From assembly GCA_035583355.1 (NCBI GenBank), contig DATEZQ010000011.1, positions 19,648 through 83,647 of the forward strand: DNA of 64,000 nt, given 5' to 3'. Below the pieces are notes generated by a model. The model had not been told where the DNA came from. It searched no databases and was given only the letters and a program-made list of their open reading frames with translations. Shown piece by piece: positions 1 through 64,000 of the stretch. The stretch comes from Minisyncoccota bacterium (GTDB lineage Bacteria > Patescibacteriota > Minisyncoccia > Phycocordibacterales > UBA6899). A program made the translations under genes and the position numbers. Within the stretch, counting starts at the first letter, position 1. Each line of letters starts with the position of its first letter.

Positions 1-194
1 AGTGAGTACGAATACGGAAATGAAGAATGCGATGACTGTGCGCATGTTGTTCTCCGGGGACAGTGTAGGGGGGAGTTAAGGAACAGATTACATAAGTGAT
101 ACAGTGGAAATAGCGCCCTGTCAATCGTCCTATATAGCCTTTACTTGGGCCCTCTCTTGCCTTTTTGTGGTCATTATGTTAAAGTAGCCACACT

Positions 195-434
195 ATGAAG
201 ACGGATATCCACCCAAAGTACTTCGAGCAGGCAAAGGTAACTTGTGCTTGTGGCGCAGAGTTTACTGTTGGTTCAGCGCAAAAGGAGCTCAACATTGAAA
301 TCTGTTCTCAGTGCCATCCACTTTTCACCGGCCAGGAGAAGGTGATGGATACTGCAGGCCGCATGGAGAAGTTCAAGGCTCGCGTTGCAGCAACTGCAGC
401 GAAGACAGCCGCTAAGAAGGCAACAAAGAAATAA
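195..434 (+). CDS. rpmE: 50S ribosomal protein L31
   Basis: 79 aa. N-terminal MKTDIHPKY...CxC...CSQCHPLFTG Zn-ribbon pattern typical of L31. Lys/Ala-rich C-terminal tail. Confidence 0.85.
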   Translation: MKTDIHPKYFEQAKVTCACGAEFTVGSAQKELNIEICSQCHPLFTGQEKVMDTAGRMEKFKARVAATAAKTAAKKATKK

Positions 435-438
435 AACT

Positions 439-553
439 GCATATTTGGGCGCATCTGGCCCCGCTTCGGCTTGCGACTCGCTCACCGTACCAACGTACGG
501 CTCGCTAGAGTTCGCAACCCTCCAGCGGGACCATCTGCATCCCAAATCTGCAG
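439..553. repeat. Structured intergenic hairpin element, copy 1 (subfamily 1)
   Basis: Begins 5 nt after the rpmE stop. Outer stem atttggg...cccaaat, nested stems tggcccgc/gcgggacca and ttgcgactc/gagttcgcaa, tip hairpin ccgtac-caa-gtacgg. Followed by a T-run (tttttgtttt), so it can serve as the rpmE terminator. Homologous to the other six copies. Confidence 0.6.
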
Positions 554-600
554 TTTTTGTTTTATACTTGTATTGTGCTCACGGCTCATGACTGCTTAAT

Positions 601-1581
601 ATGGACTACGATCTCACAAAATTCAAAGACGACTATCGCACGAAATATCTCGCTGAGGATTTCGAGCGCATGCAAAAAGAACGCGCCGAGCTTGACGCGC
701 TGCTTTCTGATCCTGATATGGCAGAAATGGCCCGAGATGACGCTACTGCGCTTGATGCTGCAATGGCAGAGCAGTACGCTCGCCTCGAGAAGATCTTGAA
801 GGATGCCGAAGAAGAAGAGGAGAAGCCACGCGAGATTGTGCTCGAAGTACGAGCCGGAGTGGGTGGTGAAGAGGCTGCAATCTTTGCGGAGGATCTTGCG
901 CTCATGTACCAGGCATTCGCAAAAGCACGAAGCTGGCGATTTGAAGTTGTCGATGAGAGCCGTGCAGAAATGGGTGGCTACAAGGAGGCGAGCTTCGAAA
1001 TCACGGGAACTGATGCCTTTGATCTACTTCGTTATGAGACTGGTGTTCATCGCGTACAGCGTATCCCTGCAACAGAGAAGCAAGGGCGTGTGCATACATC
1101 AACGGCTTCGGTATCGGTCCTTCCTATTCGCAAGAAGTCGAAGGTGGTCATCAATCCTGCTGATGTGGAAATGCAATTTACCCGTGCAGGTGGTGCGGGT
1201 GGACAGAATGTGAACAAGGTTGAGACCGCAGTGCACCTTTTCCATAAGCCAACAGGTATTCACGTCCACTGTGCCGTGGAGCGTTCACAGCTCAAGAACC
1301 GTGAGAAGGCATTTACCATTCTCGCCGCAAAGGTGGAGCAGCTTGAGGATGAGAAGAACGCTGCGAAGAATGCAGAGATTCGCGCGATGGGGGGAACAGG
1401 CGATCGCTCTGAAAAGATCCGTACGTATAACGTGCTTCAGGATCGTGTGACGGATCACCGTATCAAGGAGTCGTGGCACGGTATTGAAGCCATTCTCGCA
1501 GGTGATATTTCTCGAATCGTTGAGACAGTACGAGACCGCGCACAGGCGGGGACCTTGGGTTCTGGTGATGACGAAGACTAA
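601..1581 (+). CDS. prfA: Peptide chain release factor 1
   Basis: GGQ motif ([19 protein letters not shown]), RF1-type PAT tripeptide ([16 protein letters not shown]), 326 aa. Confidence 0.85.
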
Positions 1582-1587
1582 AATGGA

Positions 1588-1706
1588 CGCGCATATTTTG
1601 GCGAATTTACCCCTACTTCGTCGAACGACTCAGTCAATGGGCACGAGCCCATCTCCTTCGAGTTCGTTCGACTCCAGCAGGGGGTAACTGCGCACAAAAT
1701 CTGCGG
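1588..1706. repeat. Structured intergenic hairpin element, copy 2
   Basis: Starts 7 nt after the prfA stop. Same architecture: catattttgg...caaaatctg outer stem, tttacccct/agggggtaa, gtcgaacgactc/gagttcgttcgac. The tip hairpin differs in sequence (atgggc-acga-gcccat) but keeps the stem. Confidence 0.55.
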
Positions 1707-1716
1707 TCCAGGTAAT

Positions 1717-2001
1717 GTGTTAATTTTTCCTTACATGCGAACTAACCATAACGAAATCTTCCATGGCGTGACCCTCCAGATGATTCTGGAGTTCTTGGTT
1801 GCACGCTACGGCTGGGAAGAGCTCGACAAGCGCATGCGTATCAACTGTTTTGCAATCAATCCAAGCATCAAATCGAGCCTTGTATTCCTCCGTCGTACCC
1901 CTTGGGCGCGAGCAAAAGTCGAGGATCTCTATGAAGAGACTGTTGTCATGGATGCACGCGACAAGAAGCAGGGGATCGAGCCTGGAGCAAAGCGATTCTA
2001 G
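1717..2001 (+). CDS. Small conserved protein resembling the DUF2132 / VF530 family
   Basis: HGVTLQMILEFLVARYGWEELDKRMRINCF...PSIKSSLVFLRRTPWARAKVEDLY matches my recollection of the VF530 consensus. The start may be the second ATG at 1735. Confidence 0.5.
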   Translation: MLIFPYMRTNHNEIFHGVTLQMILEFLVARYGWEELDKRMRINCFAINPSIKSSLVFLRRTPWARAKVEDLYEETVVMDARDKKQGIEPGAKRF

Positions 2002-2030
2002 AAAACACCATTCTTGTGGTGTTTTTTTGT
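2002..2030 (+). terminator. Rho-independent terminator
   Basis: aaacaccattcttgtggtgttt hairpin followed by a T7 run. Confidence 0.65.
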
Positions 2031-2167
2031 TGAAAACACAAAACTATACAATGAAATAGGAGAATTTCAATGTTTTTGCAGACTTATTTTGGGCGAAAAA
2101 ATGTTGCAAAACCTCAATAAACGTGTTAGTGTTACTCCATTATTAAGAAAACAATAGAGGAAAGAAT

Positions 2168-2860
2168 ATGTCAGAAAATACCGTAATTGATGCTTTGTTT
2201 AATGCCGGTGCGCACATTGGATATGGGCGCCCTCGCCGCCATGCCTCTGTGCGCTCACAATTGTTTGGCGCAAAGAATGGCGTAGACATCATCGATCTTA
2301 CAAAGACCGCAAAGCAGCTCGAGGCTGCAAGCTCAGCAGTCCGTGAACTCGGAAAGCAGGGCAAGATGGTGCTTTTTGTTGGTGCAAAGAAGGAGATCGC
2401 AGATCTCGTCGTTGATGCCGCAACAGCCGTTACTATGCCTTTTGTTGCAAGCCGCTGGCTTGGAGGTACACTCACGAACTTCATTGAGATTAAGAAGCGT
2501 ATCGCACGCATGAAGAGTCTTACTGAGCAGTTTGCAAAGGGTGATCTTGTACAGAAGTACACAAAGAAGGAGCGTCTTATGCTTGAGCGCGAGCTTACTC
2601 GTCTCAAGGCAGATTTCGGCGGTATCGCCGCACTTGAGCAGCTTCCTGCAGCACTCATCGTCGTTGACGCACGTGCTGAGGAGATCGCAGTAACCGAGGC
2701 AATCAAGCTTCGTATTCCTGTTATCGCACTTGCAAACACAGACAACAACATCTCAAAGATCACGTTCCCTGTGCTCGCAAATGATTCAGCTCGTGAGAGC
2801 GTGAAGTACTTCCTTGATACGGTGGCTACATCGTTGAAAGCCGGCATCGCCCAGAAGTAA
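2168..2860 (+). CDS. rpsB: 30S ribosomal protein S2
   Basis: 230 aa. AGAHIGY...RR motif region and overall S2-like pattern. Immediately upstream of tsf, the conserved rpsB-tsf order. AGAGGAAAG Shine-Dalgarno-like sequence upstream. Confidence 0.8.
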   Translation: MSENTVIDALFNAGAHIGYGRPRRHASVRSQLFGAKNGVDIIDLTKTAKQLEAASSAVRELGKQGKMVLFVGAKKEIADLVVDAATAVTMPFVASRWLGGTLTNFIEIKKRIARMKSLTEQFAKGDLVQKYTKKERLMLERELTRLKADFGGIAALEQLPAALIVVDARAEEIAVTEAIKLRIPVIALANTDNNISKITFPVLANDSARESVKYFLDTVATSLKAGIAQK

Positions 2861-3026
2861 GAACGCCCCTTCGGGGACCAGGCGTTCTTGCCCGTAGATG
2901 TCGCGCCACCGCGCGTCACATCAACTCGAGGAACTGCTTCGCATTTCCTCTTTCGGGTAGCTTTGAACGTCACATTAATTAGATCTTTTGAAGTGACTTT
3001 GTCATTTCTTGATAAAATATATTCCT

Positions 3027-3626
3027 ATGGAAATCAGCATGGACATGGTGAAGCAGTTGCGTGATGAGACGAATGTCGCAATCATGCAGTGCAAGAAGGC
3101 GCTCGAGGATGCGGGCGGTGATATGGAGAAGGCACGTATTGCGCTCCGTAAGAAGTCAGCAGAGATTGCAACGAAGAAGGCAGACCGTACCCTCGGTTCT
3201 GGTGTCGTCGCTGCATACATTCACGGCAATTCAACAGTCGGCGCAATGGTAGAGCTTAACTGTGAGACAGACTTCGTTGCAAAGAACGAGGACTTCAAGC
3301 AGCTTGCTTACGATATCGCGATGCACATCGCAGCTGTCGCTCCAAAGTACCGTGTTGAGGAGGATATCCCAGAGTCTGACCGCGCAAAGGCTATCGAGTT
3401 CTTCAAAGAGGAAGTTGATAAGCAGATGGCGGGAAAGCCAGAGGAGATCAAGCAGAAAGCGCTTGATGGAAAGATCTCAGCATTCTTCGCAGAGCAGGTT
3501 GTCATGAAGCAGCCATACGTCAAGAACCCAGACATTACGATTGCACAACTCATCGAGGGTGCGGTTCAGAAGTTTGGAGAGAAGACGGAGTTGGCACGCT
3601 TCTCACGTTTCGTAGTCGGTAAGTAA
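3027..3626 (+). CDS. tsf: Elongation factor Ts (short form)
   Basis: MEISMDMVKQLRDETNVAIMQCKKALEDAGGDMEKA aligns to the EF-Ts N-terminus (E. coli [27 protein letters not shown]). TDFVAKNEDF motif present. The ORF track's start at 3009 is a TTG; I prefer the ATG at 3027. Confidence 0.85.
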   Translation: MEISMDMVKQLRDETNVAIMQCKKALEDAGGDMEKARIALRKKSAEIATKKADRTLGSGVVAAYIHGNSTVGAMVELNCETDFVAKNEDFKQLAYDIAMHIAAVAPKYRVEEDIPESDRAKAIEFFKEEVDKQMAGKPEEIKQKALDGKISAFFAEQVVMKQPYVKNPDITIAQLIEGAVQKFGEKTELARFSRFVVGK

Positions 3627-3653
3627 TTTCCCAAAGGGAAATTACTTCCGCGG

Positions 3654-4139
3654 ATGTCTCGCTTGTCGAGTCAACATATGATACTTCTTATCACAATTTG
3701 GGGGCTAGCACTGCTTGTTGTGCTTGGCGCACTTGGCGCTGCATTTTTCGGAGTGCAATCGCAGGCAGGGCAACGCTCGCGCGGTATACCTGCAACTTGG
3801 TGGGATATGTACATTTTGACCTACCAAGATTTCATGCGTGCACTTGTAGACCTATGGCACGATTTCATGCCATATGTACATAATGCAACGACGCATGTAC
3901 TCTCACGAGTACTTGCATGGCGTGATCGCACCTATGCGAAGCTCTTCGGGTATCCTGCAGTGCCTCATGGTGGTGTCGTGTCATTTTTCTTGAAGAGAAT
4001 AGTGGAGCATAAAGAAGAGTTTCGTCAGAAGGTCGCTCATCGTAGGGCAGTGTATGAACCCCTCCTCGACAGAAAGCCAAGATCATCGTTTGCTGATATG
4101 CGACCCGATCATAAGGCTGATGAGCATTCGACAAAATAA
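3654..4139 (+). CDS. Hypothetical membrane-anchored protein
   Basis: 161 aa with an N-terminal TM segment (ILLITIWGLALLVVLGALGAAFF). No family recognised. Confidence 0.4.
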   Translation: MSRLSSQHMILLITIWGLALLVVLGALGAAFFGVQSQAGQRSRGIPATWWDMYILTYQDFMRALVDLWHDFMPYVHNATTHVLSRVLAWRDRTYAKLFGYPAVPHGGVVSFFLKRIVEHKEEFRQKVAHRRAVYEPLLDRKPRSSFADMRPDHKADEHSTK

Positions 4140-4188
4140 ACTTTTTCGGTTATATTGTATCGGCATTCAACTGAATGTCGATACCACT

Positions 4189-4264
4189 GCCACCTTAGCT
4201 CAGTTGGTAGAGCAACGGTTTTGTAAACCGTAGGTCGTCAGTTCAAGCCTGACAGGTGGCTCCA
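4189..4264 (+). tRNA. tRNA-Thr (anticodon UGU)
   Basis: Canonical cloverleaf. Acceptor GCCACCT/AGGTGGC, D-stem GCTC/GAGC, anticodon stem ACGGT/ACCGT with loop TTTGTAA (anticodon TGT), T-arm GTCAG-TTCAAGC-CTGAC. Encoded discriminator T plus CCA. Confidence 0.9.
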
Positions 4265-4267
4265 AAA

Positions 4268-4300
4268 ACATAAAACCCCCCAATGCGGGGGTTTTTGTTT
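4268..4300 (+). terminator. Rho-independent terminator after tRNA-Thr
   Basis: aaaacccccc-aatgc-gggggtttt followed by tgtttttgg. Confidence 0.7.
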
Positions 4301-4302
4301 TT

Positions 4303-4323
4303 GGGCCACCTGTCAGGCTTGAA
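4303..4323. repeat. Inverted copy of the tRNA-Thr 3' end
   Basis: gggccacctgtcaggcttgaac is the reverse complement of tRNA positions gttcaagcctgacaggtggc. With the terminator at the centre this makes a ~30-bp-arm inverted repeat. Confidence 0.6.
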
Positions 4324-4324
4324 C

Positions 4325-4498
4325 GCGGAGGGGTCGGGAGGGGACTCCCTCTCCCGCGAAGGAGAGCAGGAATTCCCTTTGTTGCGGCAACAAAAGGAAT
4401 TCCGTCGAGAACCGTGGGTTCTCGAGGAGCAGGGCCGTGCGGGGCCCCTCTGGGGTGCGCGGCATCGCGACGTGAAAGTCCTGCAGCTGTATTAAAAA
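4325..4498. other. GC-rich multi-hairpin island (candidate structured ncRNA or remnant)
   Basis: About 65% GC against ~47% background. Consecutive near-perfect palindromes: gaggg-gact-ccctc; ctctcc-cgcgaa-ggagag; ggaattccctttgttgc/gcaacaaaaggaattcc (15 bp, 1 mismatch); cgagaacc-gt-gggttctcg; ggggcccc. The overlapping ORFs on both strands look spurious. Confidence 0.3.
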
Positions 4499-4527
4499 GC
4501 ACCCCTCCTGGGGTGCTGTATTTTTTT
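4499..4527. terminator. Bidirectional rho-independent terminator
   Basis: gcacccctcctggggtgc hairpin flanked by an A-run on one side and a T-run on the other. It ends the minus-strand gene 4529..5107 and any plus-strand transcript of the GC-rich island. Confidence 0.6.
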
Positions 4528-4528
4528 C

Positions 4529-5107
4529 CTACACCGGTATCGCATCCTTATGCTCCGGCTCGAACTCTACCCATTCTCCATGCTTCTTCACGAGCATCTC
4601 CTTGATTTCCTTTCGGAATTCGAGTCCATGCATCTTGAATGCATCGAGGCACATGAGGCTTGCGACTTCGCTGAACTGGCTGCTCGAGACGTGAAGCAGA
4701 TCGACTGCTTCCTTTATCTCGAATTGCGAAAGTGAGCGGTCGTGGAGCTTTTGCACTGCTGACCGCAGGATGTTGTAGTCCCTGAACCGGCGGGCAACGA
4801 GAATGACCTCATCCTTCGTTGCTTTATCGAGATGTTCTCCGCACATCATGATGAGCCTGAAGAAATCCCTTGCCTGAGCTTGGATGATCCAATTGCTGTT
4901 GAGCTCGGGGAGCATCAAGAAGCAATCCTTGACGAGTTGTTGATAGGCCCAACTTGGGGCTTCCATTTCGTTGAGGCGTTGTACGGTGTGCTTCGCGAGT
5001 GAGAGGGCGTACGGGCTGCTCAGCCCAAGTATTCCCTTGATATCGAAAGCAAGATGCGTCGCGAGTGGCATGAGTCCACTACTGTTTGCGCGAAGAGGGC
5101 TACTCAT
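4529..5107 (-). CDS. Hypothetical protein
   Basis: 192-aa ORF, helical-looking, several His residues. No confident family assignment. An HD-like fold is possible but the motifs are not clear. Confidence 0.45.
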   Translation of the reverse strand: MSSPLRANSSGLMPLATHLAFDIKGILGLSSPYALSLAKHTVQRLNEMEAPSWAYQQLVKDCFLMLPELNSNWIIQAQARDFFRLIMMCGEHLDKATKDEVILVARRFRDYNILRSAVQKLHDRSLSQFEIKEAVDLLHVSSSQFSEVASLMCLDAFKMHGLEFRKEIKEMLVKKHGEWVEFEPEHKDAIPV

Positions 5108-5211
5108 GAGGGCTCCTTATGGTGTGGGGTTGATGAAAGAGCAAGTTGTTTCGGAGAAATACCTTAACACATATTGTGTATTATGGCAATTCAAGAAAGA
5201 CGCTGAAATAA

Positions 5212-5243
5212 AAAAGTAGCGCGAATTTCTCGCGCCACTTATT
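5212..5243 (-). terminator. Rho-independent terminator for gene 5255..5713
   Basis: gcgcgaatttctcgcgc palindrome with a T6 run on the minus strand. Confidence 0.5.
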
Positions 5244-5254
5244 GGTGAAAATTA

Positions 5255-5713
5255 TTAGCGTTTTTTCAGCGGCACAACTGACTTGATGTGTGCTCGTCCG
5301 GAGATTCTCCCAATGACATACACAACTCGAATCTGCTTGCCGGGTGACAAGAAACGAAAGTCGTTGATGTCCGTCGTGAAAGTGAATTCATTTTCCCCCA
5401 TATTGAAAGCAAGGAAGCATTCCTCACTTGAATACATGAAGGGGAAGAATCCAAATTTCTCTGTGCGTTTCTCTCGGTGGGTCACCTTGGACTCAACGTT
5501 CACTTTTGCGCAGAACCATGAGTCGAGTGCCTCGTAGACCCAATTCACGAATGCCGCGACTGCAGCCAGTGCGAGGAAAACGACGCAGAGCATCACTGCG
5601 AGAATGCAGATGGCACCGATGCGGTGGGGGATATCAAGACCCGGGGTGAAGATTTCCTTGATGAGAAACCAGATAAAGCCAAAGAATGCAACGAGGCTGT
5701 TTCCGCTGTCCAT
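5255..5713 (-). CDS. Hypothetical membrane protein
   Basis: 152 aa. Two N-terminal TM helices followed by a soluble ~90-aa domain, an architecture like bacterial PH-domain membrane proteins. Inference only. Confidence 0.45.
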   Translation of the reverse strand: MDSGNSLVAFFGFIWFLIKEIFTPGLDIPHRIGAICILAVMLCVVFLALAAVAAFVNWVYEALDSWFCAKVNVESKVTHREKRTEKFGFFPFMYSSEECFLAFNMGENEFTFTTDINDFRFLSPGKQIRVVYVIGRISGRAHIKSVVPLKKR

Positions 5714-5840
5714 GATGGACTCCTTTTTGGTGGCAATTTGCCAACAAATATAATACCATATAAATTAGTTTTGTCAATGTAAAAATATACAAAAACCCTC
5801 ATTTTACGCATGTTTCTCCGTGTGATATGATGGATTCACT

Positions 5841-6614
5841 ATGTATTCACGAGAGCAAATCGGCCTTGACGCTACGCTCCCTGGGAAGGGGAATGAGCGC
5901 GGGCACATGCATCCAGTATCGATCATGATGCGTGATATCAACAGCATCTTCGGTTCAATGGGTTTTACCATTGCTGATGGTCCAGAAATAGAAACTGAGC
6001 ACTACAACTTCGACACACTGAATATTCCAAAGGATCATCCTGCGCGCGATATGTGGGATACTTTTTGGCTTTCGGATAGTCGCGGACTCGAGCGCTTGCT
6101 CTTACGTACGCATACGTCGCCCGTGCAGATTCGTCACATGGAAAAGCAAGGTGCGCCAATTCGTATTATTGCTCCCGGAAAGGTCTTTCGTTACGAGGCA
6201 ACCGACGCAACACATGAAGCACAATTCCATCAGTTTGAAGGATTGATGATAGGTAAAGAAGTATCGCTTGCAAACCTCAAGGGTATGCTCGAGCTCTTTT
6301 TCGCACGCCTCTTTGGTCGTCCGATGATGGTGCGTTTCCGCCCATCGTACTTTCCATTTACTGAGCCATCAGTGGAGATTGATATCGGTTGGACAGACAG
6401 TAAGGGCAAGGTAGAGAAGTGGATCGAGGTGATGGGTGCAGGCATGGTCCATCCTGAGGTGCTCCGTGCAGGCGGCATCGATCCAAATAAGTACCAAGGC
6501 TTCGCATTTGGTGGCGGTGTCGATCGTTTCGTTATGCTTAAGTGGGGAATCCCTGATATCCGTACGCTCTACAATGGTGATCTCCGCCTCGTTGATCAGT
6601 TCGATACCATCTAA
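5841..6614 (+). CDS. pheS: Phenylalanine--tRNA ligase alpha subunit (N-terminally short form)
   Basis: GHMHPVSIMMRDINSIFGSMGF, FDTLNIPKDHPARDMWDTFW, FRPSYFPFTEPSVEID and GFAFGGGVDRFVMLKWGIPDIRTLYNGDLR class-II aaRS motifs. Only 257 aa. Confidence 0.85.
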   Translation: MYSREQIGLDATLPGKGNERGHMHPVSIMMRDINSIFGSMGFTIADGPEIETEHYNFDTLNIPKDHPARDMWDTFWLSDSRGLERLLLRTHTSPVQIRHMEKQGAPIRIIAPGKVFRYEATDATHEAQFHQFEGLMIGKEVSLANLKGMLELFFARLFGRPMMVRFRPSYFPFTEPSVEIDIGWTDSKGKVEKWIEVMGAGMVHPEVLRAGGIDPNKYQGFAFGGGVDRFVMLKWGIPDIRTLYNGDLRLVDQFDTI

Positions 6615-6625
6615 TTTTTCTTGTT

Positions 6626-8587
6626 ATGATTATCTCTCGAAAATTACTCCAATCCTATTTCGATAAACCACTGCCAAAGGCAGATGTCATCGCGGCGAAA
6701 TTGACCGCGCATAGTTTTGAGATTGAAGGAATGGAAGCAAAAGGTGGTGATACGTTGATCGATGTGAAAGTGCTTCCAAATCGTGCACACGACTGTCTTT
6801 CACATCGTGGTGTTGCACGTGAAGTTTCTGCGGTGCTCGATTTGCCAATGCGTAAAGAGGTAGTTGTGAAACTCCCAAAGGGTAGTGCGAAGGCACCCAA
6901 GATCGATGTACAGATAAGTGATAAGCGCGCATTTCGTTACGCTGCGCTTGTATTGGATAACATTACGGTTGGTCCATCACCAAAGTGGCTCAAGGAGGCG
7001 CTGGAGACACTTGGCGCGCGCTCTATCAACAACGTTGTTGATGCAACAAATTATGTACTCTATATGATGGGGCAACCACTCCATGCTTTCGACTACGCAA
7101 AGCTCGCAGGCGCAAAGATTGTCGTACGCGGTTCAAAGGAGGGTGAGCAGATCACAACCCTTGATGGGAAGCAGCTCATGCTTGATGTGGGGACGCTCGT
7201 CATCGCAGATAAGAACGTTCCACTCGCTATCGCAGGGGTAAAGGGTGGTATGGTGGCAGAGGTGACCAGTGAGACGAAAACTATTGTACTCGAGTCGGCA
7301 AACTTTGATGGAGCAACGGTGCGACGTGCGGCGCAGCGCTATAATTTACGCACTGATGCTGCGAAGCGTTTTGAGCAGGGCATGACGCCACACTTTGTTG
7401 ACGAGGCGCTTGCTATGGTTGCAGGCATTATCATCGATATTGCAGGAGGAAAACAGGTTATTGTCGGTAACCCAGTCATAAAGGGTGCAGCACTCCCAAA
7501 GCAGCGCAGTGTGACGGTTTCACTTCTCCAAATCGAGCGTATCGTCGGTGCAAAATACAATGCAGCAGATGTTGCACGTATTTGGAAGCGACTTGGTTTT
7601 ACTACGAAGGTAAAGGGGAAGGGTACAGAGAGTGTATGGACAATCACTGTCCCACATGAGCGTCTCGACATCACAATGAAGGAAGATCTCGCAGAAGAGG
7701 TCTGTCGTCTCGTAGGTCTTGAGGATCTTATTGGAACACTTCCGCTCGAGCCAATGGTCGCTCCGATGCCAAATCCATTTTGGATACTTCGAGATAAGGC
7801 ACGAGAGGTGATGCTTGCTGCAGGATTCTCAGAAGTATACACCTATTCATTCAATAATCTTGGTGAAGTAGAGTTGCGTAATCCGATGGCTTCTGATCGC
7901 AAGACCCTCCGTAATAATTTGTCGCATGGTCTCCGCGAGGCACTTACCGAAAACCTCAAATATCGTGAAGCGGTGCGTATTTTCGAGTTCGGCTCCGTCT
8001 TTGGCAAGAATGCTGGTAAAGTAGCCGAGAATCGCTCATTTGCGGCCGCTATAGGCTTCCAGAAGCGCAAGCAGGGCCAGGTAAAGGATGACTTCGTACA
8101 ACTTAAGGGTCTGCTCGACGCAGTGGCACAGGCCTGTGGATTCTCCGGATTTCGTTATGTTGAAGCGGGTGGAGATGTTGCTGCAGAAATCTATGTCGGG
8201 AAGACACTTGTCGGCGTATTCCATGTACAAGGCTTTGAACTTGATTTCGATATGCTCGTTGAGCTCGCAGGTAAGGAGAAGCAGATGCGCTACCGTGCAC
8301 CAAGCAAGTTCCCATCAATGATCCGTGATGTCGCGCTCTGGGTACCCCAAGAGGTACGTGCAGGGGATATCGATGCAATCATCCGCGGTGCGATGGGTCC
8401 ACTCGTTACGAACGTTGCACTCTTCGATGTCTTCGAAAAACCCGAAGAGAAGAAAAAGAGTTTTGCATTTCGCATGACACTGCAAAGTGATGAGCGTACG
8501 CTCTCTGATGAAGAGGCGAACGTCGTCGCCGAGAAGGTGGTCGCAGCACTTCGTGCTGCGGATGCGCGCTTCGATGTCCGCTCATAG
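6626..8587 (+). CDS. pheT: Phenylalanine--tRNA ligase beta subunit (lacks N-terminal tRNA-binding domain)
   Basis: 653 aa. B3/B4 and B5-like regions. C-terminal ferredoxin-fold anticodon-binding region (FDVFEKPEEKKKSFAFRMTLQSDERTLSDEE). Immediately downstream of pheS. Confidence 0.85.
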   Translation: MIISRKLLQSYFDKPLPKADVIAAKLTAHSFEIEGMEAKGGDTLIDVKVLPNRAHDCLSHRGVAREVSAVLDLPMRKEVVVKLPKGSAKAPKIDVQISDKRAFRYAALVLDNITVGPSPKWLKEALETLGARSINNVVDATNYVLYMMGQPLHAFDYAKLAGAKIVVRGSKEGEQITTLDGKQLMLDVGTLVIADKNVPLAIAGVKGGMVAEVTSETKTIVLESANFDGATVRRAAQRYNLRTDAAKRFEQGMTPHFVDEALAMVAGIIIDIAGGKQVIVGNPVIKGAALPKQRSVTVSLLQIERIVGAKYNAADVARIWKRLGFTTKVKGKGTESVWTITVPHERLDITMKEDLAEEVCRLVGLEDLIGTLPLEPMVAPMPNPFWILRDKAREVMLAAGFSEVYTYSFNNLGEVELRNPMASDRKTLRNNLSHGLREALTENLKYREAVRIFEFGSVFGKNAGKVAENRSFAAAIGFQKRKQGQVKDDFVQLKGLLDAVAQACGFSGFRYVEAGGDVAAEIYVGKTLVGVFHVQGFELDFDMLVELAGKEKQMRYRAPSKFPSMIRDVALWVPQEVRAGDIDAIIRGAMGPLVTNVALFDVFEKPEEKKKSFAFRMTLQSDERTLSDEEANVVAEKVVAALRAADARFDVRS

Positions 8588-8594
8588 TAATGAT

Positions 8595-8624
8595 AAAAAC
8601 CAGCTCGCTTGAGCTGGTTTTTTG
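8595..8624. terminator. Bidirectional rho-independent terminator
   Basis: aaaaaccagctc-gctt-gagctggtttttt. Sits between convergent genes pheT (+) and 8631..9005 (-). Confidence 0.7.
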
Positions 8625-8630
8625 TCGATG

Positions 8631-9005
8631 TTAATCGACGAGCACGAATTCGCCCGCGAAGCATTCGTTGCCCGCGACGCGGCACGAGTCGAAGTAGAGG
8701 TAGGGCTTCCGGCCTTTCTCGATGGTAATGACCTGCTTGACGATGGGGAAGGCGCGACCATGCAGGTAGATGTACCTTGTATTGATCTCGAGGAAGGTTG
8801 CTCCGGATTTTTCATCTTGAACAGCACTAGTTATTTCCCCCTTTATCTTGATCGGGGGAATATCTTTCGCATTCTGCCCGGGTGGAGTGTGCGTCATGGC
8901 GGCAAAGAGAAACTTTTTGCCTACCCATGTCATGTAGTCTTTGGTGTCCATAAGACCCCCGTTTTGTGTCTTTGACCACTCTAAACTATTCTTTACATTC
9001 GTCAA
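8631..9005 (-). CDS. Hypothetical protein
   Basis: 124-aa ORF ending DSCRVAGNECFAGEFVLVD. No family recognised. Confidence 0.45.
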   Translation of the reverse strand: MTNVKNSLEWSKTQNGGLMDTKDYMTWVGKKFLFAAMTHTPPGQNAKDIPPIKIKGEITSAVQDEKSGATFLEINTRYIYLHGRAFPIVKQVITIEKGRKPYLYFDSCRVAGNECFAGEFVLVD

Positions 9006-9091
9006 GTGTTATGGTGCAAAAATAATGTAATTTTGTGGCCTCATTAAGCCACAGATTTAGTTTCGTTGTCCCCATTTTTACATTGTGGTGA

Positions 9092-11220
<2,129 letters not shown>

Positions 11221-11221
<1 letters not shown>

Positions 11222-11252
11222 AAAAAGAAGAAGCTTTGCTTCTTCTTTTTTT
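11221..11252 (+). terminator. Rho-independent terminator after gyrB
   Basis: aaaaaagaagaagc-tttg-cttcttcttttttt. Confidence 0.7.
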
Positions 11253-11650
11253 ATGCATCAATATTTGCTTACTTTGTGCTGATGATTACAGCGTCGGTCT
11301 TTTTGTCGGGATTATGCTCTTTTCATTCCGCTTCGCGCTCAATGTATTTTTATACACCTCGCTTGCGATGCTCATTCCAAAGAGCATGCTGCCGACAAAA
11401 ATCCTCGACGTTTCATTGAGTGAAAATATATTTTCCGAAAAAACTAAGTACATTTTTTGTTTTCTCTGGTGACTACTCGAAATAAAATTTGTGAAAAATT
11501 TAAGAGAGAAATTTCAAATCATAAGTTGGAAAAGTTGCAAGGGTTATATTAAAAAATGCAGATGGGAATGAGGGTGATCGGGGAGAAGGAAAAGAAGGAA
11601 AGAGTTAATACAAAAATCGTAATAAAACAAAATATCAAGTACGTCAAGTG

Positions 11651-11847
11651 TGTGGAGTACATTACTAACGTCAGTGATAGAAATGGCCGTTAAGCCATCT
11701 TTTTTGTTAGTGGGGAATACAAGGGGTTTCGGGGAAAAACTGTGGATAACTTTTGCATTTGCAAATGAATAACATGTGGATAAGAAACAAAATAGCGCTC
11801 TGTTCCGCGGTAAAATATAGATATAACACTTGCAGGAGTTATCCACA
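11651..11847. promoter_or_regulatory. DnaA-box cluster in an AT-rich 690-bp intergenic region (candidate oriC or DnaA-regulated promoter)
   Basis: Perfect TTATCCACA boxes at 11741-11749 (rc), 11776-11784 (rc) and 11839-11847. One imperfect box tgtggagta at 11651-11659. A 12-bp perfect palindrome catttgcaaatg at 11756-11767 lies between boxes 1 and 2. A very AT-rich stretch at 11441-11560 could act as a DUE. Confidence 0.5.
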
Positions 11848-12120
11848 CCCACTTGCAACTCGTTATGGAATACACATGGAGGAGTGGCTGCTCCTTTGTG
11901 TAAAATTTAATGAAGCACGAACCGGAAAACAGTGTTGTGCATCTTCCTCGGAGTGGCATAAAACCGCCACCAACAAGGATTATGCAACATGTCTCCTCAC
12001 CGAATGCGAGTGGGGCTGTTCTGCTATCTCAGAGGAAAGCTACTGTATCTGTTGCAGTTCCTCGCACTGCAAACATCCCTGTTTCGCTGCGACCTGCTGA
12101 TTTGACGCTCCAGAGTTTTT

Positions 12121-12165
12121 CTGTTACGCGCGCGCGTACGCACGCGCACGCACACGCGCGAAAAG
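12121..12165. repeat. (CG/CA)n alternating purine-pyrimidine tract
   Basis: ctgttacgcgcgcgcgtacgcacgcgcacgcacacgcgcg. Potential Z-DNA and slipped-strand tract just upstream of the probable start of the secreted-protein gene. Confidence 0.7.
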
Positions 12166-12176
12166 ATGAAGGGGCA

Positions 12177-13877
12177 TTGAGGAGGGTACTTGATGCTGCG
12201 CTTACTGGTGGTGATGTTCGCATTGCTGCGCTCAAGCCTTCGTCTACGCTTACGCGTTTCTTTGCTTGGCTTCTCATTCCTGCGATGCTCATCACTCCAC
12301 TTGTTCCTGCGTACGCGAATGAGGCGCCGCTTGCAGACCGTGTTGCAAGTGATGTTGCTGCAATCGTTGCTGATTCAGCAATCGCAGAAAGTGTTACTGA
12401 GCCTGCTGGGGCTGTTGCTGCTGTCGCTGAGGTCGCTGAAGCAGATGCGCCAAGTGCGACTACTGGCGAAGTGCAAGTTGATACTCCTCCATCTATCCCA
12501 GGTAATGAAACTCCCCTAAGCGAAGAAACAACTGGCGAGAGTTCGGGGACTTCTGGTGACGTAGTCTCTCCTTCAACTCCTGACACCCCGGCAACTGGGG
12601 AAGTGGTGACTGTTGGAGAAGATCAGGTGCCTTCTTCGGGTGGCGCAAGTGCAGATGCTGGTGCGCCTGCTGCTACAAACACGCCGAGCGAAGTTATACC
12701 CGCAGATAGCGATTCGTCAGTAAACACGCCGAGTGAAGTAATCGTTTCGGATAATGATTCTTCTGCAACAACTTCGACGACAACGATTCCTGTGGATGAT
12801 TCTACGCAGACTGATTCGATGGCTTCGACCACTGAGGATGGGGTTACGCCGATCTTTGACATTGCACCTGATGAGGTGATGAGCAATGTTGATGCTATTC
12901 GTGCACGCTTGCGCAATGAAATGCGCGGACAGCTTCGTGATGAGGTTCGTAATGAGGTGAAGCAGGAGGTGCGACGTGAAGTTGAGGAAGAGGTCTATCG
13001 CGGATGTAAAAATCTTGATGGTACTGGCTACTACTGTATTCCTGATGCGAAGAGTTTTGGATCACCGGTTATTGAGAATGAGCGATCGATCGAAGTTGTC
13101 GTGCAGCCTGATCCGATTACTGGAAATAAACAGATCTTCTTGGTGCGCGGAGCTAGTACGATACAGCTCACGCATGGAACAGATGATAATGTTTTCCCTG
13201 TACTTGATCCACTTTCAGATACGCTTGTATGGCAGTCACTGCAAAGTGGTCGTTGGCAAGTTGCCTTTGCACACTTGAGTGATGTTGGTGTGCCGAAGGT
13301 GCAGTATCTCACGAGTGGTGAAAATAATTTTAATCCAAAGATTTATGCGGGCCGCATTGTATGGCAAGCATGGGTTGATGGTAACTGGGAGATATTCACT
13401 GCAATGCCGTCGAAAGATAAAATTCCTGATGAAGCACTTTCGGCTGAACATCGCGCCGCAGGTGTGGGTGGTGATTGGCAGGTGAAACGTATCACCGCAA
13501 ATAGCGCTCCCGACATGTTCCCAACTATTACGGGCGAGACAATCACGTGGCAGGCAGTCGATGGTGGTGTCTGGCAGGTCTTTGCCTATGACATCGCAAC
13601 GAGTGTTGCGCATCGTGTTTCGAAGCCAGGAGTGAAGAGTGATTCACCGAAGGTTGCGCTTGTTTGGAATGAAGAAGATGCAAATGGTCAGATGCGCATG
13701 GTGGGTACGAGTGTCGATGGCTCTGAGTCATTCGATTTCACTGCACTTGCAAGACGTATCGTTGATAATACTAAGGGAGAACCAAAATCTCCTGTTTCGA
13801 ATACGGAAATCGTTGTGGTTACTCCAGTTGCAGTACGCACGGAGTCTGAGGCTTCATCGACACCTCCCGTGAACTAA
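12177..13877 (+). CDS. Secreted protein: signal peptide, acidic Ser/Thr/Asp-rich linker, TolB/PD40-like beta-propeller repeats
   Basis: Signal peptide FFAWLLIPAMLITPLVPAYA|NE. Low-complexity linker. Repeated W-Q motifs (TLVWQSLQSGRWQVAF, GRIVWQAWVDGNWEIFTA, TITWQAVDGGVWQVFAYD) typical of PD40 propeller blades. The ORF-track start at 11910 would put 90 aa ahead of the signal peptide, so I propose the TTG at 12177. The start is uncertain. Confidence 0.5.
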   Translation: MRRVLDAALTGGDVRIAALKPSSTLTRFFAWLLIPAMLITPLVPAYANEAPLADRVASDVAAIVADSAIAESVTEPAGAVAAVAEVAEADAPSATTGEVQVDTPPSIPGNETPLSEETTGESSGTSGDVVSPSTPDTPATGEVVTVGEDQVPSSGGASADAGAPAATNTPSEVIPADSDSSVNTPSEVIVSDNDSSATTSTTTIPVDDSTQTDSMASTTEDGVTPIFDIAPDEVMSNVDAIRARLRNEMRGQLRDEVRNEVKQEVRREVEEEVYRGCKNLDGTGYYCIPDAKSFGSPVIENERSIEVVVQPDPITGNKQIFLVRGASTIQLTHGTDDNVFPVLDPLSDTLVWQSLQSGRWQVAFAHLSDVGVPKVQYLTSGENNFNPKIYAGRIVWQAWVDGNWEIFTAMPSKDKIPDEALSAEHRAAGVGGDWQVKRITANSAPDMFPTITGETITWQAVDGGVWQVFAYDIATSVAHRVSKPGVKSDSPKVALVWNEEDANGQMRMVGTSVDGSESFDFTALARRIVDNTKGEPKSPVSNTEIVVVTPVAVRTESEASSTPPVN

Positions 13878-13879
13878 AC

Positions 13880-16800
13880 ATGATAAGAAATAACGCCTAC
13901 AATCTTTTCGAAAAGACATGCACAATGATGCTCATCATGGCGTTGTTTTTGGTCAGCAGTGGTGGTCCAGAAAGCATGCGGTTTTTTGTTCATCCACTGG
14001 GAGTAAAATCGGCTGAAGCGGCGCAGACGAGCTATGGCAAGGAGTTGCGTACTGCCGAGTTTGTGCTTGGTGGTGGAAGTGATAATGCGTTGCGCGCGAG
14101 TGGAGTTATAGGGTATGCGGGGGCGAGCACCTGGGCAACTACAAAGCCCGCACTGCTTACTGGTGGTGATGTGGTAAAACTTTTGGGTACGGGAATTTCT
14201 GTCATCAACGCACAGCTTGATGTGTCATATGAATTTCCATCCGCGGCTGCCGCGACAGTTTCTGAGAATAAGATTTATCTTGACGTTGAAGGTGCTGCAA
14301 CGCAGGGGAGTAACACTCCTGTCAATGAAGCGAATGGCGCATCTCCACTTGCGGTTATGGCTGGAGGAACAGGATACCTACGTACAATACATGATGTAAC
14401 CAGTTTTTTTGATCGACAGTCTGACGCTACTTGGAATAGTGGTGTGCACGTGATAGCTGCGGTTGCTCCGACGCTTACTGCTGGTAATCGTGCGCTCACG
14501 ACTGCAAAGCTGCTTGTTACGTATGAGGTTGATATCGATCCGGCGATTACACAGCTCGTGAAGACAGTGCGTATTCCGCTTGCATCGAGTGGGGTTGCAG
14601 GAAATACAGGCTCTCGCACTACGGTTTGTGCAGCAGGGGCGACATGTCCTTTCACTTTTGATACTACAGTTATTCGTGATCTTGCTGCTGATGCAGATAT
14701 TCTTGATGCGCATATTGAATTTTTTGCGCAACAAGCAAGTAATGTAAATTCAACATACAGACTTCAGTTCGCAGGCGGCACTGCATCGCCGCTCTATGCT
14801 TGGAATGAGGCAGTTGCAGATACACACAATACACGTGTGCTTTGGGGAGCATTGCCGATCGGCGGGGCGAATCTGCGTGCGCAAACTGCACACACATTGA
14901 ATCTCGTGAACACTGCGGGTGGCGCGCCGCTTTATGCAACGGGTGGTGAGGTAGTGATTACCTATGTATTCAATCCGACTGCTGCAACACAAACAGAGAC
15001 GATTCGTTACTTTGTTGATCAGGAAACAGCATCACCTGGATCGGGAGTGAATGCTGCTATTGCGGGAACGAATGTGGTCATTGCAAATGATGCTCCTGTT
15101 GTGGAAAAGGCATGGTATCGTATGCAGCTTGCCCCAGTGTTCGCTGCGGCAACAACGATGACCGTCACCCATAGTGTGGGTGGGGTAAATGGTACTGCAC
15201 AAGTGTACCAGTTTCCTGCTCCTTCAACAGCGCGAAGAGCTGCAAACACACCCGTGGTGATTCATAGCCTTACTCCCGAAACGCTTTCATTCTCCGCGTC
15301 TACTCCAGTCGGTGGGACGTTTCGCTTTAGCGCAGCGGGTGGATCTCCTGTCGCTATCGAGGTAGTGACGACATTTTCTTGGAGTTATTCAATTTCGAGT
15401 AGTCAGACGAAGACTGCATTGTTTGGTGCATCACTCCCATCGATTGGCCGAAATGTTGGAACTGTCGATAAGGTGCGTCATACGATGCTGTATCTTCCTG
15501 AACGTGCAGCAAAAACATTTGAAGATGGATTTCTTGAGGCGCACTATACACATCATGATGCGTCAGCAATTTCAATTTCAAGTGGTATTCATATAGGTTT
15601 TGGGACTTCGACGACTGCAAATGCCTTGACTGTGACAGAGCTAGGCGGAACAGGGGGAACATATTCATATAGCGCTCGGTTGTATGCGAAGTTTACTTCT
15701 TCAGCTATTGGGTCATCAGTAAATTTGACCAAGCAACGTTATCCGTTTGCGGTTGAAGAGAGCGTTGATGTTGCTGCTGACTTCACCTACTTCGCGAACA
15801 CTGTTGTACTTACTTATACGGTTGCGGCACCACTTGCATATAGTCCACATCCAAAACAGTTGCGTACTGCTGAGTTTTTACTTGGTGGGGGATCTGAACA
15901 GGCGACGCGCGCAACGGGAGTGTATTCGTATGCAGGTGCATCTTGGAATACAACAAAACCTGCAGGAGAATTGATTAAGTTGCTTGGAGATGATGCGGAG
16001 GTCGTGAGTGCGTACGTGGATTTATCTTTCTCTACTACGAACATTGTGGCAGTCACCGGACTCACTGTATTGGGGGATATTACGGGTTCTATAGATAGCG
16101 ATGCAACAAACGTTACGCTTTATACTGCACCGATGAATCAAATTGTGGGTGGAGGAAGTACGGTAACGGGTTATTACCATGCTCAGATTGATGCAACAAG
16201 AATGTTTATTGGACAGTCGAGTGCATCGCTCAATGCGGGAGTGAATTTTGGGATTGGTGTTGCTGCGACAGGTCCAACTCGTGCACTCACTTCTGCAAAA
16301 CTTGTGGTGACCTATGAGAGCACGTACTCACTCAATCCAATGGTAGGAACGAAGACCGTACGTTTCCCACTCGATTCGACAACAGGAACAGATGTCGGCT
16401 CCAAGACTACAACATGCACCACCACAGCTTGCGGATTTACCTATAACGCCGCAATTGGAGATTTGCTCAACAGTGATACTGCGAATATTCTTTCGGTGCA
16501 TGCAGAGATTTCTGCACTTGCGAACTCGGCGGGTGCGGCAGCAGCACGTGCATATACAATTACTATTGCACATTCTCCTGGTTCAAGTGCAACATATAAT
16601 CCCGTTGAGACCGCACTGGACTCAACAGGCCTTCGTCTTATGTGGGGGATGCCTATCGGGGGAAATGACTTTGTAGTGAATACTCCAAGAACGCTTAATA
16701 TCGGTGCGAACACGACAAATGTTCCCCTTGCGCATCTTGGTGGAGAGATCGTCGTGACTTATGCATATTCAAGTCGCTCGACAAATCAATCGGAGACACT

Positions 16801-19249
16801 CGTGTATCCACTTGGGCAACTTGCCGTTGCTCCAGCAGTGGGTGCAACAACAACGATAGGTACTTTTACTCCCGTACTTCCCATGCAGGATGCACAAGTG
16901 CAGCAGATGTGGCTCCGAGTGCGCTATTCACCGCATAGTTCACTTTCTGCAATTATTGAGGGAAGTGTCGGTGCGTCATTACTTGGACGCACTTATGCAG
17001 CAGGGACAATGACTAATCGTGGAGGTGGTGAAACTTATATTCTCCATGATATGACTTCATTGATAGGAGCATATGCCACTTCAGGGACTGCAATTGGTGC
17101 AAAGATAAAATTCGTGACCGCAGCAGTTCCCGCAACTGCAGAATTATTTATCACATATGTTTGGGACGGGAGTCATGGTGGTACGCAAGCGCGTAGCGTT
17201 TCATATGTAGCGCCACAGCAATATGCTCCAAGCACGGCTGTTGCGTCAACAACATATCCTTTTGCAATTGATTTTGCGCGTGATGTGGGGAAGATATTCC
17301 GAGCTGCTCAGCTTGAAACATTTATTGCTCATGGAAACAGTACCACCATTACACGTGGAGGAATTGAAACATCGCTAAACGGAGTTACTACAACACTGAC
17401 CGAAGCAGGCGCAGCAACCTCGTATCCATATAATACCGTGATGGTTGATGGATTTACTGCAACCGATTTGTGGGGTAGCGCGAGCATGCCGAGTAGTACG
17501 GTTGCACTGCAAGTTCGAAATGCGAAGACCACCACAGTGAATTATCTGAACTTTAGTAACGTGCTCACGGTTACTTACGAGGAAATGCAAGCGGTACGAA
17601 GGGCAACATTTATTCAGGCGGGTTTCCGTATATATGCGGACAATGGAGCACTTACGCCTCTTGATTCTTGGTACCCGGGGTATCCGAATCAAATCGGAGA
17701 TGATCAGGAGATGACCGTAGCTAATAGACCGGTCAGAAAGAGTGACAGTGTACGTTTGCGTATCGCACTTGCCGTGAGTACCTCGACAATGCCTATAGAT
17801 GATCGCGCATTTCAATTGCAGTCCGCATTGAAGCCGATTGGTACATCTTGTAGTGCGATTGCGCCTGCATCATGGACTGCGGTAAGTAGTACGGGAGACT
17901 GGTCGGGATACAACAATACAGGTCTTGCAGCGTCAGCGATTATACCGACTCCACTTGTTGCGGTGAGTATTGGACATGTTCCACAACTCTATTCCGAAGA
18001 TGGAATAACGGGCACAAATCCAAATGCTGCGAATGTTAGCGAGACAGGAGATGTCATTGAGTATGATTGGGCATTAAAACGCAATAATGCAGTTAAAGAT
18101 GCTGACTATTGTTTCCGTGTCACTGAAAGTGATGGTACTCCAATTTTTGGATATGACTTCTACCCAGTTATGCGTACTGCGGGGTATACACCAGAAATCG
18201 CGTCTTGGCGTTGGGTGGACAACTATGCAAATGAAGCAGGTTGGCAGTCGTTGCTCGGTGCTGGATTGAATATTGCACCATCGGGGCTTCCAAATAGAAC
18301 TATTATAAAGCTACGTGTTGCTTTGCAGGATGTTGCGAATGAATCCGGAAGTAATGAGCGTTACGCAGTGCAGTGGTCTGAAGATCCAACATTTACAACA
18401 GGGGTATTCTTTGCAGACTTAGAAGGGAATTGTGTTGCAACAAGTACGTTTTGCTATGCAATAGGAATTGGTGCTGATGATACGAGCCTCAGTGTACAGA
18501 CCATAGGTGGTACGGTGCTCGGGAGGCATAATGAAGCAACGAGTTCTTCAACATTCTCTCCTGCAGCAAATAGTCTGACTGAGATGGAATATACACTGAC
18601 TTCACAAAGGCAGCGTACTGGACAGGCATATTACTTCAGGCTTTTTGACGTGAATAGGGGAATACCGTTACTCAAGAGCGCCTCTGTATACCCATCACTT
18701 ACTGCTGAGGGTGCGACGGTCAATGGTCTTGTTAGTGGTGTAAATGCTGGTGTTACTATAGATGGCTTAGTAACAACAGGCACGACAACTGCAACAACTA
18801 CTCCATTCGGAATGTTGACGATGGATACAATTGCAATACTTGCGCACCGCATCAGTATCTCCACAAATGCGATGATGGGTTATCAGGTGAATATGCAAGC
18901 AGAGGGTGATCTTAAGAATTTGTACGGTGAGATCGTTCCGTCAATTGCGGGCGCTCCTAATGCAGCACCGGTCAGTTGGAGTGTTGGTTGTCCAGCGCTG
19001 AGCGTAGGATGTATTGGCTACCATACTTCTGATCATACATTGAGTCCTGACGGTGTACCTGATCGTTTCGCTGCGAGCGATACGTGGGCAGAATTCGCGA
19101 CTTCAACGCCTTCAGAGGTTGGCTATTCTGATCTACCAACTGTAGGGACGGAGCAGTTCGATGTTGTGTATAAAATCGAACCCCATGCAGCTACTCCTCC
19201 AGGGTCTTATCGTACAAATATTTTGTATATAATTACCCCTGTCTATTAA
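13880..19249 (+). CDS. Giant (1789 aa) secreted/surface protein with an internal ~600-aa tandem duplication
   Basis: ATG 2 nt after the upstream stop, suggesting translational coupling. N-terminal hydrophobic segment. Repeat unit KELRTAEFVLGGGSDNALRASGVIGYAGASTW...KLLVTYEVDIDP recurs as KQLRTAEFLLGGGSEQATRATGVYSYAGASWN...KLVVTYESTYSLNP. Thr/Ala/Gly/Val-rich, very few charged residues. Confidence 0.6.
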   Translation: MIRNNAYNLFEKTCTMMLIMALFLVSSGGPESMRFFVHPLGVKSAEAAQTSYGKELRTAEFVLGGGSDNALRASGVIGYAGASTWATTKPALLTGGDVVKLLGTGISVINAQLDVSYEFPSAAAATVSENKIYLDVEGAATQGSNTPVNEANGASPLAVMAGGTGYLRTIHDVTSFFDRQSDATWNSGVHVIAAVAPTLTAGNRALTTAKLLVTYEVDIDPAITQLVKTVRIPLASSGVAGNTGSRTTVCAAGATCPFTFDTTVIRDLAADADILDAHIEFFAQQASNVNSTYRLQFAGGTASPLYAWNEAVADTHNTRVLWGALPIGGANLRAQTAHTLNLVNTAGGAPLYATGGEVVITYVFNPTAATQTETIRYFVDQETASPGSGVNAAIAGTNVVIANDAPVVEKAWYRMQLAPVFAAATTMTVTHSVGGVNGTAQVYQFPAPSTARRAANTPVVIHSLTPETLSFSASTPVGGTFRFSAAGGSPVAIEVVTTFSWSYSISSSQTKTALFGASLPSIGRNVGTVDKVRHTMLYLPERAAKTFEDGFLEAHYTHHDASAISISSGIHIGFGTSTTANALTVTELGGTGGTYSYSARLYAKFTSSAIGSSVNLTKQRYPFAVEESVDVAADFTYFANTVVLTYTVAAPLAYSPHPKQLRTAEFLLGGGSEQATRATGVYSYAGASWNTTKPAGELIKLLGDDAEVVSAYVDLSFSTTNIVAVTGLTVLGDITGSIDSDATNVTLYTAPMNQIVGGGSTVTGYYHAQIDATRMFIGQSSASLNAGVNFGIGVAATGPTRALTSAKLVVTYESTYSLNPMVGTKTVRFPLDSTTGTDVGSKTTTCTTTACGFTYNAAIGDLLNSDTANILSVHAEISALANSAGAAAARAYTITIAHSPGSSATYNPVETALDSTGLRLMWGMPIGGNDFVVNTPRTLNIGANTTNVPLAHLGGEIVVTYAYSSRSTNQSETLVYPLGQLAVAPAVGATTTIGTFTPVLPMQDAQVQQMWLRVRYSPHSSLSAIIEGSVGASLLGRTYAAGTMTNRGGGETYILHDMTSLIGAYATSGTAIGAKIKFVTAAVPATAELFITYVWDGSHGGTQARSVSYVAPQQYAPSTAVASTTYPFAIDFARDVGKIFRAAQLETFIAHGNSTTITRGGIETSLNGVTTTLTEAGAATSYPYNTVMVDGFTATDLWGSASMPSSTVALQVRNAKTTTVNYLNFSNVLTVTYEEMQAVRRATFIQAGFRIYADNGALTPLDSWYPGYPNQIGDDQEMTVANRPVRKSDSVRLRIALAVSTSTMPIDDRAFQLQSALKPIGTSCSAIAPASWTAVSSTGDWSGYNNTGLAASAIIPTPLVAVSIGHVPQLYSEDGITGTNPNAANVSETGDVIEYDWALKRNNAVKDADYCFRVTESDGTPIFGYDFYPVMRTAGYTPEIASWRWVDNYANEAGWQSLLGAGLNIAPSGLPNRTIIKLRVALQDVANESGSNERYAVQWSEDPTFTTGVFFADLEGNCVATSTFCYAIGIGADDTSLSVQTIGGTVLGRHNEATSSSTFSPAANSLTEMEYTLTSQRQRTGQAYYFRLFDVNRGIPLLKSASVYPSLTAEGATVNGLVSGVNAGVTIDGLVTTGTTTATTTPFGMLTMDTIAILAHRISISTNAMMGYQVNMQAEGDLKNLYGEIVPSIAGAPNAAPVSWSVGCPALSVGCIGYHTSDHTLSPDGVPDRFAASDTWAEFATSTPSEVGYSDLPTVGTEQFDVVYKIEPHAATPPGSYRTNILYIITPVY

Positions 19250-19298
19250 TAGAGTAGAGAGAGCGAAAAACGGGGTATAAAAGTTCAAAAATGAAGAA

Positions 19299-19330
19299 AG
19301 AAGCATGACGAATGCCATGCTTCTTTTTTG
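19299..19330 (+). terminator. Rho-independent terminator after the giant gene
   Basis: gaagcatg...catgcttc hairpin followed by a T6 run. Confidence 0.5.
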
Positions 19331-19424
19331 ATTTCTTAGTCATGGTGGGCAGGCAATAAAATATGAGCGCAATTTCTGTGGAAAAGTAAAAAATATCCAG
19401 TATTTTCAGTGTATAATATAAGTA

Positions 19425-20615
19425 GTGAACACACATTCGCACAAAGCGACGCAGCAACTCTTCGCCCTGTTTTTTGGGTTTTTGATGCTGCCGATTTTCG
19501 CTTTTGCAGCCTCCTTTGAAGTGACTCCAAAGGTTATTGATGTGAAAGGAAAAGTACGCGAGATCAGCCATCATAATTTGACGCTGAAAGCGACTGGCGC
19601 AGGCGTCTCTACACTGTATGTTTGGGTTGTTGATGTTGATCAGGTGAAGGGTGATCTCGCAAAGAGTGATATGAGTGGCATCAATGCAAACTCACTTGAC
19701 GCAAGCCCCTCACGCTGGATCGAAATACCCCGTTCAATCAACTTGCTTCCTAAGGAAGAACAGACGGTACCATTTCAAATGCAAATACCTGCGCGTGCAA
19801 GACCAGGCAATTATCATGTGGCGCTAAAATTCGCATCGGGTCAAACGCAATTTGATGCACAGAAGTGCGAAAGTTGTACTGAACAAGTATTGATGAATAT
19901 CGAAGTCACTGAAGATATTCGAGAGAAGTTACAACTGTTTTCATTTACTGCTGCGAAGAATATTTTTGTTCGACCGAGTGCTGAATTTAGTTTTGCAGTT
20001 GAGAATACAGGTAACCGTGCGCTTGTCCCTAATGGCAAGATACGAATTTTTGATAATACGGGAAAAGAAGTCGGGCTTGTTGATGTAAATGCAGACGGGA
20101 AACAAGTGGAACCAAAAGGCAAAGAGTTATTAGCTGCATCGTGGGCGGCAGGGGGACACTTCGGAAAATATAAAGCCATGCTTGATATGAGTTATGGTCA
20201 ACGTGGTACGATGCAAGACGTCGTATATTTCTGGGTTATTCCTTGGTCAAAGATGCTTGGTTTCGGTTTCACGCTCATTGTGCTCATGGTGCTCTTTATG
20301 TTATTTGCGCGTGGACGAGATCTTGCTCGCCCACAGTATGCATATGCAGAAGCAGTAGAACCTACACCTGCGCAAGAAGCAGAAAGTCAGGTTGAAGAAA
20401 ATGAAATACGCGAGGGCATGCTCAGTCGCATTGCGCGACGCTTTAGGAGGAATGGAAATCGACTCGAGGATGTCATTAACGAGAGCGAATTGAGCAGTCT
20501 CACTGAAGTTAATATCCCTGTGCGTACACGTACTGTTCCTCCTGCACACTATTCCGTGCAGCTCGAACAGAAGGTTCGCGTGGTTCCTGAGAATCATATC
20601 GTGCGCCTCCGCTAG
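19425..20615 (+). CDS. Cell-surface protein, signal peptide plus C-terminal TM anchor (paralog 1 of 3)
   Basis: Signal peptide LMLPIFAFAASFEV. W..IP....L.P...TVPF.MQIPARARPGNYHVALKF block. C-terminal TM GFGFTLIVLMVLFMLFARGR followed by a basic stretch. Architecture resembles the Firmicute DUF916/DUF3324 WxL-locus anchored proteins. That link is hypothesis only. Confidence 0.55.
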   Translation: MNTHSHKATQQLFALFFGFLMLPIFAFAASFEVTPKVIDVKGKVREISHHNLTLKATGAGVSTLYVWVVDVDQVKGDLAKSDMSGINANSLDASPSRWIEIPRSINLLPKEEQTVPFQMQIPARARPGNYHVALKFASGQTQFDAQKCESCTEQVLMNIEVTEDIREKLQLFSFTAAKNIFVRPSAEFSFAVENTGNRALVPNGKIRIFDNTGKEVGLVDVNADGKQVEPKGKELLAASWAAGGHFGKYKAMLDMSYGQRGTMQDVVYFWVIPWSKMLGFGFTLIVLMVLFMLFARGRDLARPQYAYAEAVEPTPAQEAESQVEENEIREGMLSRIARRFRRNGNRLEDVINESELSSLTEVNIPVRTRTVPPAHYSVQLEQKVRVVPENHIVRLR

Positions 20616-20620
20616 TCAAT

Positions 20621-21739
20621 ATGATAGAGAGGCATATTCACAAAAAAATCAGTAAAAAGGCCATACTTTTCGGTATGGTCTTTTGCCTTTTGCTTCCCAG
20701 TACATTGTATGCACAGGAGGAGTTCCATCCGGAAGGTTTTTCGGCTGAACCTGCGATACTTCGTGTCTCCGTGGAAAGAGGAGGGCAGTTTCGCTCGTTC
20801 TTTAGTCTTCTAAATTCAGGTGATACGGCACTTACGCTCGATATTCTTGTCGCTGATTTCGTACCAATAAACAGTACGGGGGGAGTGCAAAAGATGGAAG
20901 GTATCCCTGAGAAGGATGATCCTGTGCGCGCATCGGGTTGGTTTTCAATTCCTGAGGGTCCGCTTATAGTTCCTCCAAGGCAGAAGTTGCGCGTCCCATT
21001 CTCTATTTCGGTCCCTTCAGATGCAAATCCTGGTGGGCGCTCCGTCGTTATTGAGCTTGAAACCAGGGGTGGATCTGCGCGTGAGCGTATGAATATGCTC
21101 AACTTCGTGACTGTGCCAGGAGAAGCGAAGGAGCAGCTCACTATTCTTTCATTTGGACGAGATGCCATAATGACCGCTACTGCACATGGTACCTTTAGTC
21201 TTTTGCTCAAGAATGACGGCGAGACACATTTGCGACCGGAGGGGGAAGTGGTGGTACGTAATATGTTCGGAGTTGAACGTGGCCGTTATTCACTCGAAGG
21301 TCTACTTGCTCCGGGTACTATCATACCCAATGCAAAGCGCAGTGTTGAGTATAAGTGGGTTGGCTCACTGAGTGCATTTGATTTTGGCCTATGGAATGCA
21401 CGCGTTGCGCTGCGTTACGGTGAGGGTGGAGCAAACTCTGTGGGAGACCGTACCTTTTTCCTCGTACTTCCATGGAGGGCATTTCTGCTTATTGTATTTA
21501 TCTTGGGTGGTTCGGTGCGATTCTTTATGTATGCGGTGGCGCGTTTACGAAAAGACCTTGCGCATATTTCCATAGACAATGATGGTGCTGCCGTTGAGAG
21601 AACCGTAAGCGTTCAGTTGCTCATCATTCCGTTTATCGCAGGCCTGTTGTTGCTTGTTGTGGTGACAGGAACAATGTTTTCTCTTCTTTCGGGGAAAAAT
21701 GAGGGGTCATTTGAGCGAGTACAAAAAGTAAATCGATAG
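20621..21739 (+). CDS. Cell-surface protein, signal peptide plus C-terminal TM anchor (paralog 2 of 3)
   Basis: Signal peptide. WFSIPEGPLIVPPRQKLRVPFSISVPSDANPGGRSVVIELE block aligns with paralog 1. C-terminal TM AFLLIVFILGGSVRFFMYAVARLRKD. Confidence 0.55.
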   Translation: MIERHIHKKISKKAILFGMVFCLLLPSTLYAQEEFHPEGFSAEPAILRVSVERGGQFRSFFSLLNSGDTALTLDILVADFVPINSTGGVQKMEGIPEKDDPVRASGWFSIPEGPLIVPPRQKLRVPFSISVPSDANPGGRSVVIELETRGGSARERMNMLNFVTVPGEAKEQLTILSFGRDAIMTATAHGTFSLLLKNDGETHLRPEGEVVVRNMFGVERGRYSLEGLLAPGTIIPNAKRSVEYKWVGSLSAFDFGLWNARVALRYGEGGANSVGDRTFFLVLPWRAFLLIVFILGGSVRFFMYAVARLRKDLAHISIDNDGAAVERTVSVQLLIIPFIAGLLLLVVVTGTMFSLLSGKNEGSFERVQKVNR

Positions 21740-21780
21740 ACGCACAAACTTTCCACAGGTTGTGCGTTTTTTATACAGAG

Positions 21781-22010
21781 TTGTCCACAGTTTTATGCAC
21801 AGTTTATTAACAAATGTAGTATAATTACAGTTAGGAGGCCGTCCTCCACGAGTAAAGATATTCGATGATCTTCTCGTGCGCATAAGAAGCGGGTTTTCCA
21901 CTTTCGGCGTTATTTATAACGCTTATAGCAGCTGTACCACTCGGTACAACTTTTGCGCCCCACTTATACGTTTAAATAGCGTCCCATAACGCTGTTTAGC
22001 AGGTTTTAAA
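21781..22010 (+). promoter_or_regulatory. Conserved promoter plus long 5' leader of surface-protein gene A
   Basis: Shares ordered blocks with the leader of gene B: ttgtccacag, tgtagtataattaca (TATAAT -10-like), taggagg...cctcc hairpin, gcgcataag, gcgggttttccactttc, gtcccataac. Confidence 0.5.
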
Positions 22011-23195
22011 ATGACATATTCACAATCCCTTGCTTTCTTTAGGGAGCAGAAGGCGTTTTCCGCCTTTCTGTCTGTCATTGTGATTATCAGTTCGGTAGGA
22101 GCAGTTTTTGCAACGCAAGTTGCCTCAGCTGCAAACCTTGCTTTTGGAAATGTGACCGATACGATGAGTAACGCTCGCCTTTCAACTGCAGGGACAACGT
22201 ATTACTCAGCACATACATTCAAGTTCACTCCGAAAGTGGACATCACTGGCGGACAAGCGGTGACGTTTACTTTCCGCGCAGACGATGCAAGTATGGGCAG
22301 AGGGAATACAGGTACAAATTTCGATGCAGCATTGATTGATAACCAGGACGTTTCCATTCCAGGAAAGGTCATCGGTTCAAGCTGTGGAGGTGGTGAGAAT
22401 TTCTCATTCACTACTACAGCTACAGTGTTGACGCTGAGTACGTGCCCAGGTAATACCATTGCCTCTACATCACCTTTTGTTGTTACTTTTGGTAGCAGTA
22501 CGAGGAATATGATAAAGACTCCGGCACCTGGTCCAACGTATGATGCGTATAGCTATCAGATCGATATTGCTGGTCCAGCAAGTCAGTTCTCGTCAACGCT
22601 TGTTGCGCTCGTCAGTAATGTACTGGTTTCTGCTTCAGTGGATCCAGTGTTCAACTTCACTATTTCGGGTCTTGCAAGTAGCACTACACGTGATGGAAAG
22701 TTGATCGATATTGATACCTCTACTTCAAGTATCGCTTATGGAGCACTTCCTGTGGGGACACCGGTCACCGCAGCACAAGAGCTTCAGGTGACAACAAATG
22801 CAAAAACGGGCTTCAATGTTACGGTAGTCGCTGATCAACCATTCCAGTCATCAAATGGCTCGGTGATCGATGGCTTCAGTGCAACAGCGGGAGCACCACA
22901 GGCATTTGTTGCGCCTACGGGCATACTTGCAGATGATACGACATGGGGTCACATTGCGTTGTCTACGGATGATGCGAATATTCCCGGCGCTGCAACATTG
23001 AGTGGTGATAAGTGGACGGGAGACTTTGTGCGCGGTATTCCTGTTTCTGTCTTTGGTAATGCTTCGTCAACCGCAGGTGTTGGCGTAGGCTTGGGTACGA
23101 CTACGGTCTTTTATAGAACGCAGATCAGCCCACTTCAAGAGGCGGCAACAGATTACTTCACCAATCTCATCTACGTCGCAACTCCAACGTTCTAG
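22011..23195 (+). CDS. Thr/Ser/Gly/Val-rich secreted surface protein A (S-layer-like or WxL-like)
   Basis: 394 aa. N-terminus MTYSQSLAFFREQKAFSAFLSVIVIISSVGAVFATQVASA (signal). Almost no charged residues. C-terminus FVRGIPVSVFGNASSTAGVGVGLGTTTVFYRTQISPLQEAATDYFTNLIYVATPTF is shared with B. Confidence 0.6.
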   Translation: MTYSQSLAFFREQKAFSAFLSVIVIISSVGAVFATQVASAANLAFGNVTDTMSNARLSTAGTTYYSAHTFKFTPKVDITGGQAVTFTFRADDASMGRGNTGTNFDAALIDNQDVSIPGKVIGSSCGGGENFSFTTTATVLTLSTCPGNTIASTSPFVVTFGSSTRNMIKTPAPGPTYDAYSYQIDIAGPASQFSSTLVALVSNVLVSASVDPVFNFTISGLASSTTRDGKLIDIDTSTSSIAYGALPVGTPVTAAQELQVTTNAKTGFNVTVVADQPFQSSNGSVIDGFSATAGAPQAFVAPTGILADDTTWGHIALSTDDANIPGAATLSGDKWTGDFVRGIPVSVFGNASSTAGVGVGLGTTTVFYRTQISPLQEAATDYFTNLIYVATPTF

Positions 23196-23369
23196 CGATA
23201 ACACCTAAAGAAAGCAAAACGGAGAAAACGCACCATTTATGGAGGCGTATTTTCCGTATTAGGAAAGAATTTGCATTTGCTATTCGGTTATGAAAGGGGG
23301 TATGGGGATAACTTTTTACTGTCAACGAGGTTGTGAGAAGCTTATGCACATCTTGTGCATACTTTTTTA

Positions 23370-23609
23370 TTAGTTGTCCACAGGTTTATCAGCAGGTTGT
23401 TCACATCTGTAGTATAATTACATGTAGGAGGTAATCCTCCGCCAGCTGGTGAAAAAGCCATCTGGGGCGCATAAGTTTGCGGGTTTTCCACTTTCCATAG
23501 CGTCGTCGAAAAACGCTACAGCACTTATGTATTTACGCTTGTAATTACATTTTTGCACCCACGCTTATTCGTCTAAGCGGTGTCCCATAACACTGCTTGT
23601 ATAGTTCTT
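23370..23609 (+). promoter_or_regulatory. Conserved promoter plus long 5' leader of surface-protein gene B
   Basis: Same ordered conserved blocks as the leader of gene A, see 21781-22010. The two proteins' N-termini and C-termini are also conserved. Confidence 0.5.
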
Positions 23610-24785
23610 ATGAATTACACAAAATTGTTTGCTTACTTCAGGGAACAGAAGGCATTTACTGCTTTCCTTAGTGCCTTGATGGTTATTAGTACCGTCTCAG
23701 CAGTATTTGCAGGTCGCTATGCGTCCGCAGCTACTATCGCAATCAGAAATGTAAGCGATACGCTGGACAATGCGCGTATTAGTACGGGTGCAGTCACACA
23801 GTACTCAATACATAAGTTTGTATTTCAGCCAAAGGTTGATATTGCTGAGGGTTCACCCCTTAGTTTCAAGTTCTACCCTAATGCTGATGTTACAAATTTC
23901 GATCTTAGCCTCCTTTCTCTGGGTTCCGATATCGCAGTTGCGGGAAAGACCGTCAACGCCACACTCGGAGCTTGTGGAGCAGCTGACTTTATGGCTACGG
24001 TTGCGGCAGATCAGCTTGATCTGACGCCATGTGTTGGTCATGGAGTAATGTCATCGTCAACTGTATATACAGTTACGATTGGTAGCGCTGCGGGTAATAA
24101 GATCGTGAATCCTCAGCCAACTTCAGCTACAGCAGCGAACTACATGATTGAGCTCTTCAACACTGCAACAACGCAGTCAACACGTATTCGTGTTGCACTC
24201 GTTGAGAATGTTGACGTGACCGCTCAGGTTGATCCAATCTTTGACTTCACTGTTTCTGGTATCGCAAGTACGACGGTTACGTCATACGGTGCTATCACGA
24301 CAGACTCAAGCACATCGACGATCAACTACGGAATTCTCCCAGTAAACGTTGCGCAGACCGCTGCACAAATGCTCCAGGTGAAGACCAATGCACGTCAGGG
24401 CTTCAATGTCACAGTCGTTTCAGACCAGCCATTCCAGTCTCAAAACGGTGCAATCATCGATGGTCTTGCAGCATCGGCTCCGGCAGCGTGGTCAGTTCCA
24501 ACAGCAAATGTAAATGATGACATTACGTGGGGTCATATCGGTGTCTCTTCGGATGATACTGCTATCCCAAATGGTGGCATCTATGCATATGCAGGACAGG
24601 CATATACTGGTGATTTCGTTCGCGGAACAGCAGTATCTATCTTTGGAAATGCATCATCGACCGCAGGTGTTGGTTCAGGAACAGGTACGACAACCGTCTA
24701 CTACAAGACTGAAATCAGCCCACTCCAGGAAGCAGCAACGGATTACCACATGAATCTCATTTACGTGGCAACCCCAACCTTCTAA
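23610..24785 (+). CDS. Paralogous surface protein B
   Basis: Start ATG at 23610 (MNYTKLFAYFREQKAFTAFLSALMVISTVSAVFA) by alignment to A (MTYSQSLAFFREQKAFSAF...). The ORF-track start at 23580 is an upstream TTG. C-terminus ...TTTVYYKTEISPLQEAATDYHMNLIYVATPTF. Confidence 0.6.
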   Translation: MNYTKLFAYFREQKAFTAFLSALMVISTVSAVFAGRYASAATIAIRNVSDTLDNARISTGAVTQYSIHKFVFQPKVDIAEGSPLSFKFYPNADVTNFDLSLLSLGSDIAVAGKTVNATLGACGAADFMATVAADQLDLTPCVGHGVMSSSTVYTVTIGSAAGNKIVNPQPTSATAANYMIELFNTATTQSTRIRVALVENVDVTAQVDPIFDFTVSGIASTTVTSYGAITTDSSTSTINYGILPVNVAQTAAQMLQVKTNARQGFNVTVVSDQPFQSQNGAIIDGLAASAPAAWSVPTANVNDDITWGHIGVSSDDTAIPNGGIYAYAGQAYTGDFVRGTAVSIFGNASSTAGVGSGTGTTTVYYKTEISPLQEAATDYHMNLIYVATPTF

Positions 24786-24802
24786 TACTGAAGAAAGCAA
24801 AA

Positions 24803-24837
24803 GAAATACACTCCTTTATGGGGGGTGTATTTTTTTC
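24803..24837 (+). terminator. Rho-independent terminator after gene B
   Basis: aaatacactcc-tttatgg-ggggtgtattttttt. Overlaps the ORF-track start of sufB at 24818, so I moved the sufB start to 24863. Confidence 0.55.
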
Positions 24838-24862
24838 TGCTTCTGCTATATTGCGTAGAACG

Positions 24863-26191
24863 ATGCTAAATAGCGCAGTACAATTTGGTCCAACCGAGGA
24901 GTTGGTGCGACATATTTCTGCGGTGAAAGATGAACCAGCTTGGATGCTCGATCTTCGTCTTAACGCACTACGTCTGTGGCAAGAGACTCCAATGCCCACA
25001 TGGGGGCCTGATCTTTCAGGGCTCGATTTTAGTGGTATGTCGTATTTTGCCGATCCTCTTGTTGATGAGCAGTACTCATGGAGTGGGGTACCTAAGGAGA
25101 TCAAACAAACATTCATTGACCTCGGTATACCTGAAGCAGAGCGCGAGTACTTGGGTGGTGTTGGGGCGCAGTTCGACTCGGGGTCAGTGTATCACCACTT
25201 GAAAGCAACACTTGAGGCAAAGGGGGTGCTATTTGAAAACATGGATACTGCGGTGGAAAAGTATCCAGAACTTGTGCGCGAGTATTTTATGACTTCTTGT
25301 GTGGCAATTGGGGAACATAAGTTTGCCATGTTGCATGCCGCTTGCTGGAGTGGTGGGACGTTTATCTACGTCCCCAAAGGAGTCACTGTGGAGTTGCCAC
25401 TTCAAGCGTATTTCCGCATGAATAAAATGCACTCCGCACAGTTCGAACACACACTCATTATCGCGGATGAGGAGTCGAGTATTACCTATATCGAAGGGTG
25501 CTCGGCGCCGCAGTACACCGCATCATCATTGCATGCAGGTTGCGTGGAAATATTTGTGAAGAGGAATGCGGCAGTGCGCTATATCTCTGTGGAGAATTGG
25601 TCGAAGAATACGTTTAACCTCAATACGAAGAAAGCGATTATCGGTGCTGATGCCAGGATGACATGGGTAGGCGGGAATATGGGAAGCAAGGTAAGTATGC
25701 TCTATCCCTCATCCGTACTCCTCGGCGATCGCGGGAAGAGTGAAGCGCTTAGTGTTGTTGTTGCGGGAGCGGGGCAAGTACAAGATGTGGGCGCAAAGGT
25801 GATTCATATTGGTAAGGATACTTCGTCAATGATACGCTCGAAGTCAATTTCCAAAGATGGTGGAATTTCTCATTACCGAGGCTTAGTGAAAATTCTTCCA
25901 ATGGCAATTGGCGCAACCACTCATGTGCAATGTGATGGGTTACTGCTTGATAACAATTCTATTTCAAGCGCACTTCCTGTGTACAAGATAGAGAACGCAC
26001 ATACCCACGCTGCACACGAGGCGCGCGTTGGTCGTGTTGATATGGAGGCACTTTTTTATGCAAAAAGTAGGGGGCTTAGTGAGGCTGAGGCAATACGTAT
26101 GCTCGTGGGTGGTTTCGTTGCGCCGATTGCTGCCGCACTCCCTTTGGAGTATGCAATTGAATTCAATAGACTTCTTGATCTGGAGTTTTAA
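24863..26191 (+). CDS. sufB: Fe-S cluster assembly protein SufB
   Basis: SufB/SufD family C-terminal beta-helix region. Conserved EHTLIIADEESSITYIEGCSAP and HAAHEARVGRVDMEALFY blocks. Start taken at the first ATG after the terminator. Confidence 0.85.
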   Translation: MLNSAVQFGPTEELVRHISAVKDEPAWMLDLRLNALRLWQETPMPTWGPDLSGLDFSGMSYFADPLVDEQYSWSGVPKEIKQTFIDLGIPEAEREYLGGVGAQFDSGSVYHHLKATLEAKGVLFENMDTAVEKYPELVREYFMTSCVAIGEHKFAMLHAACWSGGTFIYVPKGVTVELPLQAYFRMNKMHSAQFEHTLIIADEESSITYIEGCSAPQYTASSLHAGCVEIFVKRNAAVRYISVENWSKNTFNLNTKKAIIGADARMTWVGGNMGSKVSMLYPSSVLLGDRGKSEALSVVVAGAGQVQDVGAKVIHIGKDTSSMIRSKSISKDGGISHYRGLVKILPMAIGATTHVQCDGLLLDNNSISSALPVYKIENAHTHAAHEARVGRVDMEALFYAKSRGLSEAEAIRMLVGGFVAPIAAALPLEYAIEFNRLLDLEF

Positions 26192-26240
26192 TGCTCCTCG
26201 ACACGAAACGTATAAGCCATTATGATTAGATAAATAGCGT

Positions 26241-27374
26241 ATGGAACAACGAACACAAGAGCCAGCATGGCTGACTACATGGAGGAACGAGGCAAGGAGT
26301 GCTGCAGAGCATCTGCCTGAATCGGTGACGTACGAAGGGGGTATTAAAGGGGTTTTTTCTCATACTCCGAGCTTTGATGGAGAAGCGCCAACCTATCGCG
26401 TAGTGAGTATTGAAAAGGAACTTGAGCTCTATACGCTCAAGGAGGCATATGAAACACTCGGAATAAATGATTTGCTTAAGGGCCTTTTGGGAAGCTCGCT
26501 GGTTCCATTACCACTTATACAAGCAGAAGCGATGGCGCGCGCGAAGATTGTGAGTGGTCTTTTCTGCTATGTGCAACCGAAGATTGATGAAGTCGGTACT
26601 TTTGTGGAGCAAAAGATTTCGCTCGAGACGACGCTCGGTGCAAAAAGCGCAGCAGATATTCTTGTTGTTATTGCAAAGACCGGCGCGCGCGTCGTTATTG
26701 AACACAGCTTTGCTGGTGCGTCGGATTCAAGTACGCTTTGGAGGACATGTATCGTGGTATGCGAAGAAGGTGCCGAAGTTCGATTTATCGATGAAGTAGA
26801 TCAAGTATCGGGTGCAATTGCAGTCGACCGTTTTGGACTTATTGGCGATCGTGCGAAGGTGGATTGGATTGAGAATATATCAGCTCCAATACTTTATCGC
26901 TCTCATATGACGAATATGCTTGCAGGTGCTGACGCGAGCGCAAAAGTTGAGCATGTGCTCCTTGCGCAAGCTGAGGCACAATATGATATCAGTGCACAAT
27001 CATTACTTCGCGCAGAAGGTACAAGAAGTAATATTGTTGCGATTGGGGCAGTGTATCAAAGAGGACATATTATCTATCAAAGTAATAGTGATACGGGCAA
27101 TGCCGCAGCACATGCAAAGGGGGAGGAGCATGCAAAGTTCCTGCTTCTTGATGATGCTGCGCGTGTTGACGTGGTGCCATTGCTTACGGTAGGGAATAGT
27201 TCAGCACAGGCGGAGCATCGTGTGGTGGTAACGCATGTTCGTGATGAGGAAATGTTTTATGCATCAGCAAAAGGTCTTGGTGTAGAAAATGCCCGCCTAC
27301 TTGCACTCGAGGGATTCTTTGCGGAGGCAAAGCATTCAGATCGATTACGGGCAAAATTAATAAGCCTCGCGTAA
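26241..27374 (+). CDS. sufD: Fe-S cluster assembly protein SufD
   Basis: 377 aa. SufBD-family C-terminal region (HRVVVTHVRDEEMFYASAKGL). Placed between sufB and sufC. Confidence 0.75.
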   Translation: MEQRTQEPAWLTTWRNEARSAAEHLPESVTYEGGIKGVFSHTPSFDGEAPTYRVVSIEKELELYTLKEAYETLGINDLLKGLLGSSLVPLPLIQAEAMARAKIVSGLFCYVQPKIDEVGTFVEQKISLETTLGAKSAADILVVIAKTGARVVIEHSFAGASDSSTLWRTCIVVCEEGAEVRFIDEVDQVSGAIAVDRFGLIGDRAKVDWIENISAPILYRSHMTNMLAGADASAKVEHVLLAQAEAQYDISAQSLLRAEGTRSNIVAIGAVYQRGHIIYQSNSDTGNAAAHAKGEEHAKFLLLDDAARVDVVPLLTVGNSSAQAEHRVVVTHVRDEEMFYASAKGLGVENARLLALEGFFAEAKHSDRLRAKLISLA

Positions 27375-27387
27375 TAAAATAACACAT

Positions 27388-28122
27388 ATGTCTACGTTGC
27401 AGCTTTCAAAAGTTTCGGTGAGCGCTCATGAGAAGGTGGTGGTCAAAGATTTTGATCTTACGCTCCATCTTGGAGAACTCTATGTGCTGATGGGTGCAAA
27501 TGGGTCCGGGAAGTCTTCACTTGTGAACGGCATCTTCGGTCACCCTAAATACACTCTAACGGGCGGAACTATTTTGCTTGACAATGAAGACATAACGCAG
27601 TTTGTTACTGAGGAAAAAGCACGCAAGGGTTTGTTTCTTTCGATGCAACACCTCCCAAATATTGCAGGTGTAACTCTTGTAAATTTCCTTCACCGTATTG
27701 CGAAAGAAGTGTATGGAAATACAGATTCTCCGATTGCGTTTTATGATGACCTCGTGAAGTCCGCAGATGAATTTGGTCTTGATAAGGGGTTATTGCTACG
27801 GGAAGTGAATAACGGTCTTTCGGGTGGAGAGAAGAAGCAAGCAGAATTGCTCCAGCTTATTGCACTGCGCCCCCAGTTCGCATTCCTTGATGAGATCGAT
27901 GCAGGCATGGATCTTGATGTGCAGAAGAAGCTACACAGGGTTATTGATCACTTACGTAAGAGTGGGATGGGTATTGTGCTCGTCTCCCATCACTTGCACA
28001 TACTCAAGGAACTCGCACCAGAATCCGTACTTGTGATGAAGGAAGGACGTATCGTCGAGTCTGGTGGTGCTGAGCTCGTCGATCGCATCCTGTCCGAAGG
28101 TTTTGCGGGGCTTGTCGAGTAA
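27388..28122 (+). CDS. sufC: Fe-S cluster assembly ATPase SufC
   Basis: Walker A GANGSGKSSL, ABC signature LSGGEKKQAELLQL, Walker B FAFLDEIDAGMD, H-loop. SufC-like N-terminus (LQLSKVSVSAHEKVVVKDFDL). Confidence 0.85.
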   Translation: MSTLQLSKVSVSAHEKVVVKDFDLTLHLGELYVLMGANGSGKSSLVNGIFGHPKYTLTGGTILLDNEDITQFVTEEKARKGLFLSMQHLPNIAGVTLVNFLHRIAKEVYGNTDSPIAFYDDLVKSADEFGLDKGLLLREVNNGLSGGEKKQAELLQLIALRPQFAFLDEIDAGMDLDVQKKLHRVIDHLRKSGMGIVLVSHHLHILKELAPESVLVMKEGRIVESGGAELVDRILSEGFAGLVE

Positions 28123-28123
28123 T

Positions 28124-28414
28124 ATGACGAAAGATATTAAAATAGAAGACATCGTGCGTGTGCTGAAACGCGTCATCGACCCTGAGATGCATATCGACAT
28201 TTATTCACTGGGGCTTGTTTATGACATCAAGCAGAGTAGCGCTGGTGCACTCGTCACAATGACGCTCACGACGCCACTTTGTCCCTATGCAGATGAAATT
28301 GTTGCCGATGTAAAGAAAGCAGTTGAATCCCTTGGCATGCATGTGGAGGTCAAGGTAACCTTCACTCCTCCTTGGGTGCCGCCCGCAAACCTACGCGCAA
28401 TTTTTGGCGTATAA
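28124..28414 (+). CDS. DUF59 / SufT-like Fe-S assembly accessory protein
   Basis: MTKDIKIEDIVRVLKRVIDPEMHIDIYSLGLVYDI...LTTPLCPYADEI is the MIP18/DUF59 pattern. ATG at 28124 immediately after the sufC stop. Confidence 0.6.
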   Translation: MTKDIKIEDIVRVLKRVIDPEMHIDIYSLGLVYDIKQSSAGALVTMTLTTPLCPYADEIVADVKKAVESLGMHVEVKVTFTPPWVPPANLRAIFGV

Positions 28415-28440
28415 AAAATGGACTTACGTCCATTTTTTAT
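28414..28440. terminator. Bidirectional rho-independent terminator
   Basis: aaaaaatggac-ttac-gtccatttttt. Sits between the convergent suf operon and the dsbA-like gene. Confidence 0.65.
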
Positions 28441-28457
28441 TTTCGGCTTTATTAAGA

Positions 28458-29225
28458 TTAGAGGCCAACCTGAGCGAGCTGTGCCTTGATTGCCTGAAGT
28501 GGAAGAGCTCCATTGATGACGGTCTGCTTTCCTGTCTTCTTATTGAAAGCGACGGTGAATGGTGTTCCCTGAACGCCTGCACGTGCTCCGCTCTCAATGT
28601 CCTTCTGTACACGTCCTGCCATCTTTCCGCTATCAAGACATGCAGAGAACTTTGCTGCGTCGATTCCTGCGGTCTTTGCAATCGGATCAAGCTTTGCGCG
28701 ATCGAGGGCATTGTTTCCAGGGCTGACGGAAAATACAGTGTCTACGAACTTCCAGAATCCTTCTGCTCCTGCAATCTCATTTGCACACTCTGCTGCTTCT
28801 GACTCCTTCTTTGAGTAGGTGTGGAAGTCGAGAGGGTACGAACGGTAGACCCACTGTACCTTGCCCTCGTAATCCTTCATGAGCTGATTCATGCTGTCAT
28901 GATGTCGCTTACAGAATGGGCACTCAAGGTCGGACCATTCAAGGAGGACGACATCTGCGTTTGCATTGCCACGAATGTGGTCATCGCTGCGTATTGCGAG
29001 TTCTGCTTTATCTACAACTACTGCAGGTGGTTGTTGCTGGCCCGCGCCTGCATTTACAACTGCGGCTGGGCTTCCATCACGTGATCCTCCGAGGATGACT
29101 GCTGCGGCGATAAGGCCACCTGCGATGATGATTGCTACAGGAATCGCCATTGGATTTGCCTGTGGTGCTGCGTGAGCAACTGGCTGTGTGTGTTCTTCGT
29201 TGTTCATATTGGATGAGTATAACAT
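28458..29225 (-). CDS. DsbA-like thiol:disulfide oxidoreductase, membrane-anchored
   Basis: N-terminal TM (IPVAIIIAGGLIAAAVILGG). Thioredoxin fold with CPFC active site (LLEWSDLECPFCKRHH). Confidence 0.65.
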   Translation of the reverse strand: MLYSSNMNNEEHTQPVAHAAPQANPMAIPVAIIIAGGLIAAAVILGGSRDGSPAAVVNAGAGQQQPPAVVVDKAELAIRSDDHIRGNANADVVLLEWSDLECPFCKRHHDSMNQLMKDYEGKVQWVYRSYPLDFHTYSKKESEAAECANEIAGAEGFWKFVDTVFSVSPGNNALDRAKLDPIAKTAGIDAAKFSACLDSGKMAGRVQKDIESGARAGVQGTPFTVAFNKKTGKQTVINGALPLQAIKAQLAQVGL

Positions 29226-29233
29226 GATTTTTA

Positions 29234-30598
29234 TTAAGCAAGCATTGATTGAATGGTTTCTATAAGTGCTCGTTCGTGGACTTCGATTTGATCGCCGGAA
29301 ATAAGGTTACGGACAATAATTGTTTCCTTTGTAAGTTCCTGTTCTCCGGTAATGAGTGCGACTTGAAATCCGCGTTTATTTGCATATTCAAGCTCCTTTC
29401 CGAGTGCACGGTCAGTGAGATAGACTTCGGTCGGAATATTCGCCGCACGCAGGAGCGCTGCTTGCTTCAAATATATGTTTCCATGGGTCGCAAGTGGCAT
29501 TGCCGTGGTGATGATGACCGGTGCTATCGCTGAAGTATCTGCCTTGATGAGTCCAGTTTTGATGAGGCGAGGAAGGAGTCGTGAGACACCGATAGAGACA
29601 CCAACTCCGGGGAGCTGTCGATCAATGAAGCTACCGGCGAGGTTGTCGTAACGACCACCTGAGGCAATGCTTCCGATGTCTGCATGATTATCAAGTCTTG
29701 TTTCAAAAACATTTCCTGTGTAATAGGCGAGTCCTCGAGCGATTGACAGATCGATACAGAAATGACGCTCGGAGACTCCCAGTGCGCGGAGTCCGATAAT
29801 CATTTGTTCAATTTCCTCAAGTCCTTTCGTGAATTGAGTTCCTAGTTGCTGTGCCCTTAAACTGAGGAGTTGCTCATCAGTACTTCGCGTGTCTGTAAGC
29901 AGGGAAAGTGTGCGCTCTGCTACAGTGATGTTCATCCCACAGTTTTTGAGTGCGTGGATTGAGTCTTCATGAGACACCTTTTCAATGCGATCGATTACAA
30001 GCAGAGCTTCGGTGATTTTTGAATCATCGAGTCCTGCACCCGCAAGAATGCCCTGAAGAATTTTACGATTACCGATACGTATCGTGAAGTCTCCGATTGA
30101 AAGTTCGGTAAGAATATTCGCTATTACCGAAAGCACCTCTGCGTCATGGAGCGTGTCGAGAGTGCCATCTCCAATGACATCGATATCTGCTTGGATGAAT
30201 TGACGATAACGTCCTTCACGAGGTCGCTCGCCACGGAAGACTGGTCCAATAGCATAGCGACGGAAAGGAAATGCAATCTCTCGTTGGTGTGCTGCAACAT
30301 AGCGTGCCATAGGTACGGTATGGTCGAAGCGTAAGACAAGATCTTTGCTATCAGTAGGGGAATCTTTTGCCGGATTCATAAGGCGGAGTCCATACATCTG
30401 TGTACTGATCTCACCTTCTGATTTCGCAGTCATTACTTCCTCTCTTTCGACAAGCGGAGTTTCAATAGGGACAAAGCCTGCGCGCTCGTAGTGCTTGCGA
30501 ATTACATCGAGCACTTTTTGTTGCGCGATTGCTTCGTTGGGGAGCAGTTCAGGAAAACCACTTGGGCTTTGCAGAAGATTCTTTGGAAAATCTGACAT
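29234..30598 (-). CDS. hisS: Histidine--tRNA ligase
   Basis: 454 aa. Class-II aaRS motifs (FRGERPREGRYRQFIQADIDVIG; GGRYDNLAGSF) and a C-terminal anticodon-binding domain. Confidence 0.85.
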   Translation of the reverse strand: MSDFPKNLLQSPSGFPELLPNEAIAQQKVLDVIRKHYERAGFVPIETPLVEREEVMTAKSEGEISTQMYGLRLMNPAKDSPTDSKDLVLRFDHTVPMARYVAAHQREIAFPFRRYAIGPVFRGERPREGRYRQFIQADIDVIGDGTLDTLHDAEVLSVIANILTELSIGDFTIRIGNRKILQGILAGAGLDDSKITEALLVIDRIEKVSHEDSIHALKNCGMNITVAERTLSLLTDTRSTDEQLLSLRAQQLGTQFTKGLEEIEQMIIGLRALGVSERHFCIDLSIARGLAYYTGNVFETRLDNHADIGSIASGGRYDNLAGSFIDRQLPGVGVSIGVSRLLPRLIKTGLIKADTSAIAPVIITTAMPLATHGNIYLKQAALLRAANIPTEVYLTDRALGKELEYANKRGFQVALITGEQELTKETIIVRNLISGDQIEVHERALIETIQSMLA

Positions 30599-30725
30599 GT
30601 AGTTATAATAGCGTAAATACTGAGAATGGGGAATGGGAAAAAGCGTTGTTGCAGCAGTCTAAATTTCGCTTCAGAGGCTCTCTTAATGTCTTCCCATAAG
30701 CGCTTTTTTATGTTATGGTGCATGG

Positions 30726-31397
30726 ATGAAAACTCCTCCCAAGCAAGATAAGCCACACGTGCCTTATCATCTACGCAATTACGGAAAAGTTGGTCCATCA
30801 GGCTCAATGAAGCAGGGTGATGGTCGTGAGGGTGTCCGCGTACGATTCACTCGTGGTATTCACGGTACTGATGATATTTTGAGCATGCCCTATCCACAGA
30901 TAGCTTTTGTTGGCCGCTCAAATGTCGGAAAGTCTTCAATCATTAATGCTCTGCTTGGGGGCGTCTTTGCACGCGTTTCTGCGACACCAGGAAAGACTCA
31001 GGAGATCAACTTCTACACAGTAGATGACCGCCTCTTCGTTGTAGACCTTCCAGGCTATGGATATGCAAAACTTCCAATCCCGATTGCTGAGAAAATTCGT
31101 AAGCATATTCTTTGGTACCTAGGGAGCGATGAAGTCCGTCCAAAGGTCGTCTTGCTCATTCTCGATGCGCGTGTTGGGGTGACTGATGCGGACCGCGAGC
31201 TTATCAAGGTCGTTGAGGCAGAAAAGCATCCATTGCTTGTCGTGCTCAATAAGTGGGACAAACTCAATCAGTCTGAGGCGGTGCACGCAATGCGTAATTT
31301 TAAAGCTGAATTTCCACATCTCGAGGTGATGCCTGTTTCTGCGGAAAAGAAGTATAATGTTCCCGCACTTTTCGAGCGTCTCGAGCTCAAGAAATAG
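30726..31397 (+). CDS. engB: Ribosome biogenesis GTPase EngB/YihA
   Basis: G1 FVGRSNVGKSSIINAL, G3 DLPGYGYAK, G4 NKWDK. The N-terminus is longer than typical; an alternative start at 30807 (MKQGDG...) is possible. Confidence 0.8.
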   Translation: MKTPPKQDKPHVPYHLRNYGKVGPSGSMKQGDGREGVRVRFTRGIHGTDDILSMPYPQIAFVGRSNVGKSSIINALLGGVFARVSATPGKTQEINFYTVDDRLFVVDLPGYGYAKLPIPIAEKIRKHILWYLGSDEVRPKVVLLILDARVGVTDADRELIKVVEAEKHPLLVVLNKWDKLNQSEAVHAMRNFKAEFPHLEVMPVSAEKKYNVPALFERLELKK

Positions 31398-31406
31398 TAC
31401 TAACCA

Positions 31407-31434
31407 AAACACCACTTGCGATGTGGTGTTTTTG
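31407..31434 (+). terminator. Rho-independent terminator after engB
   Basis: aaacaccac-ttgcgat-gtggtgttttt. Confidence 0.65.
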
Positions 31435-31531
31435 TGTGTTCACATGCAAAATACCACTACTATAAACATGACGTACAGGAAAGTGGAGAGTATGCTGTAT
31501 ATAGAGCAGTTCATTGTATAGGGAGGCCAAT

Positions 31532-34321
31532 ATGGCCACGCAAAAAAGCAAATCCCCGAAGAGCCCCTGGAACTCGCAGAAGCTGCATACGTTCATTCAG
31601 AAGGTCATCGATAGTGGTGGCCTCAATGTGACGGATGAAATTCCGACGAATCTCTTGCATGCCGCGATTGCGGAACGCGAGGATCTTGTTCGGCTTTTCA
31701 CGAAGCAGTTTCCGTTTACGAAAACAGCGATTCAGGAACACCTCGGCAATCTTGTCTGGACGAAACAGCGGACGAAGTTGATCGAGGCGTATTACAAGAA
31801 TGGTGAAACTGACGAAAAGATCGCCAAGCACTTCAGCTATCTTCCGCTTTCCATCCTCCGCGCGCGTATGCGCTGGATTCGAGGGAAGGGGATGCCAAAG
31901 ACTCCGCCCCCGCGCGTGCACGGCTTGTTCCGTGTCATTCCCGATGGGCAGGTCGTCGAGGAGGTGAAGGTCGAAGCTTCGACGCTCGAAGAGCCGATCA
32001 TCCTTTCTGACAAGGTCGAGGGCATCGTTCCTCTCCAGTCATTGATGTTCGGTTTGCCCTATGATCCGTGCATGACGCATCTTGTCCCTCGCTGTGCGAT
32101 GGAAGTTGCGGAGCGCACGAATCATGCGGTCGTCATCGCAGGAGGACTCCTGCATCTTGATGTTCGCCAGGCGAGTGCCGCAACAGCGAATCGTATCGCG
32201 CGCATGAGTGCGCTCGATATCGATCCTGCGGTCTTCCCGACCGCGTACAAGAAGCGCGTCGAGCTCATTATGAAAGACGAGCCTGACACGCCGATCTTCA
32301 CGACGTTCGCGGAAGACCTCGAGAATCTGCTTTCGGGCATTCGCAAGGTATTCCAGGATACGAGCAAGAAGGGTGCGGTTCCGCGCTTTACGGTGCCACT
32401 CTTCCTGATGCTCACTTCGGGTGAACGCGATCTCATCGATCGCTGTGCGCATTACGAAATTCGTTACAATGTGCTTCGCGAAGCGAAGCGCTTGAATGAC
32501 GAACGTGCGCGCCTCAGTGCGCTCATGCGTGCTGACCCTGAGAACGAATCCTTTAAGGAGTCGCTCGAGGCCATCGACGACGAGATCAAGCGGACGCTGC
32601 AGACTTACGTGTCGAAAGACAACCGACGTCGTGCGTATGATCGCCTCTATAACTACATCGTGCAGGAATTGCTTTCGGCGATTCCAGGTTCGCGCTTTGT
32701 GGGGATGAATCAGGTCACGTTTTTCCACAAAGGGAAGACCTGGCGCATCAGCGAGGCTGGTCGTGACAAGAAGAGCGCGAAGTTGCTCGATCACGAAATG
32801 CGTAATCATCTGAACGGGCTCACCCTTACGGGCGGGCTTGCCGACGTGGAGATCATCGTCAATCGGTGGTCGCTGTATGGGGCGATGTCGCTCCTCAATG
32901 ACACGAAGGCTGAACAGAAGCGTTTCGTGCAAGTGGTGGTGCCTCCTCCGACTTGTGATGTCGCGCACGTGCGCGCACATATGTTGAGGGAAGGGCTATT
33001 CGAAAATCGTACTCAGGCGGAGCGCTTCTTCAATGAGTCGCTCTTGGAGCCGGGTATGTTCACGCTCAGTTCTCGTGAGGGTCTCGTGCGCGTCGGCTGC
33101 TACAAGATTGCTGCGTTGCAGTATCAGGGCGGCATGCTTGCGTCGAGGCGCAAAGAGATTGAGGCGCGTAGGGAGCAGTACTTCACGTTCATGCTGACGA
33201 GCGATTTGCACGTCGGACATGCGTGGGAATGGCATGCGCGTTCACCGAAGAAGGGTTTGCTTGATATGACGAGTGCGATCTTTACTCTCCTTAGGGAGCA
33301 TAACGGGATCGGTCGTATTCACTCGTATCTCATTCCTGACGATCTGGTGCATGGCGCGAATCATCCGTACCATCTGCAGCCACACGAGCAACGCTTGAGT
33401 GTGCATGCACTGGAAGCGATGCGCGCGAAGGAATTGGAAGAGGTGAAGACCACGCAGAGCACCAAAGAGCTTCGCAAGAAGCTCAAGGAGCGGTGGGACT
33501 TCTCGATTGACCAAGTGGTGAAGGGTGCGAGCTATCGTCCGGAAGAACAGTTCAGAAAGTTCATCTACATGACGCTCGTTCCCAATGCCGACATGCTTGG
33601 GAATATCGTGGCCACCTACTGCCAGTCGTCGGCGCGTTTCGTGCCGGCGAGTGAAGTCCTCAAGGTGCCAAAAGATTCTCGCGATCTTACCGTCATTGCC
33701 TTTGGCAACGGTAATCACTGGATGAATTCTGGTATCCGTGGTGAGAGCTTCATTTCGGAAAGTTTCATCGCCGCCGAAGTCCTCAAACCGCATCTGATGC
33801 AGTATGTCCCTCGGGACTACCATCATAAGTTGCTTGAGGAGTATTCTCCGCTCGTTGGAGCACCGCTCCATGGGCAGGATGCGCTCGGTTTGGCCCGGCT
33901 TAATCTGGGTCATAATGTCGAATATGGCGTCGCCTTGCGGGGGAGCCCTGCACGCTATGGTGCTGCGAATGGTTTCGGCCTTGCCGAGACTGCGCACAAT
34001 GCCATCGAGCGTGGCAATTACAATGGTATCTTCCGCGGAGTGCAAATGACCGTCGAATTTTACGGTGATAAGCACAAGGCTGCCGCTATCTTCGCTCCGG
34101 GTTATCTCGGTGTGATGTCCGGCACTGCTGCGACTGAGGATCCCTTCAGTATTCATGGGTTCTCTCGTGTACACAATGCAGGCGTCTTCGCTTCGCTCTG
34201 CGCCGCAGGAAATGAATTTGGTCCCACCTTCGTCACGTATTGCCCCGCGCCGTGGCTGAAGGACTGCATCGAAAAAGAACGCGTGGTGGATTTCCGGAAT
34301 ATCCTTCCGAATCCTATGTAA
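31532..34321 (+). CDS. Large orphan protein (929 aa) in a compositionally distinct segment, likely horizontally acquired
   Basis: ATG at 31532 with a canonical GGGAGG Shine-Dalgarno 6 nt upstream. GC noticeably higher than its neighbours, with heavy use of CCG/GCG/ACG/TCG/CGC codons. The reverse strand is also open over long stretches, a high-GC artefact. Possible weak metallophosphoesterase-like motifs in the C-terminal half (SDLHVGH..., DDLVHGANH, GNGNHW). No confident family. Confidence 0.6.
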   Translation: MATQKSKSPKSPWNSQKLHTFIQKVIDSGGLNVTDEIPTNLLHAAIAEREDLVRLFTKQFPFTKTAIQEHLGNLVWTKQRTKLIEAYYKNGETDEKIAKHFSYLPLSILRARMRWIRGKGMPKTPPPRVHGLFRVIPDGQVVEEVKVEASTLEEPIILSDKVEGIVPLQSLMFGLPYDPCMTHLVPRCAMEVAERTNHAVVIAGGLLHLDVRQASAATANRIARMSALDIDPAVFPTAYKKRVELIMKDEPDTPIFTTFAEDLENLLSGIRKVFQDTSKKGAVPRFTVPLFLMLTSGERDLIDRCAHYEIRYNVLREAKRLNDERARLSALMRADPENESFKESLEAIDDEIKRTLQTYVSKDNRRRAYDRLYNYIVQELLSAIPGSRFVGMNQVTFFHKGKTWRISEAGRDKKSAKLLDHEMRNHLNGLTLTGGLADVEIIVNRWSLYGAMSLLNDTKAEQKRFVQVVVPPPTCDVAHVRAHMLREGLFENRTQAERFFNESLLEPGMFTLSSREGLVRVGCYKIAALQYQGGMLASRRKEIEARREQYFTFMLTSDLHVGHAWEWHARSPKKGLLDMTSAIFTLLREHNGIGRIHSYLIPDDLVHGANHPYHLQPHEQRLSVHALEAMRAKELEEVKTTQSTKELRKKLKERWDFSIDQVVKGASYRPEEQFRKFIYMTLVPNADMLGNIVATYCQSSARFVPASEVLKVPKDSRDLTVIAFGNGNHWMNSGIRGESFISESFIAAEVLKPHLMQYVPRDYHHKLLEEYSPLVGAPLHGQDALGLARLNLGHNVEYGVALRGSPARYGAANGFGLAETAHNAIERGNYNGIFRGVQMTVEFYGDKHKAAAIFAPGYLGVMSGTAATEDPFSIHGFSRVHNAGVFASLCAAGNEFGPTFVTYCPAPWLKDCIEKERVVDFRNILPNPM

Positions 34322-34323
34322 AC

Positions 34324-34352
34324 AATGCCCCCCCAAGTGGGGGCATTTTTTT
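34324..34352 (+). terminator. Rho-independent terminator
   Basis: aatgccccc-ccaagt-gggggcatttttttt. Confidence 0.7.
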
Positions 34353-34385
34353 GAGCAGTTTTGCTCATCGTGTTATACTATACTC

Positions 34386-34910
34386 ATGGCAACTATAGCA
34401 CTCATCATTGCAGAGGAAGGTTTTCAGACAAAGGAATATAATGATACGAAGCATATGCTCGAAAGCGCAGGGCATAAGGTTATCACTGTATCCGTGCATG
34501 GGGGAGTGGCAATCTCAAATATCAACGAGCACATTGCGGTCGATATGAGTCTTTCAGAGCTTCAGCTCGAAAGCATTGATGGTGTGTATTTGATTGGGGG
34601 TCCAGGTGCATTACGTGCTCTCGATAATCCTGAGATGTATAAATTCCTTGCATCGGTACGCGACCTTCCTGGGATGGCATATGGTTCTATCTGTGTATCG
34701 ACGAGAGTGCTCGCAAAAGCACATGTACTTGAAGGTCAGAAGGCCACAGGATGGAATGGTGACCGACAACTCGGAGATATTCTTTCTGCAGGAGGTGCCA
34801 CCTACATCCCACAACCAGTTGTCGAAGATGGCCGTGTTATCACCGCCGATGGTCCTATCTCTGCCGCAGGCTTCGGCACCGCTATAGCGAAGCGTTTCAA
34901 GACTTCATAA
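34386..34910 (+). CDS. DJ-1/PfpI family protein
   Basis: 174 aa. Nucleophile-elbow Cys in AYGSICVS. Type 1 glutamine amidotransferase-like fold pattern (IDGVYLIGGPGA...). Confidence 0.8.
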   Translation: MATIALIIAEEGFQTKEYNDTKHMLESAGHKVITVSVHGGVAISNINEHIAVDMSLSELQLESIDGVYLIGGPGALRALDNPEMYKFLASVRDLPGMAYGSICVSTRVLAKAHVLEGQKATGWNGDRQLGDILSAGGATYIPQPVVEDGRVITADGPISAAGFGTAIAKRFKTS

Positions 34911-35020
34911 TTTGGCGAACTTTATCTTGTTTCATCATGTGATTCGCTCACCGTATAACCCATACGCCTCGCTAGAATTCACATGACTCCAACAAGACAA
35001 ATTTCATCCAAATTCTGAAG
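34906..35020. repeat. Structured intergenic hairpin element, copy 3
   Basis: cataatttggcg...catccaaattctg outer stem overlapping the DJ-1 stop codon. catgtga/tcacatg stem. Core gattcgctcaccgtataacccatacgcctcgctagaattc. Confidence 0.55.
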
Positions 35021-35108
35021 TCTCTCGTTTGAGATATGATGCTTTATGCTAATTTATTGTTTCAACAAAATTTAGGTAATAAAAATTCCCCTAGCGGGGA
35101 AATTTTTA

Positions 35109-35399
35109 TTACCACTGCTGACGTGGGCGGAACTCGCGCTGTGGGCGATCCTCCTTTGGGCGAGCGATGTTCACCGTAAGACGGCGACCACCGAACTCCT
35201 TGTCATGAAACATGTCGATAGCTGCATTTGCCATCTCCTCAGTGTCCATCTCTACGAAACCGAATCCGCGTGAGCGGCGAGTTTCGCGATCTGTCACTAT
35301 AGAAGCTGACGTTACAGTACCAGCAGCAGCGAACGCGTCCTTGAGCTCCGTATCTGTTGTAGAATATGGGAGACCACCGACGTAAAGCTTTATTGCCAT
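35109..35399 (-). CDS. RNA-binding protein with RRM domain
   Basis: RNP2 KLYVGGL, RNP1 RGFGFVEM, 96 aa. Confidence 0.8.
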   Translation of the reverse strand: MAIKLYVGGLPYSTTDTELKDAFAAAGTVTSASIVTDRETRRSRGFGFVEMDTEEMANAAIDMFHDKEFGGRRLTVNIARPKEDRPQREFRPRQQW

Positions 35400-35557
35400 A
35401 ATACTCGGGAATTTACATTAAAAATCGTGACGACCTTCCCGAGATACTTAGGGCAGTTAGCCCTAGACGCACGAGAATCACACGAACTTCATTATAGTAC
35501 ACTATTCCTGGGGAATAGCAAGGATAGTAAATAACAGTGGAATATCCCATAAAAACA

Positions 35558-35584
35558 AAACAAGACCTTGCGGTCTTGTTTTTT
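35558..35584. terminator. Bidirectional rho-independent terminator
   Basis: aacaagacc-ttgc-ggtcttgtttttt with an A-run upstream. Terminates the minus-strand helicase gene. Confidence 0.65.
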
Positions 35585-37115
35585 AACGCCACTGCTTCCT
35601 CTCGGGGACGAAGGTGAGCGCATGTCCACTCTTGCTTGCACGACCAGTACGACCGATGCGGTGCACATAAGTGTCATAGTCATTTGGAAGGTCGTAGTTT
35701 ACGACCATGGTGATATCGGCGATATCGATACCGCGAGCCGCAACATCAGTTGCAATGACCGCCTGCACTGTACCTGAGGCGAGTGCCTGCACAGCACGCT
35801 CACGCTCACGATTACGCATGTCTCCATGGAGTGCGAGTACACGGAATCCACGCTTATTGAGTGTCTCTGCAAGGCCATCAACGTGACGCTTCATTTCGCG
35901 GAAGATAAGTACCTTATTCGCATTGTCTCCATTCAAGATATCCGAGAGCTTCTCGATTTTGTCCGCTTCGTCACGTACGCGCACGATGTTCTGTTCCACT
36001 GCGCTTGCAGTGTCACGAGACTTGATTGCGATCGTTGTAGGATCCTTGAGGAACTTACGGCAAAGTGCACGAATCTCATCAGAGAATGTCGCTGAGAAGA
36101 AAAGACTCTGGCGATCCTCCGGCATTTCGCCGAGGATGAAGCGCATATCATCAATGAAACCCATGTCGAGCATACGGTCTGCCTCATCGAGGACGACCGA
36201 CGTATAACCCTTCATGTTGATCTTTCCCTGGAGCATAAGGTCTTTGACACGACCTGGCGTACCGATGACCGCATGTACTCCTTGGCGAAGTTCACGGATC
36301 TGACGATAGATAGGAGCGCCGCCGACACACGTCACTGAGAAAAGATTCATTCCCTTTGTGAAGTCTTGGAAAGCATCCTCGATCTGCGTCGCGAGTTCGC
36401 GTGTAGGAGAGAGGACAAGGATTTTCTGATTAGGATTTGCAACGAGCTTGTTGATGAGGGGGATGAGGAATGCTGCGGTCTTTCCTGTTCCTGTTGCAGC
36501 AATACCGATGATGTCTTTGCCGGTAAGAACTACAGGGATAGCCTGGTCTTGAATTGCAGATGGCTTTACAAAACCCTTTGCCGCTAGATTTGCGGCAAGC
36601 TTCTCGTGAATTCCAAAGTCATTGAAGACATGCTTTGCATCATATGATTCCTGTTCGCTCTTCGTTGCCTTGTTGATGAAGCGTGCCTCATCGATGATAT
36701 TCTTATTGAAGCCACGTCCGCGACCACCACCATTTCGCGATCCGCCGGAGCGAGAACCAAATGATGGACGCCCGAATGAGCGTGCGGGTGCACGGCTTGG
36801 TGCAGCTGATGCACCACGGTAACCACCACGAGTACTGTGCTCTGCGTGTGGCGTACGACCTGATGCTGGTGCTGCGGAGTGACCACGGTAACCACCGCGA
36901 GACTCATCACGTCCAAAAGAGCGCTCGCGCGTTGCGGGTGCTGCTGCATGACCACGATAGCCCCCTGTTTTTGGTGCTGTGCTGCGTGCGCGGCTGCGAG
37001 GAGATTCCTCTTGTGCGCGTTCGCTACGATTGCGATTACGTGAAGACTTTGGTGCCGAAGGATGCAGTGGGCGACCACTGCGCGGAGACTTTGCTCCGAA
37101 TTTTTTGATACGCAT
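35583..37115 (-). CDS. DEAD-box ATP-dependent RNA helicase with N-terminal Arg/Gly-rich (RGG-like) extension
   Basis: Q-motif ...FVKPSAIQDQAIP. Motif I AATGTGKTAAF. DEAD in VLDEADRMLDMGF. SAT in FSATFS. HRIGRTGR motif VI. N-terminal 150 aa is a low-complexity GGYRGH/RG repeat region. Confidence 0.85.
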   Translation of the reverse strand: MRIKKFGAKSPRSGRPLHPSAPKSSRNRNRSERAQEESPRSRARSTAPKTGGYRGHAAAPATRERSFGRDESRGGYRGHSAAPASGRTPHAEHSTRGGYRGASAAPSRAPARSFGRPSFGSRSGGSRNGGGRGRGFNKNIIDEARFINKATKSEQESYDAKHVFNDFGIHEKLAANLAAKGFVKPSAIQDQAIPVVLTGKDIIGIAATGTGKTAAFLIPLINKLVANPNQKILVLSPTRELATQIEDAFQDFTKGMNLFSVTCVGGAPIYRQIRELRQGVHAVIGTPGRVKDLMLQGKINMKGYTSVVLDEADRMLDMGFIDDMRFILGEMPEDRQSLFFSATFSDEIRALCRKFLKDPTTIAIKSRDTASAVEQNIVRVRDEADKIEKLSDILNGDNANKVLIFREMKRHVDGLAETLNKRGFRVLALHGDMRNRERERAVQALASGTVQAVIATDVAARGIDIADITMVVNYDLPNDYDTYVHRIGRTGRASKSGHALTFVPERKQWR

Positions 37116-37265
37116 TATGTATGTGATTTAATTCAATGTAAATCACGTTTTAAGCCCACTAAAGAGAATGGCTATGTAATGACGTACAGAGATGTTGGAA
37201 AGTTGCACTATATCATGTTCGTTCGTTCGTGTCAAGATAATCCATGCATCTGCTATAATGAACCA

Positions 37266-37493
37266 ATGGAAATTCGCGTGAAGATAACTCCAAACGTAAA
37301 AAAGGAATCGGTGGAAGTGCTTCCTGACGGGCGTTATCATGTTGCTGTGAAAGCTGACCGCAAAGACGGGCTTGCAAACGATCGCATGAGAAGTTTATTG
37401 GCGGTACATTTCAATGTTCCCATCTCCTCCGTCAATCTTATTGCAGGACATACGAGCCCCACAAAGACTGTGAGGATTAATGGCATTAAATAG
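37266..37493 (+). CDS. DUF167/YggU-family small protein
   Basis: MEIRVKITPNVKKESVEVLPDGRYHVAVKADRKDGLANDRMRSLLAVHFNVPISSVNLIAGHTSPTKTVRING matches the YggU pattern. tgctataat -10-like sequence upstream. The ORF track extends upstream to 37062, but that region overlaps the helicase end. Confidence 0.6.
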   Translation: MEIRVKITPNVKKESVEVLPDGRYHVAVKADRKDGLANDRMRSLLAVHFNVPISSVNLIAGHTSPTKTVRINGIK

Positions 37494-37543
37494 CATTGGG
37501 GACATAACCGCGCATGGCCTTTTTCTAATGCTATAATGGTCAC

Positions 37544-37807
37544 ATGAGTAAAATTGAAATGCAGGTACTTACCGCATCGGGTTGTACGCATTGTCATCAT
37601 TTTTTGAAATTCTGGAATGCTGAGTCTGCATCCTGGGAAAACATAACGCTTCGTGAAATCGACATACTTGATAGAGAAGGGCAGCAGATGGTGGCGAAGC
37701 ATCATATTTTTTCTCTTCCTGGTGTGGTGATACAGAATAGATTAATTTCGACGGGAGAAGTTGATGTTCCTCGTTTTCGTGAAGCATTGAGTGCGATCGC
37801 TGCTTAG
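37544..37807 (+). CDS. Small thioredoxin/glutaredoxin-like protein
   Basis: 87 aa. CTHC redox motif near the N-terminus (VLTASGCTHCHHF), typical of glutaredoxin-like small redox proteins. Confidence 0.55.
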   Translation: MSKIEMQVLTASGCTHCHHFLKFWNAESASWENITLREIDILDREGQQMVAKHHIFSLPGVVIQNRLISTGEVDVPRFREALSAIAA

Positions 37808-37823
37808 AACTTTTTTACATACC

Positions 37824-39050
37824 ATGCAACCTTTATACAGAATGCGCATCATCCCAGCGCTCAGCGTTATCCTGGTTTTCATTGCAGTACTTGCAATGAT
37901 TTCTTGGGGTCTTTTTTCGCAGACAATATTTGGGGGTGGTATTTCGGTGACTAGTTTTGGATGGTATGTATATGCATTTGCTTCGGGCATATTTCTTCTT
38001 GGGTCTCCTGCGGTCTTTCCCTTTACGCTTACCGTGATTCCGATGGCGACGAAGCGCCGCCTCGGCAATGCCGTTGTGCTTTCATTTGCTTTTAGCATAG
38101 GTGTGCTGCTTATGCTTGTGGCTGTTGGTTTCTTCTCGGGGCTATTTGGATTGATTGGGTTCGATATGTTCTCACTAACGGTCCCCGTCACCTTGCGCGT
38201 AGGGATGCTTGTGCTCGGGGTTATAGCATACGTACTCGCACTTCCCGAAGTCGATCTTATGCACATTGTTCGTGGTCGGGTGGGGGACAAGGTGACCGCT
38301 ATGCTCTCGGGTGAGCATCGGACGTTCAGTGCGTTTATTCTCGGAGTATTTCTCTCTATTGTTAATATTCATCCTGCGACTTTGTTGTTGCTTGGTGCAG
38401 TAATGCTTTCTGGTGATCCATTGCACGGCGCAGGGTTGCTACTCATGCATGCGATTGGAAGGATTATCCCACTGCTCATTGCGCTCACGATTGCAGCACT
38501 TGGGATTGATGTTTCTGAATGGATAAGCGAGCGCAAAGAACGAATGCGTATACTGCTGGGATGGGTCATCATTGGTGTTGCGGGTCTACTTATTGATGGT
38601 GCACTCACTGGATGGACAGAGTGGCTTAGGCTCGGATCCCCGATGCAACAATTTTTCCACGATCGTTTTGCCCTCGCGATCCTTTGGCTTGTTCCACTCT
38701 GGGTGCTCTATTTCATGGAATCGCGCCGCATCTATGGAAGCCCTCTCCTTGAATTAAAAGTGTACGAGCGAGCAATAGACCGTATGGAATATGAGCGTCG
38801 AGCGCTCATCCACACATTGCATTTTAGGGAGAGTGCAAATGAATTGTATATTGCAAAGATAGAGCGTCAGATGGATGTGCTCTTAAAGAAGCGTCGTATT
38901 ATAGAGAGCGGGCTTCGACATTCCACAGAGGAGAGTTTGCGAGGAAAGGTGACCGAGCGTCTTGAGGAGCGCTTGCTCGTCATGCGTTTCGCGTTTACCG
39001 TGGCTGCCTCTTTGCTCGTGGTGACTGTACTTTCATTGTTTTCTATTTAA
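37824..39050 (+). CDS. Polytopic membrane protein with cytoplasmic coiled-coil tail
   Basis: At least 8 predicted TM segments, then a charged helical C-terminus. No Cys pairs, so not a CcdA/DsbD homologue despite its neighbourhood. Start taken at MQPLYRM. Confidence 0.45.
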   Translation: MQPLYRMRIIPALSVILVFIAVLAMISWGLFSQTIFGGGISVTSFGWYVYAFASGIFLLGSPAVFPFTLTVIPMATKRRLGNAVVLSFAFSIGVLLMLVAVGFFSGLFGLIGFDMFSLTVPVTLRVGMLVLGVIAYVLALPEVDLMHIVRGRVGDKVTAMLSGEHRTFSAFILGVFLSIVNIHPATLLLLGAVMLSGDPLHGAGLLLMHAIGRIIPLLIALTIAALGIDVSEWISERKERMRILLGWVIIGVAGLLIDGALTGWTEWLRLGSPMQQFFHDRFALAILWLVPLWVLYFMESRRIYGSPLLELKVYERAIDRMEYERRALIHTLHFRESANELYIAKIERQMDVLLKKRRIIESGLRHSTEESLRGKVTERLEERLLVMRFAFTVAASLLVVTVLSLFSI

Positions 39051-39072
39051 AAATCCCCGGGTGGGGATTTTT
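39050..39072. terminator. Bidirectional rho-independent terminator
   Basis: aaaatcccc-gggt-ggggatttt. Confidence 0.65.
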
Positions 39073-39493
39073 AAATGTATTGCGCATCAAGCTCATCATC
39101 GATAACTGCAGAATTCGCAAGTTCTTTTTTCTTGTAGAAGTCATGAACGATTTGACTTGCCGCATAAAGGTCGCCCATGGCAACACTTTCAATAAAGTCA
39201 CTGTAGAGGTCAGGATTGCTCTGTGCAAGTTCGCTCTCAAACGCATCGCGAAATTCGTGATAATGCGTCGTGAGGGAAAGCATCGCATCTTTGTCACCCT
39301 GTATTGCGCGTTCGCGTTCTGCTTGTTGTGCCTCGGGTAGAGAGTCGACAAAATATGCAAAGCAGGCATCATTCTCTGCTCTAAACATTGCAGTATGTTC
39401 CGGGGGCAGGCTTGCTAGTTCGTCTCCAAAGATTGCCTGCGCAAGCAGTTCATGGTGCTCATTATTGATTGTCGGTGTTTGCTCTTGCTGCAT
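39071..39493 (-). CDS. Hypothetical acidic protein
   Basis: 140-aa Asp/Glu-rich ORF. Overlaps the NUDIX gene's 3' end by 32 nt. Confidence 0.4.
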   Translation of the reverse strand: MQQEQTPTINNEHHELLAQAIFGDELASLPPEHTAMFRAENDACFAYFVDSLPEAQQAERERAIQGDKDAMLSLTTHYHEFRDAFESELAQSNPDLYSDFIESVAMGDLYAASQIVHDFYKKKELANSAVIDDELDAQYI

Positions 39494-40004
39494 ACTTCAG
39501 AATAAGGGGAGCGCTCTTTTCAAAGAACTCCTTGTCTTTCGGGTGAGTAAGAAGCGCCGCTACATCATGTAGAGGGACCCAGCGCGCTTCTGGATTGGCA
39601 GGATCGTGAGGATTCAGTTTCTCAGCGTCAGTGCGGAAGAGATACATAGTGATCGTACGCAATTCATCAGGATCATCACTATTTAGCTTTGTGCGCATAC
39701 GTTCATAGAAACCTAGTGGTGCCAGGAAATGCAGCTTCTCTGTAGGAATGCCTGTTTCTTCCCAAATCTCGCGGATAGCAGCATCTTTCGGCTCCTCTCC
39801 ACGCTCAACATGCCCTTTGGGGAGTGACCAAGAGTTATTGTTTTGATTGACCACGACAACGCCAAAATTTGGGTTGTAAATTATACCTCCAGCAATGTGA
39901 ATCATACGATTATAGTAGCATAGCTCAGCTATTCTGCATCCCCCGTGTGGGGTTAGCGTGCAGTGCAAGAAGTGGTGTAATACTTGTTCAATATTAAGCC
40001 CCAC
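39462..40004 (-). CDS. NUDIX hydrolase
   Basis: Nudix box GHVERGEEPKDAAIREIWEETGI. Confidence 0.75.
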   Translation of the reverse strand: MGLNIEQVLHHFLHCTLTPHGGCRIAELCYYNRMIHIAGGIIYNPNFGVVVVNQNNNSWSLPKGHVERGEEPKDAAIREIWEETGIPTEKLHFLAPLGFYERMRTKLNSDDPDELRTITMYLFRTDAEKLNPHDPANPEARWVPLHDVAALLTHPKDKEFFEKSAPLILKYAARANTDNQ

Positions 40005-40031
40005 CTACATTTCATATGATATAATATCTTC

Positions 40032-41504
40032 GTGAACGCACACGTCACACACCACAAGCTCTTTTTTGTTGTGGGTGCTTTGGCACTCTTTTTTGGAATG
40101 CGTGCATTCGCTCAAGACGCAAATCCTCCACAGATTTCGAATATTCAAATTGGGGGTCTGACTGCAACAAGTGCGGTCATTACGTGGGATACAGACAAGC
40201 CTGCAGATTCACAGATTAATTATTGTCTTACAAAAGATTACGGTATTGCGCGAGATCCTGGTGCAGACAAAACGAAGCATACAGTTACACTGATGGAGCT
40301 TGATCCATCAACACTCTACCACTTACGCGTGGGTTCTCAGGACTCTAGCGGCAACCAAGCACTTTCCGGTGACTACACACTTATTACTAAGGGTGCGCTT
40401 ACACTCAAGACCGAGCAACGGCTTTCACCTCAGGAAACTGCACATGTTGAGAAGGTGGTGCAGGAGATTCAGCAGATACAGACAACAGAGGCCTTAGAGA
40501 TTGTTCAGAAAGAATTAACGAAGGTTACAAAGCAGGTGGCGAAGCCCCCGTATATTATGGGTCCTCCACGTATCGCGGAGATTGGTATGGATTATGCCAT
40601 TGTTGCATGGGAGACGGACGATCCCGCATCTTCGATCATTGAGTATTCAAGAGAGAGTGAATATGACGTCGCTCGTCCTGATGCGTATAGTGCGCAGACT
40701 GAAGAGGGTGGTATGACGAAAGAGCACTCGGTGCGTATCGTTGGACTTGTCTCAGGTACAAACTATCACCTCCGTGCAGGATCGAAGAATTCTCTTAACC
40801 TTGTTGGATATTCGCGCGACGTTTCGTTTATGACGAAGTCACCGATTCCGACAGTGCAGAGCTTCCGTGTGATTAAGGCAGAAGCAGATAGTGCAACACT
40901 TGGTTGGAAGACGACTGTGCCTGCAGCGGGAATCGTTGAGTATACTGATATCAAAACGAAACAAGTACGCTCCGCTGGTTCGCCGGTGTTCGCATCGACG
41001 CAGGCAGTGAAGATCGCTGGTCTCAAGCTTGGCGCGCGCTATATGGCAGTCGTCAAAGCAGAAAATGCAGCAGGGGAGAAGGTGACGAGTGATCCGCTCT
41101 ACTTCTCTACCGTGAAAGATACGACTCCACCAATCATCAGTAAGGTGACGAATGAATCGACGTTGTATCCTACCGCAGAGGCAAAGGTGCAGACTATCGT
41201 CTCATGGGCGACTGATGAACCGGCATATTGTACCTATCACTATCGTGCAGGTCTCAATCCAAGCGTAGAAGCAACGAACTTCGAGGAAGAGAAGGAGCCT
41301 CGAACGAATCATGTTGAGGTTATTATCGAGTTCATGCCTTCAACGGTCTACCAGTTTTGGATGACCTGTCGCGATCCTTCGAGAAATGCGTCTGAATCTG
41401 AGAAATTCGTTTTGTTCACTCCAAATAAGGAGAAGAGCATTATTGATATTATTCTCGAGAACTTCCAAGGTGCGTTCGGTTGGGTCAAGAATATCGGTAA
41501 GTAA
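40032..41504 (+). CDS. Secreted protein with four fibronectin-III / purple-acid-phosphatase-N-like repeats
   Basis: Signal peptide. Four ~95-aa repeats, each with P-P-x-I..., a W..D motif (ITWDTD, VAWETDD, LGWKTT, VSWATDE) and Y-H-L/Y-x-V strands. Confidence 0.6.
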   Translation: MNAHVTHHKLFFVVGALALFFGMRAFAQDANPPQISNIQIGGLTATSAVITWDTDKPADSQINYCLTKDYGIARDPGADKTKHTVTLMELDPSTLYHLRVGSQDSSGNQALSGDYTLITKGALTLKTEQRLSPQETAHVEKVVQEIQQIQTTEALEIVQKELTKVTKQVAKPPYIMGPPRIAEIGMDYAIVAWETDDPASSIIEYSRESEYDVARPDAYSAQTEEGGMTKEHSVRIVGLVSGTNYHLRAGSKNSLNLVGYSRDVSFMTKSPIPTVQSFRVIKAEADSATLGWKTTVPAAGIVEYTDIKTKQVRSAGSPVFASTQAVKIAGLKLGARYMAVVKAENAAGEKVTSDPLYFSTVKDTTPPIISKVTNESTLYPTAEAKVQTIVSWATDEPAYCTYHYRAGLNPSVEATNFEEEKEPRTNHVEVIIEFMPSTVYQFWMTCRDPSRNASESEKFVLFTPNKEKSIIDIILENFQGAFGWVKNIGK

Positions 41505-41510
41505 TAAAAA

Positions 41511-41540
41511 GAAAACCGCTCCGGCGGTTTCTTTTTATTA
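41511..41540 (+). terminator. Rho-independent terminator
   Basis: gaaaaccgc-tccg-gcggtttctttttatt. Confidence 0.65.
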
Positions 41541-41576
41541 CTTACCGATTTCTTGCCCACTACTAGCGGCCGCGGC

Positions 41577-41676
41577 CTTTTTGCTCGGACCAGTCTCACG
41601 CTTCGCTCTCGTCGTACCACATGTACGTCGTCGAGCTCCAGCGAGGCTGTTGCGAGCAAAAATTCGCGCGGTTTCA
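41577..41676. repeat. Structured intergenic hairpin element, copy 4 (subfamily 2)
   Basis: ttttgctcgg...cgagcaaaa outer stem. Tip cgtac-cacat-gtacg. Conserved ctccagcgagg. 3' tail aaaattcgcgcggtttcat shared with copy 5. Preceded by the ggccgcggcc palindrome. Confidence 0.55.
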
Positions 41677-41790
41677 TGGTGTTGGTTATATGTAAATGCA
41701 TAATGCACAATTACAAAGTCAATTCACTTGCACGATATTTTGGGAGGAGTAATCTTATGTATAGAGAACCACTTTCCTAAGGAGGGAATC

Positions 41791-42222
41791 ATGTTCAGTC
41801 GAATGTTCTTCCGCACGCTTTTCGTCACGCTCCTTGTACTCGTGCTGCTCCCTTTGGTGGGATGCAGGGAGCCCGTGTACTATGCGGACACTGGTCCGCC
41901 ACCTGTCGTGTACACCGAGTATAATTATTTCGGTGTGCCGTATTACTACTGGTACTGGGGTGGCGTGCGCTATCATAGCTACCGTCATCCACATCGTCAT
42001 CATCACAGACATTACCCGATACTGCCACCGCCACATGTGCGTAGGCCTGCTCCGCATCGTTCCGTCGTGACCGATCCTCCAACAAGGGGAAGAGAGCTGC
42101 GTCGGCCAGAACGTCAGCAGTCTGCACCTCCTCCTCGTCTGCAGCAACAGCGGCCAGCATCTCCGCCGGCGGGAAGACCACAGGGGCGCGATGTGCAGCG
42201 TCCACGCGAGAGACCGCGCTAG
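41791..42222 (+). CDS. His/Tyr/Pro/Arg-rich putative lipoprotein
   Basis: AAGGAGGG Shine-Dalgarno 6 nt upstream of the ATG at 41791. Lipobox LLPLVGC. Low-complexity YYYWYWGGVRYHSYRHPHRHHHRHYPILPPPH followed by a Pro/Arg/Gln-rich tail. Confidence 0.5.
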   Translation: MFSRMFFRTLFVTLLVLVLLPLVGCREPVYYADTGPPPVVYTEYNYFGVPYYYWYWGGVRYHSYRHPHRHHHRHYPILPPPHVRRPAPHRSVVTDPPTRGRELRRPERQQSAPPPRLQQQRPASPPAGRPQGRDVQRPRERPR

Positions 42223-42230
42223 CTTTCTAA

Positions 42231-42284
42231 GGCACGCTACGCGTGCCTTTTTGTTGCAACAATAAAACCGCTTTCGCGGTTTTA
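42231..42284. terminator. Pair of terminator hairpins between convergent genes
   Basis: ggcacgc-tacgc-gtgccttttt and aaaaccgc-tttc-gcggtttt. Confidence 0.5.
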
Positions 42285-43265
42285 TTTCTTTGAAGATGCA
42301 TCGGGGGTGAACGTGATCGAGAACGAAGTTTGTTCGTCTGTTGTTGTTGCAACAAGTTCTACTCCAAGAAGATCAGCAAGTGCGCGTGCGACATGTGGTC
42401 CGAGTGATGAGCTCGTCATTTCTCCGGTTGTCGGATTCTTGCTTACTCGCTCAAAAATGTCTTTGCGCATGTGCTCAGGCACTGGTGGTGCATTGTCAGC
42501 AATAATAATACGTGCCATTACTGCTTCTCCAGTGTTAAGAGTGAATGCGCGTAGGCTGATTGCATCTGAGGCACCACGTGTACGCTCGAGTGAGTAGGTG
42601 TAGAGTGACTGCAAGATATCAGCGAGGATGATGTGATCAGTGCTGATAATGATTGGCTCAGGGGGTGGGACGTACACAACTTGTGTTCCATGCGCCTTAG
42701 TGCGGCGTGCGGTGATTGTGAGTAGATTGTTGATGACCGCATTGATATCAGTTTGTGCGCGAGAGATGACAATCTCTTTGCGTTCAATACGCGCAAGGAG
42801 GGTCAGGTTGCGCACGACATCAAGGACATGGTCATTGCGATCTCGTATACGCATCAACGTTTGTTGCTCGAGCTTGCCAAGCAAGTCAAGAGAGGGTTCA
42901 AGTGTGCGAATGCCCCATTTGATCGCTGTGCTTGCCTCGGCGATATCTCTTGATGCGATATGGGTGTACTCGTTGCGTAATTCCTCCATTTCGTGCTGAT
43001 GCTCACGGCCCTCCTCGATGCGTTCAATGTTTCGCTGTAGACGATTGATAATAAGGAAGAAAAGGAGGAGTAATGTTGCAGCAAGGCTTATCTCTACAAC
43101 GAGAGCAAGATACGCATCATGCATGCGGTCAGTGAATCGGTGGACAATAAGGATGATCGCGACAGTGAGCGCGCCCAAAAATACACTCGCAAATGATGGA
43201 CAGCGATAGAAGGGAATATTCAAGCGTTTACAGGACGAAAAAGCAGAAAGCTTAGAGGACTTCAT
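42282..43265 (-). CDS. Membrane sensor histidine kinase
   Basis: Two N-terminal TM segments. H-box region (LARIERKEI...). HATPase_c motifs (ARIIIADNAPPVPEHMRKDIFERV; GLGPHVARALADLLGVELVA). Confidence 0.7.
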   Translation of the reverse strand: MKSSKLSAFSSCKRLNIPFYRCPSFASVFLGALTVAIILIVHRFTDRMHDAYLALVVEISLAATLLLLFFLIINRLQRNIERIEEGREHQHEMEELRNEYTHIASRDIAEASTAIKWGIRTLEPSLDLLGKLEQQTLMRIRDRNDHVLDVVRNLTLLARIERKEIVISRAQTDINAVINNLLTITARRTKAHGTQVVYVPPPEPIIISTDHIILADILQSLYTYSLERTRGASDAISLRAFTLNTGEAVMARIIIADNAPPVPEHMRKDIFERVSKNPTTGEMTSSSLGPHVARALADLLGVELVATTTDEQTSFSITFTPDASSKK

Positions 43266-43368
43266 TGGATATATTATACGTCTTCATATGCCCTCGGGCA
43301 AGTGGAAGAACAATTGGTTAGTTACTTCATGCTGGTACTGTAAAGGGAAGCCTTGGTACAATGTCACT

Positions 43369-44697
43369 ATGGCAAAACCGATCGTATATATCGATCATGT
43401 TGAGATCACTTACAACCTCGGTCAAGAGAACGAGTTCAAGGCGAATAAAGGAACGACGCTCGAGGTGTTTGATCAAGAGTACATTATTTTATTTGGTCCC
43501 TCAGGATGTGGAAAGTCGACGCTGCTCTACTCTATTTTTGGCGTGCTCGCTCCGAGCGCGGGAAAGATGTATGTGAATGGTGAATCGATATACGACTACG
43601 CTCCAATGGACATGGTGTACTTCCAGCGCAAGACGATGGGAATCATGTACCAACAGTTTAATCTTATTCCATCAATTACTGTGCTCGATAATGTCGCACT
43701 CCCGTTGATCTTTGATGGTGTTGGTCCGCGCGAACGTGAAATCCGAGCAATGGAATTGTGTAAGCGTTTTACTGTAGATAAGGTTGTAGACAAGTTGCCG
43801 ACTCACCTTTCGGGAGGTCAGCAGCAGCGTGTTTCTGCTGCACGTTCCCTAGTGAATGATCCGCAGATTCTTATCGCCGATGAGCCGGTTGGAAATCTCG
43901 ACTCAGTGACCGCAGCAGCAGTCATGGCTACGCTCGATGAGATCAACCAACGCGACAAGAAGACAATTTTCCTTGTTACGCACGATGCAAAGCTGCTTCC
44001 TCGCGCACATCGCGTGGTCTATCTTGATGATGGAAGGGTGCTCAGGGTGGTGCCTAATCCCGAGAAGGAACAGATTGTGAAACTTGAGGCGGGATCCACA
44101 ATCATAACGGAGATTGAGCAGGTGGCACGCATTTATCCTTATGATAGCCCAAGGGAGTTGCAGGCGAAGAGTTTGATCAACTTTCTTACCGAAGAGCTTT
44201 CATTCGATCAGATATTGAAGTTACAGAAATTGACGGAGCAGGTTATTGAGGGTCGTTTGGATTATCCACAGTACATGCAAATCTTGATGCGCAGCGAGCA
44301 TGATGGAGGAATCGGTATTCCTGTTGCGCGCGCAGGCATTATGGTTGATCGACTAAAGCTCATCATTGAGCATGCACATGACGTCGAGCGCTATCGTCGA
44401 GCAACATCAAAAGATGGTTCGGAGACATATGTACGCAATACTGAATACGTCAATCGTATCGCTGAGTTTCTTGCCACACAGGCTGCACTCGCGCTCGATG
44501 ATAAGGCGAAATTGATGTTTGAGGATATCATCAAGCAGCGTATAGGAGGATTTACGCGTAAGGAGGATTTCCTCGCACAAATTCAGATGAAAGTAGAAGA
44601 TGGCGGTGTCGGAATGCATGCGAAGCAAGCATTTGACGTTACTCGATTGATAGAGAAATTGATTGCACTCGGTATTCAGCGTACTGCTCACCATTAA
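43369..44697 (+). CDS. ABC transporter ATP-binding protein (MacB/FtsE-like) with ~240-aa C-terminal extension
   Basis: Walker A GPSGCGKSTL, signature LSGGQQQRVSAARSL, Walker B ILIADEPVGNLD. ATG at 43369 (MAKPIVYIDHVEITY). The C-terminal half has no recognisable domain. Confidence 0.8.
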   Translation: MAKPIVYIDHVEITYNLGQENEFKANKGTTLEVFDQEYIILFGPSGCGKSTLLYSIFGVLAPSAGKMYVNGESIYDYAPMDMVYFQRKTMGIMYQQFNLIPSITVLDNVALPLIFDGVGPREREIRAMELCKRFTVDKVVDKLPTHLSGGQQQRVSAARSLVNDPQILIADEPVGNLDSVTAAAVMATLDEINQRDKKTIFLVTHDAKLLPRAHRVVYLDDGRVLRVVPNPEKEQIVKLEAGSTIITEIEQVARIYPYDSPRELQAKSLINFLTEELSFDQILKLQKLTEQVIEGRLDYPQYMQILMRSEHDGGIGIPVARAGIMVDRLKLIIEHAHDVERYRRATSKDGSETYVRNTEYVNRIAEFLATQAALALDDKAKLMFEDIIKQRIGGFTRKEDFLAQIQMKVEDGGVGMHAKQAFDVTRLIEKLIALGIQRTAHH

Positions 44698-44708
44698 AAT
44701 ACATACTT

Positions 44709-45917
44709 ATGAGATTACATGATATCGGAAAACTTTCGACGCGTATGTTCAAGACGAACCCTGCGCGTACATGGCTGACCATCGCGGGTATGGGCATCGG
44801 TACGGGGGCAGTCGTGACACTCGTTGCGCTTGGTTTTGGTATGCAGAATATCATTCTTGAGCAGATCGTCTTTGGTGAGACATTGCTCTCGCTCTCTGTG
44901 TCTGCGCCGCTGACGAGAGGTGTTCCGCTCAATGATGCGGCACTTGCAAGCTTCCGCTCCATGCCACACGTCAAAGATGTTGCAGGAATGGCGCAATTCC
45001 CAACACTCATTTCAATGAAGGGACTTACGGGAAATGCATTCGTCCAAGGTGTTGATCCTGCATACTATCGTTATACGGGAGCAAGTGCTGTTGCAGGAGA
45101 ATTGCATACTGATAAGAACAAGAACGCGACGAGTGACGGCGTAGTGCTTACGAAAGCATTGCTCAAGCTATTTGAGATAAAGGAGCCGAAGGATGCAATT
45201 GGTCAAATTGTGACGTTCCGTGTACTTGTGCCTGTTGATGAGACAGGTGATATGCAGGAGGTACCTATCGAGCGTAACTATCGTGTCGTTGGCGTGTCTA
45301 ATGACGATGCGTTCATATCAGCATTTATGCAGCTTACTGAGCTCCGCAACTATGTGCAGATTGCACAATATGAAAAGGCTCAGGTACGCGTAGTATCGAG
45401 CGAGTTTCTTCCAGCAACCACCGCGCTTGTTATTGCAAAAGGATTTATGGTGACCGCACTCAGCAAGACCGTCGATCAAGCAAACAAGATCTTTAGTGGT
45501 ATCCAGGTCGTCCTTGCGGTCTTTGGTAGTATCGCGCTTGCGGTTTCTGCGATTGGTATGTTCAATACGATGACCGTTACATTGCTTGAGCGCACAAAAG
45601 AGATTGGTATCATGCGTACGCTTGGAGCTTCTGCTCAAGACATTAAGATTCTCTTCCTGTCTGAATCAGTCATCGTGGGCTTCCTTGGGGGTATCATGGG
45701 AATTGTCTTCGGACTAGTGATTGGAGGGACACTGAATGGGCTCGTTAATCTTGCGGCAGCAAGTTTCGGTGGGAAATCGATGTCACTATTTTCTTTTCCA
45801 ATCCCATTCCTTGTATTCATTGCGACATTCTCAGCATTGGTGGGATTCATGACAGGAGTCTTCCCAGCAGTGCGTGCATCGAAGCTCTCTCCGCTTGATG
45901 CTATGAGGTACGGATAA
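44709..45917 (+). CDS. ABC transporter permease, FtsX/MacB family
   Basis: N-terminal TM, a large extracytoplasmic domain, and a C-terminal FtsX 3-TM bundle (IGIMRTLGASAQDIKILFLSESVIVGFLGGIMGIV). Confidence 0.7.
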   Translation: MRLHDIGKLSTRMFKTNPARTWLTIAGMGIGTGAVVTLVALGFGMQNIILEQIVFGETLLSLSVSAPLTRGVPLNDAALASFRSMPHVKDVAGMAQFPTLISMKGLTGNAFVQGVDPAYYRYTGASAVAGELHTDKNKNATSDGVVLTKALLKLFEIKEPKDAIGQIVTFRVLVPVDETGDMQEVPIERNYRVVGVSNDDAFISAFMQLTELRNYVQIAQYEKAQVRVVSSEFLPATTALVIAKGFMVTALSKTVDQANKIFSGIQVVLAVFGSIALAVSAIGMFNTMTVTLLERTKEIGIMRTLGASAQDIKILFLSESVIVGFLGGIMGIVFGLVIGGTLNGLVNLAAASFGGKSMSLFSFPIPFLVFIATFSALVGFMTGVFPAVRASKLSPLDAMRYG

Positions 45918-45918
45918 T

Positions 45919-45945
45919 TAAAAATACGGCTCTGCCGTATTTTTA
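45919..45945 (+). terminator. Rho-independent terminator
   Basis: aaaaatacggc-tct-gccgtattttt. Confidence 0.65.
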
Positions 45946-45975
45946 ATTATTCCTTAGCGTATTGTGAGCCGCGGT

Positions 45976-46074
45976 TATTTTGTCAGGATCGCTCGCTTTT
46001 CGCCCTCGCCGTACCATCGTACGTCGTCGGGCTCCAAAGCTGAGCGCTGCTGACAAAATTCCGCGCGGTTTCAT
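45976..46074. repeat. Structured intergenic hairpin element, copy 5 (subfamily 2)
   Basis: attttgtcagg...ctgacaaaat outer stem, which covaries with copy 4's ttttgctcgg/cgagcaaaa. Tip ccgtac-catc-gtacg. 3' tail aaaattccgcgcggtttcat. Confidence 0.55.
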
Positions 46075-46259
46075 ATATCGAGGGTGAGTGGCTTCGAAGC
46101 TAATGCAAAATTCACATTCGAAGACTCATAAAATGCATGGCGGGGGAGTCATGGTTGGGAAATAGCAAGTAAGAAAAGACTTTTTGAGGAGTCGACTGTG
46201 GATAAGATGCAAGCTAATTGCACTTGTATGGTGTATAATAATGTTAATAATCTGCATAT

Positions 46260-48158
46260 ATGGACGGGAAATTATTTCATTGGGGGACAGCAGGTAAGAT
46301 TACGGTAGCAACCGGAATTTTTGCTTTGCTCACACTTATCGCGGTGTCGACCGTTGGTGTATTTAGTATGCAAGCTTCAGCGGGTGGCACTGGTGCAGCA
46401 ACCTCAACAGTGAAGGTGCTCAACACTCCTCCTCGTTTTAATGCAGCTCCTCGCGAAGTTGTTATTTCAGCAACGACAACACCAACGCTTAACGGCTCAG
46501 TTGTTGTCTGGTCAGCAGATGCATATGACAGCTCAAGCAATAACATTTATTTGCTCATCTGTAGGACAAATGGAGCTCCAACTGCAACTACCTCTGCACA
46601 GCCTGTTTGTGCTGGCGGCGCAGGCAATAACCTTGCAGTCACAAGCGGTACTCCTCCAGCGCCAGTCTATCCAGCAACTGCAATAGTGTATGCGACTTCA
46701 AGTCCAATTACAGATAATGTAAATGAGACGATACAATGGTATGCATTCGTTTGCGATGATGTCGTAGGCTTGCCTAAGTGCTCAAAGGTAACTGATCCAT
46801 TGATTCAGGGTGCTCTCCCAAATCCTGAGGCCTCACCACTTGTTATCAATCATCCTCATACATTTAGCTTAATAACAAATAACGGACCAAGAGATCCAGG
46901 TCAGGCAATTACCTTCACTGCTTCGTCAACTGAGGTTACGCATCAGGACACCATCAATGGCCCTGACCTTGCAACGCTCTTTCTCTGTAAGGCACCTGAC
47001 TTCACCGGAAGTGATTGTGGGCCAGGAGGTAAATGGGCTTCATCGACCGTAGCCGTACAGACTAATCCGACTGCAGGGTGGACATTTACTATTCCAATGG
47101 TAAATGGTGCGACGACAACCTATCCATATATTCTCGACAGTCGCCAGCAGCAGGCAATAGGTGCAGCGCAGGGTTCCTCGACGACCTTTACGGTCAATAA
47201 TGTTGCGCCAACAATCGTTCCTGGTACTATCGCGCTTATCGATCAATTCGCAAGTACATCGCTCAAGCTCGTCGTTGAGAAGGGTGAGACACCAAACTTC
47301 AAGCTCTCATTCCAGGTTCAGGATAATAACTCCTGCAAGACCGCAGCGGGTGGCAATCAAGCATCTAGCACAGCGATTACGGTCTACCGTAGTGGTTATG
47401 CAGATGCGTCATGTAATGGGCTCGCAAATGGCCAGCACAACTACAACAGCTGCTATTCAAGCGCCGATGCAAGTGCAACATGGAATGTAACTTGTGCACC
47501 TGATCCAACATATATGTCAGACACTTGTGCAGGAACTGGTGACACAACAGTGGCTTGGTCTTGTTCTTTCCCACTATGGTACACAACGGATCCTACAGAC
47601 TTTGGTTCACCATGGTCAGGAGAGCAGATGAAGGTAAATATCATTCCTATGGATAGCTCAGGAGCTACAACCTCAAACTTGAGATTGACTGGTTCTGAGA
47701 TGAATATTCTTTCTGCGCTCGGTCTCACTGCAAATACCTTTAGTTTCGGTGGTTGGGAGCCTGGTCAAGGAAATACGAATCTCGGTGTTGACGATTTAGG
47801 CGCAACGACTTCGTTGCTCCAAATTCAAGCAACGGGTAACGCATCCCTTGATACGAATATTTCGGGTACAGACATGTGTGTAGGCTATCCAGCATGTTCA
47901 GGATTGCCTGGTGACACGATTCCTGCGGGTCAGGAGCGTTATGCGACGAGCACCGTGCTTTATGCAAGTGGTATTACGCTCGCAACAACAACACCAAAAT
48001 TCTTTGATTTCAATATTCTTAAGTCAACTTCAACCTCAACGCCAAGTATGGGTACACTCTACTGGGGTATAACCGTGCCTGCAGCAATTACCGTTTCGGG
48101 TGACTATAAGGGTCAAAATGCAATTGATGCAGTGGTGAATGCCTCTGCCATCTGGTAA
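46260..48158 (+). CDS. Large secreted Thr/Ser/Gly/Ala-rich surface protein
   Basis: N-terminal signal-anchor ITVATGIFALLTLIAVSTVGVFSMQASA. 632 aa, low in charged residues, several Cys pairs. No recognised domain. Confidence 0.5.
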   Translation: MDGKLFHWGTAGKITVATGIFALLTLIAVSTVGVFSMQASAGGTGAATSTVKVLNTPPRFNAAPREVVISATTTPTLNGSVVVWSADAYDSSSNNIYLLICRTNGAPTATTSAQPVCAGGAGNNLAVTSGTPPAPVYPATAIVYATSSPITDNVNETIQWYAFVCDDVVGLPKCSKVTDPLIQGALPNPEASPLVINHPHTFSLITNNGPRDPGQAITFTASSTEVTHQDTINGPDLATLFLCKAPDFTGSDCGPGGKWASSTVAVQTNPTAGWTFTIPMVNGATTTYPYILDSRQQQAIGAAQGSSTTFTVNNVAPTIVPGTIALIDQFASTSLKLVVEKGETPNFKLSFQVQDNNSCKTAAGGNQASSTAITVYRSGYADASCNGLANGQHNYNSCYSSADASATWNVTCAPDPTYMSDTCAGTGDTTVAWSCSFPLWYTTDPTDFGSPWSGEQMKVNIIPMDSSGATTSNLRLTGSEMNILSALGLTANTFSFGGWEPGQGNTNLGVDDLGATTSLLQIQATGNASLDTNISGTDMCVGYPACSGLPGDTIPAGQERYATSTVLYASGITLATTTPKFFDFNILKSTSTSTPSMGTLYWGITVPAAITVSGDYKGQNAIDAVVNASAIW

Positions 48159-48159
48159 C

Positions 48160-48188
48160 AAAAAACCGCTTCGGCGGTTTTTTTGTTC
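48160..48188 (+). terminator. Rho-independent terminator
   Basis: aaaaaaccgc-ttcg-gcggtttttttg. Confidence 0.7.
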
Positions 48189-48294
48189 CATGGCTTGGTT
48201 GCAGGTGTAATTGCAATTTTGTAATCACATCTTATACACATTCTGTGAGTAGCGTTGTCTGTTAAAGGATGATAAAATACACACAAGCACACAC

Positions 48295-49386
48295 ATGCAA
48301 CGCCGAGCAATCTTTTTTATTGCGGGAGCTTTGTTATCTTGGCTGATGCAGACGAATGTCGCGTTAGCTGGTTTTGGTATTACACCTCCATATGTCCATA
48401 ATGAAACACTTCGTCCGGGAAGTGATTTCACACAGGAGATCATCGTCGTTCGCTCGGATCCAACTGAGGATCTCAATGCAGAGCTTACGGTGAATACACC
48501 TGGTTTTGAATCTTGGATCTCAAGCGATCGCGGCATGAAGTTCTTGCTGCCAAAGGGTGAGAGTCAGGTACGTCTGAAGATCGCGGTACATGTTCCTGAT
48601 AATGCAAAGTTGGGTGACTATCGTGGAAGCATTCGCATACGCACTGCAGGAACCGGAGAACCTGGGTCAGGTATCTCTCTGGTGCTTGGTGCGCAGATTG
48701 ATGTCTTGCTCAAAGTCCGCGATCAGATTTTCGACTTTGAAGTGAGGCGTGTTGAAATCTTCGATGCCGAGGAGGGTCACAAAGTCTTGTGGTTGAACTA
48801 TCCAGGTAAGGTGACCTTCGCGATGCAGCTTGAAAACACGGGTAATATTCCCGCTGCTCCATATAAGATTCGTTTTGAAATCTACGATATTACCGGAAGG
48901 CAACTCTTGGAGACTACAGAGAATACCAATAATATTAAAGAAATCCTCCCGTTTGCTTCTCAGCGCGTCGAAGCCTACCTTCCTACATTCCTTCCTACGG
49001 GGTCTTACCGTGTGAAGTACAATGTTATGAAGGAAAAGGATTCTTCTGCACAGGTGGGGGAACTGACGCTTTCGGTGTTTCCAAATGGAACCATTGCAGG
49101 GTATAAGCCATATGGCTTTGAAGGACTTTCTATTGCAGATAAATTGACCCTCATTCTTCCTGTTGTTACAGTCAGTCTTGCAATTATTGCACCAGTACTT
49201 GGACGTAAGAAGCGCCGCGCACGCCGCGCACGTGAGGAAGCTAAGGCAGGAGCTGCGCCAGTGCGGGGTGGTATGGGTGTCACCTCATCAACAGCGCGTA
49301 TGCGCTCACAGGCCCCTGCAGCACCCGCACGCCGTGTTGCAGCACCTTCCTCTGGTGGCGATGTGGTGAATCTCAAAAAACGATAA
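48295..49386 (+). CDS. Cell-surface protein, signal peptide plus C-terminal TM anchor (paralog 3 of 3)
   Basis: Signal peptide ALAGFGITP. WISSDRGMKFLLPKGESQVRLKIAVHVPDNAKLGDYRGSIRIR aligns with the W..IP...VPF...P.A.PG.Y blocks of 19425 and 20621. C-terminal TM then KKRRARRAREE. Confidence 0.55.
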   Translation: MQRRAIFFIAGALLSWLMQTNVALAGFGITPPYVHNETLRPGSDFTQEIIVVRSDPTEDLNAELTVNTPGFESWISSDRGMKFLLPKGESQVRLKIAVHVPDNAKLGDYRGSIRIRTAGTGEPGSGISLVLGAQIDVLLKVRDQIFDFEVRRVEIFDAEEGHKVLWLNYPGKVTFAMQLENTGNIPAAPYKIRFEIYDITGRQLLETTENTNNIKEILPFASQRVEAYLPTFLPTGSYRVKYNVMKEKDSSAQVGELTLSVFPNGTIAGYKPYGFEGLSIADKLTLILPVVTVSLAIIAPVLGRKKRRARRAREEAKAGAAPVRGGMGVTSSTARMRSQAPAAPARRVAAPSSGGDVVNLKKR

Positions 49387-49388
49387 TC

Positions 49389-50582
49389 ATGAACGGATGG
49401 AATACTAAAATGCGTTATGCTCCTTTCTCGGTACGTAATATGGAGCGTATCGCATTTTTAGTTGCCGGACTTGTGTTTGTGTTAATAACAAATACGCATA
49501 ACGTAGCAGCGGAAGTCGGCAGTGTAGTTGCAACATCCACGGTAGCGATTTCGATTTGTAATAATGGAATTGTCGATAGTGGTGAGACCTGTGATTTCGG
49601 GCTCGGGCTAAATGATGGAGAATATTCTTCGACCACTGCGGGTCGTCACTGTGCAACAAACTGTCGTTCTTGGGGCCCATATTGCGGTGACGGTATTCTT
49701 AAGGCATTTTATGGTGAAGAGTGTGTCCCTGATGGAAATAATTTTTGCACAGATCAGTGTAAGCAGAAGGAGCCACCCGTGTCTTCAACTACTCCTCCCG
49801 CTCCGCCTCCTACTCCGTCGGGAAACGGTGGTGGGTCCGGTGCAGTGCCTATGCGCGCACAGACACAAGTTGTGTTTGCAGGGAAGGCATACCCCAATAC
49901 TCGTGTGCAGATTCTTAAAGATGGAGTGTTGCTCGGCATCGCTCAGGCTGATGGTAATGCGGACTTTTCCTATAACGTAACGAATGCAACTCCTGGCCCA
50001 ACGACGTTTGGCTTCTGGGCTGAGGACAACAAGAAGATACGATCAATTACATACACGACGACATTTCAGGTGACTCAAAATGCAGTGACAAACGTTGGTA
50101 ATGTATTTCTCCCTCCAACGATTCGCGCACTCATCGCGAAGGTATCTCCGGGTACGAATATAATTCTTGACGGCACTACTGCTCCAAGAGCACGTGTACA
50201 ACTACTCCTAGATAAATCAAGTGCACCGGTACATACTGCAAATTCAAAAGATAATGGTGAGTGGGATGCAAGTTTGCCAACAGGGGGTATGTCTCCCGAA
50301 AACTATCATCAAATATTGCCTTTCCTTGAGCTGATTGGCGCAAGTGGTACTGTTCCGCAAAAGAGTGGCAATGGTACTTCACTCAATGTGTTTGTCGGTA
50401 ATAGTAACGTGTCAGACCGTACAGGCAATGGTGACATCAATGGTGATGGTAAGGTGAACATTCTCGATTTCTCTATGCTCTTGTTTCGTTTTGGTGGTGC
50501 CGATCCAGCGGGTGATCTCAATCATGATGGTAAAGTAAATATCGCCGATCTTTCTATTATGCTCTTTAATTGGACTGCATAA
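49389..50582 (+). CDS. Secreted protein with Myxococcus-type Cys-rich repeats and a C-terminal dockerin module
   Basis: Signal peptide. CNNGIVDSGETCDFG and CGDGILKAFYGEECVPDGNNFC fit the CGDG...GEECDDGN repeat. C-terminus GNGDINGDGKVNILDFSMLLF...GDLNHDGKVNIADLSIMLFNW is a duplicated dockerin Ca-binding segment. Confidence 0.65.
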   Translation: MNGWNTKMRYAPFSVRNMERIAFLVAGLVFVLITNTHNVAAEVGSVVATSTVAISICNNGIVDSGETCDFGLGLNDGEYSSTTAGRHCATNCRSWGPYCGDGILKAFYGEECVPDGNNFCTDQCKQKEPPVSSTTPPAPPPTPSGNGGGSGAVPMRAQTQVVFAGKAYPNTRVQILKDGVLLGIAQADGNADFSYNVTNATPGPTTFGFWAEDNKKIRSITYTTTFQVTQNAVTNVGNVFLPPTIRALIAKVSPGTNIILDGTTAPRARVQLLLDKSSAPVHTANSKDNGEWDASLPTGGMSPENYHQILPFLELIGASGTVPQKSGNGTSLNVFVGNSNVSDRTGNGDINGDGKVNILDFSMLLFRFGGADPAGDLNHDGKVNIADLSIMLFNWTA

Positions 50583-50585
50583 ACT

Positions 50586-51581
50586 ATGAAAAAAATAATC
50601 CTAACCCTACTTCTTGGTTTTCTTCCTGTGGTCGCAAGTGCAGCTACGCTGCGCTTTGACCCAGTGGTCCGTCCTTCCGCACCAGGGGATGTGTTCATTG
50701 CGACCATGCGCGTTGATGTGAATGGAGGGGAGTGTGTGAATGCCGCCACTGTTGGTGTCGCATATCCTACACATTTGCTCACACTCAATGCAGTTTCTCG
50801 AGGTGAGTCAATCTTCTCACTTTGGCTCGAGCAAAAAATTGACAAAGAAAAAGGCGAAGTACATTTTGTTGCAGGAATTCCTGGTGGGTATTGCGGTCGC
50901 GCAGTAGGTGATCCTGGACAATCAAACGTTGTTGCAAAAATTGTATTTCAATACAAGGGGCAATCCTCTGCTGATGTCGCCGCGATTACTTTTCTCCCCG
51001 AGACTGAAGTAGATCTCAATGACGGTCGCGGAACCCGTGCTGAGCTTGCAACAATACCTTTATCGGTGCAATATGCATCGGAATCTACATCACATAATGA
51101 ATGGCTCAGTGTTGTTCGTGAGGATACGTTTCCACCAGAGGAATTCATTCCTCAGATTTACAGAGATAATGAGGCTCAAAAGTCCCCATTCTATCTGATG
51201 TTTGATGCAACAGATAAGCAGAGTGGTATTGAGCATTATGAAGTGACTGAAGAGGATCCAAATAGTTTTGGATTCCGTTTGGGAAGTCGAGTAAAGGCTA
51301 AGCCAGCCCCCGTAACAAGCCCATATCTCTTGCAGGACCAGACATTAAGTAGTCGTATTGTAGTTCGCGCTTATGATCATGCAGGGAATATGCAGGAGTC
51401 TATCGTTCCACCAAAGAATTATCGTTCCCTCCTTGATTCATTTGCGCTAAATGACTACCTTATACCATTCCTACTTGTGATTGCATGTGGCGTTGCCGTG
51501 TTCATGAGTTTTTATCACTACCGAAAGAGTAGTGATGAAGCTCCTACAGATGATGAACATGACGATCCCCAGGTCCCATAG
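50586..51581 (+). CDS. Cohesin-domain protein with C-terminal TM anchor
   Basis: Signal peptide. Cohesin-like beta-sandwich pattern (ATLRFDPVVRPSAPGDVFIATMRVDV...VGVAYPTHLLTL...GEVHFVAGIPGG...VAKIVFQYKG). C-terminal TM YLIPFLLVIACGVAVFMSFYHY. Confidence 0.6.
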   Translation: MKKIILTLLLGFLPVVASAATLRFDPVVRPSAPGDVFIATMRVDVNGGECVNAATVGVAYPTHLLTLNAVSRGESIFSLWLEQKIDKEKGEVHFVAGIPGGYCGRAVGDPGQSNVVAKIVFQYKGQSSADVAAITFLPETEVDLNDGRGTRAELATIPLSVQYASESTSHNEWLSVVREDTFPPEEFIPQIYRDNEAQKSPFYLMFDATDKQSGIEHYEVTEEDPNSFGFRLGSRVKAKPAPVTSPYLLQDQTLSSRIVVRAYDHAGNMQESIVPPKNYRSLLDSFALNDYLIPFLLVIACGVAVFMSFYHYRKSSDEAPTDDEHDDPQVP

Positions 51582-51666
51582 AACCACTAATTATAGTGGT
51601 TTTTTAATTTGCAAATTGGGGGAACTATTCACACTTGTTCTGTGCATGTCGTGCTATAATATATGC

Positions 51667-53319
51667 ATGTACACACGTGCACGGAAAACTGTAATTGCAG
51701 CGCTCTTTTCGGTTGCGCTTTTTCCGTGTGTTGTCTTCGCCTCGAGTACGCTCTCGCTTTCTCCTGCTTCAGGGAGTTATCCTGTTGACGAGGTAATTCC
51801 AGTGCGTGTTTTGGTGCAGTCACCTGAGAAGCTTGCTGCGGTGGAGGCGACGCTTGAGTTTGATCCAAAATTGCTCGGCCTAGAAATTATTTCAACATCT
51901 CAGGACGTATCATGGGTAGTTACACCGAATGTTGATGGTGGTGTATTGCGCTACTCAGGGATGGTCAAGAAAGATGCACCAACTACACTAGAGCTGATGA
52001 CACTCAACGTGCATGCATTGCGCCCGGGAAAGCCAGAGCTTAGATTCACTTCAGGCGCCTCTACCGTTGCCGCTGATGGTTCTGGAGGGAATACGCTTGG
52101 GCATATCACTCAAGCAAGTTTTGATATTGCGCCAAAAGAAGGTTTTGCTCCCGGAGTAACTTCTGCAGATGGGGCAGGTGAAGTTCTTGGTGCAAGCGAT
52201 GGGTCTACTCTTACCGTGACTGCAAAGGAGATTACTGATGAATCCTTATGGTATCCACTACATGATATCACTATGTCTTGGACGTTGCCCCGTGAGGTTA
52301 AAGACGTGCGCATTGGACTTTCGCGAAAGGCAGAAGATACAGGATATAAGAGTGTTACGTCGGGTACGACAACGCGCTTCGTGACGGATCTTGAAGAAGG
52401 TGAATGGTATTTCCATCTGACACCTGAAGGTGGCGAACTTAAAGATTCTGTACACTTCCGAATTGCGATTGATCATTCTGCTCCAATACTGAGCACGACG
52501 ACTGAAGTCGTGCGCGATGACAGTCATGATCCAAATATTGCGTATAGTGTAAGTGCAAGTGACGTGGTCTCGGGAGTCGCATACTACGAGTTCACGATCG
52601 ATGCAGGCCGCGGAGAGCGCTGGACTGATGATGGGTCAGGGATATATCGTTTCCGCTCACCTGTATTCGGAGCACACGACCTTACTATTGCCGCTGTTGA
52701 TAAGGCGGGAAATCGTAGTGAGTCAAAGGTGCGTTATGAGGTAACACCACTTGATAAGCCAGTTGTGCGTGCAAAGAGTGATAAGTTCGCAGAAGCTAGT
52801 CCCGTTGTCGCAGAGCTACAGGGTCTTCCTGGAGCGAGCGCACATGTGGTTTTCGAGGGTGGTGCTGTACATCATGAAGATACAATAGCGCTTGATTCCT
52901 CTGGAAAGGGTACCTATACACTCAAGGAGAGTATTCTTCCTGGCAACTATATGCTTTCGGTTGTACAGACGCTTGAGAATGGTGCTTCATCAGATGTTCC
53001 TGTGCGTGTTGACATTGAAATCACGACTTCAGTGATTGGTTACCTGGGAAGGAATCCTGCATTATCAATCGCTCTCATTCCACTCTTGCTTATTGCGCTT
53101 GTTATTGGAGGCTGGCGCATAGGGAAGATATTCCTTGCTTATCAGCAAAAGGGCTATGGAGGAAATGTTCCGCAACTCGCTCTTCCTGCTCCGCGCGCTG
53201 ATCGAGATGTACAACGATCGAATGTGGTTCGTCCCGTGCAGACTGCTCCACTTGAGTTACGCAGAGTGGTTCGCGTGCAAGCGCCGGGTGCAGTAATTGA
53301 TTTGCGAAGGAGAGAATAA
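51667..53319 (+). CDS. Cohesin-domain protein with Ig-like middle domains and C-terminal TM anchor
   Basis: In-frame ATG at 51667 preceded by TATAAT. Signal peptide KTVIAALFSVALFPCVVFASS. Cohesin-like N-domain (LSLSPASGSYPVDEVIPVRVLVQSPEKLAAVEATLEFDPKLLGLEII). C-terminal TM LSIALIPLLLIALVIGGW. The ORF-track start at 51532 overlaps the previous gene. Confidence 0.6.
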   Translation: MYTRARKTVIAALFSVALFPCVVFASSTLSLSPASGSYPVDEVIPVRVLVQSPEKLAAVEATLEFDPKLLGLEIISTSQDVSWVVTPNVDGGVLRYSGMVKKDAPTTLELMTLNVHALRPGKPELRFTSGASTVAADGSGGNTLGHITQASFDIAPKEGFAPGVTSADGAGEVLGASDGSTLTVTAKEITDESLWYPLHDITMSWTLPREVKDVRIGLSRKAEDTGYKSVTSGTTTRFVTDLEEGEWYFHLTPEGGELKDSVHFRIAIDHSAPILSTTTEVVRDDSHDPNIAYSVSASDVVSGVAYYEFTIDAGRGERWTDDGSGIYRFRSPVFGAHDLTIAAVDKAGNRSESKVRYEVTPLDKPVVRAKSDKFAEASPVVAELQGLPGASAHVVFEGGAVHHEDTIALDSSGKGTYTLKESILPGNYMLSVVQTLENGASSDVPVRVDIEITTSVIGYLGRNPALSIALIPLLLIALVIGGWRIGKIFLAYQQKGYGGNVPQLALPAPRADRDVQRSNVVRPVQTAPLELRRVVRVQAPGAVIDLRRRE

Positions 53320-53347
53320 AAACACTTCACTAATGTGAAGTGTTTTT
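53317..53347. terminator. Bidirectional rho-independent terminator
   Basis: aaaaacacttcac-taat-gtgaagtgttttt. Confidence 0.65.
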
Positions 53348-53348
53348 C

Positions 53349-54287
53349 TTAATTTTCTGATTTATGAACCTCTGCTTCAATTTCTCGCGCATCGACTACC
53401 TCTTCCTTGGGATGTGCTTTGTCGAATGCCATGTAGTTCTGATATATGACATACATATAAGCGAGCATCATTGGGGAAAGAACAATCTTTGCAATAATTG
53501 CTCCTAGGCCGGGAAGAATCGATGAGGCAACGACCGATACGCAATAGGCGAGCACTCCTCCTGAGAGAATGCGCCAGAAAGTCTTCCACCAGCGACCGTG
53601 CACAAGTGTGAGGCTCGAGAGGAGCGCAGCTTTGCCTCGTGACCCATGCACAACATAAGCAAGTGATGCAAATGAGAGATAGACCGAGAAGATCAGTCCG
53701 GGGATGAAGAATACGATAAATCCTGCCAAAGTGATAAGAGTTGTAAGTATACCAATCAGGAAGAATCCAGGAAGTCGCTCCCACGCGCGCTTAAATGCAT
53801 GACGCACGGTCATTTCTCCTTCATGCGCTACGATCGTATAGAGCGCAAGCGTTCCCCAGAGTGAAACGATGATAAGCGAGAGGAGGCCGATCGTCGAGTG
53901 AAGTATGAGAATCGGGAGGACCGAACTACTTGTGAAATCATTGAAGGTGAAACGCAGTACGAATACGTCGTAGATGATTGGAGCCACGAATAACGCAATC
54001 GTGAGCAACACTGCAAGCATCGTTGCGAATGAGCAAAGCATGTATGCCTTTGCGTTTTTCATGAAGAGATTCCAAGCCGCAGGAACGAGCTCTCCAACAG
54101 TGAGTAACTTTGTGCTCAGATCGAGCTCACTCGAAGTGGGTCTTGGCGGATTTACTTCTTCTTCGAATGATTTCGCAATCAAGTCTTCGCGCCAGTGCTT
54201 CTCGCGCAATGCTATTTTTATGTTCTCATCAGACACACCGCTGAGTCGCTGGGTGGTAACAAAGTTTTTGAGTTGATCAAATGACAT
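53349..54287 (-). CDS. Polytopic membrane protein, unknown function
   Basis: 312 aa. Cytoplasmic N-terminal ~60 aa then at least 6 TM helices. No family recognised. Confidence 0.45.
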   Translation of the reverse strand: MSFDQLKNFVTTQRLSGVSDENIKIALREKHWREDLIAKSFEEEVNPPRPTSSELDLSTKLLTVGELVPAAWNLFMKNAKAYMLCSFATMLAVLLTIALFVAPIIYDVFVLRFTFNDFTSSSVLPILILHSTIGLLSLIIVSLWGTLALYTIVAHEGEMTVRHAFKRAWERLPGFFLIGILTTLITLAGFIVFFIPGLIFSVYLSFASLAYVVHGSRGKAALLSSLTLVHGRWWKTFWRILSGGVLAYCVSVVASSILPGLGAIIAKIVLSPMMLAYMYVIYQNYMAFDKAHPKEEVVDAREIEAEVHKSEN

Positions 54288-54322
54288 ATGATTATGAAGA
54301 TGAATTGATAAGTGGTCAGAGT

Positions 54323-55003
54323 TTACTTAAGCTGATCATAGTAATCGAGAATCATGGAAACGTCTTTGAAATCGATGTTTTTGTCACCATTGATATCATA
54401 GATCGTATTATACCGCTTGCCCATTGCCATGACGACTTGTGCGACATCGCGGGCAGTGACATGACGATCATTATCTATGTCAGGGCTCGCGAAACCTTTT
54501 TGTCTTGGGAAGATGCGTATTCCGCCAGTGATTTCAAGTACGTTATCTCCTCTACCGTTATTCGCGAGGAGTGTTGCGTCGTCGATGGTGAGTTGGATGG
54601 GGATAGCTTTGTTCGCGTAGAAAATCGCTCGCAAAATATTTCCTTCTTGTTTGCCGCTTACCAATGAGGGTTTAATGATGCCTCCACTCCATGTGATCGC
54701 ACCATTACTATTACTCCATTCGGGAGTAGCTCCCCAAAGGTCAATTACACTCCTCGATGTATCAATACGATCGACGGTGAGGTATTGCGCGGGGAAGTGG
54801 ATGGTTCCATCAGTTGCATTGACTGCAACATTACTCCGTAAGTTTAATTCGATGGAGAAAGGACTTCCGATCTCAGGGAAATAGGAGACCGGTTTCAGGA
54901 AAAGTACGTTGCCGGGCGGAACCTCTCCTCGCGAGATAAGCAAAAAAAGTATCGGTACCGATAGGATAGCCTTTCTATGATGCTTTTTTATGACGCTAAA
55001 CAT
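54323..55003 (-). CDS. Small secreted protein carrying both a cohesin-like domain and a dockerin module
   Basis: Signal peptide. Cohesin-like region (GNVLFLKPVSYFPEIGSPFSIELNL...DGTIHFPAQYLTV). C-terminal dockerin repeats DIDNDRHVTARDVAQVV and YDINGDKNIDFKDVSMILDYY. Confidence 0.6.
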   Translation of the reverse strand: MFSVIKKHHRKAILSVPILFLLISRGEVPPGNVLFLKPVSYFPEIGSPFSIELNLRSNVAVNATDGTIHFPAQYLTVDRIDTSRSVIDLWGATPEWSNSNGAITWSGGIIKPSLVSGKQEGNILRAIFYANKAIPIQLTIDDATLLANNGRGDNVLEITGGIRIFPRQKGFASPDIDNDRHVTARDVAQVVMAMGKRYNTIYDINGDKNIDFKDVSMILDYYDQLK

Positions 55004-55026
55004 TATTGCTATGAAGTCAGGTGATA

Positions 55027-55410
55027 CTACTTCTTGAGGTGAGTTTTGATGCGCGCGATAATATCCTCGAGGCCCCAGTCACTCTTGATTAAAAATTCGG
55101 TTGCTCCGAATCCTGCGATAGTGGCGATAGTGGTTGCATCCGCAGAGTTGGTAACTGCCATTACGAAAACGTTCTTACCCCATTCGTCTGCTTGGCGCAT
55201 TTTGCCGAGCATTGTGATGCCATCCATGCGCGGCATGAATATATCGAGTAGGATGAGTGCGGGGTGATGGAGTTGTGCGAGGCTCAACCCCTTTTCTCCA
55301 TCCTCTGCAGCAAGTACATCAAAACCTTCTTCTGTAAGCCGGTCGGTGAGTACTTGGCGTAACGCATGATCGTCTTCAACGACGAGTATTTTTGGTTTTC
55401 GTGTTTCCAT
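55027..55410 (-). CDS. Single-domain response regulator (CheY-like receiver)
   Basis: 127 aa. Acidic pocket VVEDD. Phospho-acceptor in LILLDIFMPRMDG. Conserved T and K positions. Confidence 0.75.
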   Translation of the reverse strand: METRKPKILVVEDDHALRQVLTDRLTEEGFDVLAAEDGEKGLSLAQLHHPALILLDIFMPRMDGITMLGKMRQADEWGKNVFVMAVTNSADATTIATIAGFGATEFLIKSDWGLEDIIARIKTHLKK

Positions 55411-55419
55411 GTTGGTAAG

Positions 55420-55797
55420 TTATTTTTTGAGGGATCCTTTGATCTTTTCAGCCACTGCATCGATCGGTGTCTCTGCTTTGTTGATATAGTCAGTGGCCCC
55501 GATTGTTCTCAGTTGGGTGATAAGTTCAGGGTCTCGTTGATTTGAGAGTACATAGCAGGGTACTCGTGCTCCCCAAGGACCACTTTCGCGGAGTCTTTTA
55601 ATAAAAGTCGTGCCGTCCATTGGGTACATGACAATGTCAGTAGTAATTACATCGGGCTTTTCTTTTTGTGCGATGAGGAGCGCTTCCTCTCCTGTTCCTG
55701 CTTCAAAAACGGTGAATCCAATCAAGGAGAATTTCTGTGCAAGCATACCGCGAATCGGACCTTCGTCCTCAAGAATGAGTATTTTAGGAGACTCCAT
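55420..55797 (-). CDS. Single-domain response regulator (CheY-like receiver)
   Basis: 125 aa. ILILEDE. Phospho-acceptor VITTDIVMYPMDG. Confidence 0.75.
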   Translation of the reverse strand: MESPKILILEDEGPIRGMLAQKFSLIGFTVFEAGTGEEALLIAQKEKPDVITTDIVMYPMDGTTFIKRLRESGPWGARVPCYVLSNQRDPELITQLRTIGATDYINKAETPIDAVAEKIKGSLKK

Positions 55798-55895
55798 AAT
55801 TGCTTATATTATAGCACATTTTGCTGAATGGTGGCTTTGTGGATGTCTTTGGGCTTTACTCTATTTATGCTATGCTATGCAAATACAAGCATAAA

Positions 55896-56318
55896 ATGCA
55901 TACGGATATGAAAGAACAAAAATGGATTATAGGTATTGTTGTCGGACTGCTTGCTGCAGCTGGAATATTTTTCTCACTCTCACGTAGCGTGACTCCTCCT
56001 ACAGAGGCACAGCTTGCTGCCACCGCAGAGGATGCAGCTTTTGGTCAATTTCTTAAGGAGAGCGGTGTTATTTTCTATGGCGCATTTTGGTGCCCACACT
56101 GCCAGCGCATGAAGAAGGACCTGGGTGAGGCAATTTGGAAGCCTATCTATGTCGAATGTTCTACACCAGATGGCAAGGATGAAACGCAGCAGTGTAAGGA
56201 TGCAAAGATCGACTCATTTCCGACGGTTGTTTTTAAGGATGGCACTCGTCAGTCAGGGGAGATGACTCGCGAAGAGTTGGTAAAGCGTTCGGGCTATATA
56301 GCTCCCGCGGTGAAATAA
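55896..56318 (+). CDS. Membrane-anchored thioredoxin-like protein (VKOR partner)
   Basis: TM IIGIVVGLLAAAGIFF then a Trx fold with a WCPHC active site (VIFYGAFWCPHCQRMK). Immediately upstream of the VKOR gene. Confidence 0.65.
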   Translation: MHTDMKEQKWIIGIVVGLLAAAGIFFSLSRSVTPPTEAQLAATAEDAAFGQFLKESGVIFYGAFWCPHCQRMKKDLGEAIWKPIYVECSTPDGKDETQQCKDAKIDSFPTVVFKDGTRQSGEMTREELVKRSGYIAPAVK

Positions 56319-56320
56319 TT

Positions 56321-56884
56321 ATGGATTGGGGCAATTTCATGACGGTTGCATTTGCGATCGCCACCTTGTTTGGCAATATCTTCATCGTGGCAGTCGTGGT
56401 GCTTTTTGTGGTACGCCGTCCAATGCTCCCGAGGGTCACAGCATTTTTGGTAGAGAATGCACTCCTCTTTGCATTCGGACTTGCTGCAGCGTCTATGGTC
56501 GGGAGTCTTGTGTATTCAGAAGTCGTTGGGTATCCCGCATGTATTCTTTGTTGGATCCAGCGAGGGTTTATGTACCCACTCGTTCCTATCCTCGCTCTCG
56601 GGATGTGGGCAAGGAAGCGTATATTCATATGGATGACGCTTGCATTATCTGTCCTAGGGGGTTCGGTTGCACTCTATCAATGGATAAAGGATATGATTGC
56701 GCTGTATGCTCCGAATTTCGTAAAGCTCGGATGTCCATACGTTGCAGGATTGCCGTCATGCGACCGCATCTATACTCTTGAGTTTGGTTATGTCACAATT
56801 GCGATGCTTTCTTTGAATGCATTTCTTCTCATCGTTATCGCTTGTGTGGTATCGCTCAAGAAGAAGTCTGAGGGTGTAGTATAA
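56321..56884 (+). CDS. Vitamin K epoxide reductase (VKOR) family protein
   Basis: Multi-TM. Active-site CxxC in a TM helix (YPACILCWIQRGF). Second Cys pair region (LGCPYVAGLPSCD). Confidence 0.7.
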   Translation: MDWGNFMTVAFAIATLFGNIFIVAVVVLFVVRRPMLPRVTAFLVENALLFAFGLAAASMVGSLVYSEVVGYPACILCWIQRGFMYPLVPILALGMWARKRIFIWMTLALSVLGGSVALYQWIKDMIALYAPNFVKLGCPYVAGLPSCDRIYTLEFGYVTIAMLSLNAFLLIVIACVVSLKKKSEGVV

Positions 56885-56909
56885 AAACAGGCCTATGCCT
56901 GTTTTTTTG
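56884..56909 (+). terminator. Rho-independent terminator
   Basis: aaaaacaggc-ctat-gcctgttttttt. Confidence 0.7.
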
Positions 56910-56940
56910 TTTTTATGTGAGTTTTTGCTATACTGCACCC

Positions 56941-57717
56941 ATGAACAATATAACTGAAAAGATCGTCTTACCGCCGGTGGGGAGGGTCTGGTTCGGAGAT
57001 GTTTTGGCTGAGTTTTGGGGCCCCGTCAAACCTTCTGGGAAAGTAATCATCCTTTGCGATGGTTGCCCATCAGTGCCAAGCAAGAAACGTACTGCAGAGA
57101 CGCTCGCAAAGAAAGGCTATTGGGTGTTCCATATGCGCTACCGGGGTTCATGGGAGTCAAAAGGGCAGTTCCTTAAATACCCTCCTTCTGAGGACGTACG
57201 TCTTGTTGCACGAGGGGTTAGGGAAGGTTTTATCAATATCTATGATGGCACACGCTATGTGCTCGATGTGCGAGAATGTATCGTGATTGGCGCATCATTC
57301 GGTGGGGCAGCGGCAGTGATTGCTTCTACGTATCCCGAGATTGATAAGGCTATCGCGCTCGCTCCGGTCATTGACTGGAGGGCAGAGACGAAGTCAGAGC
57401 CCTTTCATCACTTTGTGAATTTGCTTGCACATGGTTTTGGTAGTGCGTATCGTCCTGCAAAAGATGCATATAGCAAATTACAGAGCGGGATGTTTTACCA
57501 GCCACTTATTGGGGCTGAGCGCATGGATCCAGGAAAGTTATTGATTGTGCATGCACGTGATGATAAAGTGATTCCGCTTGCACCACTGCGTACTTTCGCA
57601 AAGTTGGCAAAGCTGAAACCGGTCTACCTTGATGAGGGAGGGCATTTCAGTGCAAGTAGTATCCTTGATAAGGAGATTTGGAAATACGCTAAAGCGTTCC
57701 TGGGAAAGAAAGCGTAA
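56941..57717 (+). CDS. Alpha/beta hydrolase (dienelactone hydrolase / S9-like)
   Basis: Nucleophile elbow GASFGG. HG-like oxyanion region. C-terminal H in EGGHFSAS. ATG at 56941 preceded by tgctatact. Confidence 0.55.
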   Translation: MNNITEKIVLPPVGRVWFGDVLAEFWGPVKPSGKVIILCDGCPSVPSKKRTAETLAKKGYWVFHMRYRGSWESKGQFLKYPPSEDVRLVARGVREGFINIYDGTRYVLDVRECIVIGASFGGAAAVIASTYPEIDKAIALAPVIDWRAETKSEPFHHFVNLLAHGFGSAYRPAKDAYSKLQSGMFYQPLIGAERMDPGKLLIVHARDDKVIPLAPLRTFAKLAKLKPVYLDEGGHFSASSILDKEIWKYAKAFLGKKA

Positions 57718-57744
57718 TACACGCCATTAATTCTTTACTGTAAA

Positions 57745-58383
57745 TTGAATATGGATAAACAGACATTGTGGATTATTGGTGGCGGCATGCTTGTCGTCGC
57801 CGTGGCACTTACATTATTTTATATCGGAGAGCCGAAGAAAGCAGCAAAAACAATAAAAACAACAACTATGGCAGCACCAACTACAACAGCGACAGGAGAA
57901 GTTACAAATACAGTTACTCTGAAGACGTCCATGGGGGACATTGCACTGGAACTCTATGGAAAAGATGCTCCAAAGACGGTAGCAAACTTCGTAAAGCTTG
58001 CAAGTGAGGGATTCTATACAGGAACCCGTTTCCATCGCGTCATAAAAGATTTTATGATTCAAGGAGGAGATCCGCTCTCAAAAGATGACACCAAGGGTAA
58101 TCTCTGGGGTACTGGGGATCCAGGATATAAGTTTGAGGATGAGATTAATGGTCACAAGCTTATTGCAGGCGTGATTGCAATGGCAAACGCAGGTCCGAAT
58201 ACAAATGGAAGTCAGTTTTTCATTGTGACCGCACCTTCTACTCCATGGCTTGATGGGAAGCATACTGTTTTTGGTAGGGTGATAAGTGGGATGGATAATG
58301 TTGTTGCTATAAACAGTGTCCAGACTGCAGCAGGTGATCGACCAATCACCCCAGTCACTATTACGGGCGTGGAGGTGAAATAA
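57745..58383 (+). CDS. ppiB: Cyclophilin-type peptidyl-prolyl cis-trans isomerase, membrane-anchored
   Basis: N-terminal TM then [39 protein letters not shown] and [16 protein letters not shown] cyclophilin motifs. Confidence 0.85.
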
Positions 58384-58430
58384 TCAACATGCAAAGCGGG
58401 CAATGGCCCGCTTTGTGTTATAATAATGAT

Positions 58431-58646
58431 ATGAGAAAACTCTACAGGCATACAAAAGGTGAGCGCCATGTTGCGGGTGGTGTCTTTGCAGGTCTTGGTG
58501 ACTGGCTTGAAGTGAGTCCAGGAATTTTGCGTGCAGGATATATTGCGCTTGCTATCTTTAGCGGAGTGATTCCGGGGATATTGCTGTACTTGGCGGCTAT
58601 GCTTTTGATGAAAAAGAATCCTGCGCACGAAGTGCACGATATATAG
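58431..58646 (+). CDS. PspC-domain membrane protein
   Basis: MRKLYRHTKGERHVAGGVFAGLGDWLEVSPGILRAGYIALAIFSGVIPGILLYLAAMLLM is the PspC-domain pattern. The ORF-track start at 58389 overlaps an upstream hairpin, so I chose the ATG at 58431. Confidence 0.6.
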   Translation: MRKLYRHTKGERHVAGGVFAGLGDWLEVSPGILRAGYIALAIFSGVIPGILLYLAAMLLMKKNPAHEVHDI

Positions 58647-58647
58647 T

Positions 58648-58775
58648 AAACCGCTGATTCGGGCGACCTTGCCCTCACGCTTCAGCACGTGACTCGTTCA
58701 CCGTATAACCCATACGGCTCACTAGAGTTCACGTGCCTCCAGCGAGGGCAATCTCATTCCGAATAAGCGGTTTTT
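58648..58775. repeat. Structured intergenic hairpin element, copy 6
   Basis: 15-bp outer stem aaaccgctgattcgg/ccgaataagcggttt then a T-run. ttgccctc/gagggcaa, gcacgtga/tcacgtgc, tip ccgtat-aaccc-atacgg. Core gactcgttcaccgta...ctcactagagttc. Confidence 0.6.
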
Positions 58776-58913
58776 CGTTGCGTGATATTTAGAAAATGCA
58801 AAATTCAAAATCTGAGGTTTTTGTTGTGTGGAGTTTGTGGGAATACAAAATACGAAATACTAAAAATTTAACCGCACCTTGTGGGGTGCGGTTGGTGGTG
58901 TGCTCTTTGAGCA

Positions 58914-59213
58914 CTAGTTGATGAAGTTCGCGGCACAGACGGTGCCATGATCGACGGGGAGACTGATGCGACGCGTGCGAGATACGTCGCCCTGCTTGAA
59001 GGTCACGTCGTAGTAGTGTCGCACGACCTTTCCGGTCAGGGTGGGTTCGCTCTTCACGAACTCGGCGCCCACAATCTTGGCTTCAGCGTGCTTGGCAAAC
59101 TTCACGGCGACTTCCTGCACCTGCGAAGGGCAGGTGTCGATTGGGTTGGTGGTGAAGAGGTAGCCGACGGTGAGGATGGCGATGGCGACGAAGGCGAAGA
59201 TGTACTTACGCAT
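58914..59213 (-). CDS. Small secreted protein
   Basis: 99 aa. Signal peptide FAFVAIAILTVGYLF. Two Cys. Confidence 0.4.
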   Translation of the reverse strand: MRKYIFAFVAIAILTVGYLFTTNPIDTCPSQVQEVAVKFAKHAEAKIVGAEFVKSEPTLTGKVVRHYYDVTFKQGDVSRTRRISLPVDHGTVCAANFIN

Positions 59214-59334
59214 GTGTCCTCCTGGGACGGGAAGGGGGATGAAAAGAGCTAACCTTTGAGGATTACATTATAGCATAATTATGATATTTGTCAAGTATAC
59301 GGGGGTATAAGAAAAACCGCACGTTTGTGCGGTT

Positions 59335-59895
59335 TTAGCCAAGCGTCTCCATGATGAATCGTATGAGGAGGCGGGTAGAACGGTCATATTTATGATTTGC
59401 GTTGTTGATGATGCAGTCATACTGCGGATGCATCGCAGCGAGCGTCTCGTTGCGCACATCTTGCATGCGTTCGGTGAGCTCCGCGAGTGTGCGGCAGCGT
59501 TTGTGCAGGCGCTCTCTGATCTCGGGTTCGGGCGCGAGGATGAATGCGAAATGTGCCTCAGGCACGAGTGCGACGATCTTGTCCGCACCCTCAGGGTCGC
59601 GAATGATGATCGCTGGTCCTGCCTCGAGCGTACCAAAGAGATTTTCTTTGAACGTTCCGTGGTAGTGCCCATGAGCAAGTGAGTATTCTGCAATGAGACC
59701 CTTCTGTCTACTGTCCATAAAGTCCTGCTCATTGATGTACGTGTATGCCCGGTCAGGTGATTCCCCATGTCTGGGCTTTCTGGTCGTATGTGTCGTGATT
59801 TGGGTGAGCTCGGGAAAGATCTGGAGGATGCGTCCTACCAGCTCGATCTTTCCACAAGCAGCAGGTCCAGAAATCACAAACAGAGGATAGCGCAT
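59335..59895 (-). CDS. Guanylate kinase-like paralog with degenerate P-loop
   Basis: Aligns along its length with the adjacent gmk (TTRKPRHGE, AEYSLAHGHYHGT, IIRDPEGADKI, FAFILAPEPEIRERL, YDCIINNAN). Its Walker A reads GPAACGKIE, with Ile replacing the Ser/Thr after Lys. Confidence 0.6.
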   Translation of the reverse strand: MRYPLFVISGPAACGKIELVGRILQIFPELTQITTHTTRKPRHGESPDRAYTYINEQDFMDSRQKGLIAEYSLAHGHYHGTFKENLFGTLEAGPAIIIRDPEGADKIVALVPEAHFAFILAPEPEIRERLHKRCRTLAELTERMQDVRNETLAAMHPQYDCIINNANHKYDRSTRLLIRFIMETLG

Positions 59896-59982
59896 GATGA
59901 CCTCCGTAATGTGCGTCTATCTTAATAGTATCGTGGATTACATTCTGCGCAATAGAAAAGCGCACCCGAAGGTGCGCTGTAG

Positions 59983-60561
59983 TTAATCGAGGTTTTCCCG
60001 AATGAATGCGTAGAGCTGGCGGAGCGACCGGTCGAGGTACCCATTGGCGTTGTTGATCACACAGCCATAGTACCAGCGATTGGCGTGGCGCATCTCCTCT
60101 TCCGAGTCCTTCATCCTTCGTGCGAAGTCGGCATGGTCCGTACTCCGCTCGGTGAGTCGGGCACGGAGGTCATCGTCGGGGGCCATGATGAAGATACAAT
60201 GCGCATCGGGGAAGAGTTCAGAGATTTTCTCGGCACCCTGGGGGTCCAGGATGATGATCGCAGGACCCTTCGTTCGTGCCTTGCGCACGTCCTCGACACG
60301 GGGGCCGTAGAGATTCCCATGCACTTCGGCGTGCTCGATGAATTCCTTGTGTTTGATGCCGGATTTGAATTGCGCGACGGTAAGGAAGTGGTAGGCGACG
60401 CCATTTTTTTCACCAGGCCGCTTCTTGCGCGTGGTGCAGGTGATAATGCGGTTCAGTTTCGGGAAGTCGGCAATGACTCTATCGGCCATCTTCGACTTGC
60501 CCGCAGCGGCTGGGCCCGAAATGACGAACAACGGGTAGAGTTGCTTTCCTGTCTTTTCCAC
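59983..60561 (-). CDS. gmk: Guanylate kinase
   Basis: P-loop SGPAAAGKSK. TTRKKRPGEKNGVAYHF. EHAEVHGNLYG. ILDPQGA. IFIMAPDDDLRARLTERS. Full-length match to the Gmk pattern. Confidence 0.8.
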   Translation of the reverse strand: MEKTGKQLYPLFVISGPAAAGKSKMADRVIADFPKLNRIITCTTRKKRPGEKNGVAYHFLTVAQFKSGIKHKEFIEHAEVHGNLYGPRVEDVRKARTKGPAIIILDPQGAEKISELFPDAHCIFIMAPDDDLRARLTERSTDHADFARRMKDSEEEMRHANRWYYGCVINNANGYLDRSLRQLYAFIRENLD

Positions 60562-60642
60562 GAGTGCTCCTTGTAGTGTGAACTTCTATCCGAGATACTA
60601 AAGGATTTTGACGATAACGCAAGGGTGTTGTGTGTTTATAAA

Positions 60643-60668
60643 GAAAAGACTCCCTTAAGGGAGTCTTT
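60643..60668. terminator. Bidirectional terminator hairpin
   Basis: aaagactccc-ttaa-gggagtcttt with a T-rich run on the minus strand. Confidence 0.55.
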
Positions 60669-60671
60669 ATC

Positions 60672-60752
60672 TTAACGCATACGCGTACTTGGTGTCTTGC
60701 CTGCACGCTTTGCCTTCTGCTTTTGGGCTTGCTTTTCCTTCTTATTTGCCAT
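60672..60752 (-). CDS. Possible 26-aa highly basic small protein
   Basis: ATG...TAA on the minus strand encodes MANKKEKQAQKQKAKRAGKTPSTRMR. It is bracketed by a terminator and by repeat copy 7. Composition is ribosomal-protein-like but I recognise no family. Could be spurious. Confidence 0.25.
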   Translation of the reverse strand: MANKKEKQAQKQKAKRAGKTPSTRMR

Positions 60753-60767
60753 ATTTGTTTGTGGCCC

Positions 60768-60883
60768 CCATATTTGGGCGCACTTGGTGTCACTTCGCCT
60801 TGCGACTCACTCAACGTACTCCGAGTACGTCTCGTTTGAGTTCGCAAGACTCCAGTAACACCAATTGCATCCCAAATCTGTGG
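60768..60883. repeat. Structured intergenic hairpin element, copy 7
   Basis: About 85% identical to copy 1 over ~115 nt (ccatatttgggcgca...cttgcgactcactcaacgtactccgagtacgtctcgtttgagttcgcaagactccag...gcatcccaaatctg). The tip stem acgtact/agtacgt covaries with copy 1's ccgtac/gtacgg. Confidence 0.6.
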
Positions 60884-60924
60884 TCCTGTTTATGTAATTA
60901 ATTAAGTACAACCTTAGCACGATT

Positions 60925-62220
60925 CTATCTCTTTTTCAAGACAAGGAGCGATTCGCAGTGTGGAGTCTGGGGGTAGAAGTCAAAACCCTCGATATGGACG
61001 ATACTGTACATATCCTTCATATCTGCATAATCGCGCGCCTGCGTTTCGGGATTACAGGAGAGATATATGATCGTCTCCGGTGCCGCCGCCTTGATCGAGT
61101 TGATGAGCTTTGGATGTAGTCCTACGCGCGGTGGGTCGAGCAAGAGTACTTCAAAGTCCTCAATGAGTTCTTTGTTTATTTTTTCTGCAGGCAAGCACTG
61201 TGCGGTGTAGTTGCTGATATTATTTTGTGCTGCGTTTGCTGCCGCGAGCGCGACGGATGACGGATTGATTTCTACACCATGTACTGACTTCGCATCCTTC
61301 GCGAGTAGGAGTCCGATTGTGCCCACACCAGAGTAGAGTTCAAGGAGCGTCTTGTCTTTCGGAAGGAATTCGCGCATTCGCTCAACTGCCTTTTTGAACA
61401 CGGGGATATTATTCTGGAAAAATCCATCCGAAGGGTAGGTCAGTTCAATGCCGTCGATATCCTCGGTGAGCGTGTGAATACCTTTCTCCCAAAGCAATTC
61501 GGTTTGCACTGCTGCGGGAGACTTATGTGTCGAATACCATACTTCTATGCCAGCGAGATTAGGAATAGTATCGATCGAAAATTCAGGGATTGTCTTCTCT
61601 TTCGCGTACAGTGTTGCAATACAAATCTTATTCGATTTGCTCTCACGCACGGTGAGTGCCTTGAGCTCGAATGCGGTGAGTCCGAGATCGCGCAGTTTTG
61701 CGCAGAGTGCGAGCGCTACACTATTCATGTTCTCTGAGAGGAGTTCACAGCCTGAAGGGAGGGCAGTGCGTGCTTTTCCTGCATTACGAATATGATATGC
61801 CAGTGCAAGGGGGAGATCACCGCCTACGCCGTCTCTATCCGTGAATGAGAATTCCGCCTTAGTGCGATAGCCATAATACTGTTCTGCGGGAGTGAATGAT
61901 GGCTTTGGTGCATCATCATAGTACCCATAAAGATCTGTGATGATCTCGTGCTTGAGTGCAGCTTGGGTGGGGTATTGAATGACTTGCCATGGACTGCAGG
62001 AAAGGTAATGCAATTCTTCTGGTGCTTTGCGTGCAGGGGAAATACTGATGAACTCCTTTATGTCACCAAGAAGCACTCCATGTTTACGCATCGTATCAAC
62101 AACCGCAGTTTCTCCGGGGAGCATGCCGTGTACAAAGACGGTCATTCCTCCCACGTCACAACGAGCCGCGCCATTATGCGCGATGCTCGTACTGGTTACA
62201 GTCATTACTTTATTATCCAT
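60925..62220 (-). CDS. TRAM-domain class I SAM-dependent RNA (uracil-5-)methyltransferase, RlmD/TrmA family
   Basis: N-terminal TRAM-like beta barrel. MTase motif I LELYSGVGTIGLLLA. LLLDPPRVGL. Catalytic-Cys region near the C-terminus (YLSCNPETQARD). Confidence 0.75.
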   Translation of the reverse strand: MDNKVMTVTSTSIAHNGAARCDVGGMTVFVHGMLPGETAVVDTMRKHGVLLGDIKEFISISPARKAPEELHYLSCSPWQVIQYPTQAALKHEIITDLYGYYDDAPKPSFTPAEQYYGYRTKAEFSFTDRDGVGGDLPLALAYHIRNAGKARTALPSGCELLSENMNSVALALCAKLRDLGLTAFELKALTVRESKSNKICIATLYAKEKTIPEFSIDTIPNLAGIEVWYSTHKSPAAVQTELLWEKGIHTLTEDIDGIELTYPSDGFFQNNIPVFKKAVERMREFLPKDKTLLELYSGVGTIGLLLAKDAKSVHGVEINPSSVALAAANAAQNNISNYTAQCLPAEKINKELIEDFEVLLLDPPRVGLHPKLINSIKAAAPETIIYLSCNPETQARDYADMKDMYSIVHIEGFDFYPQTPHCESLLVLKKR

Positions 62221-62223
62221 AAT

Positions 62224-62979
62224 TTAGGTATTAGGAAATGCGCGAAACCATCGGGTGACGCCATACTGATCAGGATGAAATTCGATGCGCCAGCTACTCG
62301 CCTCAGGGAGTGCTGCGATAGCAGATTCTTGACCTTTCCCGAATTCACAGAAAAGGCTTCCTCCACTTGCAAGGTGTCCGTGCGCACAAGCGAGGAGCTT
62401 TTTTATTTCGAGCAAACCATGTTCATCCGCATAGAGTGCACGGTAGGGTTCCCATACCTTAACACTCTCATCGACATCAGTCGCATGTGGGTCGATGTAA
62501 GGAGGATTTGCAAAGAGTGCATCGTATGGGCCAACAAGTGTTGCGCACACATCACCTTGAAGGACACTTGCGCGTTCTTTGTGGGTGATATTCGAGCGTA
62601 TGTTTTCCTCAATCTGGGCACACTCCTCCCCTCCAATATCGATGAACGTACAGCGCGCTTTAGGGAAGTGGAGTAGGGCAGCAATGCCGATACACCCACT
62701 CCCGGCGTAGCAATCTGCGAATGAAAGGTTGGCTATATGTGTCCTTTCTCGAGCGAGCATACGGAATGCCTCATCTGCCCAATATTCAGTTTCAGGGCGA
62801 GGGATGAGTGGCCGCTGTTCAAGTTTAATACGAGCACGAAGAAAGGGAATCCAGCCAATGACGTAGGCGATAGGTTCTCCTTTACGGAGGCGCTCGAGAT
62901 CGGCGAAATAGTGCGGTGATTTCACTCCAAGGTATTTTTCGGTGAGTAGCCAGTGTGCGTCACGAGGGGAGATTTCCAT
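62224..62979 (-). CDS. prmC: Release factor glutamine N5-methyltransferase PrmC/HemK
   Basis: Motif I FADCYAGSGCIGIA. NPPY motif LFANPPYIDPH. 251 aa. 3 nt downstream of the preceding MTase gene. Confidence 0.75.
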   Translation of the reverse strand: MEISPRDAHWLLTEKYLGVKSPHYFADLERLRKGEPIAYVIGWIPFLRARIKLEQRPLIPRPETEYWADEAFRMLARERTHIANLSFADCYAGSGCIGIAALLHFPKARCTFIDIGGEECAQIEENIRSNITHKERASVLQGDVCATLVGPYDALFANPPYIDPHATDVDESVKVWEPYRALYADEHGLLEIKKLLACAHGHLASGGSLFCEFGKGQESAIAALPEASSWRIEFHPDQYGVTRWFRAFPNT

Positions 62980-63018
62980 GGTTCGTAGTATAACATAAAC
63001 TCGATTTCGGCGGGTATG

Positions 63019-63042
63019 AAAAAGCCCGCATGCGGGCTTTTG
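63019..63042. terminator. Rho-independent terminator
   Basis: aaaagcccgca-tgcgggctttt. Confidence 0.65.
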
Positions 63043-63044
63043 TC

Positions 63045-63569
63045 TTAGCTGATGATGAACTGCTTTTCCGGTTCCACGGGGTGCTTTGTTTCCGTAATCG
63101 CTGCTTTGATGAGGAGCAGCATTTGCGTGAGCGAAGTTTGTTTTGTGGAATATTTCTTCCCGTCGTAATGCAGGCTGAGTTCGGGGGCGTGGTAGATGAC
63201 TTCGTGCGGTACTTTATTCTCGACGAGCGCAGCGTACAATGCACGCGCCGCATCACTGTCATCAAAGTGGAGCCGGAAGAAGTGAACCTTTATTCCCCAA
63301 AGCTTGATAGGTGCACTGCTCTCGCGCGGCGGAAGTCCAAGCATGCTCGCGAGTTGCCTCGCAGTTTCAGGATGCACGTTCGTTGCGGTAAGCAGGATTT
63401 CAGTGGGGCCTCCATCATTTCCATAGAGCGTCATTTTCCCGCCGAGTCTTTCGAATGTGAGGCAGTATGTCGCTTTTTTGAGGAAGCCGAGAATATTCGG
63501 CGTAATCGTGACTTCGCCAAGCGTGAGGATCTCAAGCATTGTGAACTCCTGTGCTGTTTCTATCCGCAT
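63045..63569 (-). CDS. Hypothetical protein
   Basis: 174-aa ORF, no family recognised. Confidence 0.4.
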   Translation of the reverse strand: MRIETAQEFTMLEILTLGEVTITPNILGFLKKATYCLTFERLGGKMTLYGNDGGPTEILLTATNVHPETARQLASMLGLPPRESSAPIKLWGIKVHFFRLHFDDSDAARALYAALVENKVPHEVIYHAPELSLHYDGKKYSTKQTSLTQMLLLIKAAITETKHPVEPEKQFIIS

Positions 63570-63618
63570 AATGCATAAAATTCATTAAGATGTCAATTGG
63601 TACCTACGCTGGGTAAAT

Positions 63619-63646
63619 AAAAAGAACACCCCAGTGTTCTTTTTAT
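63619..63646. terminator. Rho-independent terminator
   Basis: aaaagaacac-ccca-gtgttctttttatt. Confidence 0.65.
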
Positions 63647-63984
63647 TTGGTTTCATAGAGCACAGTAATTGTATCCCCAGGCCTCGGGTAGAACCTGCCG
63701 ATAGGAGTTGGGAGAAGGGCATTGTTGATGTATGTCTTCCATGTACGATCGCCAGCCTCTTTTCCAGCAAGACTACTGATCTGTCGATCTCTGCCGCTTC
63801 CTGTCCAAGAGAGGCTAATACGTTCTATTTCCATAACCCGCTCGATGATATTCGCGACAGAATCTCCCTCAGGTATGGAGACCCCATTCCATGAGTGGGA
63901 GGATGATTCTCCGTCATAAATAAGGACTGTTACTGTGTTTGGGGTACGCGTATCCTCGGCACTCTTTTGGGAAGCTAATTTCAT
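63643..63984 (-). CDS. Hypothetical protein
   Basis: 113-aa ORF whose start lies 16 nt from the window edge. No family recognised. Confidence 0.35.
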   Translation of the reverse strand: MKLASQKSAEDTRTPNTVTVLIYDGESSSHSWNGVSIPEGDSVANIIERVMEIERISLSWTGSGRDRQISSLAGKEAGDRTWKTYINNALLPTPIGRFYPRPGDTITVLYETK

Positions 63985-64000
63985 AAAGCCTGCACCAATC

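Follow-up and report, generated by a model that had tools for sequence, protein, structure and literature searches.

A conserved promoter and structured leader cassette upstream of two Pam-like pilin genes in a Candidatus Paceibacterota genome

Introduction

Messages that encode abundant surface proteins can carry 5′-terminal stem-loop stabilisers or long leaders, as in the E. coli ompA 5′ UTR, the papA mRNA and the leaders of S-layer genes. In the cryIIIA mRNA of B. thuringiensis the STAB-SD element works via free pairing with 16S rRNA, and at the level of DNA, DnaA can act as a transcription factor. To our knowledge, gene regulation in CPR/Patescibacteria is almost entirely uncharted, and 5′-3′ mRNA helices are experimentally documented for only a few bacterial mRNAs. 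In the B. subtilis hbs mRNA, a 5′/3′-UTR helix of ~14 bp modulates how RNase Y cleaves the transcript close to its start (Braun, Durand and Condon 2017, PMC5737220).

The Pam pili were described in 2026 as abundant filaments used for host contact by CPR episymbionts, and both pilins are built into one filament (10.64898/2026.03.03.709456). Among the proteins of Ca. Mycosynbacter amalyticus ranked by abundance, PamA is 2nd and PamB 9th (10.64898/2026.03.03.709456). The terms "promoter", "UTR", "untranslated", "transcription" and "riboswitch" have zero occurrences in the text of the preprint (10.64898/2026.03.03.709456). Here, a promoter and leader cassette is described that precedes each of two Pam-like pilin genes in the window, the 64 kb stretch of DNA that was analysed as a whole.

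The pilin genes and their neighbours

Genes A and B (Table 1) are old tandem paralogs in the Candidatus Paceibacterota genome of an uncultured, ultrasmall CPR bacterium, and their products are distant relatives of the Pam pilins of CPR bacteria. The Pam system (Troman et al. 2026 preprint), whose pilins are PamA/PamB and whose membrane-anchored chaperones are PamC/PamD, is likewise found in CPR bacteria, and it too has in one locus a pair of paralogous pilins that are secreted and contain two beta-sandwich domains each. The lineage is different, Paceibacterota here and Saccharimonadia or Microgenomatia in the case of Pam. Filaments of the Pam type assemble by donor-strand exchange. The C-terminal domain matches the Pam pilin family NF058581 CPR_Pam_pilin_C (NCBIfam), and the match of B covers the full domain (residues 235-391 on 3-148 of 148), however, its score of 23 bits (E = 6.8e-5) is below the curated cut-off of 55, so that B is a distant relative and, by this threshold, not a member of the family. 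The family model search gave zero NF058581 matches for the product of gene A, and matches were found in 14 of 34 homologs with a best E of 1.7e-7.

The AlphaFold2 model of the gene A product (pLDDT 86) features a helix at residues 4-43 followed by two all-beta domains, which is consistent with the Pam layout of a signal peptide, an N-terminal beta-sandwich and a C-terminal Ig-like domain. The Foldseek matches of this model, whose TM-scores are uniformly low, are Ig-like adhesin domains, RbmA and the TasA fibre. The identity between the two proteins is 55-65% in residues 1-80, 25-40% in residues 81-200 and 70-100% in the final 60 residues, and the C-terminal domain is moderately conserved over its entire length; this agrees roughly with the conserved ends and diverged middle reported in an earlier, sequence-only reading of this DNA.

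The products of the two genes upstream each have a signal peptide and, at the C-terminus, a membrane anchor. The model of the 20621-21739 product (pLDDT 82) shows two beta-sandwich domains and C-terminal helices, and its best PDB matches are WxLIP (9e-12) and then CfaA, CsuC, CupB2, FimC and Caf1M. The model points to a WxLIP/chaperone-usher chaperone fold and to a PamC/PamD-like protein. The 19425-20615 product has an equal layout, and chaperone-fold proteins with a C-terminal membrane helix adjoin the pilin genes, as they do in a Pam operon. The products of A and B are secreted surface-filament proteins, probably of very high abundance, and both genes would be highly expressed. The sequence-only reading is supported in expecting surface proteins, which here are secreted, filament-forming and probably very abundant. 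Its comparison with S-layer mRNAs does not carry over to the proteins, which are not S-layer proteins but distant relatives of CPR Pam pilins, with chaperone-like genes upstream.

Table 1. Positions of the genes, predicted signals and predicted RNA elements within the window
Feature	Position	Strand	Remarks
Chaperone-like genes	19425..21739	+	19425-20615 and 20621-21739; signal peptide and C-terminal membrane anchor
Hairpin ACGCACAA / TTGTGCGT, then T-run	21740..21772	+	terminator of upstream chaperone-like gene; first element of the duplicated unit
A-unit box array TTGTCCACA, TTATGCACA, TTATTAACA	21781..21812	+	three tandem 9-mers resembling DnaA boxes
A-unit promoter block TGTAGTATAATTACA	21815..21829	+	invariant; TATAAT -10 at 21820-21825; predicted transcription start 21832/21833
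P1, 5′-terminal hairpin GGAGG-CCGU-CCUCC	21834..21847	+	stem invariant in 12 aligned leaders, kept in L043; loop variable
P2, hairpin of variable sequence	21848..21877	+	covariation ACGAG/CUCGU, ACGAA/UUCGU, ACAAG/CUUGU, CCAG/CUGG
P3 5′ strand GCGCAUAAG	21878..21886	+	pairs with distal CUUAUACGU (21963-21971) or proximal UGCGC (21954-21958)
Block GCGGGUUUUCCACUUUC	21889..21905	+	predicted mostly unpaired, within multi-helix junction
P4 hairpin GGCGUU..AACGCU	21906..21923	+	GGCAUC..GAUGCC in L002A
P5 hairpin GUACC-ACUC-GGUAC	21934..21947	+	GUGCC..GGCAC in L002A; B type longer
P3 3′ strand CUUAUACGU	21963..21971	+	kept in 12/12 aligned leaders
P6 hairpin with invariant motif GUCCCAUAAC (loop CCCAUA and closing pairs)	21973..21998	+	12 nt 5′ of ATG; stem covaries; loop kept in L043
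Gene A	22011..23195	+	Pam-like pilin paralog, 394 aa; N-terminal signal/transmembrane helix, two beta-sandwich domains
A helix 5′ arm UUGCUUUCUUUAGG	22030..22043	+	codons 7-11; I4, 14/14 complementary
A helix 3′ arm CCUAAAGAAAGCAA	23204..23217	+	9 nt past the A stop codon
Hairpin after gene A, ACGGAGAAAACGC..GCGUAUUUUCCGU	23219..23257	+	terminator by eye; not flagged by terminator scan
B-unit copy of upstream hairpin, TATGCACA-TCT-TGTGCATA, then T-run	23343..23368	+	terminator-like in scan; direct repeat D3
B-unit box array TTGTCCACA .. TTATCAGCA .. TTGTTCACA	23374..23405	+	
B-unit promoter block TGTAGTATAATTACA	23408..23422	+	-10 at 23413-23418; predicted transcription start 23425/23426
B leader	23427..23609	+	P1 23427-23440, P2 23442-23465, P3 23466-23475 with 23564-23573, invariant block 23479-23495
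B leader, remaining helices		+	P4 23498-23518, P5 23527-23550, P6 23574-23599
Gene B	23610..24785	+	Pam-like pilin paralog, 391 aa
B helix 5′ arm UUUGCUUACUUCAG	23628..23641	+	
B helix 3′ arm CUGAAGAAAGCAAA	24788..24801	+	13/14 pairs (D8)
Gene B intrinsic terminator	24805..24835	+	

Promoter and box array

A and B are each a separate transcription unit, and the two units share the order terminator hairpin, TTGTCCACA-like boxes, -10 TGTAGTATAAT, a leader of ~180 nt, coding sequence and terminator, with a tandem period of 1590-1593 nt in the repeat search. Alignment confirmed that the blocks named in the sequence-only reading lie in the same order upstream of both genes, AGTTGTCCACAG at 21779 and 23372, TGTAGTATAATTACA at 21815 and 23408, TAGGAGG..CCTCC at 21833-21847 and 23426-23440 followed by GCGCATAAG, GCGGGTTTTCCACTTTC at 21889 and 23479, and GTCCCATAAC at 21981 and 23582. 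The exact 15-mer and 17-mer of the cassette occur twice each in the window, in the A and B units only. The hairpin that opens the A unit, where direct repeat D3 begins, contains a TTTCCACAG box in its loop and is kept in the related loci L001, L002, L039 and L040. The equivalents in L001 and L002 of the hairpin after gene A are followed by U-runs.

The boxes of the A unit have a spacing of 11-12 bp, the last one ends 7 nt 5′ of the -10, and the middle one supplies a weak -35 (TGCACA, 18-nt spacer); in L002A the array reads TTGTCCACA, TTATACACA, TTATTCACA. Boxes of the type T[TAG]TCCACA are intergenic in 8 of 16 cases though intergenic DNA makes up 14% of the bases, and all eight intergenic boxes are located upstream of surface or pilus genes. 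The array is proposed to be a transcription-factor binding site. As for a box-binding factor, the scanned products include no response regulator or other DNA-binding protein. A gene for a histidine-kinase-like ATPase is located at 42282-43265. The 9-mers TTATCCACA, TTGTCCACA and TTATNCACA resemble DnaA-box clusters in forming same-orientation arrays with ~11-bp spacing. Unlike oriC clusters, the boxes are neither at a GC-skew switch nor beside dnaA, and they are found 24-30 bp upstream of surface-protein -10 elements in either orientation. A replication origin at 11.7 kb was ruled out by GC skew, since 31 of 32 bins have a positive value and the sign does not change around the box clusters. 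The scanned products contained no DnaA or DnaN domain.

The transcription start was predicted from the gap of 6-7 nt between TATAAT and the start codon at the apparently leaderless genes of this genome, and the promoter consensus thereby suggests both the start and the existence of a 5′ UTR at A and B. A second promoter beside the ATG is unlikely; B has a TATAGT 4 nt upstream, closer than the 6-7 nt of leaderless genes, and A has none. A Shine-Dalgarno sequence was found in 4 of 47 genes and several genes have a TATAAT 6-7 nt before the start codon, and the genes of this genome appear to be mostly leaderless or without a Shine-Dalgarno sequence, so that the long leader of A and B is exceptional here. 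The ATG regions of A and B are AU-rich and have no Shine-Dalgarno sequence. A literature search on leaderless translation in Patescibacteria found nothing.

The leader and its conservation

Measured from the -10 to the ATG, the leaders would be ~178 nt (A) and ~184 nt (B) long, and 165-205 nt overall. The conserved promoter and the long, structured leader of the sequence-only reading, predicted to be transcribed, are supported. The leader folds into six helices, P1-P6, and the same architecture was obtained from independent MFE folds of 12 leaders (z = -3.5 and -4.4). P1 starts 1-2 nt 3′ of the transcription start that the -10 spacing predicts, and its GGAGG is paired with CCUCC in the MFE folds of 12 of 12 aligned leaders and in the consensus structure. 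This hairpin had been suggested to sequester a Shine-Dalgarno-like sequence. The hairpin exists, but it does not sequester the ribosome-binding site of the gene, because it forms where the mRNA is predicted to begin and is separated by ~175 nt from an ATG that has no Shine-Dalgarno sequence. The GGAGG resembles STAB-SD in being near the 5′ end and far from a start codon that it does not serve, however, pairing to the invariant CCUCC makes it inaccessible, unlike STAB-SD. The block GCGGGUUUUCCACUUUC is invariant except for its third base, which changes from G to A in L039A and L040A.

Several other features of the leader were considered and rejected. The upstream open reading frame MIFSCA is present in only some A leaders, and no start codon is found at Shine-Dalgarno distance after GGAGG. 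Antisense open reading frames do not account for the leader, where the conserved blocks and covarying stems represent non-codon-like conservation. Complementarity between a leader block and the A coding sequence (I6, 13/14) is absent in B and is within chance expectation.

Most orthologs have leader identities of 80-89% and promoter identities of 80-94%, with A leaders going down to 66% against L039/L040, and the identity of four-fold degenerate sites is 37-64%. Paralogs within one genome have leader identities of 62-67% and four-fold identities of 37-42%. Between A and B the promoters are 75-79% identical and the leader blocks 100% identical, while the four-fold sites are saturated at 37-42%. 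Since the four-fold sites are saturated (37-53% identical) while the leaders are conserved, the leaders are under selection and their similarity is not that of a recent duplication, the explanation against which the sequence-only reading had set its own. The A leaders cluster with each other across genomes, as do the B leaders, and this grouping by type and not by genome indicates that gene conversion is not the cause.

Aligning and folding the leaders showed that the six-helix architecture is shared and is supported by covariation. The 32 pairs are 93.7% paired versus 37-55% with slid partners, and compensatory changes occur at 8 pairs. The covariation score is 0.232, versus at most 0.10 for slid partners, and 0 of 500 shuffles reached it. 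As the leaders number 13 and come from ~7 closely related genomes, the covariation counts are few and phylogenetically clustered. P1 and most of P3 give no covariation support because they never vary. A stem that does not vary is more in keeping with recognition of its sequence than with a stabiliser that is purely structural, and the single strands, also invariant, point to a specific ligand or partner, which would be superfluous in a pure stability model.

Pairing between the ends of the genes

The 5′ coding region can pair over 10-14 bp with the 3′ UTR directly past the stop codon. The pairing is 14/14 in A, 13/14 in B, 10/10 in L010, 9/9 in L004 and 10/10 including one G.U in L006, and the single A.A mismatch in B is kept in 5 of 5 compared B orthologs. 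The helix sequences are different among A, B, L010, L004 and L006, and the differences include compensatory changes as well as a G.U pair. Helix scores were 23-34 in 13 of the first 14 homologs tested and 20 or less in 30 control genes. The helix scored no better than shuffled controls in L008, L043 and L044, and a gapped version was read by eye in L044, where the ungapped score is not significant.

These helices resemble that of hbs in being long-range and intramolecular, in joining the 5′ region to the 3′ UTR of the mRNA of a highly abundant protein, and in combining at least 10 bp of complementarity with compensatory change. They differ from it in the position of the 5′ arm, which is inside the coding sequence (codons 7-11 or 11-15) and not in the 5′ UTR. 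The helix cannot persist on a heavily translated mRNA because it overlaps regions covered by initiating and terminating ribosomes. Neither this pairing nor the box array upstream of the -10 was part of the sequence-only reading.

Distribution

The cassette is restricted to pilin genes. In L001, L002, L039 and L040 it precedes the orthologs of both A and B, in L042 it precedes B, and L010 and L043 have it in front of a single homolog each. In all, 13 leaders from ~7 related genomes carry it. A covariance model (R1) recovered only the 12 aligned leaders in 147 kb and a diverged 13th leader in L043 (E = 2e-8), with no additional copy in the window, upstream of other genes or upstream of distant homologs. 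At gathering thresholds, Rfam finds only one tRNA in the window, and at E up to 10 the region 21700-23700 gives only two chance microRNA matches. In the Rfam search that had been suggested, the leader thus matches no family.

A search of public contigs (genome_contigs and metagenome_contigs) with the pattern GCGCATAN{3,8}GCGGGTTTTCCAC returned one true locus, L020, which is from the same genome as L002; the other 26 matches are due to chance and nearly all are in high-GC contigs. Since one true locus was returned, the cassette is rare or poorly sampled in these two collections, and further copies were obtained via exact-protein look-ups. Long structured leaders (z = -4.8 and -3.1) also precede more distant pilin homologs, and there too a GGAGG is located close to the predicted 5′ end.

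Discussion

The best explanation, with a probability of roughly 0.6, is that the cassette serves post-transcriptional expression, by mRNA stability and translation control, for the coordinated synthesis of abundant pilins. Each Pam-like pilin gene would be a self-contained and strongly expressed transcription unit in which transcription begins ~7 nt past the invariant TATAAT, and a factor bound to the TTGTCCACA-type boxes probably helps initiation and stands in for a good -35. The 5′ UTR would then form a scaffold that consists of P1, P2, a junction closed by P3 that contains P4, P5 and the invariant pyrimidine-rich single strand, and P6 before the ATG. P1 and the 5′-3′ helix may shield the mRNA from RNases that attack its 5′ end or cut in the early coding sequence, and the exposed invariant strands may dock the ribosome or a regulatory protein. 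In this way the two major subunits of one pilus would be made from co-regulated mRNAs that last long and are translated efficiently. The leader is similar to those of ompA, papA and S-layer genes in that a 5′ UTR predicted to be long and structured precedes the gene of a probably very abundant extracellular structural protein, for which the assembly genes need far lower expression; its first hairpin would be at the 5′ end of the mRNA or 1-2 nt from it. It differs from them in having no sequence or structural homology and in belonging to a host that appears mostly leaderless and poor in Shine-Dalgarno sequences, and unlike passive stabilisers it has invariant single strands. It is possible, if doubtful, that the leader represents an undescribed cis-regulatory RNA specific to CPR pilin mRNAs, which binds a dedicated factor via two exposed UYCCAY motifs, forms with the 5′-3′ helix a closed-loop mRNA whose translation and decay are thereby tied to the assembly of the pilus or to a cell-state signal, and has a dedicated internal translation start on a long leader.

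An unlikely alternative function is that of a sensor, a riboswitch or protein-binding attenuator in which a ligand or protein (a small molecule, unassembled pilin, a chaperone or a global regulator) shifts the fold between the two P3 pairings, with P6 acting as a weak terminator or as a gate of the ATG region so that pilin synthesis tracks the signal. The two mutually exclusive pairings of GCGCAUAAG are both conserved, which hints at a switch; GCGCA:UGCGC and GCGCAUAAG:CUUAUNCG are each the best predicted fold in different orthologs, however, neither has its own covariation support, L039A/L040A have a weakened distal pairing and L010 lacks the proximal one. The stems on either side of the unpaired GCGGGUUUUCCACUUUC and UCCCAUAA covary, whereas these two segments themselves do not vary, and two UCCCAU/UUCCAC-type motifs are exposed, with UCCCAU at both sites in L043, but the leader matches no known riboswitch in Rfam. 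P6 of the B type scored terminator-like, whereas the A type is without a proper U-tract, and there is no Shine-Dalgarno sequence to sequester. It is distinctly improbable that the invariant segments act as DNA, with GGAGG-N4-CCTCC as a palindromic operator at the transcription start, TTTTCCAC in the leader as an extra box for the factor of the TTGTCCACA array and the RNA structure being secondary. The P1 arms are invariant around a variable loop, as in an operator, the enriched intergenic boxes are of the same type and the leader block includes TTTTCCAC, but the compensatory changes in P2, P4, P5 and P6 indicate selection on RNA pairing and the conservation of the 17-nt block extends well past the 9-mer box, so that some elements can be explained in this way and the leader as a whole cannot.

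Phase or antigenic variation of the pilins by recombination at inverted repeats around each coding sequence and around the B promoter-leader is very improbable. A 14-bp perfect inverted repeat (I4) surrounds the A coding sequence, and the A 3′ arm and B 5′ arm, which are inverted and match at 12 of 14 positions, bracket the B promoter and leader. Set against this, all independent assemblies fetched are collinear, the neighbours scanned (part of the genes) contain no recombinase domain, and the conserved A.A mismatch in five B orthologs and the G.U in L006 suit an RNA helix and not repeats homogenised by recombination. The sequence-only reading had seen a hint of antigenic or functional alternation, which is not borne out; A and B are retained as orthologous pairs in at least 4 genomes with no sign of gene conversion or inversion, and published Pam pili contain both pilins in one filament, so that co-expression is a better fit than alternation. 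The chance that the similarity has no function and simply remains from a tandem duplication of recent date, or is kept up by gene conversion, is negligible; the units are in tandem with a period of ~1590 nt, but the saturated four-fold sites next to identical leader blocks, the A/B pairs that are orthologous in at least 4 genomes and the grouping of leaders by type all stand against it.

Because the host genome appears to be largely leaderless, the cassette also raises the question of how ribosomes would initiate at an internal site, behind a leader of 180 nt and with no Shine-Dalgarno sequence to guide them. The cassette would provide a concrete regulatory module for Pam-like pili in CPR bacteria, and its box, which also marks the promoters of other surface-protein genes in the window, points to a small surface regulon.

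Genes A and B and their genomic context

The window is part of a metagenome-assembled genome assigned to Candidatus Paceibacterota (CPR/Patescibacteria). VJ579_04320 and protein A are 100% identical, protein B is VJ579_04325, and neither has a Pfam match. Protein B covers the whole of the NCBIfam domain CPR_Pam_pilin_C (E = 6.8e-5, 23 bits, below the 55-bit cut-off), which is matched by 14 of 34 members of the A/B family. The AlphaFold2 model of A (pLDDT 86) has two beta-sandwich domains after an N-terminal helix, and its Foldseek matches include Ig-like adhesin domains, RbmA, and the TasA fibre. The products of the two genes located 5' of A carry a signal peptide and a C-terminal membrane anchor, and the second, as modelled (pLDDT 82), resembles WxLIP and the chaperone-usher chaperones CfaA, CsuC, CupB2, FimC, and Caf1M. 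This layout is that of the Pam pilus of Ca. Mycosynbacter amalyticus, in which the two pilins rank 2nd and 9th in protein abundance and are built together into one filament, and the chaperones bear C-terminal membrane helices (10.64898/2026.03.03.709456). The words 'promoter', 'UTR', 'untranslated', 'transcription', and 'riboswitch' are absent from the text of that paper. Based on the domain match, the models, the chaperone-like neighbours, and the layout, A and B are treated as distant Pam-like pilins and not as S-layer proteins.

Further 5' of the chaperone-like genes are genes for a giant 1789-aa protein without a family match and for a beta-propeller-repeat protein of 655 aa. Both are syntenic in two related loci (L001 and L002), and their products may serve the pilus as tip or adhesin components.

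Positions of the features in the window, or in the related locus where one is named
Feature	Position	Remark
gyrB	9095-11221	
Intergenic region	11222-11909	690 nt
Possible 45-codon ORF and its hairpin	11556-11706	ATG 11556, TAA 11691-11693
TTATCCACA boxes	11741-, 11775-, 11839+	perfect
655-aa protein gene	11910-13877	first surface-cluster gene
1789-aa protein gene	13880-19249	
TT[AT]TCCACAG box	19376-19385 (-)	
Chaperone-like genes	19425-20615, 20621-21739	
Predicted transcription starts	21832/21833 (A), 23425/23426 (B)	
GCGGGUUUUCCACUUUC region, A leader	21897-21910	
Gene A	22011-23195	
Signal-peptide motif	22029-22055 (A), 23628-23654 (B)	
Long-range helix arms, A	22030-22043, 23204-23217	
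ACTCCGAAAGTGGA	22227-22240	A coding sequence
Gene B	23610-24785	
TATAAT near start codon	19412-19427, 40032, 43265-, 62979-	examples
Second surface cluster	43288-53319	
TT[AT]TCCACAG box	46196-46205 (-)	first gene of its cluster at 46260
Second leader family	L004 4790-5000, L006 4779-5000, L044 2260-2500	upstream of pilin homologs

Conservation of the cassette

A repeat search revealed a tandem period of 1590-1593 nt. Each unit opens with a hairpin and its T-run, continues through arrayed TTGTCCACA-type 9-mers to the block TGTAGTATAATTACA, and has a ~180-nt leader before its coding sequence. A short 3' UTR and a terminator close it; the terminator was flagged by a terminator scan in B, whereas in A it is only a hairpin read by eye. 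Alignment of the two upstream regions recovered all of the blocks named from sequence, in unchanged order, and the 15-mer TGTAGTATAATTACA and 17-mer GCGGGUUUUCCACUUUC each occur at only two sites in 64 kb, upstream of A and B.

Both genes were recovered in synteny from four other genomes (L001, L002, L039, and L040); L042 supplied a B gene plus its leader, L010 one homolog with the leader's 5' half, and L043 a more diverged copy, for a sample of 13 leaders from ~7 related genomes. Orthologs are 37-64% identical at four-fold sites, 80-94% in the promoter, and 80-89% in the leader for most pairs (66% for A leaders against L039/L040). Within one genome, A and B are 37-42% identical at four-fold sites, 62-67% in the leader, and 75-79% in the promoter. 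A recent duplication with uniform identity, named at the outset as a competing explanation, is therefore practically dismissed, since four-fold sites fall far below the leader and promoter. Gene conversion is ruled out because leaders cluster by type (A with A, B with B) across genomes and A-to-B leader identity inside one genome does not exceed that across genomes. These comparisons indicate that the cassette is conserved by selection.

Promoters and upstream boxes

A promoter scan of A found TGCACA, an 18-nt spacer, and TATAAT; the scan of B did not find an acceptable -35. The genome appears largely leaderless or Shine-Dalgarno-poor: a Shine-Dalgarno motif precedes only 4 of 47 long ORFs in the window, and several genes look leaderless because TATAAT lies 6-7 nt 5' of the start codon. 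Applying this spacing to A and B places the predicted transcription starts 1-2 nt before P1, the first leader helix, so that a ~180-nt leader would be exceptional in this genome. The ATG of the leader is without a Shine-Dalgarno sequence.

The 9-mers 5' of A (TTGTCCACA, TTATGCACA, and TTATTAACA) and L002A (TTGTCCACA, TTATACACA, and TTATTCACA) look like DnaA boxes and recur every 11-12 bp. T[TAG]TCCACA occurs 16 times in the window, 8 of them in intergenic DNA (14% of bases), and all eight are upstream of surface or pilus genes (three at 11910, one at 19425, two at A, one at B, and one at 46260), 24-30 bp from a -10 in either orientation. A replication origin was rejected since GC skew is positive in 31 of 32 bins with no switch near the boxes, which are read as putative transcription-factor sites.

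The region between gyrB and the surface cluster, which contains three perfect TTATCCACA boxes and no GC-skew switch, looks like a regulatory region of that cluster rather than an origin. It also holds a possible leaderless ORF with TATATT 5 nt upstream, which ends in an intrinsic-terminator-like hairpin (ATGGC..GCCAT, then a T-run). Reverse-orientation TT[AT]TCCACAG boxes lie 24-28 nt 5' of the TGTATAAT promoters of the chaperone-like gene at 19425 and the first gene of the second surface cluster; the common box suggests a shared surface-protein regulon.

Structure of the leader RNA

RNAalifold and separate folds of 12 aligned leaders gave one common architecture of six helices (P1-P6), including the GGAGG/CCUCC hairpin anticipated from sequence. 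This hairpin (P1) lies at the predicted 5' end, P2 is a hairpin of variable sequence, and P3 (GCGCAUAAG with CUUAUNCG) closes a junction containing the block GCGGGUUUUCCACUUUC, P4, and P5. GCGGGUUUUCCACUUUC is invariant apart from one base in L039A/L040A, and P6 bears the invariant motif GUCCCAUAAC 12-20 nt 5' of the ATG. Single-sequence fold z-scores are -3.5 (A) and -4.4 (B). Over 32 pairs, 93.7% of cells pair, versus 37-55% with slid partners; compensatory changes occur in 8 pairs versus 1-5, and the covariation score of 0.232 (<=0.10 for slid partners) was reached by 0 of 500 shuffles. P2, P4, and P6 carry this support, and inspection of the alignment adds P5; P1 is without variation and P3 changes mostly on one side. 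On this evidence the leader is a structured RNA under purifying selection, with helices backed by covariation.

No Rfam family corresponds to the leader. R1, a covariance model derived from the alignment, had no hits in 147 kb (window plus loci) beyond the 12 aligned leaders. It also detects the L043 leader (E = 2e-8), in which box, -10, P1, and P6 loop are retained and a second UCCCAU stands in place of the UUCCAC of other leaders. A 13/14 complementarity between the GCGGGUUUUCCACUUUC region and ACTCCGAAAGTGGA in the A coding sequence was rejected as a pairing: it is missing in B and within chance expectation.

Long-range pairing and distant homologs

In A, nt 20-33 of the coding sequence (UUGCUUUCUUUAGG) are perfectly complementary to CCUAAAGAAAGCAA, 9 nt past the stop codon. 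The equivalent B helix (UUUGCUUACUUCAG with CUGAAGAAAGCAAA) differs from that of A by a U-A to C-G exchange and has one A.A mismatch conserved in 5 of 5 B orthologs compared. Helices are also found in L010 (UUGCUUUUCU with AGAAAAGCAA), L004 (ACUCCAAGC with GCUUGGAGU), L006 (AGGCUGUUGC with GCAACAGUCU, one G.U), and, gapped and read by eye, L044 (AGCCUA-U-UGC with GCA-CA-UAGGCU). In L004, L006, and L044 the arm sequences are unrelated and the codons homologous. Of the first 14 homologs tested, 13 have helix scores of 23-34, versus <=20 in 30 control genes; scores for L008, L043, and L044 are not above shuffled controls. Inverted repeats could also serve DNA inversion, which is very improbable here: the G.U pair and the conserved mismatch suit an RNA helix better than repeats used in recombination. 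The helix would account for part of the nucleotide conservation in the first 20 codons seen in the sequence-only reading. The closest documented case is the B. subtilis hbs mRNA, where a 14-bp 5'/3'-UTR interaction modulates RNase Y cleavage (PMC5737220). The signal-peptide N-region motif F(F/Y)REQKAF(S/T)AFL, conserved in A, B, L010, and L043, overlaps the 5' arm, so peptide and RNA constraints are superimposed there.

L004, L006, and L044 carry pilin homologs among cohesin/dockerin genes, with leaders of 200-250 nt that have their own conserved blocks (TACAATGA..GGAGGT..CAGCCG..GTGGAGAC..CAACGTA) and were undetected by R1; fold z-scores are -4.8 (L004) and -3.1 (L006). Long leaders are, on these comparisons, a likely trait of the pilin family. 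The fuller blocks of this second leader family (TACAATGA, GGAGGT, CAGCCG.G, GTGGAGAC, and TAAT.CAACGTA.AG) are unrelated to the A/B leaders. The second surface cluster of the window (an ABC ATPase, a MacB/FtsX permease, 632-aa, 363-aa, and 331-aa proteins, a 397-aa dockerin-like protein, and a 595-aa OmpL47-like protein) resembles the surroundings of the L004/L006 homologs, but is without a pilin gene.

Interpretation

The leader could instead be a sensing mechanism, and its invariant strands and alternative P3 pairings are consistent with this; GCGCA can pair with a nearer conserved UGCGC, and in four A-type leaders the best predicted fold has this pairing. Sensing is nevertheless considered unlikely. 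DNA-level operators, which may account for P1 and the internal TTTTCCAC, are less probable still. The covariation-supported leader is restricted to pilin genes in a Pam-like context. Of the readings considered, a post-transcriptional expression cassette has the best support. In this model, a strong, factor-assisted promoter would drive each pilin gene, and the RNA scaffold of the leader would protect the message and recruit the translation machinery or a regulator. Both subunits of one pilus would then be made abundantly and in matched amounts.

Follow-up and report, generated by a model that had tools for sequence, protein, structure and literature searches.

Gene X, as we call it here, probably encodes a soluble enzyme of three parts, which on the structural model would be a phosphodiesterase or nuclease tethered to DNA, and which has been inherited vertically. 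The gene is the coding sequence at 31532-34321 (+; 929 aa, stop codon included) of the window, that is, the whole 64,000-nt stretch of Minisyncoccota DNA that was analysed (GCA_035583355.1, DATEZQ010000011.1:19648-83647). Its base composition departs from that of the other genes, and the departure is a gene-specific synonymous regime, in which NNA codons of the four-fold boxes give way to NNG, held in one sub-clade of an unnamed protein family. X is not a recent import, and the horizontal-transfer reading of the locus is not supported. Patescibacteria (CPR) genomes are small and rich in conserved proteins without known function; the X family is one of these that is now defined, with a confident model of its fold and a predicted active site that lends itself to testing (D558, H560, D604, N728, H729 and H848).

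Gene X and its protein family

X lies between engB and a DJ-1 gene, as the preliminary description of the locus had it, with EngB (MMR_HSR1) encoded at 30726-31397 and DJ-1/PfpI at 34386-34910. The open frame extends over 31514-34321 (+), and translation from the ATG at 31532, a start position shared by the orthologues, gives the 929-aa protein. It was also rightly seen that X is a discrete, monocistronic unit with a GGGAGG Shine-Dalgarno and a terminator of its own, all of which are found in the sequence. That is, engB ends in an intrinsic-terminator-like stem-loop (31406-31432, +; 10 pairs followed by a T-run in the terminator scan), the stem of which is kept in all four of the four close orthologue loci, and which separates engB transcription from X. 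The Shine-Dalgarno motif, read directly from the sequence, occupies 31521-31526 (+), 5 nt before the ATG, and a second terminator-like stem-loop with a T-run (34324-34347, +; 9 pairs, 6 of them G-C) follows the stop codon. Upstream of X, at 31468-31496 (+), there is a promoter-like element made up of a -35 box ATGACG (31468-31473), a 17-nt spacer and a -10 box TATGCT (31491-31496). The simple consensus promoter scan did not call this element; four orthologous intergenic regions, in which neighbouring synonymous sites are saturated, keep CATG(A/G)C and GTATGCT unchanged, and we infer that the element is the putative promoter of X. An Rfam search over the whole window returned a tRNA-Thr only.

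The view of X as an orphan, in the sense of a protein with no named relatives, is borne out by the sequence-model searches, in which X matched nothing in Pfam, NCBIfam, PHROGs or PADLOC. Pfam searches with 43 family members, at E<=0.01 and at E<=10, gave only sporadic N-terminal helix-turn-helix (HTH) matches and no metallophosphoesterase (MPE), and the ten most distant members gave nothing in Pfam except HTHs in one of them. Sequence searches of the PDB with the single protein and with a 59-sequence profile likewise yielded nothing meaningful, the best matches being TFIIS (E 0.38) and the RPA32 winged helix (E 1.3). X does have a large family of its own: it comprises 125 clusters at 50% identity (matches at E<1e-3), of which 77 reach E<1e-30, and the stronger matches are mostly full length (920-1270 aa). 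This family is unnamed and has so far been found in Patescibacteria/CPR and in unclassified bacterial MAGs. No conserved partner gene that would point to a pathway was found in the X contexts. The neighbours of X are often stress or proteostasis genes, such as those for DJ-1, ClpP, ClpB, CSD, Msr/AhpC and SOD.

Domain architecture and proposed activity

The AlphaFold2 (AF2) model of X, built from a 59-sequence alignment, has a pLDDT of 92.2 and a pTM of 0.90; the conservation figures given below refer to 59 sequences of about 20% identity. The protein is soluble, without any transmembrane segment (the highest 19-residue Kyte-Doolittle window is 1.14). Its N-terminal domain (aa 1-118; 31532-31885, +) is all-helical in the AF2 secondary structure and basic (21 K+R versus 11 D+E), with W76 and P105 near-invariant and G118 invariant, and the AF2 helices 78-89, 94-100 and 106-117 are predicted to form a tri-helical, Myb/GcrA-like HTH. 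The earlier impression of a helical, HTH-like N-terminus agrees with these helices and with the HTH domains matched at the N-termini of other members (HTH_11 at 9e-12, HTH_5 at 2e-9, and weakly GcrA, IF2_N and Myb_DNA-bind_6); the X protein itself has no HTH match in Pfam.

The middle alpha/beta domain (aa ~160-548; 32009-33175, +) comprises 390 aa, is modelled with pLDDT mostly >90, and carries a long three-helix insertion (aa 296-383) and an invariant G174. No catalytic constellation is obvious in it, and no relative of it could be assigned among the top 40 PDB fold matches, which are all metallophosphoesterases in an output that gives no query ranges. An internal duplication, with the N-terminal half as a degenerate copy of the MPE half, was considered and rejected (hhalign probability 0.4%).

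The C-terminal domain (aa 549-929; 33176-34318, +) is assigned to the MPE fold by Foldseek against the PDB and by motif conservation, in agreement with the metallophosphoesterase-like character proposed for this half of the protein, and the high-confidence model matches MPE folds. In the model it shows the four-layer alpha/beta/beta/alpha arrangement of the MPE fold, with a helical insertion at aa 624-698. The three motifs that had been pointed out occur as stated, SDLHVGH at aa 557-563, DDLVHGANH at 603-611 and GNGNHW at 725-730, and contain the family-invariant residues. Together with a fourth they correspond to motifs I-IV of the MPE superfamily (DxH, GD with the bridging Asp, GNH(D/E) and H): motif I is D558-x-H560 (33203-33211, +), with D558 and H560 both invariant; motif II is D603-D604 (33338-33343, +), with D604 invariant; motif III is G727-N728-H729 (33710-33718, +), with H729 invariant and N728 conserved in at least 90% of sequences; and motif IV is G845-D846-K-H848 (34064-34075, +), with H848 invariant. 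The family does not keep the canonical motif V (GHxH) and has the consensus GFxPNNTG at this place, H875 and H881 being present in close orthologues; the near-invariant D870 might substitute for the motif V histidine.

The nine best PDB matches of the model are all to the DP1 subunit of Pyrococcus abyssi PolD (E 1e-5 to 2e-3, probability 0.99-1.00; top match E=1.2e-5), and ranks 10-40 are all metallophosphoesterases, among them Rv0805, SapH, GpdQ, Mre11, Vps29 and purple acid phosphatase. TM-scores to single MPEs, normalised to the target, are modest (0.3-0.5). The BFVD matches comprise calcineurin-like phosphoesterases of phages, together with proteins that carry the annotation 'DNA polymerase II small subunit'. 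None of the curated MPE sequence models (Pfam Metallophos and Metallophos_2, NCBIfam) matched X at E<=1, nor did the PDB profile search find an MPE, so that the assignment rests on predicted structure and motif pattern.

Taken together, we propose that the basic N-terminal module with its predicted HTH would bind DNA and hold the protein on it, that the conserved 390-aa middle domain may have a structural or substrate-binding role, and that the MPE domain would do the chemistry. In the latter, motifs I-IV still supply the ligands of a binuclear metal site and motif III the catalytic histidine, which suggests that it is catalytically active. Its fold is closest to the exonucleases and phosphodiesterases of the DP1/Mre11 type that act on nucleic acids. 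Its substrate would most likely be a nucleic acid or a nucleotide, in which it would cleave a phosphodiester or phosphomonoester bond.

The presence of DP1/B-subunit and Vps29 folds among the matches, the lack of conservation of the motif V histidines and the absence of a detectable MPE signal in the sequence could also suggest a C-terminal domain that has the MPE scaffold but no catalytic activity, as in the eukaryotic polymerase B-subunits and Vps29, X being purely a structural or regulatory DNA-binding factor. We consider this unlikely. Dead MPEs characteristically lose the ligand residues of motifs I-IV, whereas in the X family, over some 930 aa, the only invariant polar residues are precisely the motif I-IV metal ligands, the motif III histidine and Q673. 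Another possibility is that the substrate is not a nucleic acid at all, X being a protein Ser/Thr (PPP-like) phosphatase or a small-molecule or cyclic-nucleotide phosphoesterase whose N-terminal helices contact proteins. The DxH, DD..HG and GNH patterns are indeed shared with PPP phosphatases and cNMP phosphodiesterases, Rv0805 and GpdQ are among the fold matches, and in two lineages X has genes for IMPDH, PRTase and OMP-decarboxylase as neighbours, which would hint at a link to nucleotide metabolism. However, the DP1 matches are better in E-value by 3-4 orders of magnitude than those to small-molecule enzymes, the PPP phosphatase match in BFVD is weak (probability 0.35), and HTHs of several kinds are a recurrent feature of the N-termini in the family, which makes a substrate of this kind improbable. 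The DNA-tethered phosphodiesterase or nuclease that we favour would serve as a housekeeping enzyme of repair, processing or salvage rather than as a defence gene.

Codon usage and descent of the gene

The deviant composition noticed at the outset is real, in that GC, GC3 and NCG codons are all high in X relative to other genes. Its GC is 0.549 versus 0.487 +/- 0.034 in 56 other ORFs (z=1.8) and its GC3 0.653 versus 0.473 +/- 0.077 in the same ORFs (z=2.3); NCG codons make up 11.9% of its codons, compared with 2-9% in most genes, and CpG is enriched and TpA depleted. The shift from A to G at third positions is unique to X; high GC3 alone is not, being also seen in a few small genes (two guanylate-kinase-like genes, 0.60 and 0.72, and tsf, 0.61). 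The real anomaly is narrower than GC or GC3, namely a loss of A and a gain of G at four-fold sites. Only 6.1% of these sites in X carry A (28/461), less than in any other gene; the pooled figure for 47 others is 29% (binomial p=4e-35). G, at 38% versus 19% in those 47 genes, is higher than in any of them. Four-fold NNA codons are down 3-7 fold, and NNA codons overall are depleted about five-fold, beyond TTA, CTA and TCA; GAA is not depleted (0.49 versus 0.45) and AAA only mildly, and the ACG fraction is 0.56 versus 0.27. High expression or translational optimisation as a cause of the high GC3 was rejected, as rpsB and tsf are opposite to X at their four-fold sites (G 0.09 and 0.14, A 0.30 and 0.35, respectively).

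The depletion of A at third positions (A3) is kept in five of the eight lineages examined although dS exceeds 1, and the lineages that keep it reach down to 30-38% protein identity. Four-fold A in X is 0.06 in the window, 0.09 in locus L001, 0.17 in L012, 0.12 in L013 and 0.06 in L014; in the adjoining engB (window, L001, L012 and L013) it is 0.22-0.32, and X has the highest or nearly the highest GC3 within each locus that keeps the trait. The three other family members examined, X in L003, L015 and L017, lack the depletion and have ordinary A3, and the trait is therefore one of a sub-clade and not of the whole family. Between the lineages that keep it, flank dS is saturated, as are the four-fold sites of hisS, engB and DJ-1. 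Conservation at the four-fold sites of X exceeds what saturation at matched composition would leave (z -2.9 to -8.2). It is spread out along the gene and peaks only slightly, at codons ~640-700, and a localised embedded element was rejected as its source. A codon regime that outlasts the saturation of its neighbours' synonymous sites argues for selection or a persistent local bias acting on X, and not for a foreign origin; in an uncultured lineage, the avoidance of A-ending codons in X thus provides a clean and quantifiable case of long-term selection or of such a bias on synonymous sites.

The difference in dinucleotide and codon signature from the rest of the genome, and the ordinary A3 of L003, L015 and L017 outside the sub-clade, would fit an old transfer to the ancestor of the sub-clade from a donor rich in GC, whose codon signature amelioration has yet to erase. 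This, however, is very unlikely: with dS >1 in X, saturated flanks and identities of 30-38%, amelioration should have been complete long ago; the shift is specific to codon families (GAA spared, four-fold NNA lost), which speaks for selection and against an inherited base composition; and the four-fold sites of X exceed the conservation expected at saturation.

The preliminary description had seen in X a horizontally acquired cassette, possibly a stand-alone defence or mobile-element nuclease. The deviant GC and GC3, the CpG enrichment and TpA depletion, the monocistronic arrangement with its own signals and the MPE nuclease-like domain would all be in line with this, and X does evolve faster than its neighbours (73-75% identity versus 78-91% for engB and DJ-1). 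The genomic context nevertheless speaks firmly against it. The order hisS-engB-X-DJ-1-RRM is identical in GCA_027330905.1, the engB-X-DJ-1 slot is occupied in three genomes, L009 and L010 included, by orthologues of 73-75% identity, and the order DsbA-like, engB, X recurs in L012 (38% identity) and L013 (34% identity), the same position being occupied in every relative found down to the latter value. X is moreover linked to suf and FeS_assembly_P in L021 (member P0027, in the ~20%-identity tier of the family alignment), and in the window sufBCD and FeS_assembly_P lie 3-7 kb upstream of X. All nine independent X contexts examined are housekeeping; no integrase, transposase or tRNA was found near X and no flanking repeats, a repeat search giving only short repeats at chance level. 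The X protein had 0 matches at E<=1 in PADLOC-DB v2, no relatives were obtained by tblastn against phages (50,697 records) and plasmids (72,556 records) or by scanning IMG/VR for a pattern; neither a defence nor a mobile-element assignment is supported. Between X orthologues, NG86 estimates give dN 0.11-0.21 and dS 1.1-2.0 (omega about 0.1-0.15), and dN being far under dS, the protein is under purifying selection. Orthologues with native codon usage at this position had been named as the observation that would count against acquisition: the orthologues do hold the position, but their codon usage shows the same deviation rather than a native pattern. That this deviation is shared argues for a maintained gene-specific trait rather than the mark of a recent import, and a recent cassette is highly improbable. 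Composition-based island calling should be used with caution, as X, with its strongly deviant GC3 and CpG and its antisense ORFs, holds its place as stably as almost any gene in this region.

The long reverse-strand ORFs that had been reported do exist, at 31511-31921 (-; 136 aa, in the codon-aligned antisense frame), 32039-32980 (-; 313 aa, codon-aligned) and 33242-34336 (-; 364 aa, in the same frame). Stops in this frame correspond to sense TTA, CTA and TCA, of which X has 3. Bulk codon usage would predict ~22 of them, and the overall five-fold loss of NNA codons ~4; the long antisense ORFs are thus due to the depletion of A-ending codons, and those of 313 and 364 aa are by-products of it and not genes. 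That the synonymous pattern marks a functional overlapping antisense gene, as the lengths of these ORFs (and of others of 640 and 301 aa in a Lloydbacteria homologue) and the reduced synonymous divergence of X might suggest, is hardly credible, given that antisense stops vary among orthologues both in number (from 1 to 12 in a gene) and in place (the codons not being homologous), that NNA depletion is general instead of limited to the three antisense-stop codons, the 3 observed being close to expectation, that the antisense translations are Arg/His/Leu-rich as is typical for mirror-frame artefacts, and that synonymous conservation is diffuse over X.

Comparison with known systems

At the N-terminus, X aa 74-118 (VWTK...IAK...LP...R.RW.RG) resemble the GcrA and Myb/SANT HTHs in the W-T-x-x pattern and in having three helices; one family member matches Pfam GcrA (E 0.009) and two match Myb_DNA-bind_6 weakly. 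These matches are below the Pfam thresholds, however, and none occurs in the X protein itself, and we take the resemblance to GcrA as a lead only. Phage calcineurin-like phosphoesterases from BFVD give comparable fold matches to the C-terminal half (E 1e-6 to 1e-4, probability 1.00), but they are single-domain proteins of 250-480 aa, and no sequence relative of the X family turned up in the phage and viral collections searched. Mre11/SbcD nucleases share the MPE nuclease fold (5DNY and 4TUG are among the matches), and motif I of X, TSDLHVG, resembles TSDWHLG of SbcD; they differ in domain architecture and in that no Rad50/SbcC SMC-type ATPase is found beside X in the nine contexts. A sequence link between X and Escherichia coli SbcD was rejected, as only motif I aligns (hhalign probability 0.4%, not significant).

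The best structural match to the C-terminal half is PolD DP1 (5IHE, 6HMF, 8PPT and 9F29; Foldseek E 1e-5, probability 1.00), which has the binuclear MPE fold with DxH, D, GNH and H motifs. DP1, the small subunit of archaeal PolD, is an Mre11-like 3'-5' proofreading exonuclease. Its motif III histidine is catalytic (PDB 6HMF is titled as a proof-reading-deficient H451 variant), and H729 of X is taken as its putative equivalent from motif position. Unlike DP1, X is bacterial, its N-terminal half is different (HTH plus the 390-aa domain) and motif V is not conserved; sequence identity is 10-11% with no sequence-level signal, and the TM-score is only 0.33. No DP2 partner lies adjacent to X in the neighbourhoods covered by the nine contexts, and a literature search for DP1 or metallophosphoesterases in Patescibacteria found nothing relevant.

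Two bolder readings, which we regard as doubtful, would be that (a) the synonymous code of X is functional, and that (b) its C-terminal half is a true bacterial homologue of DP1/B-subunits (OB plus PDE). If (b) were true, X would represent a bacterial branch of the DP1/B-subunit lineage and a new DNA-end-processing or proofreading exonuclease for CPR bacteria; if (a) were true, the enzyme would have to be made at times when most other translation has stopped. An explanation of the codon bias could reveal how expression is controlled in these organisms. Under (a), the X mRNA could be immune to a ribosome-dependent RNase that cleaves adenosine-rich codons, such as a HigB-like toxin (PMC4931118), or else (a) could reflect codon-biased translation in times of stress through tRNA wobble reprogramming. 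The latter model has been described for codon-biased stress transcripts, with the ACG-rich DosR regulon of mycobacteria as its example (PMC5114619), and X resembles it, as a conceptual analogy only, in a gene-specific and conserved preference for G-ending codons that is the opposite of that in translation-machinery genes.

Position and inheritance of gene X

Gene X lies in an ORF at 31514-34321(+), in which the ATG at 31532 gives a protein of 929 aa according to the ORF listing, and its orthologues share this N-terminal start (MATQK/MSTKK residues). The listing and the annotation of the flanks agree with the preliminary description, which had placed the gene between engB (EngB-type GTPase, 30726-31397, upstream) and a gene for a DJ-1/PfpI protein (34386-34910(+), downstream). 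The Shine-Dalgarno motif and terminator that it had assigned to X were likewise located, namely GGGAGG 5 nt upstream of the ATG (31521-31526) and a 9-pair hairpin with a T-run 3′ of the gene (34324-34347); a terminator-like hairpin of engB (31406-31432) comes before X. X is a self-contained, monocistronic unit, and the spacer upstream of it contains blocks that are invariant across four orthologous loci despite the saturation of neighbouring synonymous sites. These blocks, made up of a -35 motif (ATGACG, 31468-31473), a 17-nt spacer and a -10 motif (TATGCT, 31491-31496), are a putative promoter of X, one that a consensus promoter scanner did not pick up.

A search of 5.8 billion proteins returned only five close relatives of X. 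In GCA_027330905.1 (73% identity) the gene order is identical to that of the window (DsbA-like, hisS, engB, X, DJ-1, RRM protein), and two more orthologues of 73-75% identity are likewise flanked by engB and DJ-1. Two MAGs with homologues of 38% and 34% identity, one of them labelled as Patescibacteria group, carry engB directly before X and a DsbA-like gene upstream. In the case of P0027, a family member of 1158 aa from the ~20%-identity tier, X immediately follows sufB-nifU-sufC-FeS_assembly_P; in the window, this same suf/FeS_assembly_P cluster is located 3-7 kb upstream of X. Neighbours of other members include IMPDH, PRTase, OMP decarboxylase, YceG, ClpB, L10/L12, SOD, fmt/def, sigma-70 and CSD genes. 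No integrase, transposase or defence gene was detected in any of the X contexts examined, and the flanks of X are free of tRNAs and of meaningful repeats. Moreover, X had no match in PADLOC or PHROGs, and no relatives among 50,697 phage records, 72,556 plasmid records and IMG/VR. The suggestion that X is a recent horizontal cassette is thus contradicted by its occupation of the engB/DJ-1 junction in three orthologous loci of 73-75% identity and by contexts devoid of mobile genes, and the suggestion of a stand-alone defence or mobile-element protein by the database results. In all probability X has been inherited vertically and is not the product of recent HGT.

ClpP, ClpB-like AAA+ and DJ-1/PfpI genes occur repeatedly within a few kb of X homologues. 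Such proteostasis or stress genes are located at 34386-34910(+) in the window and, in other loci carrying X homologues, at 13688-14416(-) in L012, 6097-6747(-) in L013, 10939-13513(+) in L015 and 9053-11122(+) in L017, and CSD, MsrA/B and AhpC genes are close to the homologue in L003. This recurrence could hint at a stress regulon, or may reflect chance in small genomes.

Further downstream in the window, the gene for the RRM-domain protein (35109-35399(-)) adjoins that of a DEAD-box helicase (35583-37115(-)) with an Arg/Gly/Ser-rich N-terminal extension of ~130 aa, in which three GGYRG(H/A)(A/S)AAP repeats are accompanied by an RGG-like tail. Such an extension is unusual among bacterial DEAD-box proteins. 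Immediately downstream of the RRM-protein gene is a near-perfect, AT-rich 17-nt inverted repeat (35075-35113; GGTAATAAAAATTCCCC / GGGAAATTTTTATTACC; 94% complementary, 5-nt loop), probably the terminator of that gene or a protein-binding site.

Codon composition of X and its conservation

The higher GC and the preference for CG-ending codons reported for X were borne out: its GC is 0.549, against a mean of 0.487 ± 0.034 in the 56 other ORFs of the window, its GC3 is 0.653 against 0.473 ± 0.077, and trinucleotides with CG are 1.4-1.9 times enriched, with TAG, TAA and ATA 2.5-5 times depleted. The anomaly is, however, narrower than "higher GC", and consists of a loss of A and a gain of G at four-fold sites. 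A makes up 6.1% of these sites in X (28/461), compared with 29% pooled over 47 other genes (binomial p=4e-35), and G makes up 38% versus 19%, whereas C and T shift much less. As shares of their amino acids, GCA falls to 0.10 (0.51 in bulk usage), ACA to 0.04 (0.29), TCA to 0.04 (0.25), GTA to 0.03 (0.20) and ATA to 0 (0.14), while GAA is unchanged (0.49 and 0.45).

The long reverse-strand ORFs do exist. All three are in the codon-aligned antisense frame, where a stop arises opposite each sense TTA, CTA or TCA codon. X holds three such codons, as against ~22 expected from bulk usage and ~4 given its general depletion of NNA codons, and their positions vary between orthologues, so that the antisense ORFs are a by-product of NNA avoidance. 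One antisense-stop codon, at ~489 of X (about 32996-32998), recurs within codons 488-499 in four orthologues (the window, L001, L009 and L012) and is a conserved exception to this avoidance.

The deviation is found in other X loci. In six independent loci the GC and GC3 of X exceed those of its neighbours (GC3 z-scores 0.8 to 3.8), and four-fold A is lower in X than in the adjacent engB in the window (0.06 versus 0.25), L001 (0.09 versus 0.32), L012 (0.17 versus 0.25) and L013 (0.12 versus 0.22); it is 0.06 in the X of L014, a Lloydbacteria locus. The low-A trait does not extend to the members in L003, L015 and L017 and is therefore a property of a sub-clade. In comparisons between orthologues of 73-75% identity, hisS, engB and DJ-1 have reached statistical saturation at their four-fold sites, whereas those of X are more similar than expected from composition-matched saturation (z -2.9 to -8.2). 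That is, the synonymous sites of X are constrained, diffusely over the length of the gene. By the NG86 method, X has a dN of 0.11-0.21, a dS of 1.1-2.0 and an omega of about 0.1-0.15, and the flanking genes have a dS >2 or incomputable; the X protein is under purifying selection, and its amino acids change faster than those of its neighbours.

By analogy, the bias could be maintained through codon-biased translation of a stress-type transcript, a concept taken from PMC5114619, or through resistance to an RNase aimed at adenosine-rich codons, as targeted by HigB-type RNases (PMC4931118); mRNA stability and biased gene conversion are also possible causes. An ancient transfer that never ameliorated is hard to reconcile with the time-scales (saturated flanks, dS of 1.1-2.0 in X) and with the codon-family specificity, GAA being retained. 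High-expression codon bias was rejected, as rpsB and tsf show the opposite pattern (four-fold G 0.09 and 0.14, A 0.30 and 0.35).

Several other genes of the window deviate in composition. Two adjacent guanylate-kinase-like genes (59335-59895(-) and 59983-60489(-); Pfam Guanylate_kin 6e-15 and 6e-25) have a deviant GC3 of 0.60 and 0.72; the second (four-fold A 0.08, C 0.54) is C-rich rather than G-rich, a pattern unlike that of X. A 182-aa ORF at 63030-63578(+), the third low-A gene of the window (four-fold A 0.12), may share the codon class of X. Of all ORFs in the window, one of 143 aa with no Pfam match (41791-42222(+)) is the richest in GC (0.588); it is surrounded by a local GC rise to 0.52 at 41500-43000. 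Two consecutive large genes, 11910-13877(+) (655 aa) and 13880-19249(+) (1789 aa), combine high codon-position-2 GC (0.50-0.52) with low GC3 (0.37-0.40), which suggests Ala/Thr/Ser/Pro-rich products, probably surface proteins.

Predicted domains of the X protein

A five-sequence profile searched against 1.84 billion cluster representatives matched 125 clusters at E<1e-3 and 77 at E<1e-30, the stronger matches being mostly full-length (920-1270 aa). AlphaFold2 with a 59-member alignment, its members ~20% identical to the query, gave a model with a pLDDT of 92.2 and a pTM of 0.90 (pLDDT of 42 with five sequences instead). In Foldseek, the first nine PDB matches were chains of DP1, the small PolD subunit, from P. 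abyssi (E 1e-5 to 2e-3, probability 0.99-1.00), and the later ranks through 40 were solely metallophosphoesterases (MPEs; Rv0805, SapH, GpdQ, Vps29, Mre11 and purple acid phosphatase). Matches in BFVD were phage calcineurin-like phosphoesterases, several annotated as "DNA polymerase II small subunit". It is thus very likely that the C-terminal domain adopts an MPE fold, in keeping with the preliminary description, whose SDLHVGH, DDLVHGANH and GNGNHW signatures hold motif residues.

Ten residues are invariant in the 59-member alignment (G118, G174, D558, H560, D604, Q673, H729, G845, H848 and G893), and conservation reaches 90% or more at N728 and G727. The family's invariant residues fall on MPE motifs I (SD558-L-H560-VG), II (PD603-D604-LVHG), III (G-N728-H729-W) and IV (G845-D-K-H848). 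Nothing in the whole protein is more strongly conserved than the metal ligands and the His of motif III, and X is therefore probably catalytically active.

The helical, HTH-like N-terminus also found support, with the HTH itself being predicted. Residues 1-118 are all-helical in the model and basic (21 K+R versus 11 D+E), and helices 78-89, 94-100 and 106-117, preceded by a near-invariant W76, look like a tri-helical HTH of the Myb/GcrA type. In other family members this region is lengthened by further W-T-x-x-E-type repeats, shows weak matches to GcrA, IF2_N and Myb, or in some cases gives way to recognised HTH domains (HTH_11, 9e-12; HTH_5, 2e-9), which makes DNA binding by the N-terminal region of X a reasonable inference.

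Proposed role and relation to known families

In the proposed mechanism, the predicted HTH module would tether X to DNA and the middle domain would shape or gate the substrate. Cleavage of a phosphodiester would fall to the binuclear-metal MPE site, acting most likely as an exonuclease or phosphodiesterase on nucleic acids; the chances that the substrate is a nucleic acid are about even. Because X is soluble, encoded by a monocistronic gene, devoid of a conserved partner and set in housekeeping or stress surroundings, a role in repair, processing or nucleotide salvage is more likely than one in defence.

The family members, where labelled at all (few sources), are called "hypothetical protein". 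X represents a well-defined, uncharacterised CPR family of presumed enzymes, and a clear single-gene case of long-term conserved synonymous-codon deviation. Its architecture (HTH, novel 390-aa domain and divergent MPE with a helical insertion) is unmatched in Pfam, NCBIfam, PHROGs and PADLOC. X is not demonstrably a member of the DP1/B-subunit, Mre11/SbcD or PPP families: it has neither partner subunits nor a sequence link to them, its architecture differs, and hhalign aligned it with E. coli SbcD at motif I only. As for the MPE superfamily as a whole, the Pfam and NCBIfam models were unmatched even at E<=10, a PDB profile search with the X family gave no MPE and motif V (GHxH) is unconserved, whereas the predicted fold and motifs I-IV are those of the superfamily, so that the tie of X to it, as modelled, is a structural one only.

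What the first reader, a model, noticed from the sequence alone, without database searches (positions are those of the whole stretch)
48295..55003. Cohesin/dockerin surface-assembly cluster in a small genome
Four adjacent genes encode the two complementary module types of cellulosome-style protein-protein assembly. One secreted protein (49389-50582) has Myxococcus-type Cys-rich repeats and a C-terminal duplicated dockerin (DINGDGKVNILD ... DLNHDGKVNIADL). Two membrane-anchored proteins carry cohesin-like N-domains and C-terminal TM helices (50586-51581 and 51667-53319). A small secreted protein on the opposite strand has both a cohesin-like domain and a dockerin (54323-55003). Upstream sit a 632-aa secreted Thr-rich protein and the third member of the C-terminally anchored paralog family (48295). 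Downstream are two stand-alone receiver domains. This looks like a self-contained, cell-anchored scaffold/adaptor/cargo system. It is probably not cellulolytic, since no glycoside hydrolase is nearby. It may instead mediate adhesion or attachment to a host or partner cell. The member with both a cohesin and a dockerin would act as an adaptor.
Basis: partly seen in the sequence, partly recalled or inferred. Interest (0 to 1): 0.7.

Follow-up and report, generated by a model that had tools for sequence, protein, structure and literature searches.

The report
Conserved cohesin–dockerin surface locus in Parcubacteria
The cluster really does encode three cohesin and two dockerin modules on membrane-anchored and secreted proteins, with no cellulose-degrading enzymes, and it is the end of a nine-gene locus, including a MacB/Lol-type ABC transporter, kept in the same order across many ultra-small Parcubacteria genomes.

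Summary

Two corrections. B (48295) is not a paralog of D/E. The system is also not self-contained. In 47 of 54 species-representative Parcubacteria/Paceibacteria genomes with enough flank, D is preceded in the same order by ABC ATPase, MacB/FtsX permease, A, B and C, usually with an FN3 protein first. E follows D in 51 of 60 and G in 49 of 60. The receiver domains and histidine kinase occur only in the nearest relatives. No glycoside hydrolase or CBM lies nearby.

Best reading: a non-cellulosomal, membrane-anchored cohesin–dockerin envelope complex. C-dockerin on D-cohesin is the minimal pair, since five genomes keep only these two. It is co-encoded with a type VII ABC transporter.

Binding, partner wiring and biological role (host attachment or envelope architecture) are inferred, not shown. 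This is a new variant of a known kind. Interest is moderate.

The parts
40032..41504 (+). FN3 protein (490 aa): N-terminal hydrophobic segment, four FN3/Pur_ac_phosph_N-type domains and a helical segment. It is the first gene of the conserved locus.
   Evidence: Pfam Pur_ac_phosph_N scores 79.6 bits and fn3 scores 59.2 bits. An ortholog lies upstream of the ABC genes in 44 of the 47 fully syntenic loci. A terminator-like hairpin sits at 41513-41530.
42282..43265 (-). Histidine-kinase-like protein (327 aa) with two TM helices separated by about 13 residues. It is a lineage-specific neighbour, not a core part.
   Evidence: HATPase_c scores 27.0 bits against a cut-off of 26.4. There are weak NCBIfam HK hits. 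TM helices lie at 23-41 and 55-73. Among the loci it is found only in L001, L008, L010 and L011.
43288..44697 (+). ABC ATPase (469 aa) of the FtsE/LolD/MacB type, with a C-terminal extension of about 220 aa that has no family match.
   Evidence: ABC_tran scores 97.9 bits. The best NCBIfam matches are FtsE at 167 bits, LolD at 167 bits and MacB at 164 bits, all below equivalog cut-offs. Its position is conserved.
44709..45917 (+). Type VII ABC permease (402 aa): four TM helices plus a MacB-like extracytoplasmic core domain.
   Evidence: MacB_PCD scores 67.6 bits and FtsX scores 59.4 bits, both above cut-off. LolCE scores 86 bits and MacB 80 bits in NCBIfam. Its position is conserved.
46260..48158 (+). 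Protein A (632 aa): secreted, 13.4% Thr, 14 Cys. It belongs to an orphan family.
   Evidence: Neither the window copy nor any of 27 orthologs has a Pfam or NCBIfam hit, and the profile has no PDB hit. Many Cys columns are invariant. Its position is conserved.
48295..49386 (+). Protein B (363 aa): signal peptide, invariant mature N-terminus GFGITPPYV, an ectodomain with only weak beta-sandwich-type family hits, a C-terminal TM helix and a basic tail ending VVNLKKR. It is not a cohesin protein.
   Evidence: Alignments are. Only weak Ig-like hits were found. hhalign against the D family gives probability 8%. The TM helix lies at 284-302.
49389..50582 (+). Protein C (397 aa): signal peptide, Cys-rich DUF4215 repeats, Pro-rich linker, a region with a weak Big_6 (bacterial Ig) match, and a C-terminal dockerin.
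   Evidence: Pfam results are. A 2-3 nt spacing to B and D suggests translational coupling.
50433..50579 (+). Dockerin module of C (residues 349-397). It has two near-identical Ca-loop plus helix segments joined by a linker of about 7 residues.
   Evidence: Dockerin_1 scores 34.2 bits. D349, N351, D353, D360, D376, N378, D380 and D387 are invariant in orthologs. All 70 orthologs keep the module (64 match a strict two-loop pattern; the other 6 match one loop and show a similar second segment) and end ...DFSI(L/M)LFxWTG.
50586..51581 (+). Protein D (331 aa): signal peptide, N-terminal cohesin-like domain (about residues 19-165, nt 50640-51080), a domain with the Big_13/OmpL47-like motif DKQSGI..Y/AGN, a TM helix at 291-309 and an acidic tail.
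   Evidence: Supporting results are. C50 and C103 are invariant.
51580..51603 (+). Terminator-like hairpin (10-bp stem followed by a T run) directly after the D stop codon. A TATAAT box follows, just upstream of the E start.
51667..53319 (+). Protein E (550 aa): signal peptide, cohesin domain (residues 27-155, nt 51745-52131), a disordered linker, three Ig-like domains (183-453), a TM helix (464-495) and a disordered basic tail ending VIDLRRRE.
53318..53347 (.). Palindromic 13-bp-stem hairpin between the convergent genes E and F. It is probably a bidirectional terminator.
53349..54287 (-). Protein F (312 aa): a multi-pass membrane protein with weak YciC/UPF0259 similarity. It is a lineage-specific neighbour.
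   Evidence: Among the loci it is found only in L001 and L008.
54323..55003 (-). Protein G (226 aa): conserved basic/hydrophobic N-terminus, cohesin domain (residues 33-164, nt 54512-54907) and dockerin (residues 175-226, nt 54326-54481).
   Evidence: The AF2 model has pLDDT 85 and pTM 0.77. The Foldseek top 50 are all cohesins. The profile hits PDB dockerins 2y3n_B and 2b59_B at E 0.0024. D175, D179, D186, D203 and D214 are invariant. An ortholog follows E in 49 of 60 loci, on the + strand in 27 and the - strand in 22.
55027..55797 (-). Two stand-alone receiver-domain proteins (127 and 125 aa). They lie upstream of G and F on the minus strand. They are lineage-specific neighbours.
   Evidence: Response_reg scores 78.9 and 66.9 bits. 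Both receivers lie beside the cluster only in L001 and L008; a few other loci (L011, L013, L015, L027, L080) carry a single receiver-like ORF.

Best explanation
This is a non-cellulosomal cohesin–dockerin envelope complex of a Parcubacteria/Paceibacteria (CPR) bacterium. It is encoded by the distal half of a class-wide conserved locus.

**Shown**
- D and E are type-I membrane proteins. Each holds one cohesin module at the tip of one (D) or three (E) Ig-like domains above the membrane.
- C is a secreted protein with Cys-rich repeats and a region with a weak bacterial-Ig (Big_6) match, ending in a symmetric dockerin.
- G is a small exported protein made of one cohesin and one dockerin.
- These five modules are the only cohesins and dockerins in the 64-kb window and within 10 kb either side of D in about 80 related loci.
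- They are always co-encoded with proteins A and B and with a MacB/LolCDE/FtsEX-type (type VII) ABC transporter and an FN3 protein.

**Inferred**
- Ca-dependent dockerin–cohesin binding tethers C, and through G possibly further copies of C or G, to the membrane anchors D and E. This would build a fixed, low-copy-number surface assembly rather than a many-cohesin scaffoldin.
- C-dockerin on D-cohesin is the primary pair, because a clade that lacks E and G keeps exactly these two modules intact.
- E and G form the second tier.
- The ABC transporter most likely acts on this assembly from the membrane. It might insert, extract or mechanically activate it, as type VII ABC systems do with extracytoplasmic partners.

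**Unresolved**
The biological output is either anchoring a surface layer or appendage, or contact with a host or partner cell.
For: - **Module identity.** C dockerin is above the Pfam cut-off. G and E have cohesin folds. D is homologous to both, and its family hits Pfam Cohesin and PDB cohesins. The G dockerin has invariant Ca ligands, two helices in the model, and Dockerin_1 hits in 21 of 27 orthologs.
- **Topology.**
- **Closed module set.** My own dockerin and cohesin HMMs hit only the C/G and D/E/G families among 4450 ORFs of the window and 87 loci.
- **Co-conservation.** 47 of 54 loci have ABC-FtsX-A-B-C in order directly upstream of D. E is present in 51 of 60 and G in 49 of 60. Some misses are ORF-overlap artefacts.
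- **Purifying selection on dockerins.** All 70 C orthologs retain the module (64 match a strict two-loop pattern, the other 6 match one loop with a similar second segment). 64 of 65 G orthologs match at least one loop, and the remaining one shows degenerate DxDG-type loops.
- **Minimal pair.** L043, L047, L074, L076 and L082 carry only the C dockerin (97-102 bits) and the D cohesin within 10 kb either side.
- **Gene spacing.** B, C and D are 2-3 nt apart.
- **ABC class.** MacB_PCD and FtsX are above cut-off. The best NCBIfam matches are LolCE/MacB for the permease and FtsE/LolD/MacB for the ATPase.
- **Taxonomic spread.** 252 matching stretches were found in species-representative genomes titled Lloyd-, Kaiser-, Adler-, Campbell-, Nomura- and Azambacteria and Paceibacterota.
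- **Precedent.** Non-cellulosomal cohesin–dockerin pairs in archaea have been shown to bind, as stated in PMC9012536 citing Haimovitz 2008.
Against: - No binding data exist and no complex model could be computed.
- None of the three window cohesins reaches Pfam's gathering score (best 12.9 bits for E). The G dockerin is also below it (17.8 bits).
- The C-D pairing rests on what is probably a single loss event in one clade. A partner elsewhere in those genomes cannot be excluded.
- A mutual-information test of dockerin against cohesin columns over 50 species ranked Cdoc-Gcoh highest (0.44), above Cdoc-Dcoh (0.33), and is not decisive.
- The link to the ABC transporter is by synteny only. In the window a 342-nt gap separates FtsX from A, and E appears to have its own promoter, so the locus is probably several transcription units.
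- The roles of A, B and the FN3 protein are unknown.
Confidence: 0.6

Rival explanations
1. This is a host- or partner-cell adhesion apparatus. The cohesin–dockerin assembly displays C, and perhaps A, as adhesins that attach the epibiotic cell to its host.
For: - Relatives are CPR bacteria with genomes of about 1 Mb (for example CP060229.1, 994,774 bp). The cultivated ones are obligate epibionts or parasites (PMC10633639, PMC12281837).
- The E stalk resembles tandem-Ig adhesin extenders such as SiiE, the ice-binding adhesin and GhpA.
- A dockerin-domain envelope protein is essential in a cultivated Saccharibacterium and was proposed to target host glycans (PMC10633639).
Against: - Composition, order and sequence are conserved across class-level divergence. 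Host-specific adhesins usually vary between close relatives.
- No lectin, CBM or known adhesin tip domain was detected in A, B or C.
- The current literature attributes CPR host attachment to type IV pili (PMC12281837).
- This reading is compatible with the best explanation's assembly mechanism. It differs only in the output.
Confidence: 0.3
2. The modules are cohesin-like and dockerin-like only in fold and do not pair with each other. The dockerins would be Ca-binding stabilising or ligand-binding tails, and the beta-sandwiches generic spacer domains of unrelated envelope proteins.
For: - The window cohesins are below Pfam cut-offs.
- Dockerin profiles also pick up EF-hand proteins.
- Many non-cellulosomal dockerins have no known partner (background in PMC9012536).
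Against: - Three cohesins and two dockerins co-occur strictly in one locus over dozens of species, and nowhere else in about 1.5 Mb of flanking sequence examined.
- When E and G are lost, one dockerin and one cohesin remain together.
Confidence: 0.12
3. This is a minimal cellulosome-like system for polysaccharide degradation.
For: Cohesin and dockerin are the hallmark modules of cellulosomes. Top structural matches include cellulosomal cohesins.
Against: - No glycoside hydrolase, CBM, SLH or multi-cohesin scaffoldin was found in C, G, A or B, in any scanned ORF of at least 110 aa from about 31.5 to 64 kb of the window, or in the called genes of six related loci with precomputed Pfam.
- Each protein has a single cohesin.
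Confidence: 0.03
4. The ABC transporter is the centre of the system. The locus would be an export, maturation or mechanotransduction module of the FtsEX or MacB type, for example one controlling envelope remodelling or division. The cohesin–dockerin proteins would be its extracytoplasmic clients or regulators rather than a display scaffold.
For: - The ABC ATPase and MacB/FtsX permease are the most constant members, together with A-D.
- The ATPase's best NCBIfam match is FtsE.
- FtsEX-type systems in monoderms act through extracellular coiled-coil partners (established knowledge). The FN3 protein has a helical segment and always precedes the ABC genes.
Against: - All equivalog scores are far below cut-off: FtsE 167 against 265, and FtsX_Gpos 40 against 225.
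- No hydrolase domain was found in the locus.
- The permease has the larger MacB-type core domain rather than the FtsX ECD.
Confidence: 0.2

Closest known systems
Cell-surface anchoring and adaptor scaffoldins of cellulosomes (e.g. C. thermocellum OlpA/OlpC/SdbA, A. cellulolyticus ScaA/ScaB adaptors)
   Same: - A cell-bound protein presents a cohesin that captures a dockerin-bearing secreted protein.
- One component (G) carries both a cohesin and a dockerin, as adaptor scaffoldins do.
- The structural matches are to exactly these modules, for example 4dh2 Coh-OlpC, 3ul4 Coh-OlpA and 3l8q ScaA.
   Different: - Anchoring is by a C-terminal TM helix, not by SLH domains or sortase.
- Each protein has one cohesin, so there is no multi-cohesin scaffoldin.
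- The dockerin cargo has no enzyme or CBM.
- The locus is linked to a type VII ABC transporter.
- The host is a CPR bacterium of about 1 Mb.
- Sequence identity to cellulosomal cohesins is only 8-19%.
Archaeoglobus fulgidus non-cellulosomal cohesin/dockerin proteins (PDB 2xdh)
   Same: - It occurs in a non-cellulolytic organism.
- The proteins carry single cohesins, including one with cohesin plus dockerin (from my own knowledge of Bayer 1999 and Voronov-Goldman 2011).
- Binding of the archaeal pairs was shown experimentally (cited in PMC9012536).
   Different: It is archaeal and an isolated occurrence. No conserved multi-gene locus, TM-anchored stalk proteins or ABC transporter association has been reported for it.
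Clostridium perfringens toxin-complex cohesin–dockerin pairs (GH33 NanJ cohesin 2vo8; GH84 NagJ 2w1n/2o4e/2ozn)
   Different: There the modules join large glycoside hydrolases to each other. Here no enzymes are involved and the cohesins are membrane-anchored.
ANME archaeal dockerin/cohesin surface proteins (PMC9012536)
   Same: They were proposed to attach functional proteins to the cell's outer layer and to mediate cell-cell interaction in obligately partner-dependent microbes.
   Different: The ANME proteins are numerous and variable between close relatives and include multi-cohesin proteins. The Parcubacteria set is small, fixed and syntenic.
Type VII ABC transporters (MacB, LolCDE, FtsEX)
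   Same: The four-TM FtsX-fold permease has a MacB-type extracytoplasmic core domain and a separate ATPase. These systems do mechanical work on extracytoplasmic partners (established knowledge).
   Different: - It is not an equivalog of any characterised member.
- The ATPase has an uncharacterised C-terminal extension of about 220 aa.
- No membrane-fusion adaptor is present.
- The neighbouring genes are unique.

Membership tests
Cohesin module (Pfam PF00963) | Match to the family profile above the curated gathering score | tested here: not met
   In the window, E scores 12.9 bits against a cut-off of 24.1, and D and G have no hit. At family level, 18 of 53 D homologs (best E 1.9e-7) and 3 of 27 G homologs hit the model at E<=0.01. 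E-like proteins P0168 and P0169 carry precomputed PF00963.
Cohesin module (Pfam PF00963) | Nine-stranded flattened beta-sandwich (jelly-roll) fold superposable on solved cohesins | tested here: met
Cohesin module (Pfam PF00963) | Binds a cognate dockerin | not testable with these tools
   No multimer prediction or experiment was available.
Dockerin module (Pfam PF00404) | Match to the family profile above the gathering score | tested here: met
   C scores 34.2 bits against 22.9. G scores 17.8 bits, below the cut-off, but 21 of 27 G orthologs hit at E<=0.01, best 6.6e-8.
Dockerin module (Pfam PF00404) | Duplicated ~22-residue segment: 12-residue Ca-binding loop (D-x-[DN]-x-[DN]-...-D) followed by a helix | tested here: met
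   C has loops at 349-360 and 376-387. G has loops at 175-186 and 203-214. The ligand positions are invariant in the ortholog alignments. The G model has helices at 184-193 and 212-225.
Cellulosome | Scaffoldin with multiple cohesins | tested here: not met
   D, E and G have one cohesin each. The cohesin HMM hits no other ORF in the window or loci.
Cellulosome | Dockerin-bearing glycoside hydrolases or other CAZymes, and a CBM | tested here: not met
   C and G have no catalytic or CBM domain. Neighbouring ORFs are housekeeping or unknown. The same holds in related loci.
Type VII ABC transporter (MacB/LolCDE/FtsEX superfamily) | FtsX-fold permease with extracytoplasmic MacB-type core domain plus a cognate ABC ATPase | tested here: met
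   MacB_PCD scores 67.6, FtsX 59.4 and ABC_tran 97.9 bits, all above cut-off.
Type VII ABC transporter (MacB/LolCDE/FtsEX superfamily) | Equivalog-level match to a characterised member (FtsE/FtsX, LolCDE, MacB) | tested here: not met
   All NCBIfam scores are far below equivalog cut-offs: FtsE 167 against 265, LolCE 86 against 362, and MacB 164 and 80 against 966.
Myxococcus cysteine-rich repeat (TIGR02232 / Pfam DUF4215) | Profile match in protein C | tested here: inconclusive
   DUF4215 has E 8.8e-6 and 26.4 bits against a cut-off of 27. TIGR02232 was not listed at E<=1. C orthologs carry weak precomputed DUF4215 hits.
Two-component regulatory system dedicated to the cluster | Kinase and receivers conserved with the locus | tested here: not met
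   The domains are present in the window, but they accompany the locus only in the nearest relatives.

The most novel reading that the evidence does not exclude
The nine-gene locus encodes a previously undescribed, class-wide surface organelle of Parcubacteria/Paceibacteria.

- Membrane-anchored cohesin stalks (D, E) would nucleate a cohesin–dockerin chain. The bifunctional G could add head-to-tail (dockerin of one copy into the cohesin of the next) and be capped by C.
- The whole assembly would be mechanically driven or remodelled by a dedicated type VII ABC transporter. That would make it an ATP-coupled, cohesin–dockerin-built host-contact or envelope machine.
- A recurrent C-terminal cytoplasmic motif, (V/I)(V/I)DL(S/K/R)(R/K)(R/K), on B, E and D could be the handle by which a cytoplasmic partner engages the anchors. 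One candidate partner is the unexplained extension of about 220 aa on the ATPase.
Probability: 0.15. Interest if true: 0.8.

Novelty: new variant of a known kind. Interest (0 to 1): 0.55.

Why it matters
How ultra-small CPR bacteria build their envelope and contact their hosts is largely unknown. Outside Saccharibacteria there is almost no genetics.

A small, fixed set of three cohesins and two dockerins offers a rare tractable entry point. It is conserved in order across many Parcubacteria lineages and tied to a mechanotransducing ABC transporter.

The predicted interactions can be tested directly with recombinant modules. The proteins are obvious targets for cryo-ET labelling, metaproteomics and host-binding assays.

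It would also extend the cohesin–dockerin principle from variable, enzyme-displaying cellulosomes to a conserved, enzyme-free core envelope structure.

Tried and rejected
- **Single-sequence phmmer of D, E and G against PDB.** No relevant hits. Profiles were needed.
- **B as a cohesin paralog.** Rejected. Only scattered weak beta-sandwich hits were found, including one WxLIP_HBD hit at E 0.006 in 1 of 29 orthologs. That is too weak to use.
- **Protein A.** No Pfam, NCBIfam or PDB similarity, even with a 27-member profile.
- **AFDB50 fold library.** Not available.
- **Dockerin–cohesin partner assignment by normalised MI with APC over 50 species.** Scores were Cdoc-Gcoh 0.44, Gdoc-Gcoh 0.38, Cdoc-Dcoh 0.33, Gdoc-Dcoh 0.28, Cdoc-Ecoh 0.25 and Gdoc-Ecoh 0.20. 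There are too few sequences and they are phylogenetically confounded, so no conclusion is drawn.
- **Two-component system as part of the system.** Not conserved.
- **Cellulolytic reading.** No GH or CBM found.
- **Rfam scan of the window.** Only one tRNA.
- **Sigma-70 promoter scan.** Not enriched over shuffles (23 against 25.4). Terminator-like sites were modestly enriched (23 against 13.3).
- **Literature.** Searches combining dockerin or cohesin with CPR, Parcubacteria, Patescibacteria or Paceibacteria found no description of this locus. The library lacks most subscription journals, so this is not proof of absence.
- **Existing annotation.** NCBI already names one D homolog 'cohesin domain-containing protein [Minisyncoccia bacterium]' (P0104).

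Full report
**Anatomy**

I label them as follows.

| Label | Coordinates | Strand | Length |
|---|---|---|---|
| A | 46260-48158 | + | 632 aa |
| B | 48295-49386 | + | 363 aa |
| C | 49389-50582 | + | 397 aa |
| D | 50586-51581 | + | 331 aa |
| E | 51667-53319 | + | 550 aa |
| F | 53349-54287 | - | 312 aa |
| G | 54323-55003 | - | 226 aa |
| Receiver 1 | 55027-55410 | - | 127 aa |
| Receiver 2 | 55420-55797 | - | 125 aa |

Hydropathy shows N-terminal signal-like segments in A to E and C-terminal TM helices in B, D and E. B, C and D are separated by 2-3 nt. A hairpin followed by a T run comes straight after D, and a TATAAT box lies just upstream of the E start. A 13-bp palindromic hairpin separates the convergent genes E and F.

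**Dockerins**

- C reaches Pfam Dockerin_1 at 34.2 bits against a cut-off of 22.9 (E 2.9e-8). Its two segments are almost identical, which suggests (but does not show) a symmetric, dual-mode dockerin.
- The C Cys-rich region matches DUF4215 at E 8.8e-6, 0.6 bit below the cut-off. TIGR02232 was not detected.
- G scores 17.8 bits in the window copy. However, 21 of 27 orthologs hit Dockerin_1 (best 6.6e-8). The Ca-ligand positions D175, D179, D186, D203 and D214 are invariant.
- The G family profile hits solved dockerins (2y3n_B and 2b59_B, E 0.0024). The AF2 model has the two expected helices.

**Cohesins**

None of the window proteins reaches Pfam's Cohesin cut-off. E scores 12.9 bits, and D and G have no hit. 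The assignment therefore rests on three other lines of evidence.

1. **Family level.** 18 of 53 D homologs and 3 of 27 G homologs match Cohesin (best 1.9e-7 and 1.2e-5). The D profile hits PDB cohesin 5g5d_A at E 0.0011.
2. **Mutual homology.** hhalign gives D~E at 99.7% (E 4e-25), D~G at 98.6% (E 1e-15) and E~G at 98.8% (E 5e-17).
3. **Fold.**
   - The G model (pLDDT 85) returns only cohesins in the Foldseek top 50.
   - Below the cohesin, E has a disordered linker, three Ig-like domains resembling adhesin stalks, a TM helix and a disordered basic tail.
   - D was not modelled. By sequence it has a cohesin-like N-domain, a domain carrying the Big_13/OmpL47-like motif, and a TM helix.

B is not a paralog of D/E. 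It is a separate, well-conserved family with an invariant mature N-terminus, GFGITPPYV.

**The locus is larger and deeply conserved**

Look-ups of D homologs on long contigs showed the same neighbours each time. These were an FN3 protein, an ABC ATPase, a MacB_PCD/FtsX permease, an unannotated protein of about 600 aa, one of about 350 aa, a DUF4215/dockerin protein, D, and a longer cohesin/Big_13 protein. In four of the five loci a small dockerin protein also lay downstream (within 1 kb of E in L001 and L005, about 5 kb away in L003/L004); in L006 a 228-aa ORF with no precomputed Pfam hit occupied that position and was later identified as a G ortholog.

A scan of species-representative genomes found 252 matching stretches. 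The 80 best loci are titled Lloyd-, Kaiser-, Adler-, Campbell-, Nomura- and Azambacteria, Spechtbacterales and Paceibacterota, that is, the Parcubacteria group of Patescibacteria. A number carry generic or plainly wrong bin labels.

I built HMMs for each family and searched all ORFs of these loci.

- The order FN3-ABC-FtsX-A-B-C-D-E-G recurs almost everywhere.
- By strict counting, 47 of 54 loci with at least 9 kb upstream have ABC-FtsX-A-B-C directly upstream of D. Of these, 44 also have FN3.
- Of 60 loci with at least 4.5 kb downstream, 51 have E and 49 have G. G is on the + strand in 27 and on the - strand in 22.
- Several apparent misses are overlap artefacts of my ORF calling.
- The histidine kinase (42282-43265), F and the two receivers travel with the locus only in the nearest relatives.
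- In the window the ABC genes are 43288-44697 and 44709-45917, and the FN3 gene is 40032-41504.
- The transporter belongs to the type VII (MacB/LolCDE/FtsEX) class but is not an equivalog of any characterised member.

**A closed module set and a natural deletion**

Dockerin and cohesin HMMs built from the families hit only C/G and D/E/G among 4450 ORFs. Dockerins are retained in all 70 C orthologs and essentially all 65 G orthologs.

Five loci (L043, L047, L074, L076 and L082, probably one clade) lack both E and G within 10 kb. They keep a full-scoring C dockerin and the D cohesin. This is the only evolutionary evidence on wiring. It points to C-Doc:D-Coh as the core pair and to E and G as a co-lost second tier. 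An MI-based covariation test was not decisive.

**Mechanism**

Shown:
- module identities
- topologies
- co-conservation
- absence of CAZymes

Inferred:
- D and E hold cohesins away from the membrane.
- C, and G through its dockerin, dock onto them in a Ca-dependent way.
- G's own cohesin offers a further docking site for C or for another G.
- The type VII ABC system and the FN3 protein act on or assemble this structure.

The biological output is open. Host attachment is plausible for an epibiont. However, the fixed composition over class-level divergence contrasts with the variability reported for bacterial and ANME cohesin/dockerin proteins (PMC9012536). That fits a core envelope role at least as well.

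**Comparison and novelty**

Non-cellulosomal cohesin and dockerin modules are known in all domains (Peer 2009, as cited in PMC9012536). They have been shown to bind in Archaeoglobus. NCBI already labels one D homolog as a cohesin domain-containing protein.

In the literature I could search, I found no description of this conserved Parcubacteria locus or of its coupling to a type VII ABC transporter. A dockerin-domain envelope protein is essential in a cultivated Saccharibacterium (PMC10633639), but that is a different class and protein.

I therefore rate this as a new variant of a known kind, of moderate interest and directly testable.

Noticed in passing
window 49360-49386 (B tail) and 53290-53316 (E tail); B orthologs in about 25 loci, E in L001/L008/L010/L031, D in L003/L038: The extreme C-terminus of different membrane-anchored locus proteins carries the same short cytoplasmic motif, (V/I)(V/I)(D/N)L(S/K/R)(R/K)(R/K). 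Examples are B ...GDVVNLKKR and E ...GAVIDLRRRE. It looks like a short linear motif for a cytoplasmic partner. In other lineages E ends instead with a KE(I/V)xD(V/I) motif.
   Followed up: partly
window 40012-40031, 43266-43287, 51647-51666, 55798-55820: TATAAT-like -10 boxes lie within the 20 nt upstream of the start codons of the FN3 gene, the HK and ABC genes (divergent pair), E, receiver 2 and the thioredoxin-like gene. I did not notice an obvious Shine-Dalgarno sequence in those 20 nt. This suggests leaderless or very short-leader mRNAs.
   Followed up: no
window 54935-55003 (- strand), G residues 1-23: The N-terminus of G (consensus IKKHHRKxILTVPILFL; P17 and F20 invariant) is far more conserved than an ordinary signal peptide, and its hydrophobic core is only about 13 residues long. 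It may be a specialised targeting or anchoring signal.
   Followed up: no
window 55821-56318 and 56321-56884 (+): A membrane-anchored thioredoxin-like protein and a DsbB homolog sit directly beside the locus. A has 14 Cys, C has 8 Cys, and D has two invariant Cys (C50, C103). Extracytoplasmic disulfide formation is therefore probably needed for these proteins.
   Followed up: partly
window 44050-44697 (ABC ATPase residues about 255-469): The ABC ATPase carries a C-terminal extension of about 220 residues with no family match. Its length is conserved in orthologs (436-497 aa).
   Followed up: no
window 11910-24785 (+): Six consecutive ORFs (655, 1789, 396, 372, 394 and 401 aa) have no Pfam match at E<=1e-4. 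They lie between gyrB and the SufBD genes and form a second block of unknown, possibly envelope-related, proteins. The 935-aa ORF at 31514-34321 also has no hit.
   Followed up: no
L025, L027, L028, L031, L032, L034, L035, L043, L047, L062, L074, L076, L081, L082 (upstream of the FN3 gene): Many related loci carry an additional A-like paralog immediately upstream of the FN3 gene. The window does not.
   Followed up: no
window 42282-43265 (-): The histidine-kinase-like protein has two TM helices separated by only about 13 residues, a layout typical of intramembrane-sensing kinases. It is divergently adjacent to the ABC transporter genes. It has a HATPase_c match barely above cut-off and no HisKA match.
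   Followed up: partly
G-family profile against 1.84 billion representative proteins: 5833 cluster representatives match at E<=1e-3 and 2732 at E<=1e-10. Besides G-like proteins of about 225-260 aa and D/E-like proteins, there is a class of proteins of 570-900 aa with this cohesin type in the middle, at about residues 290-480.
   Followed up: no
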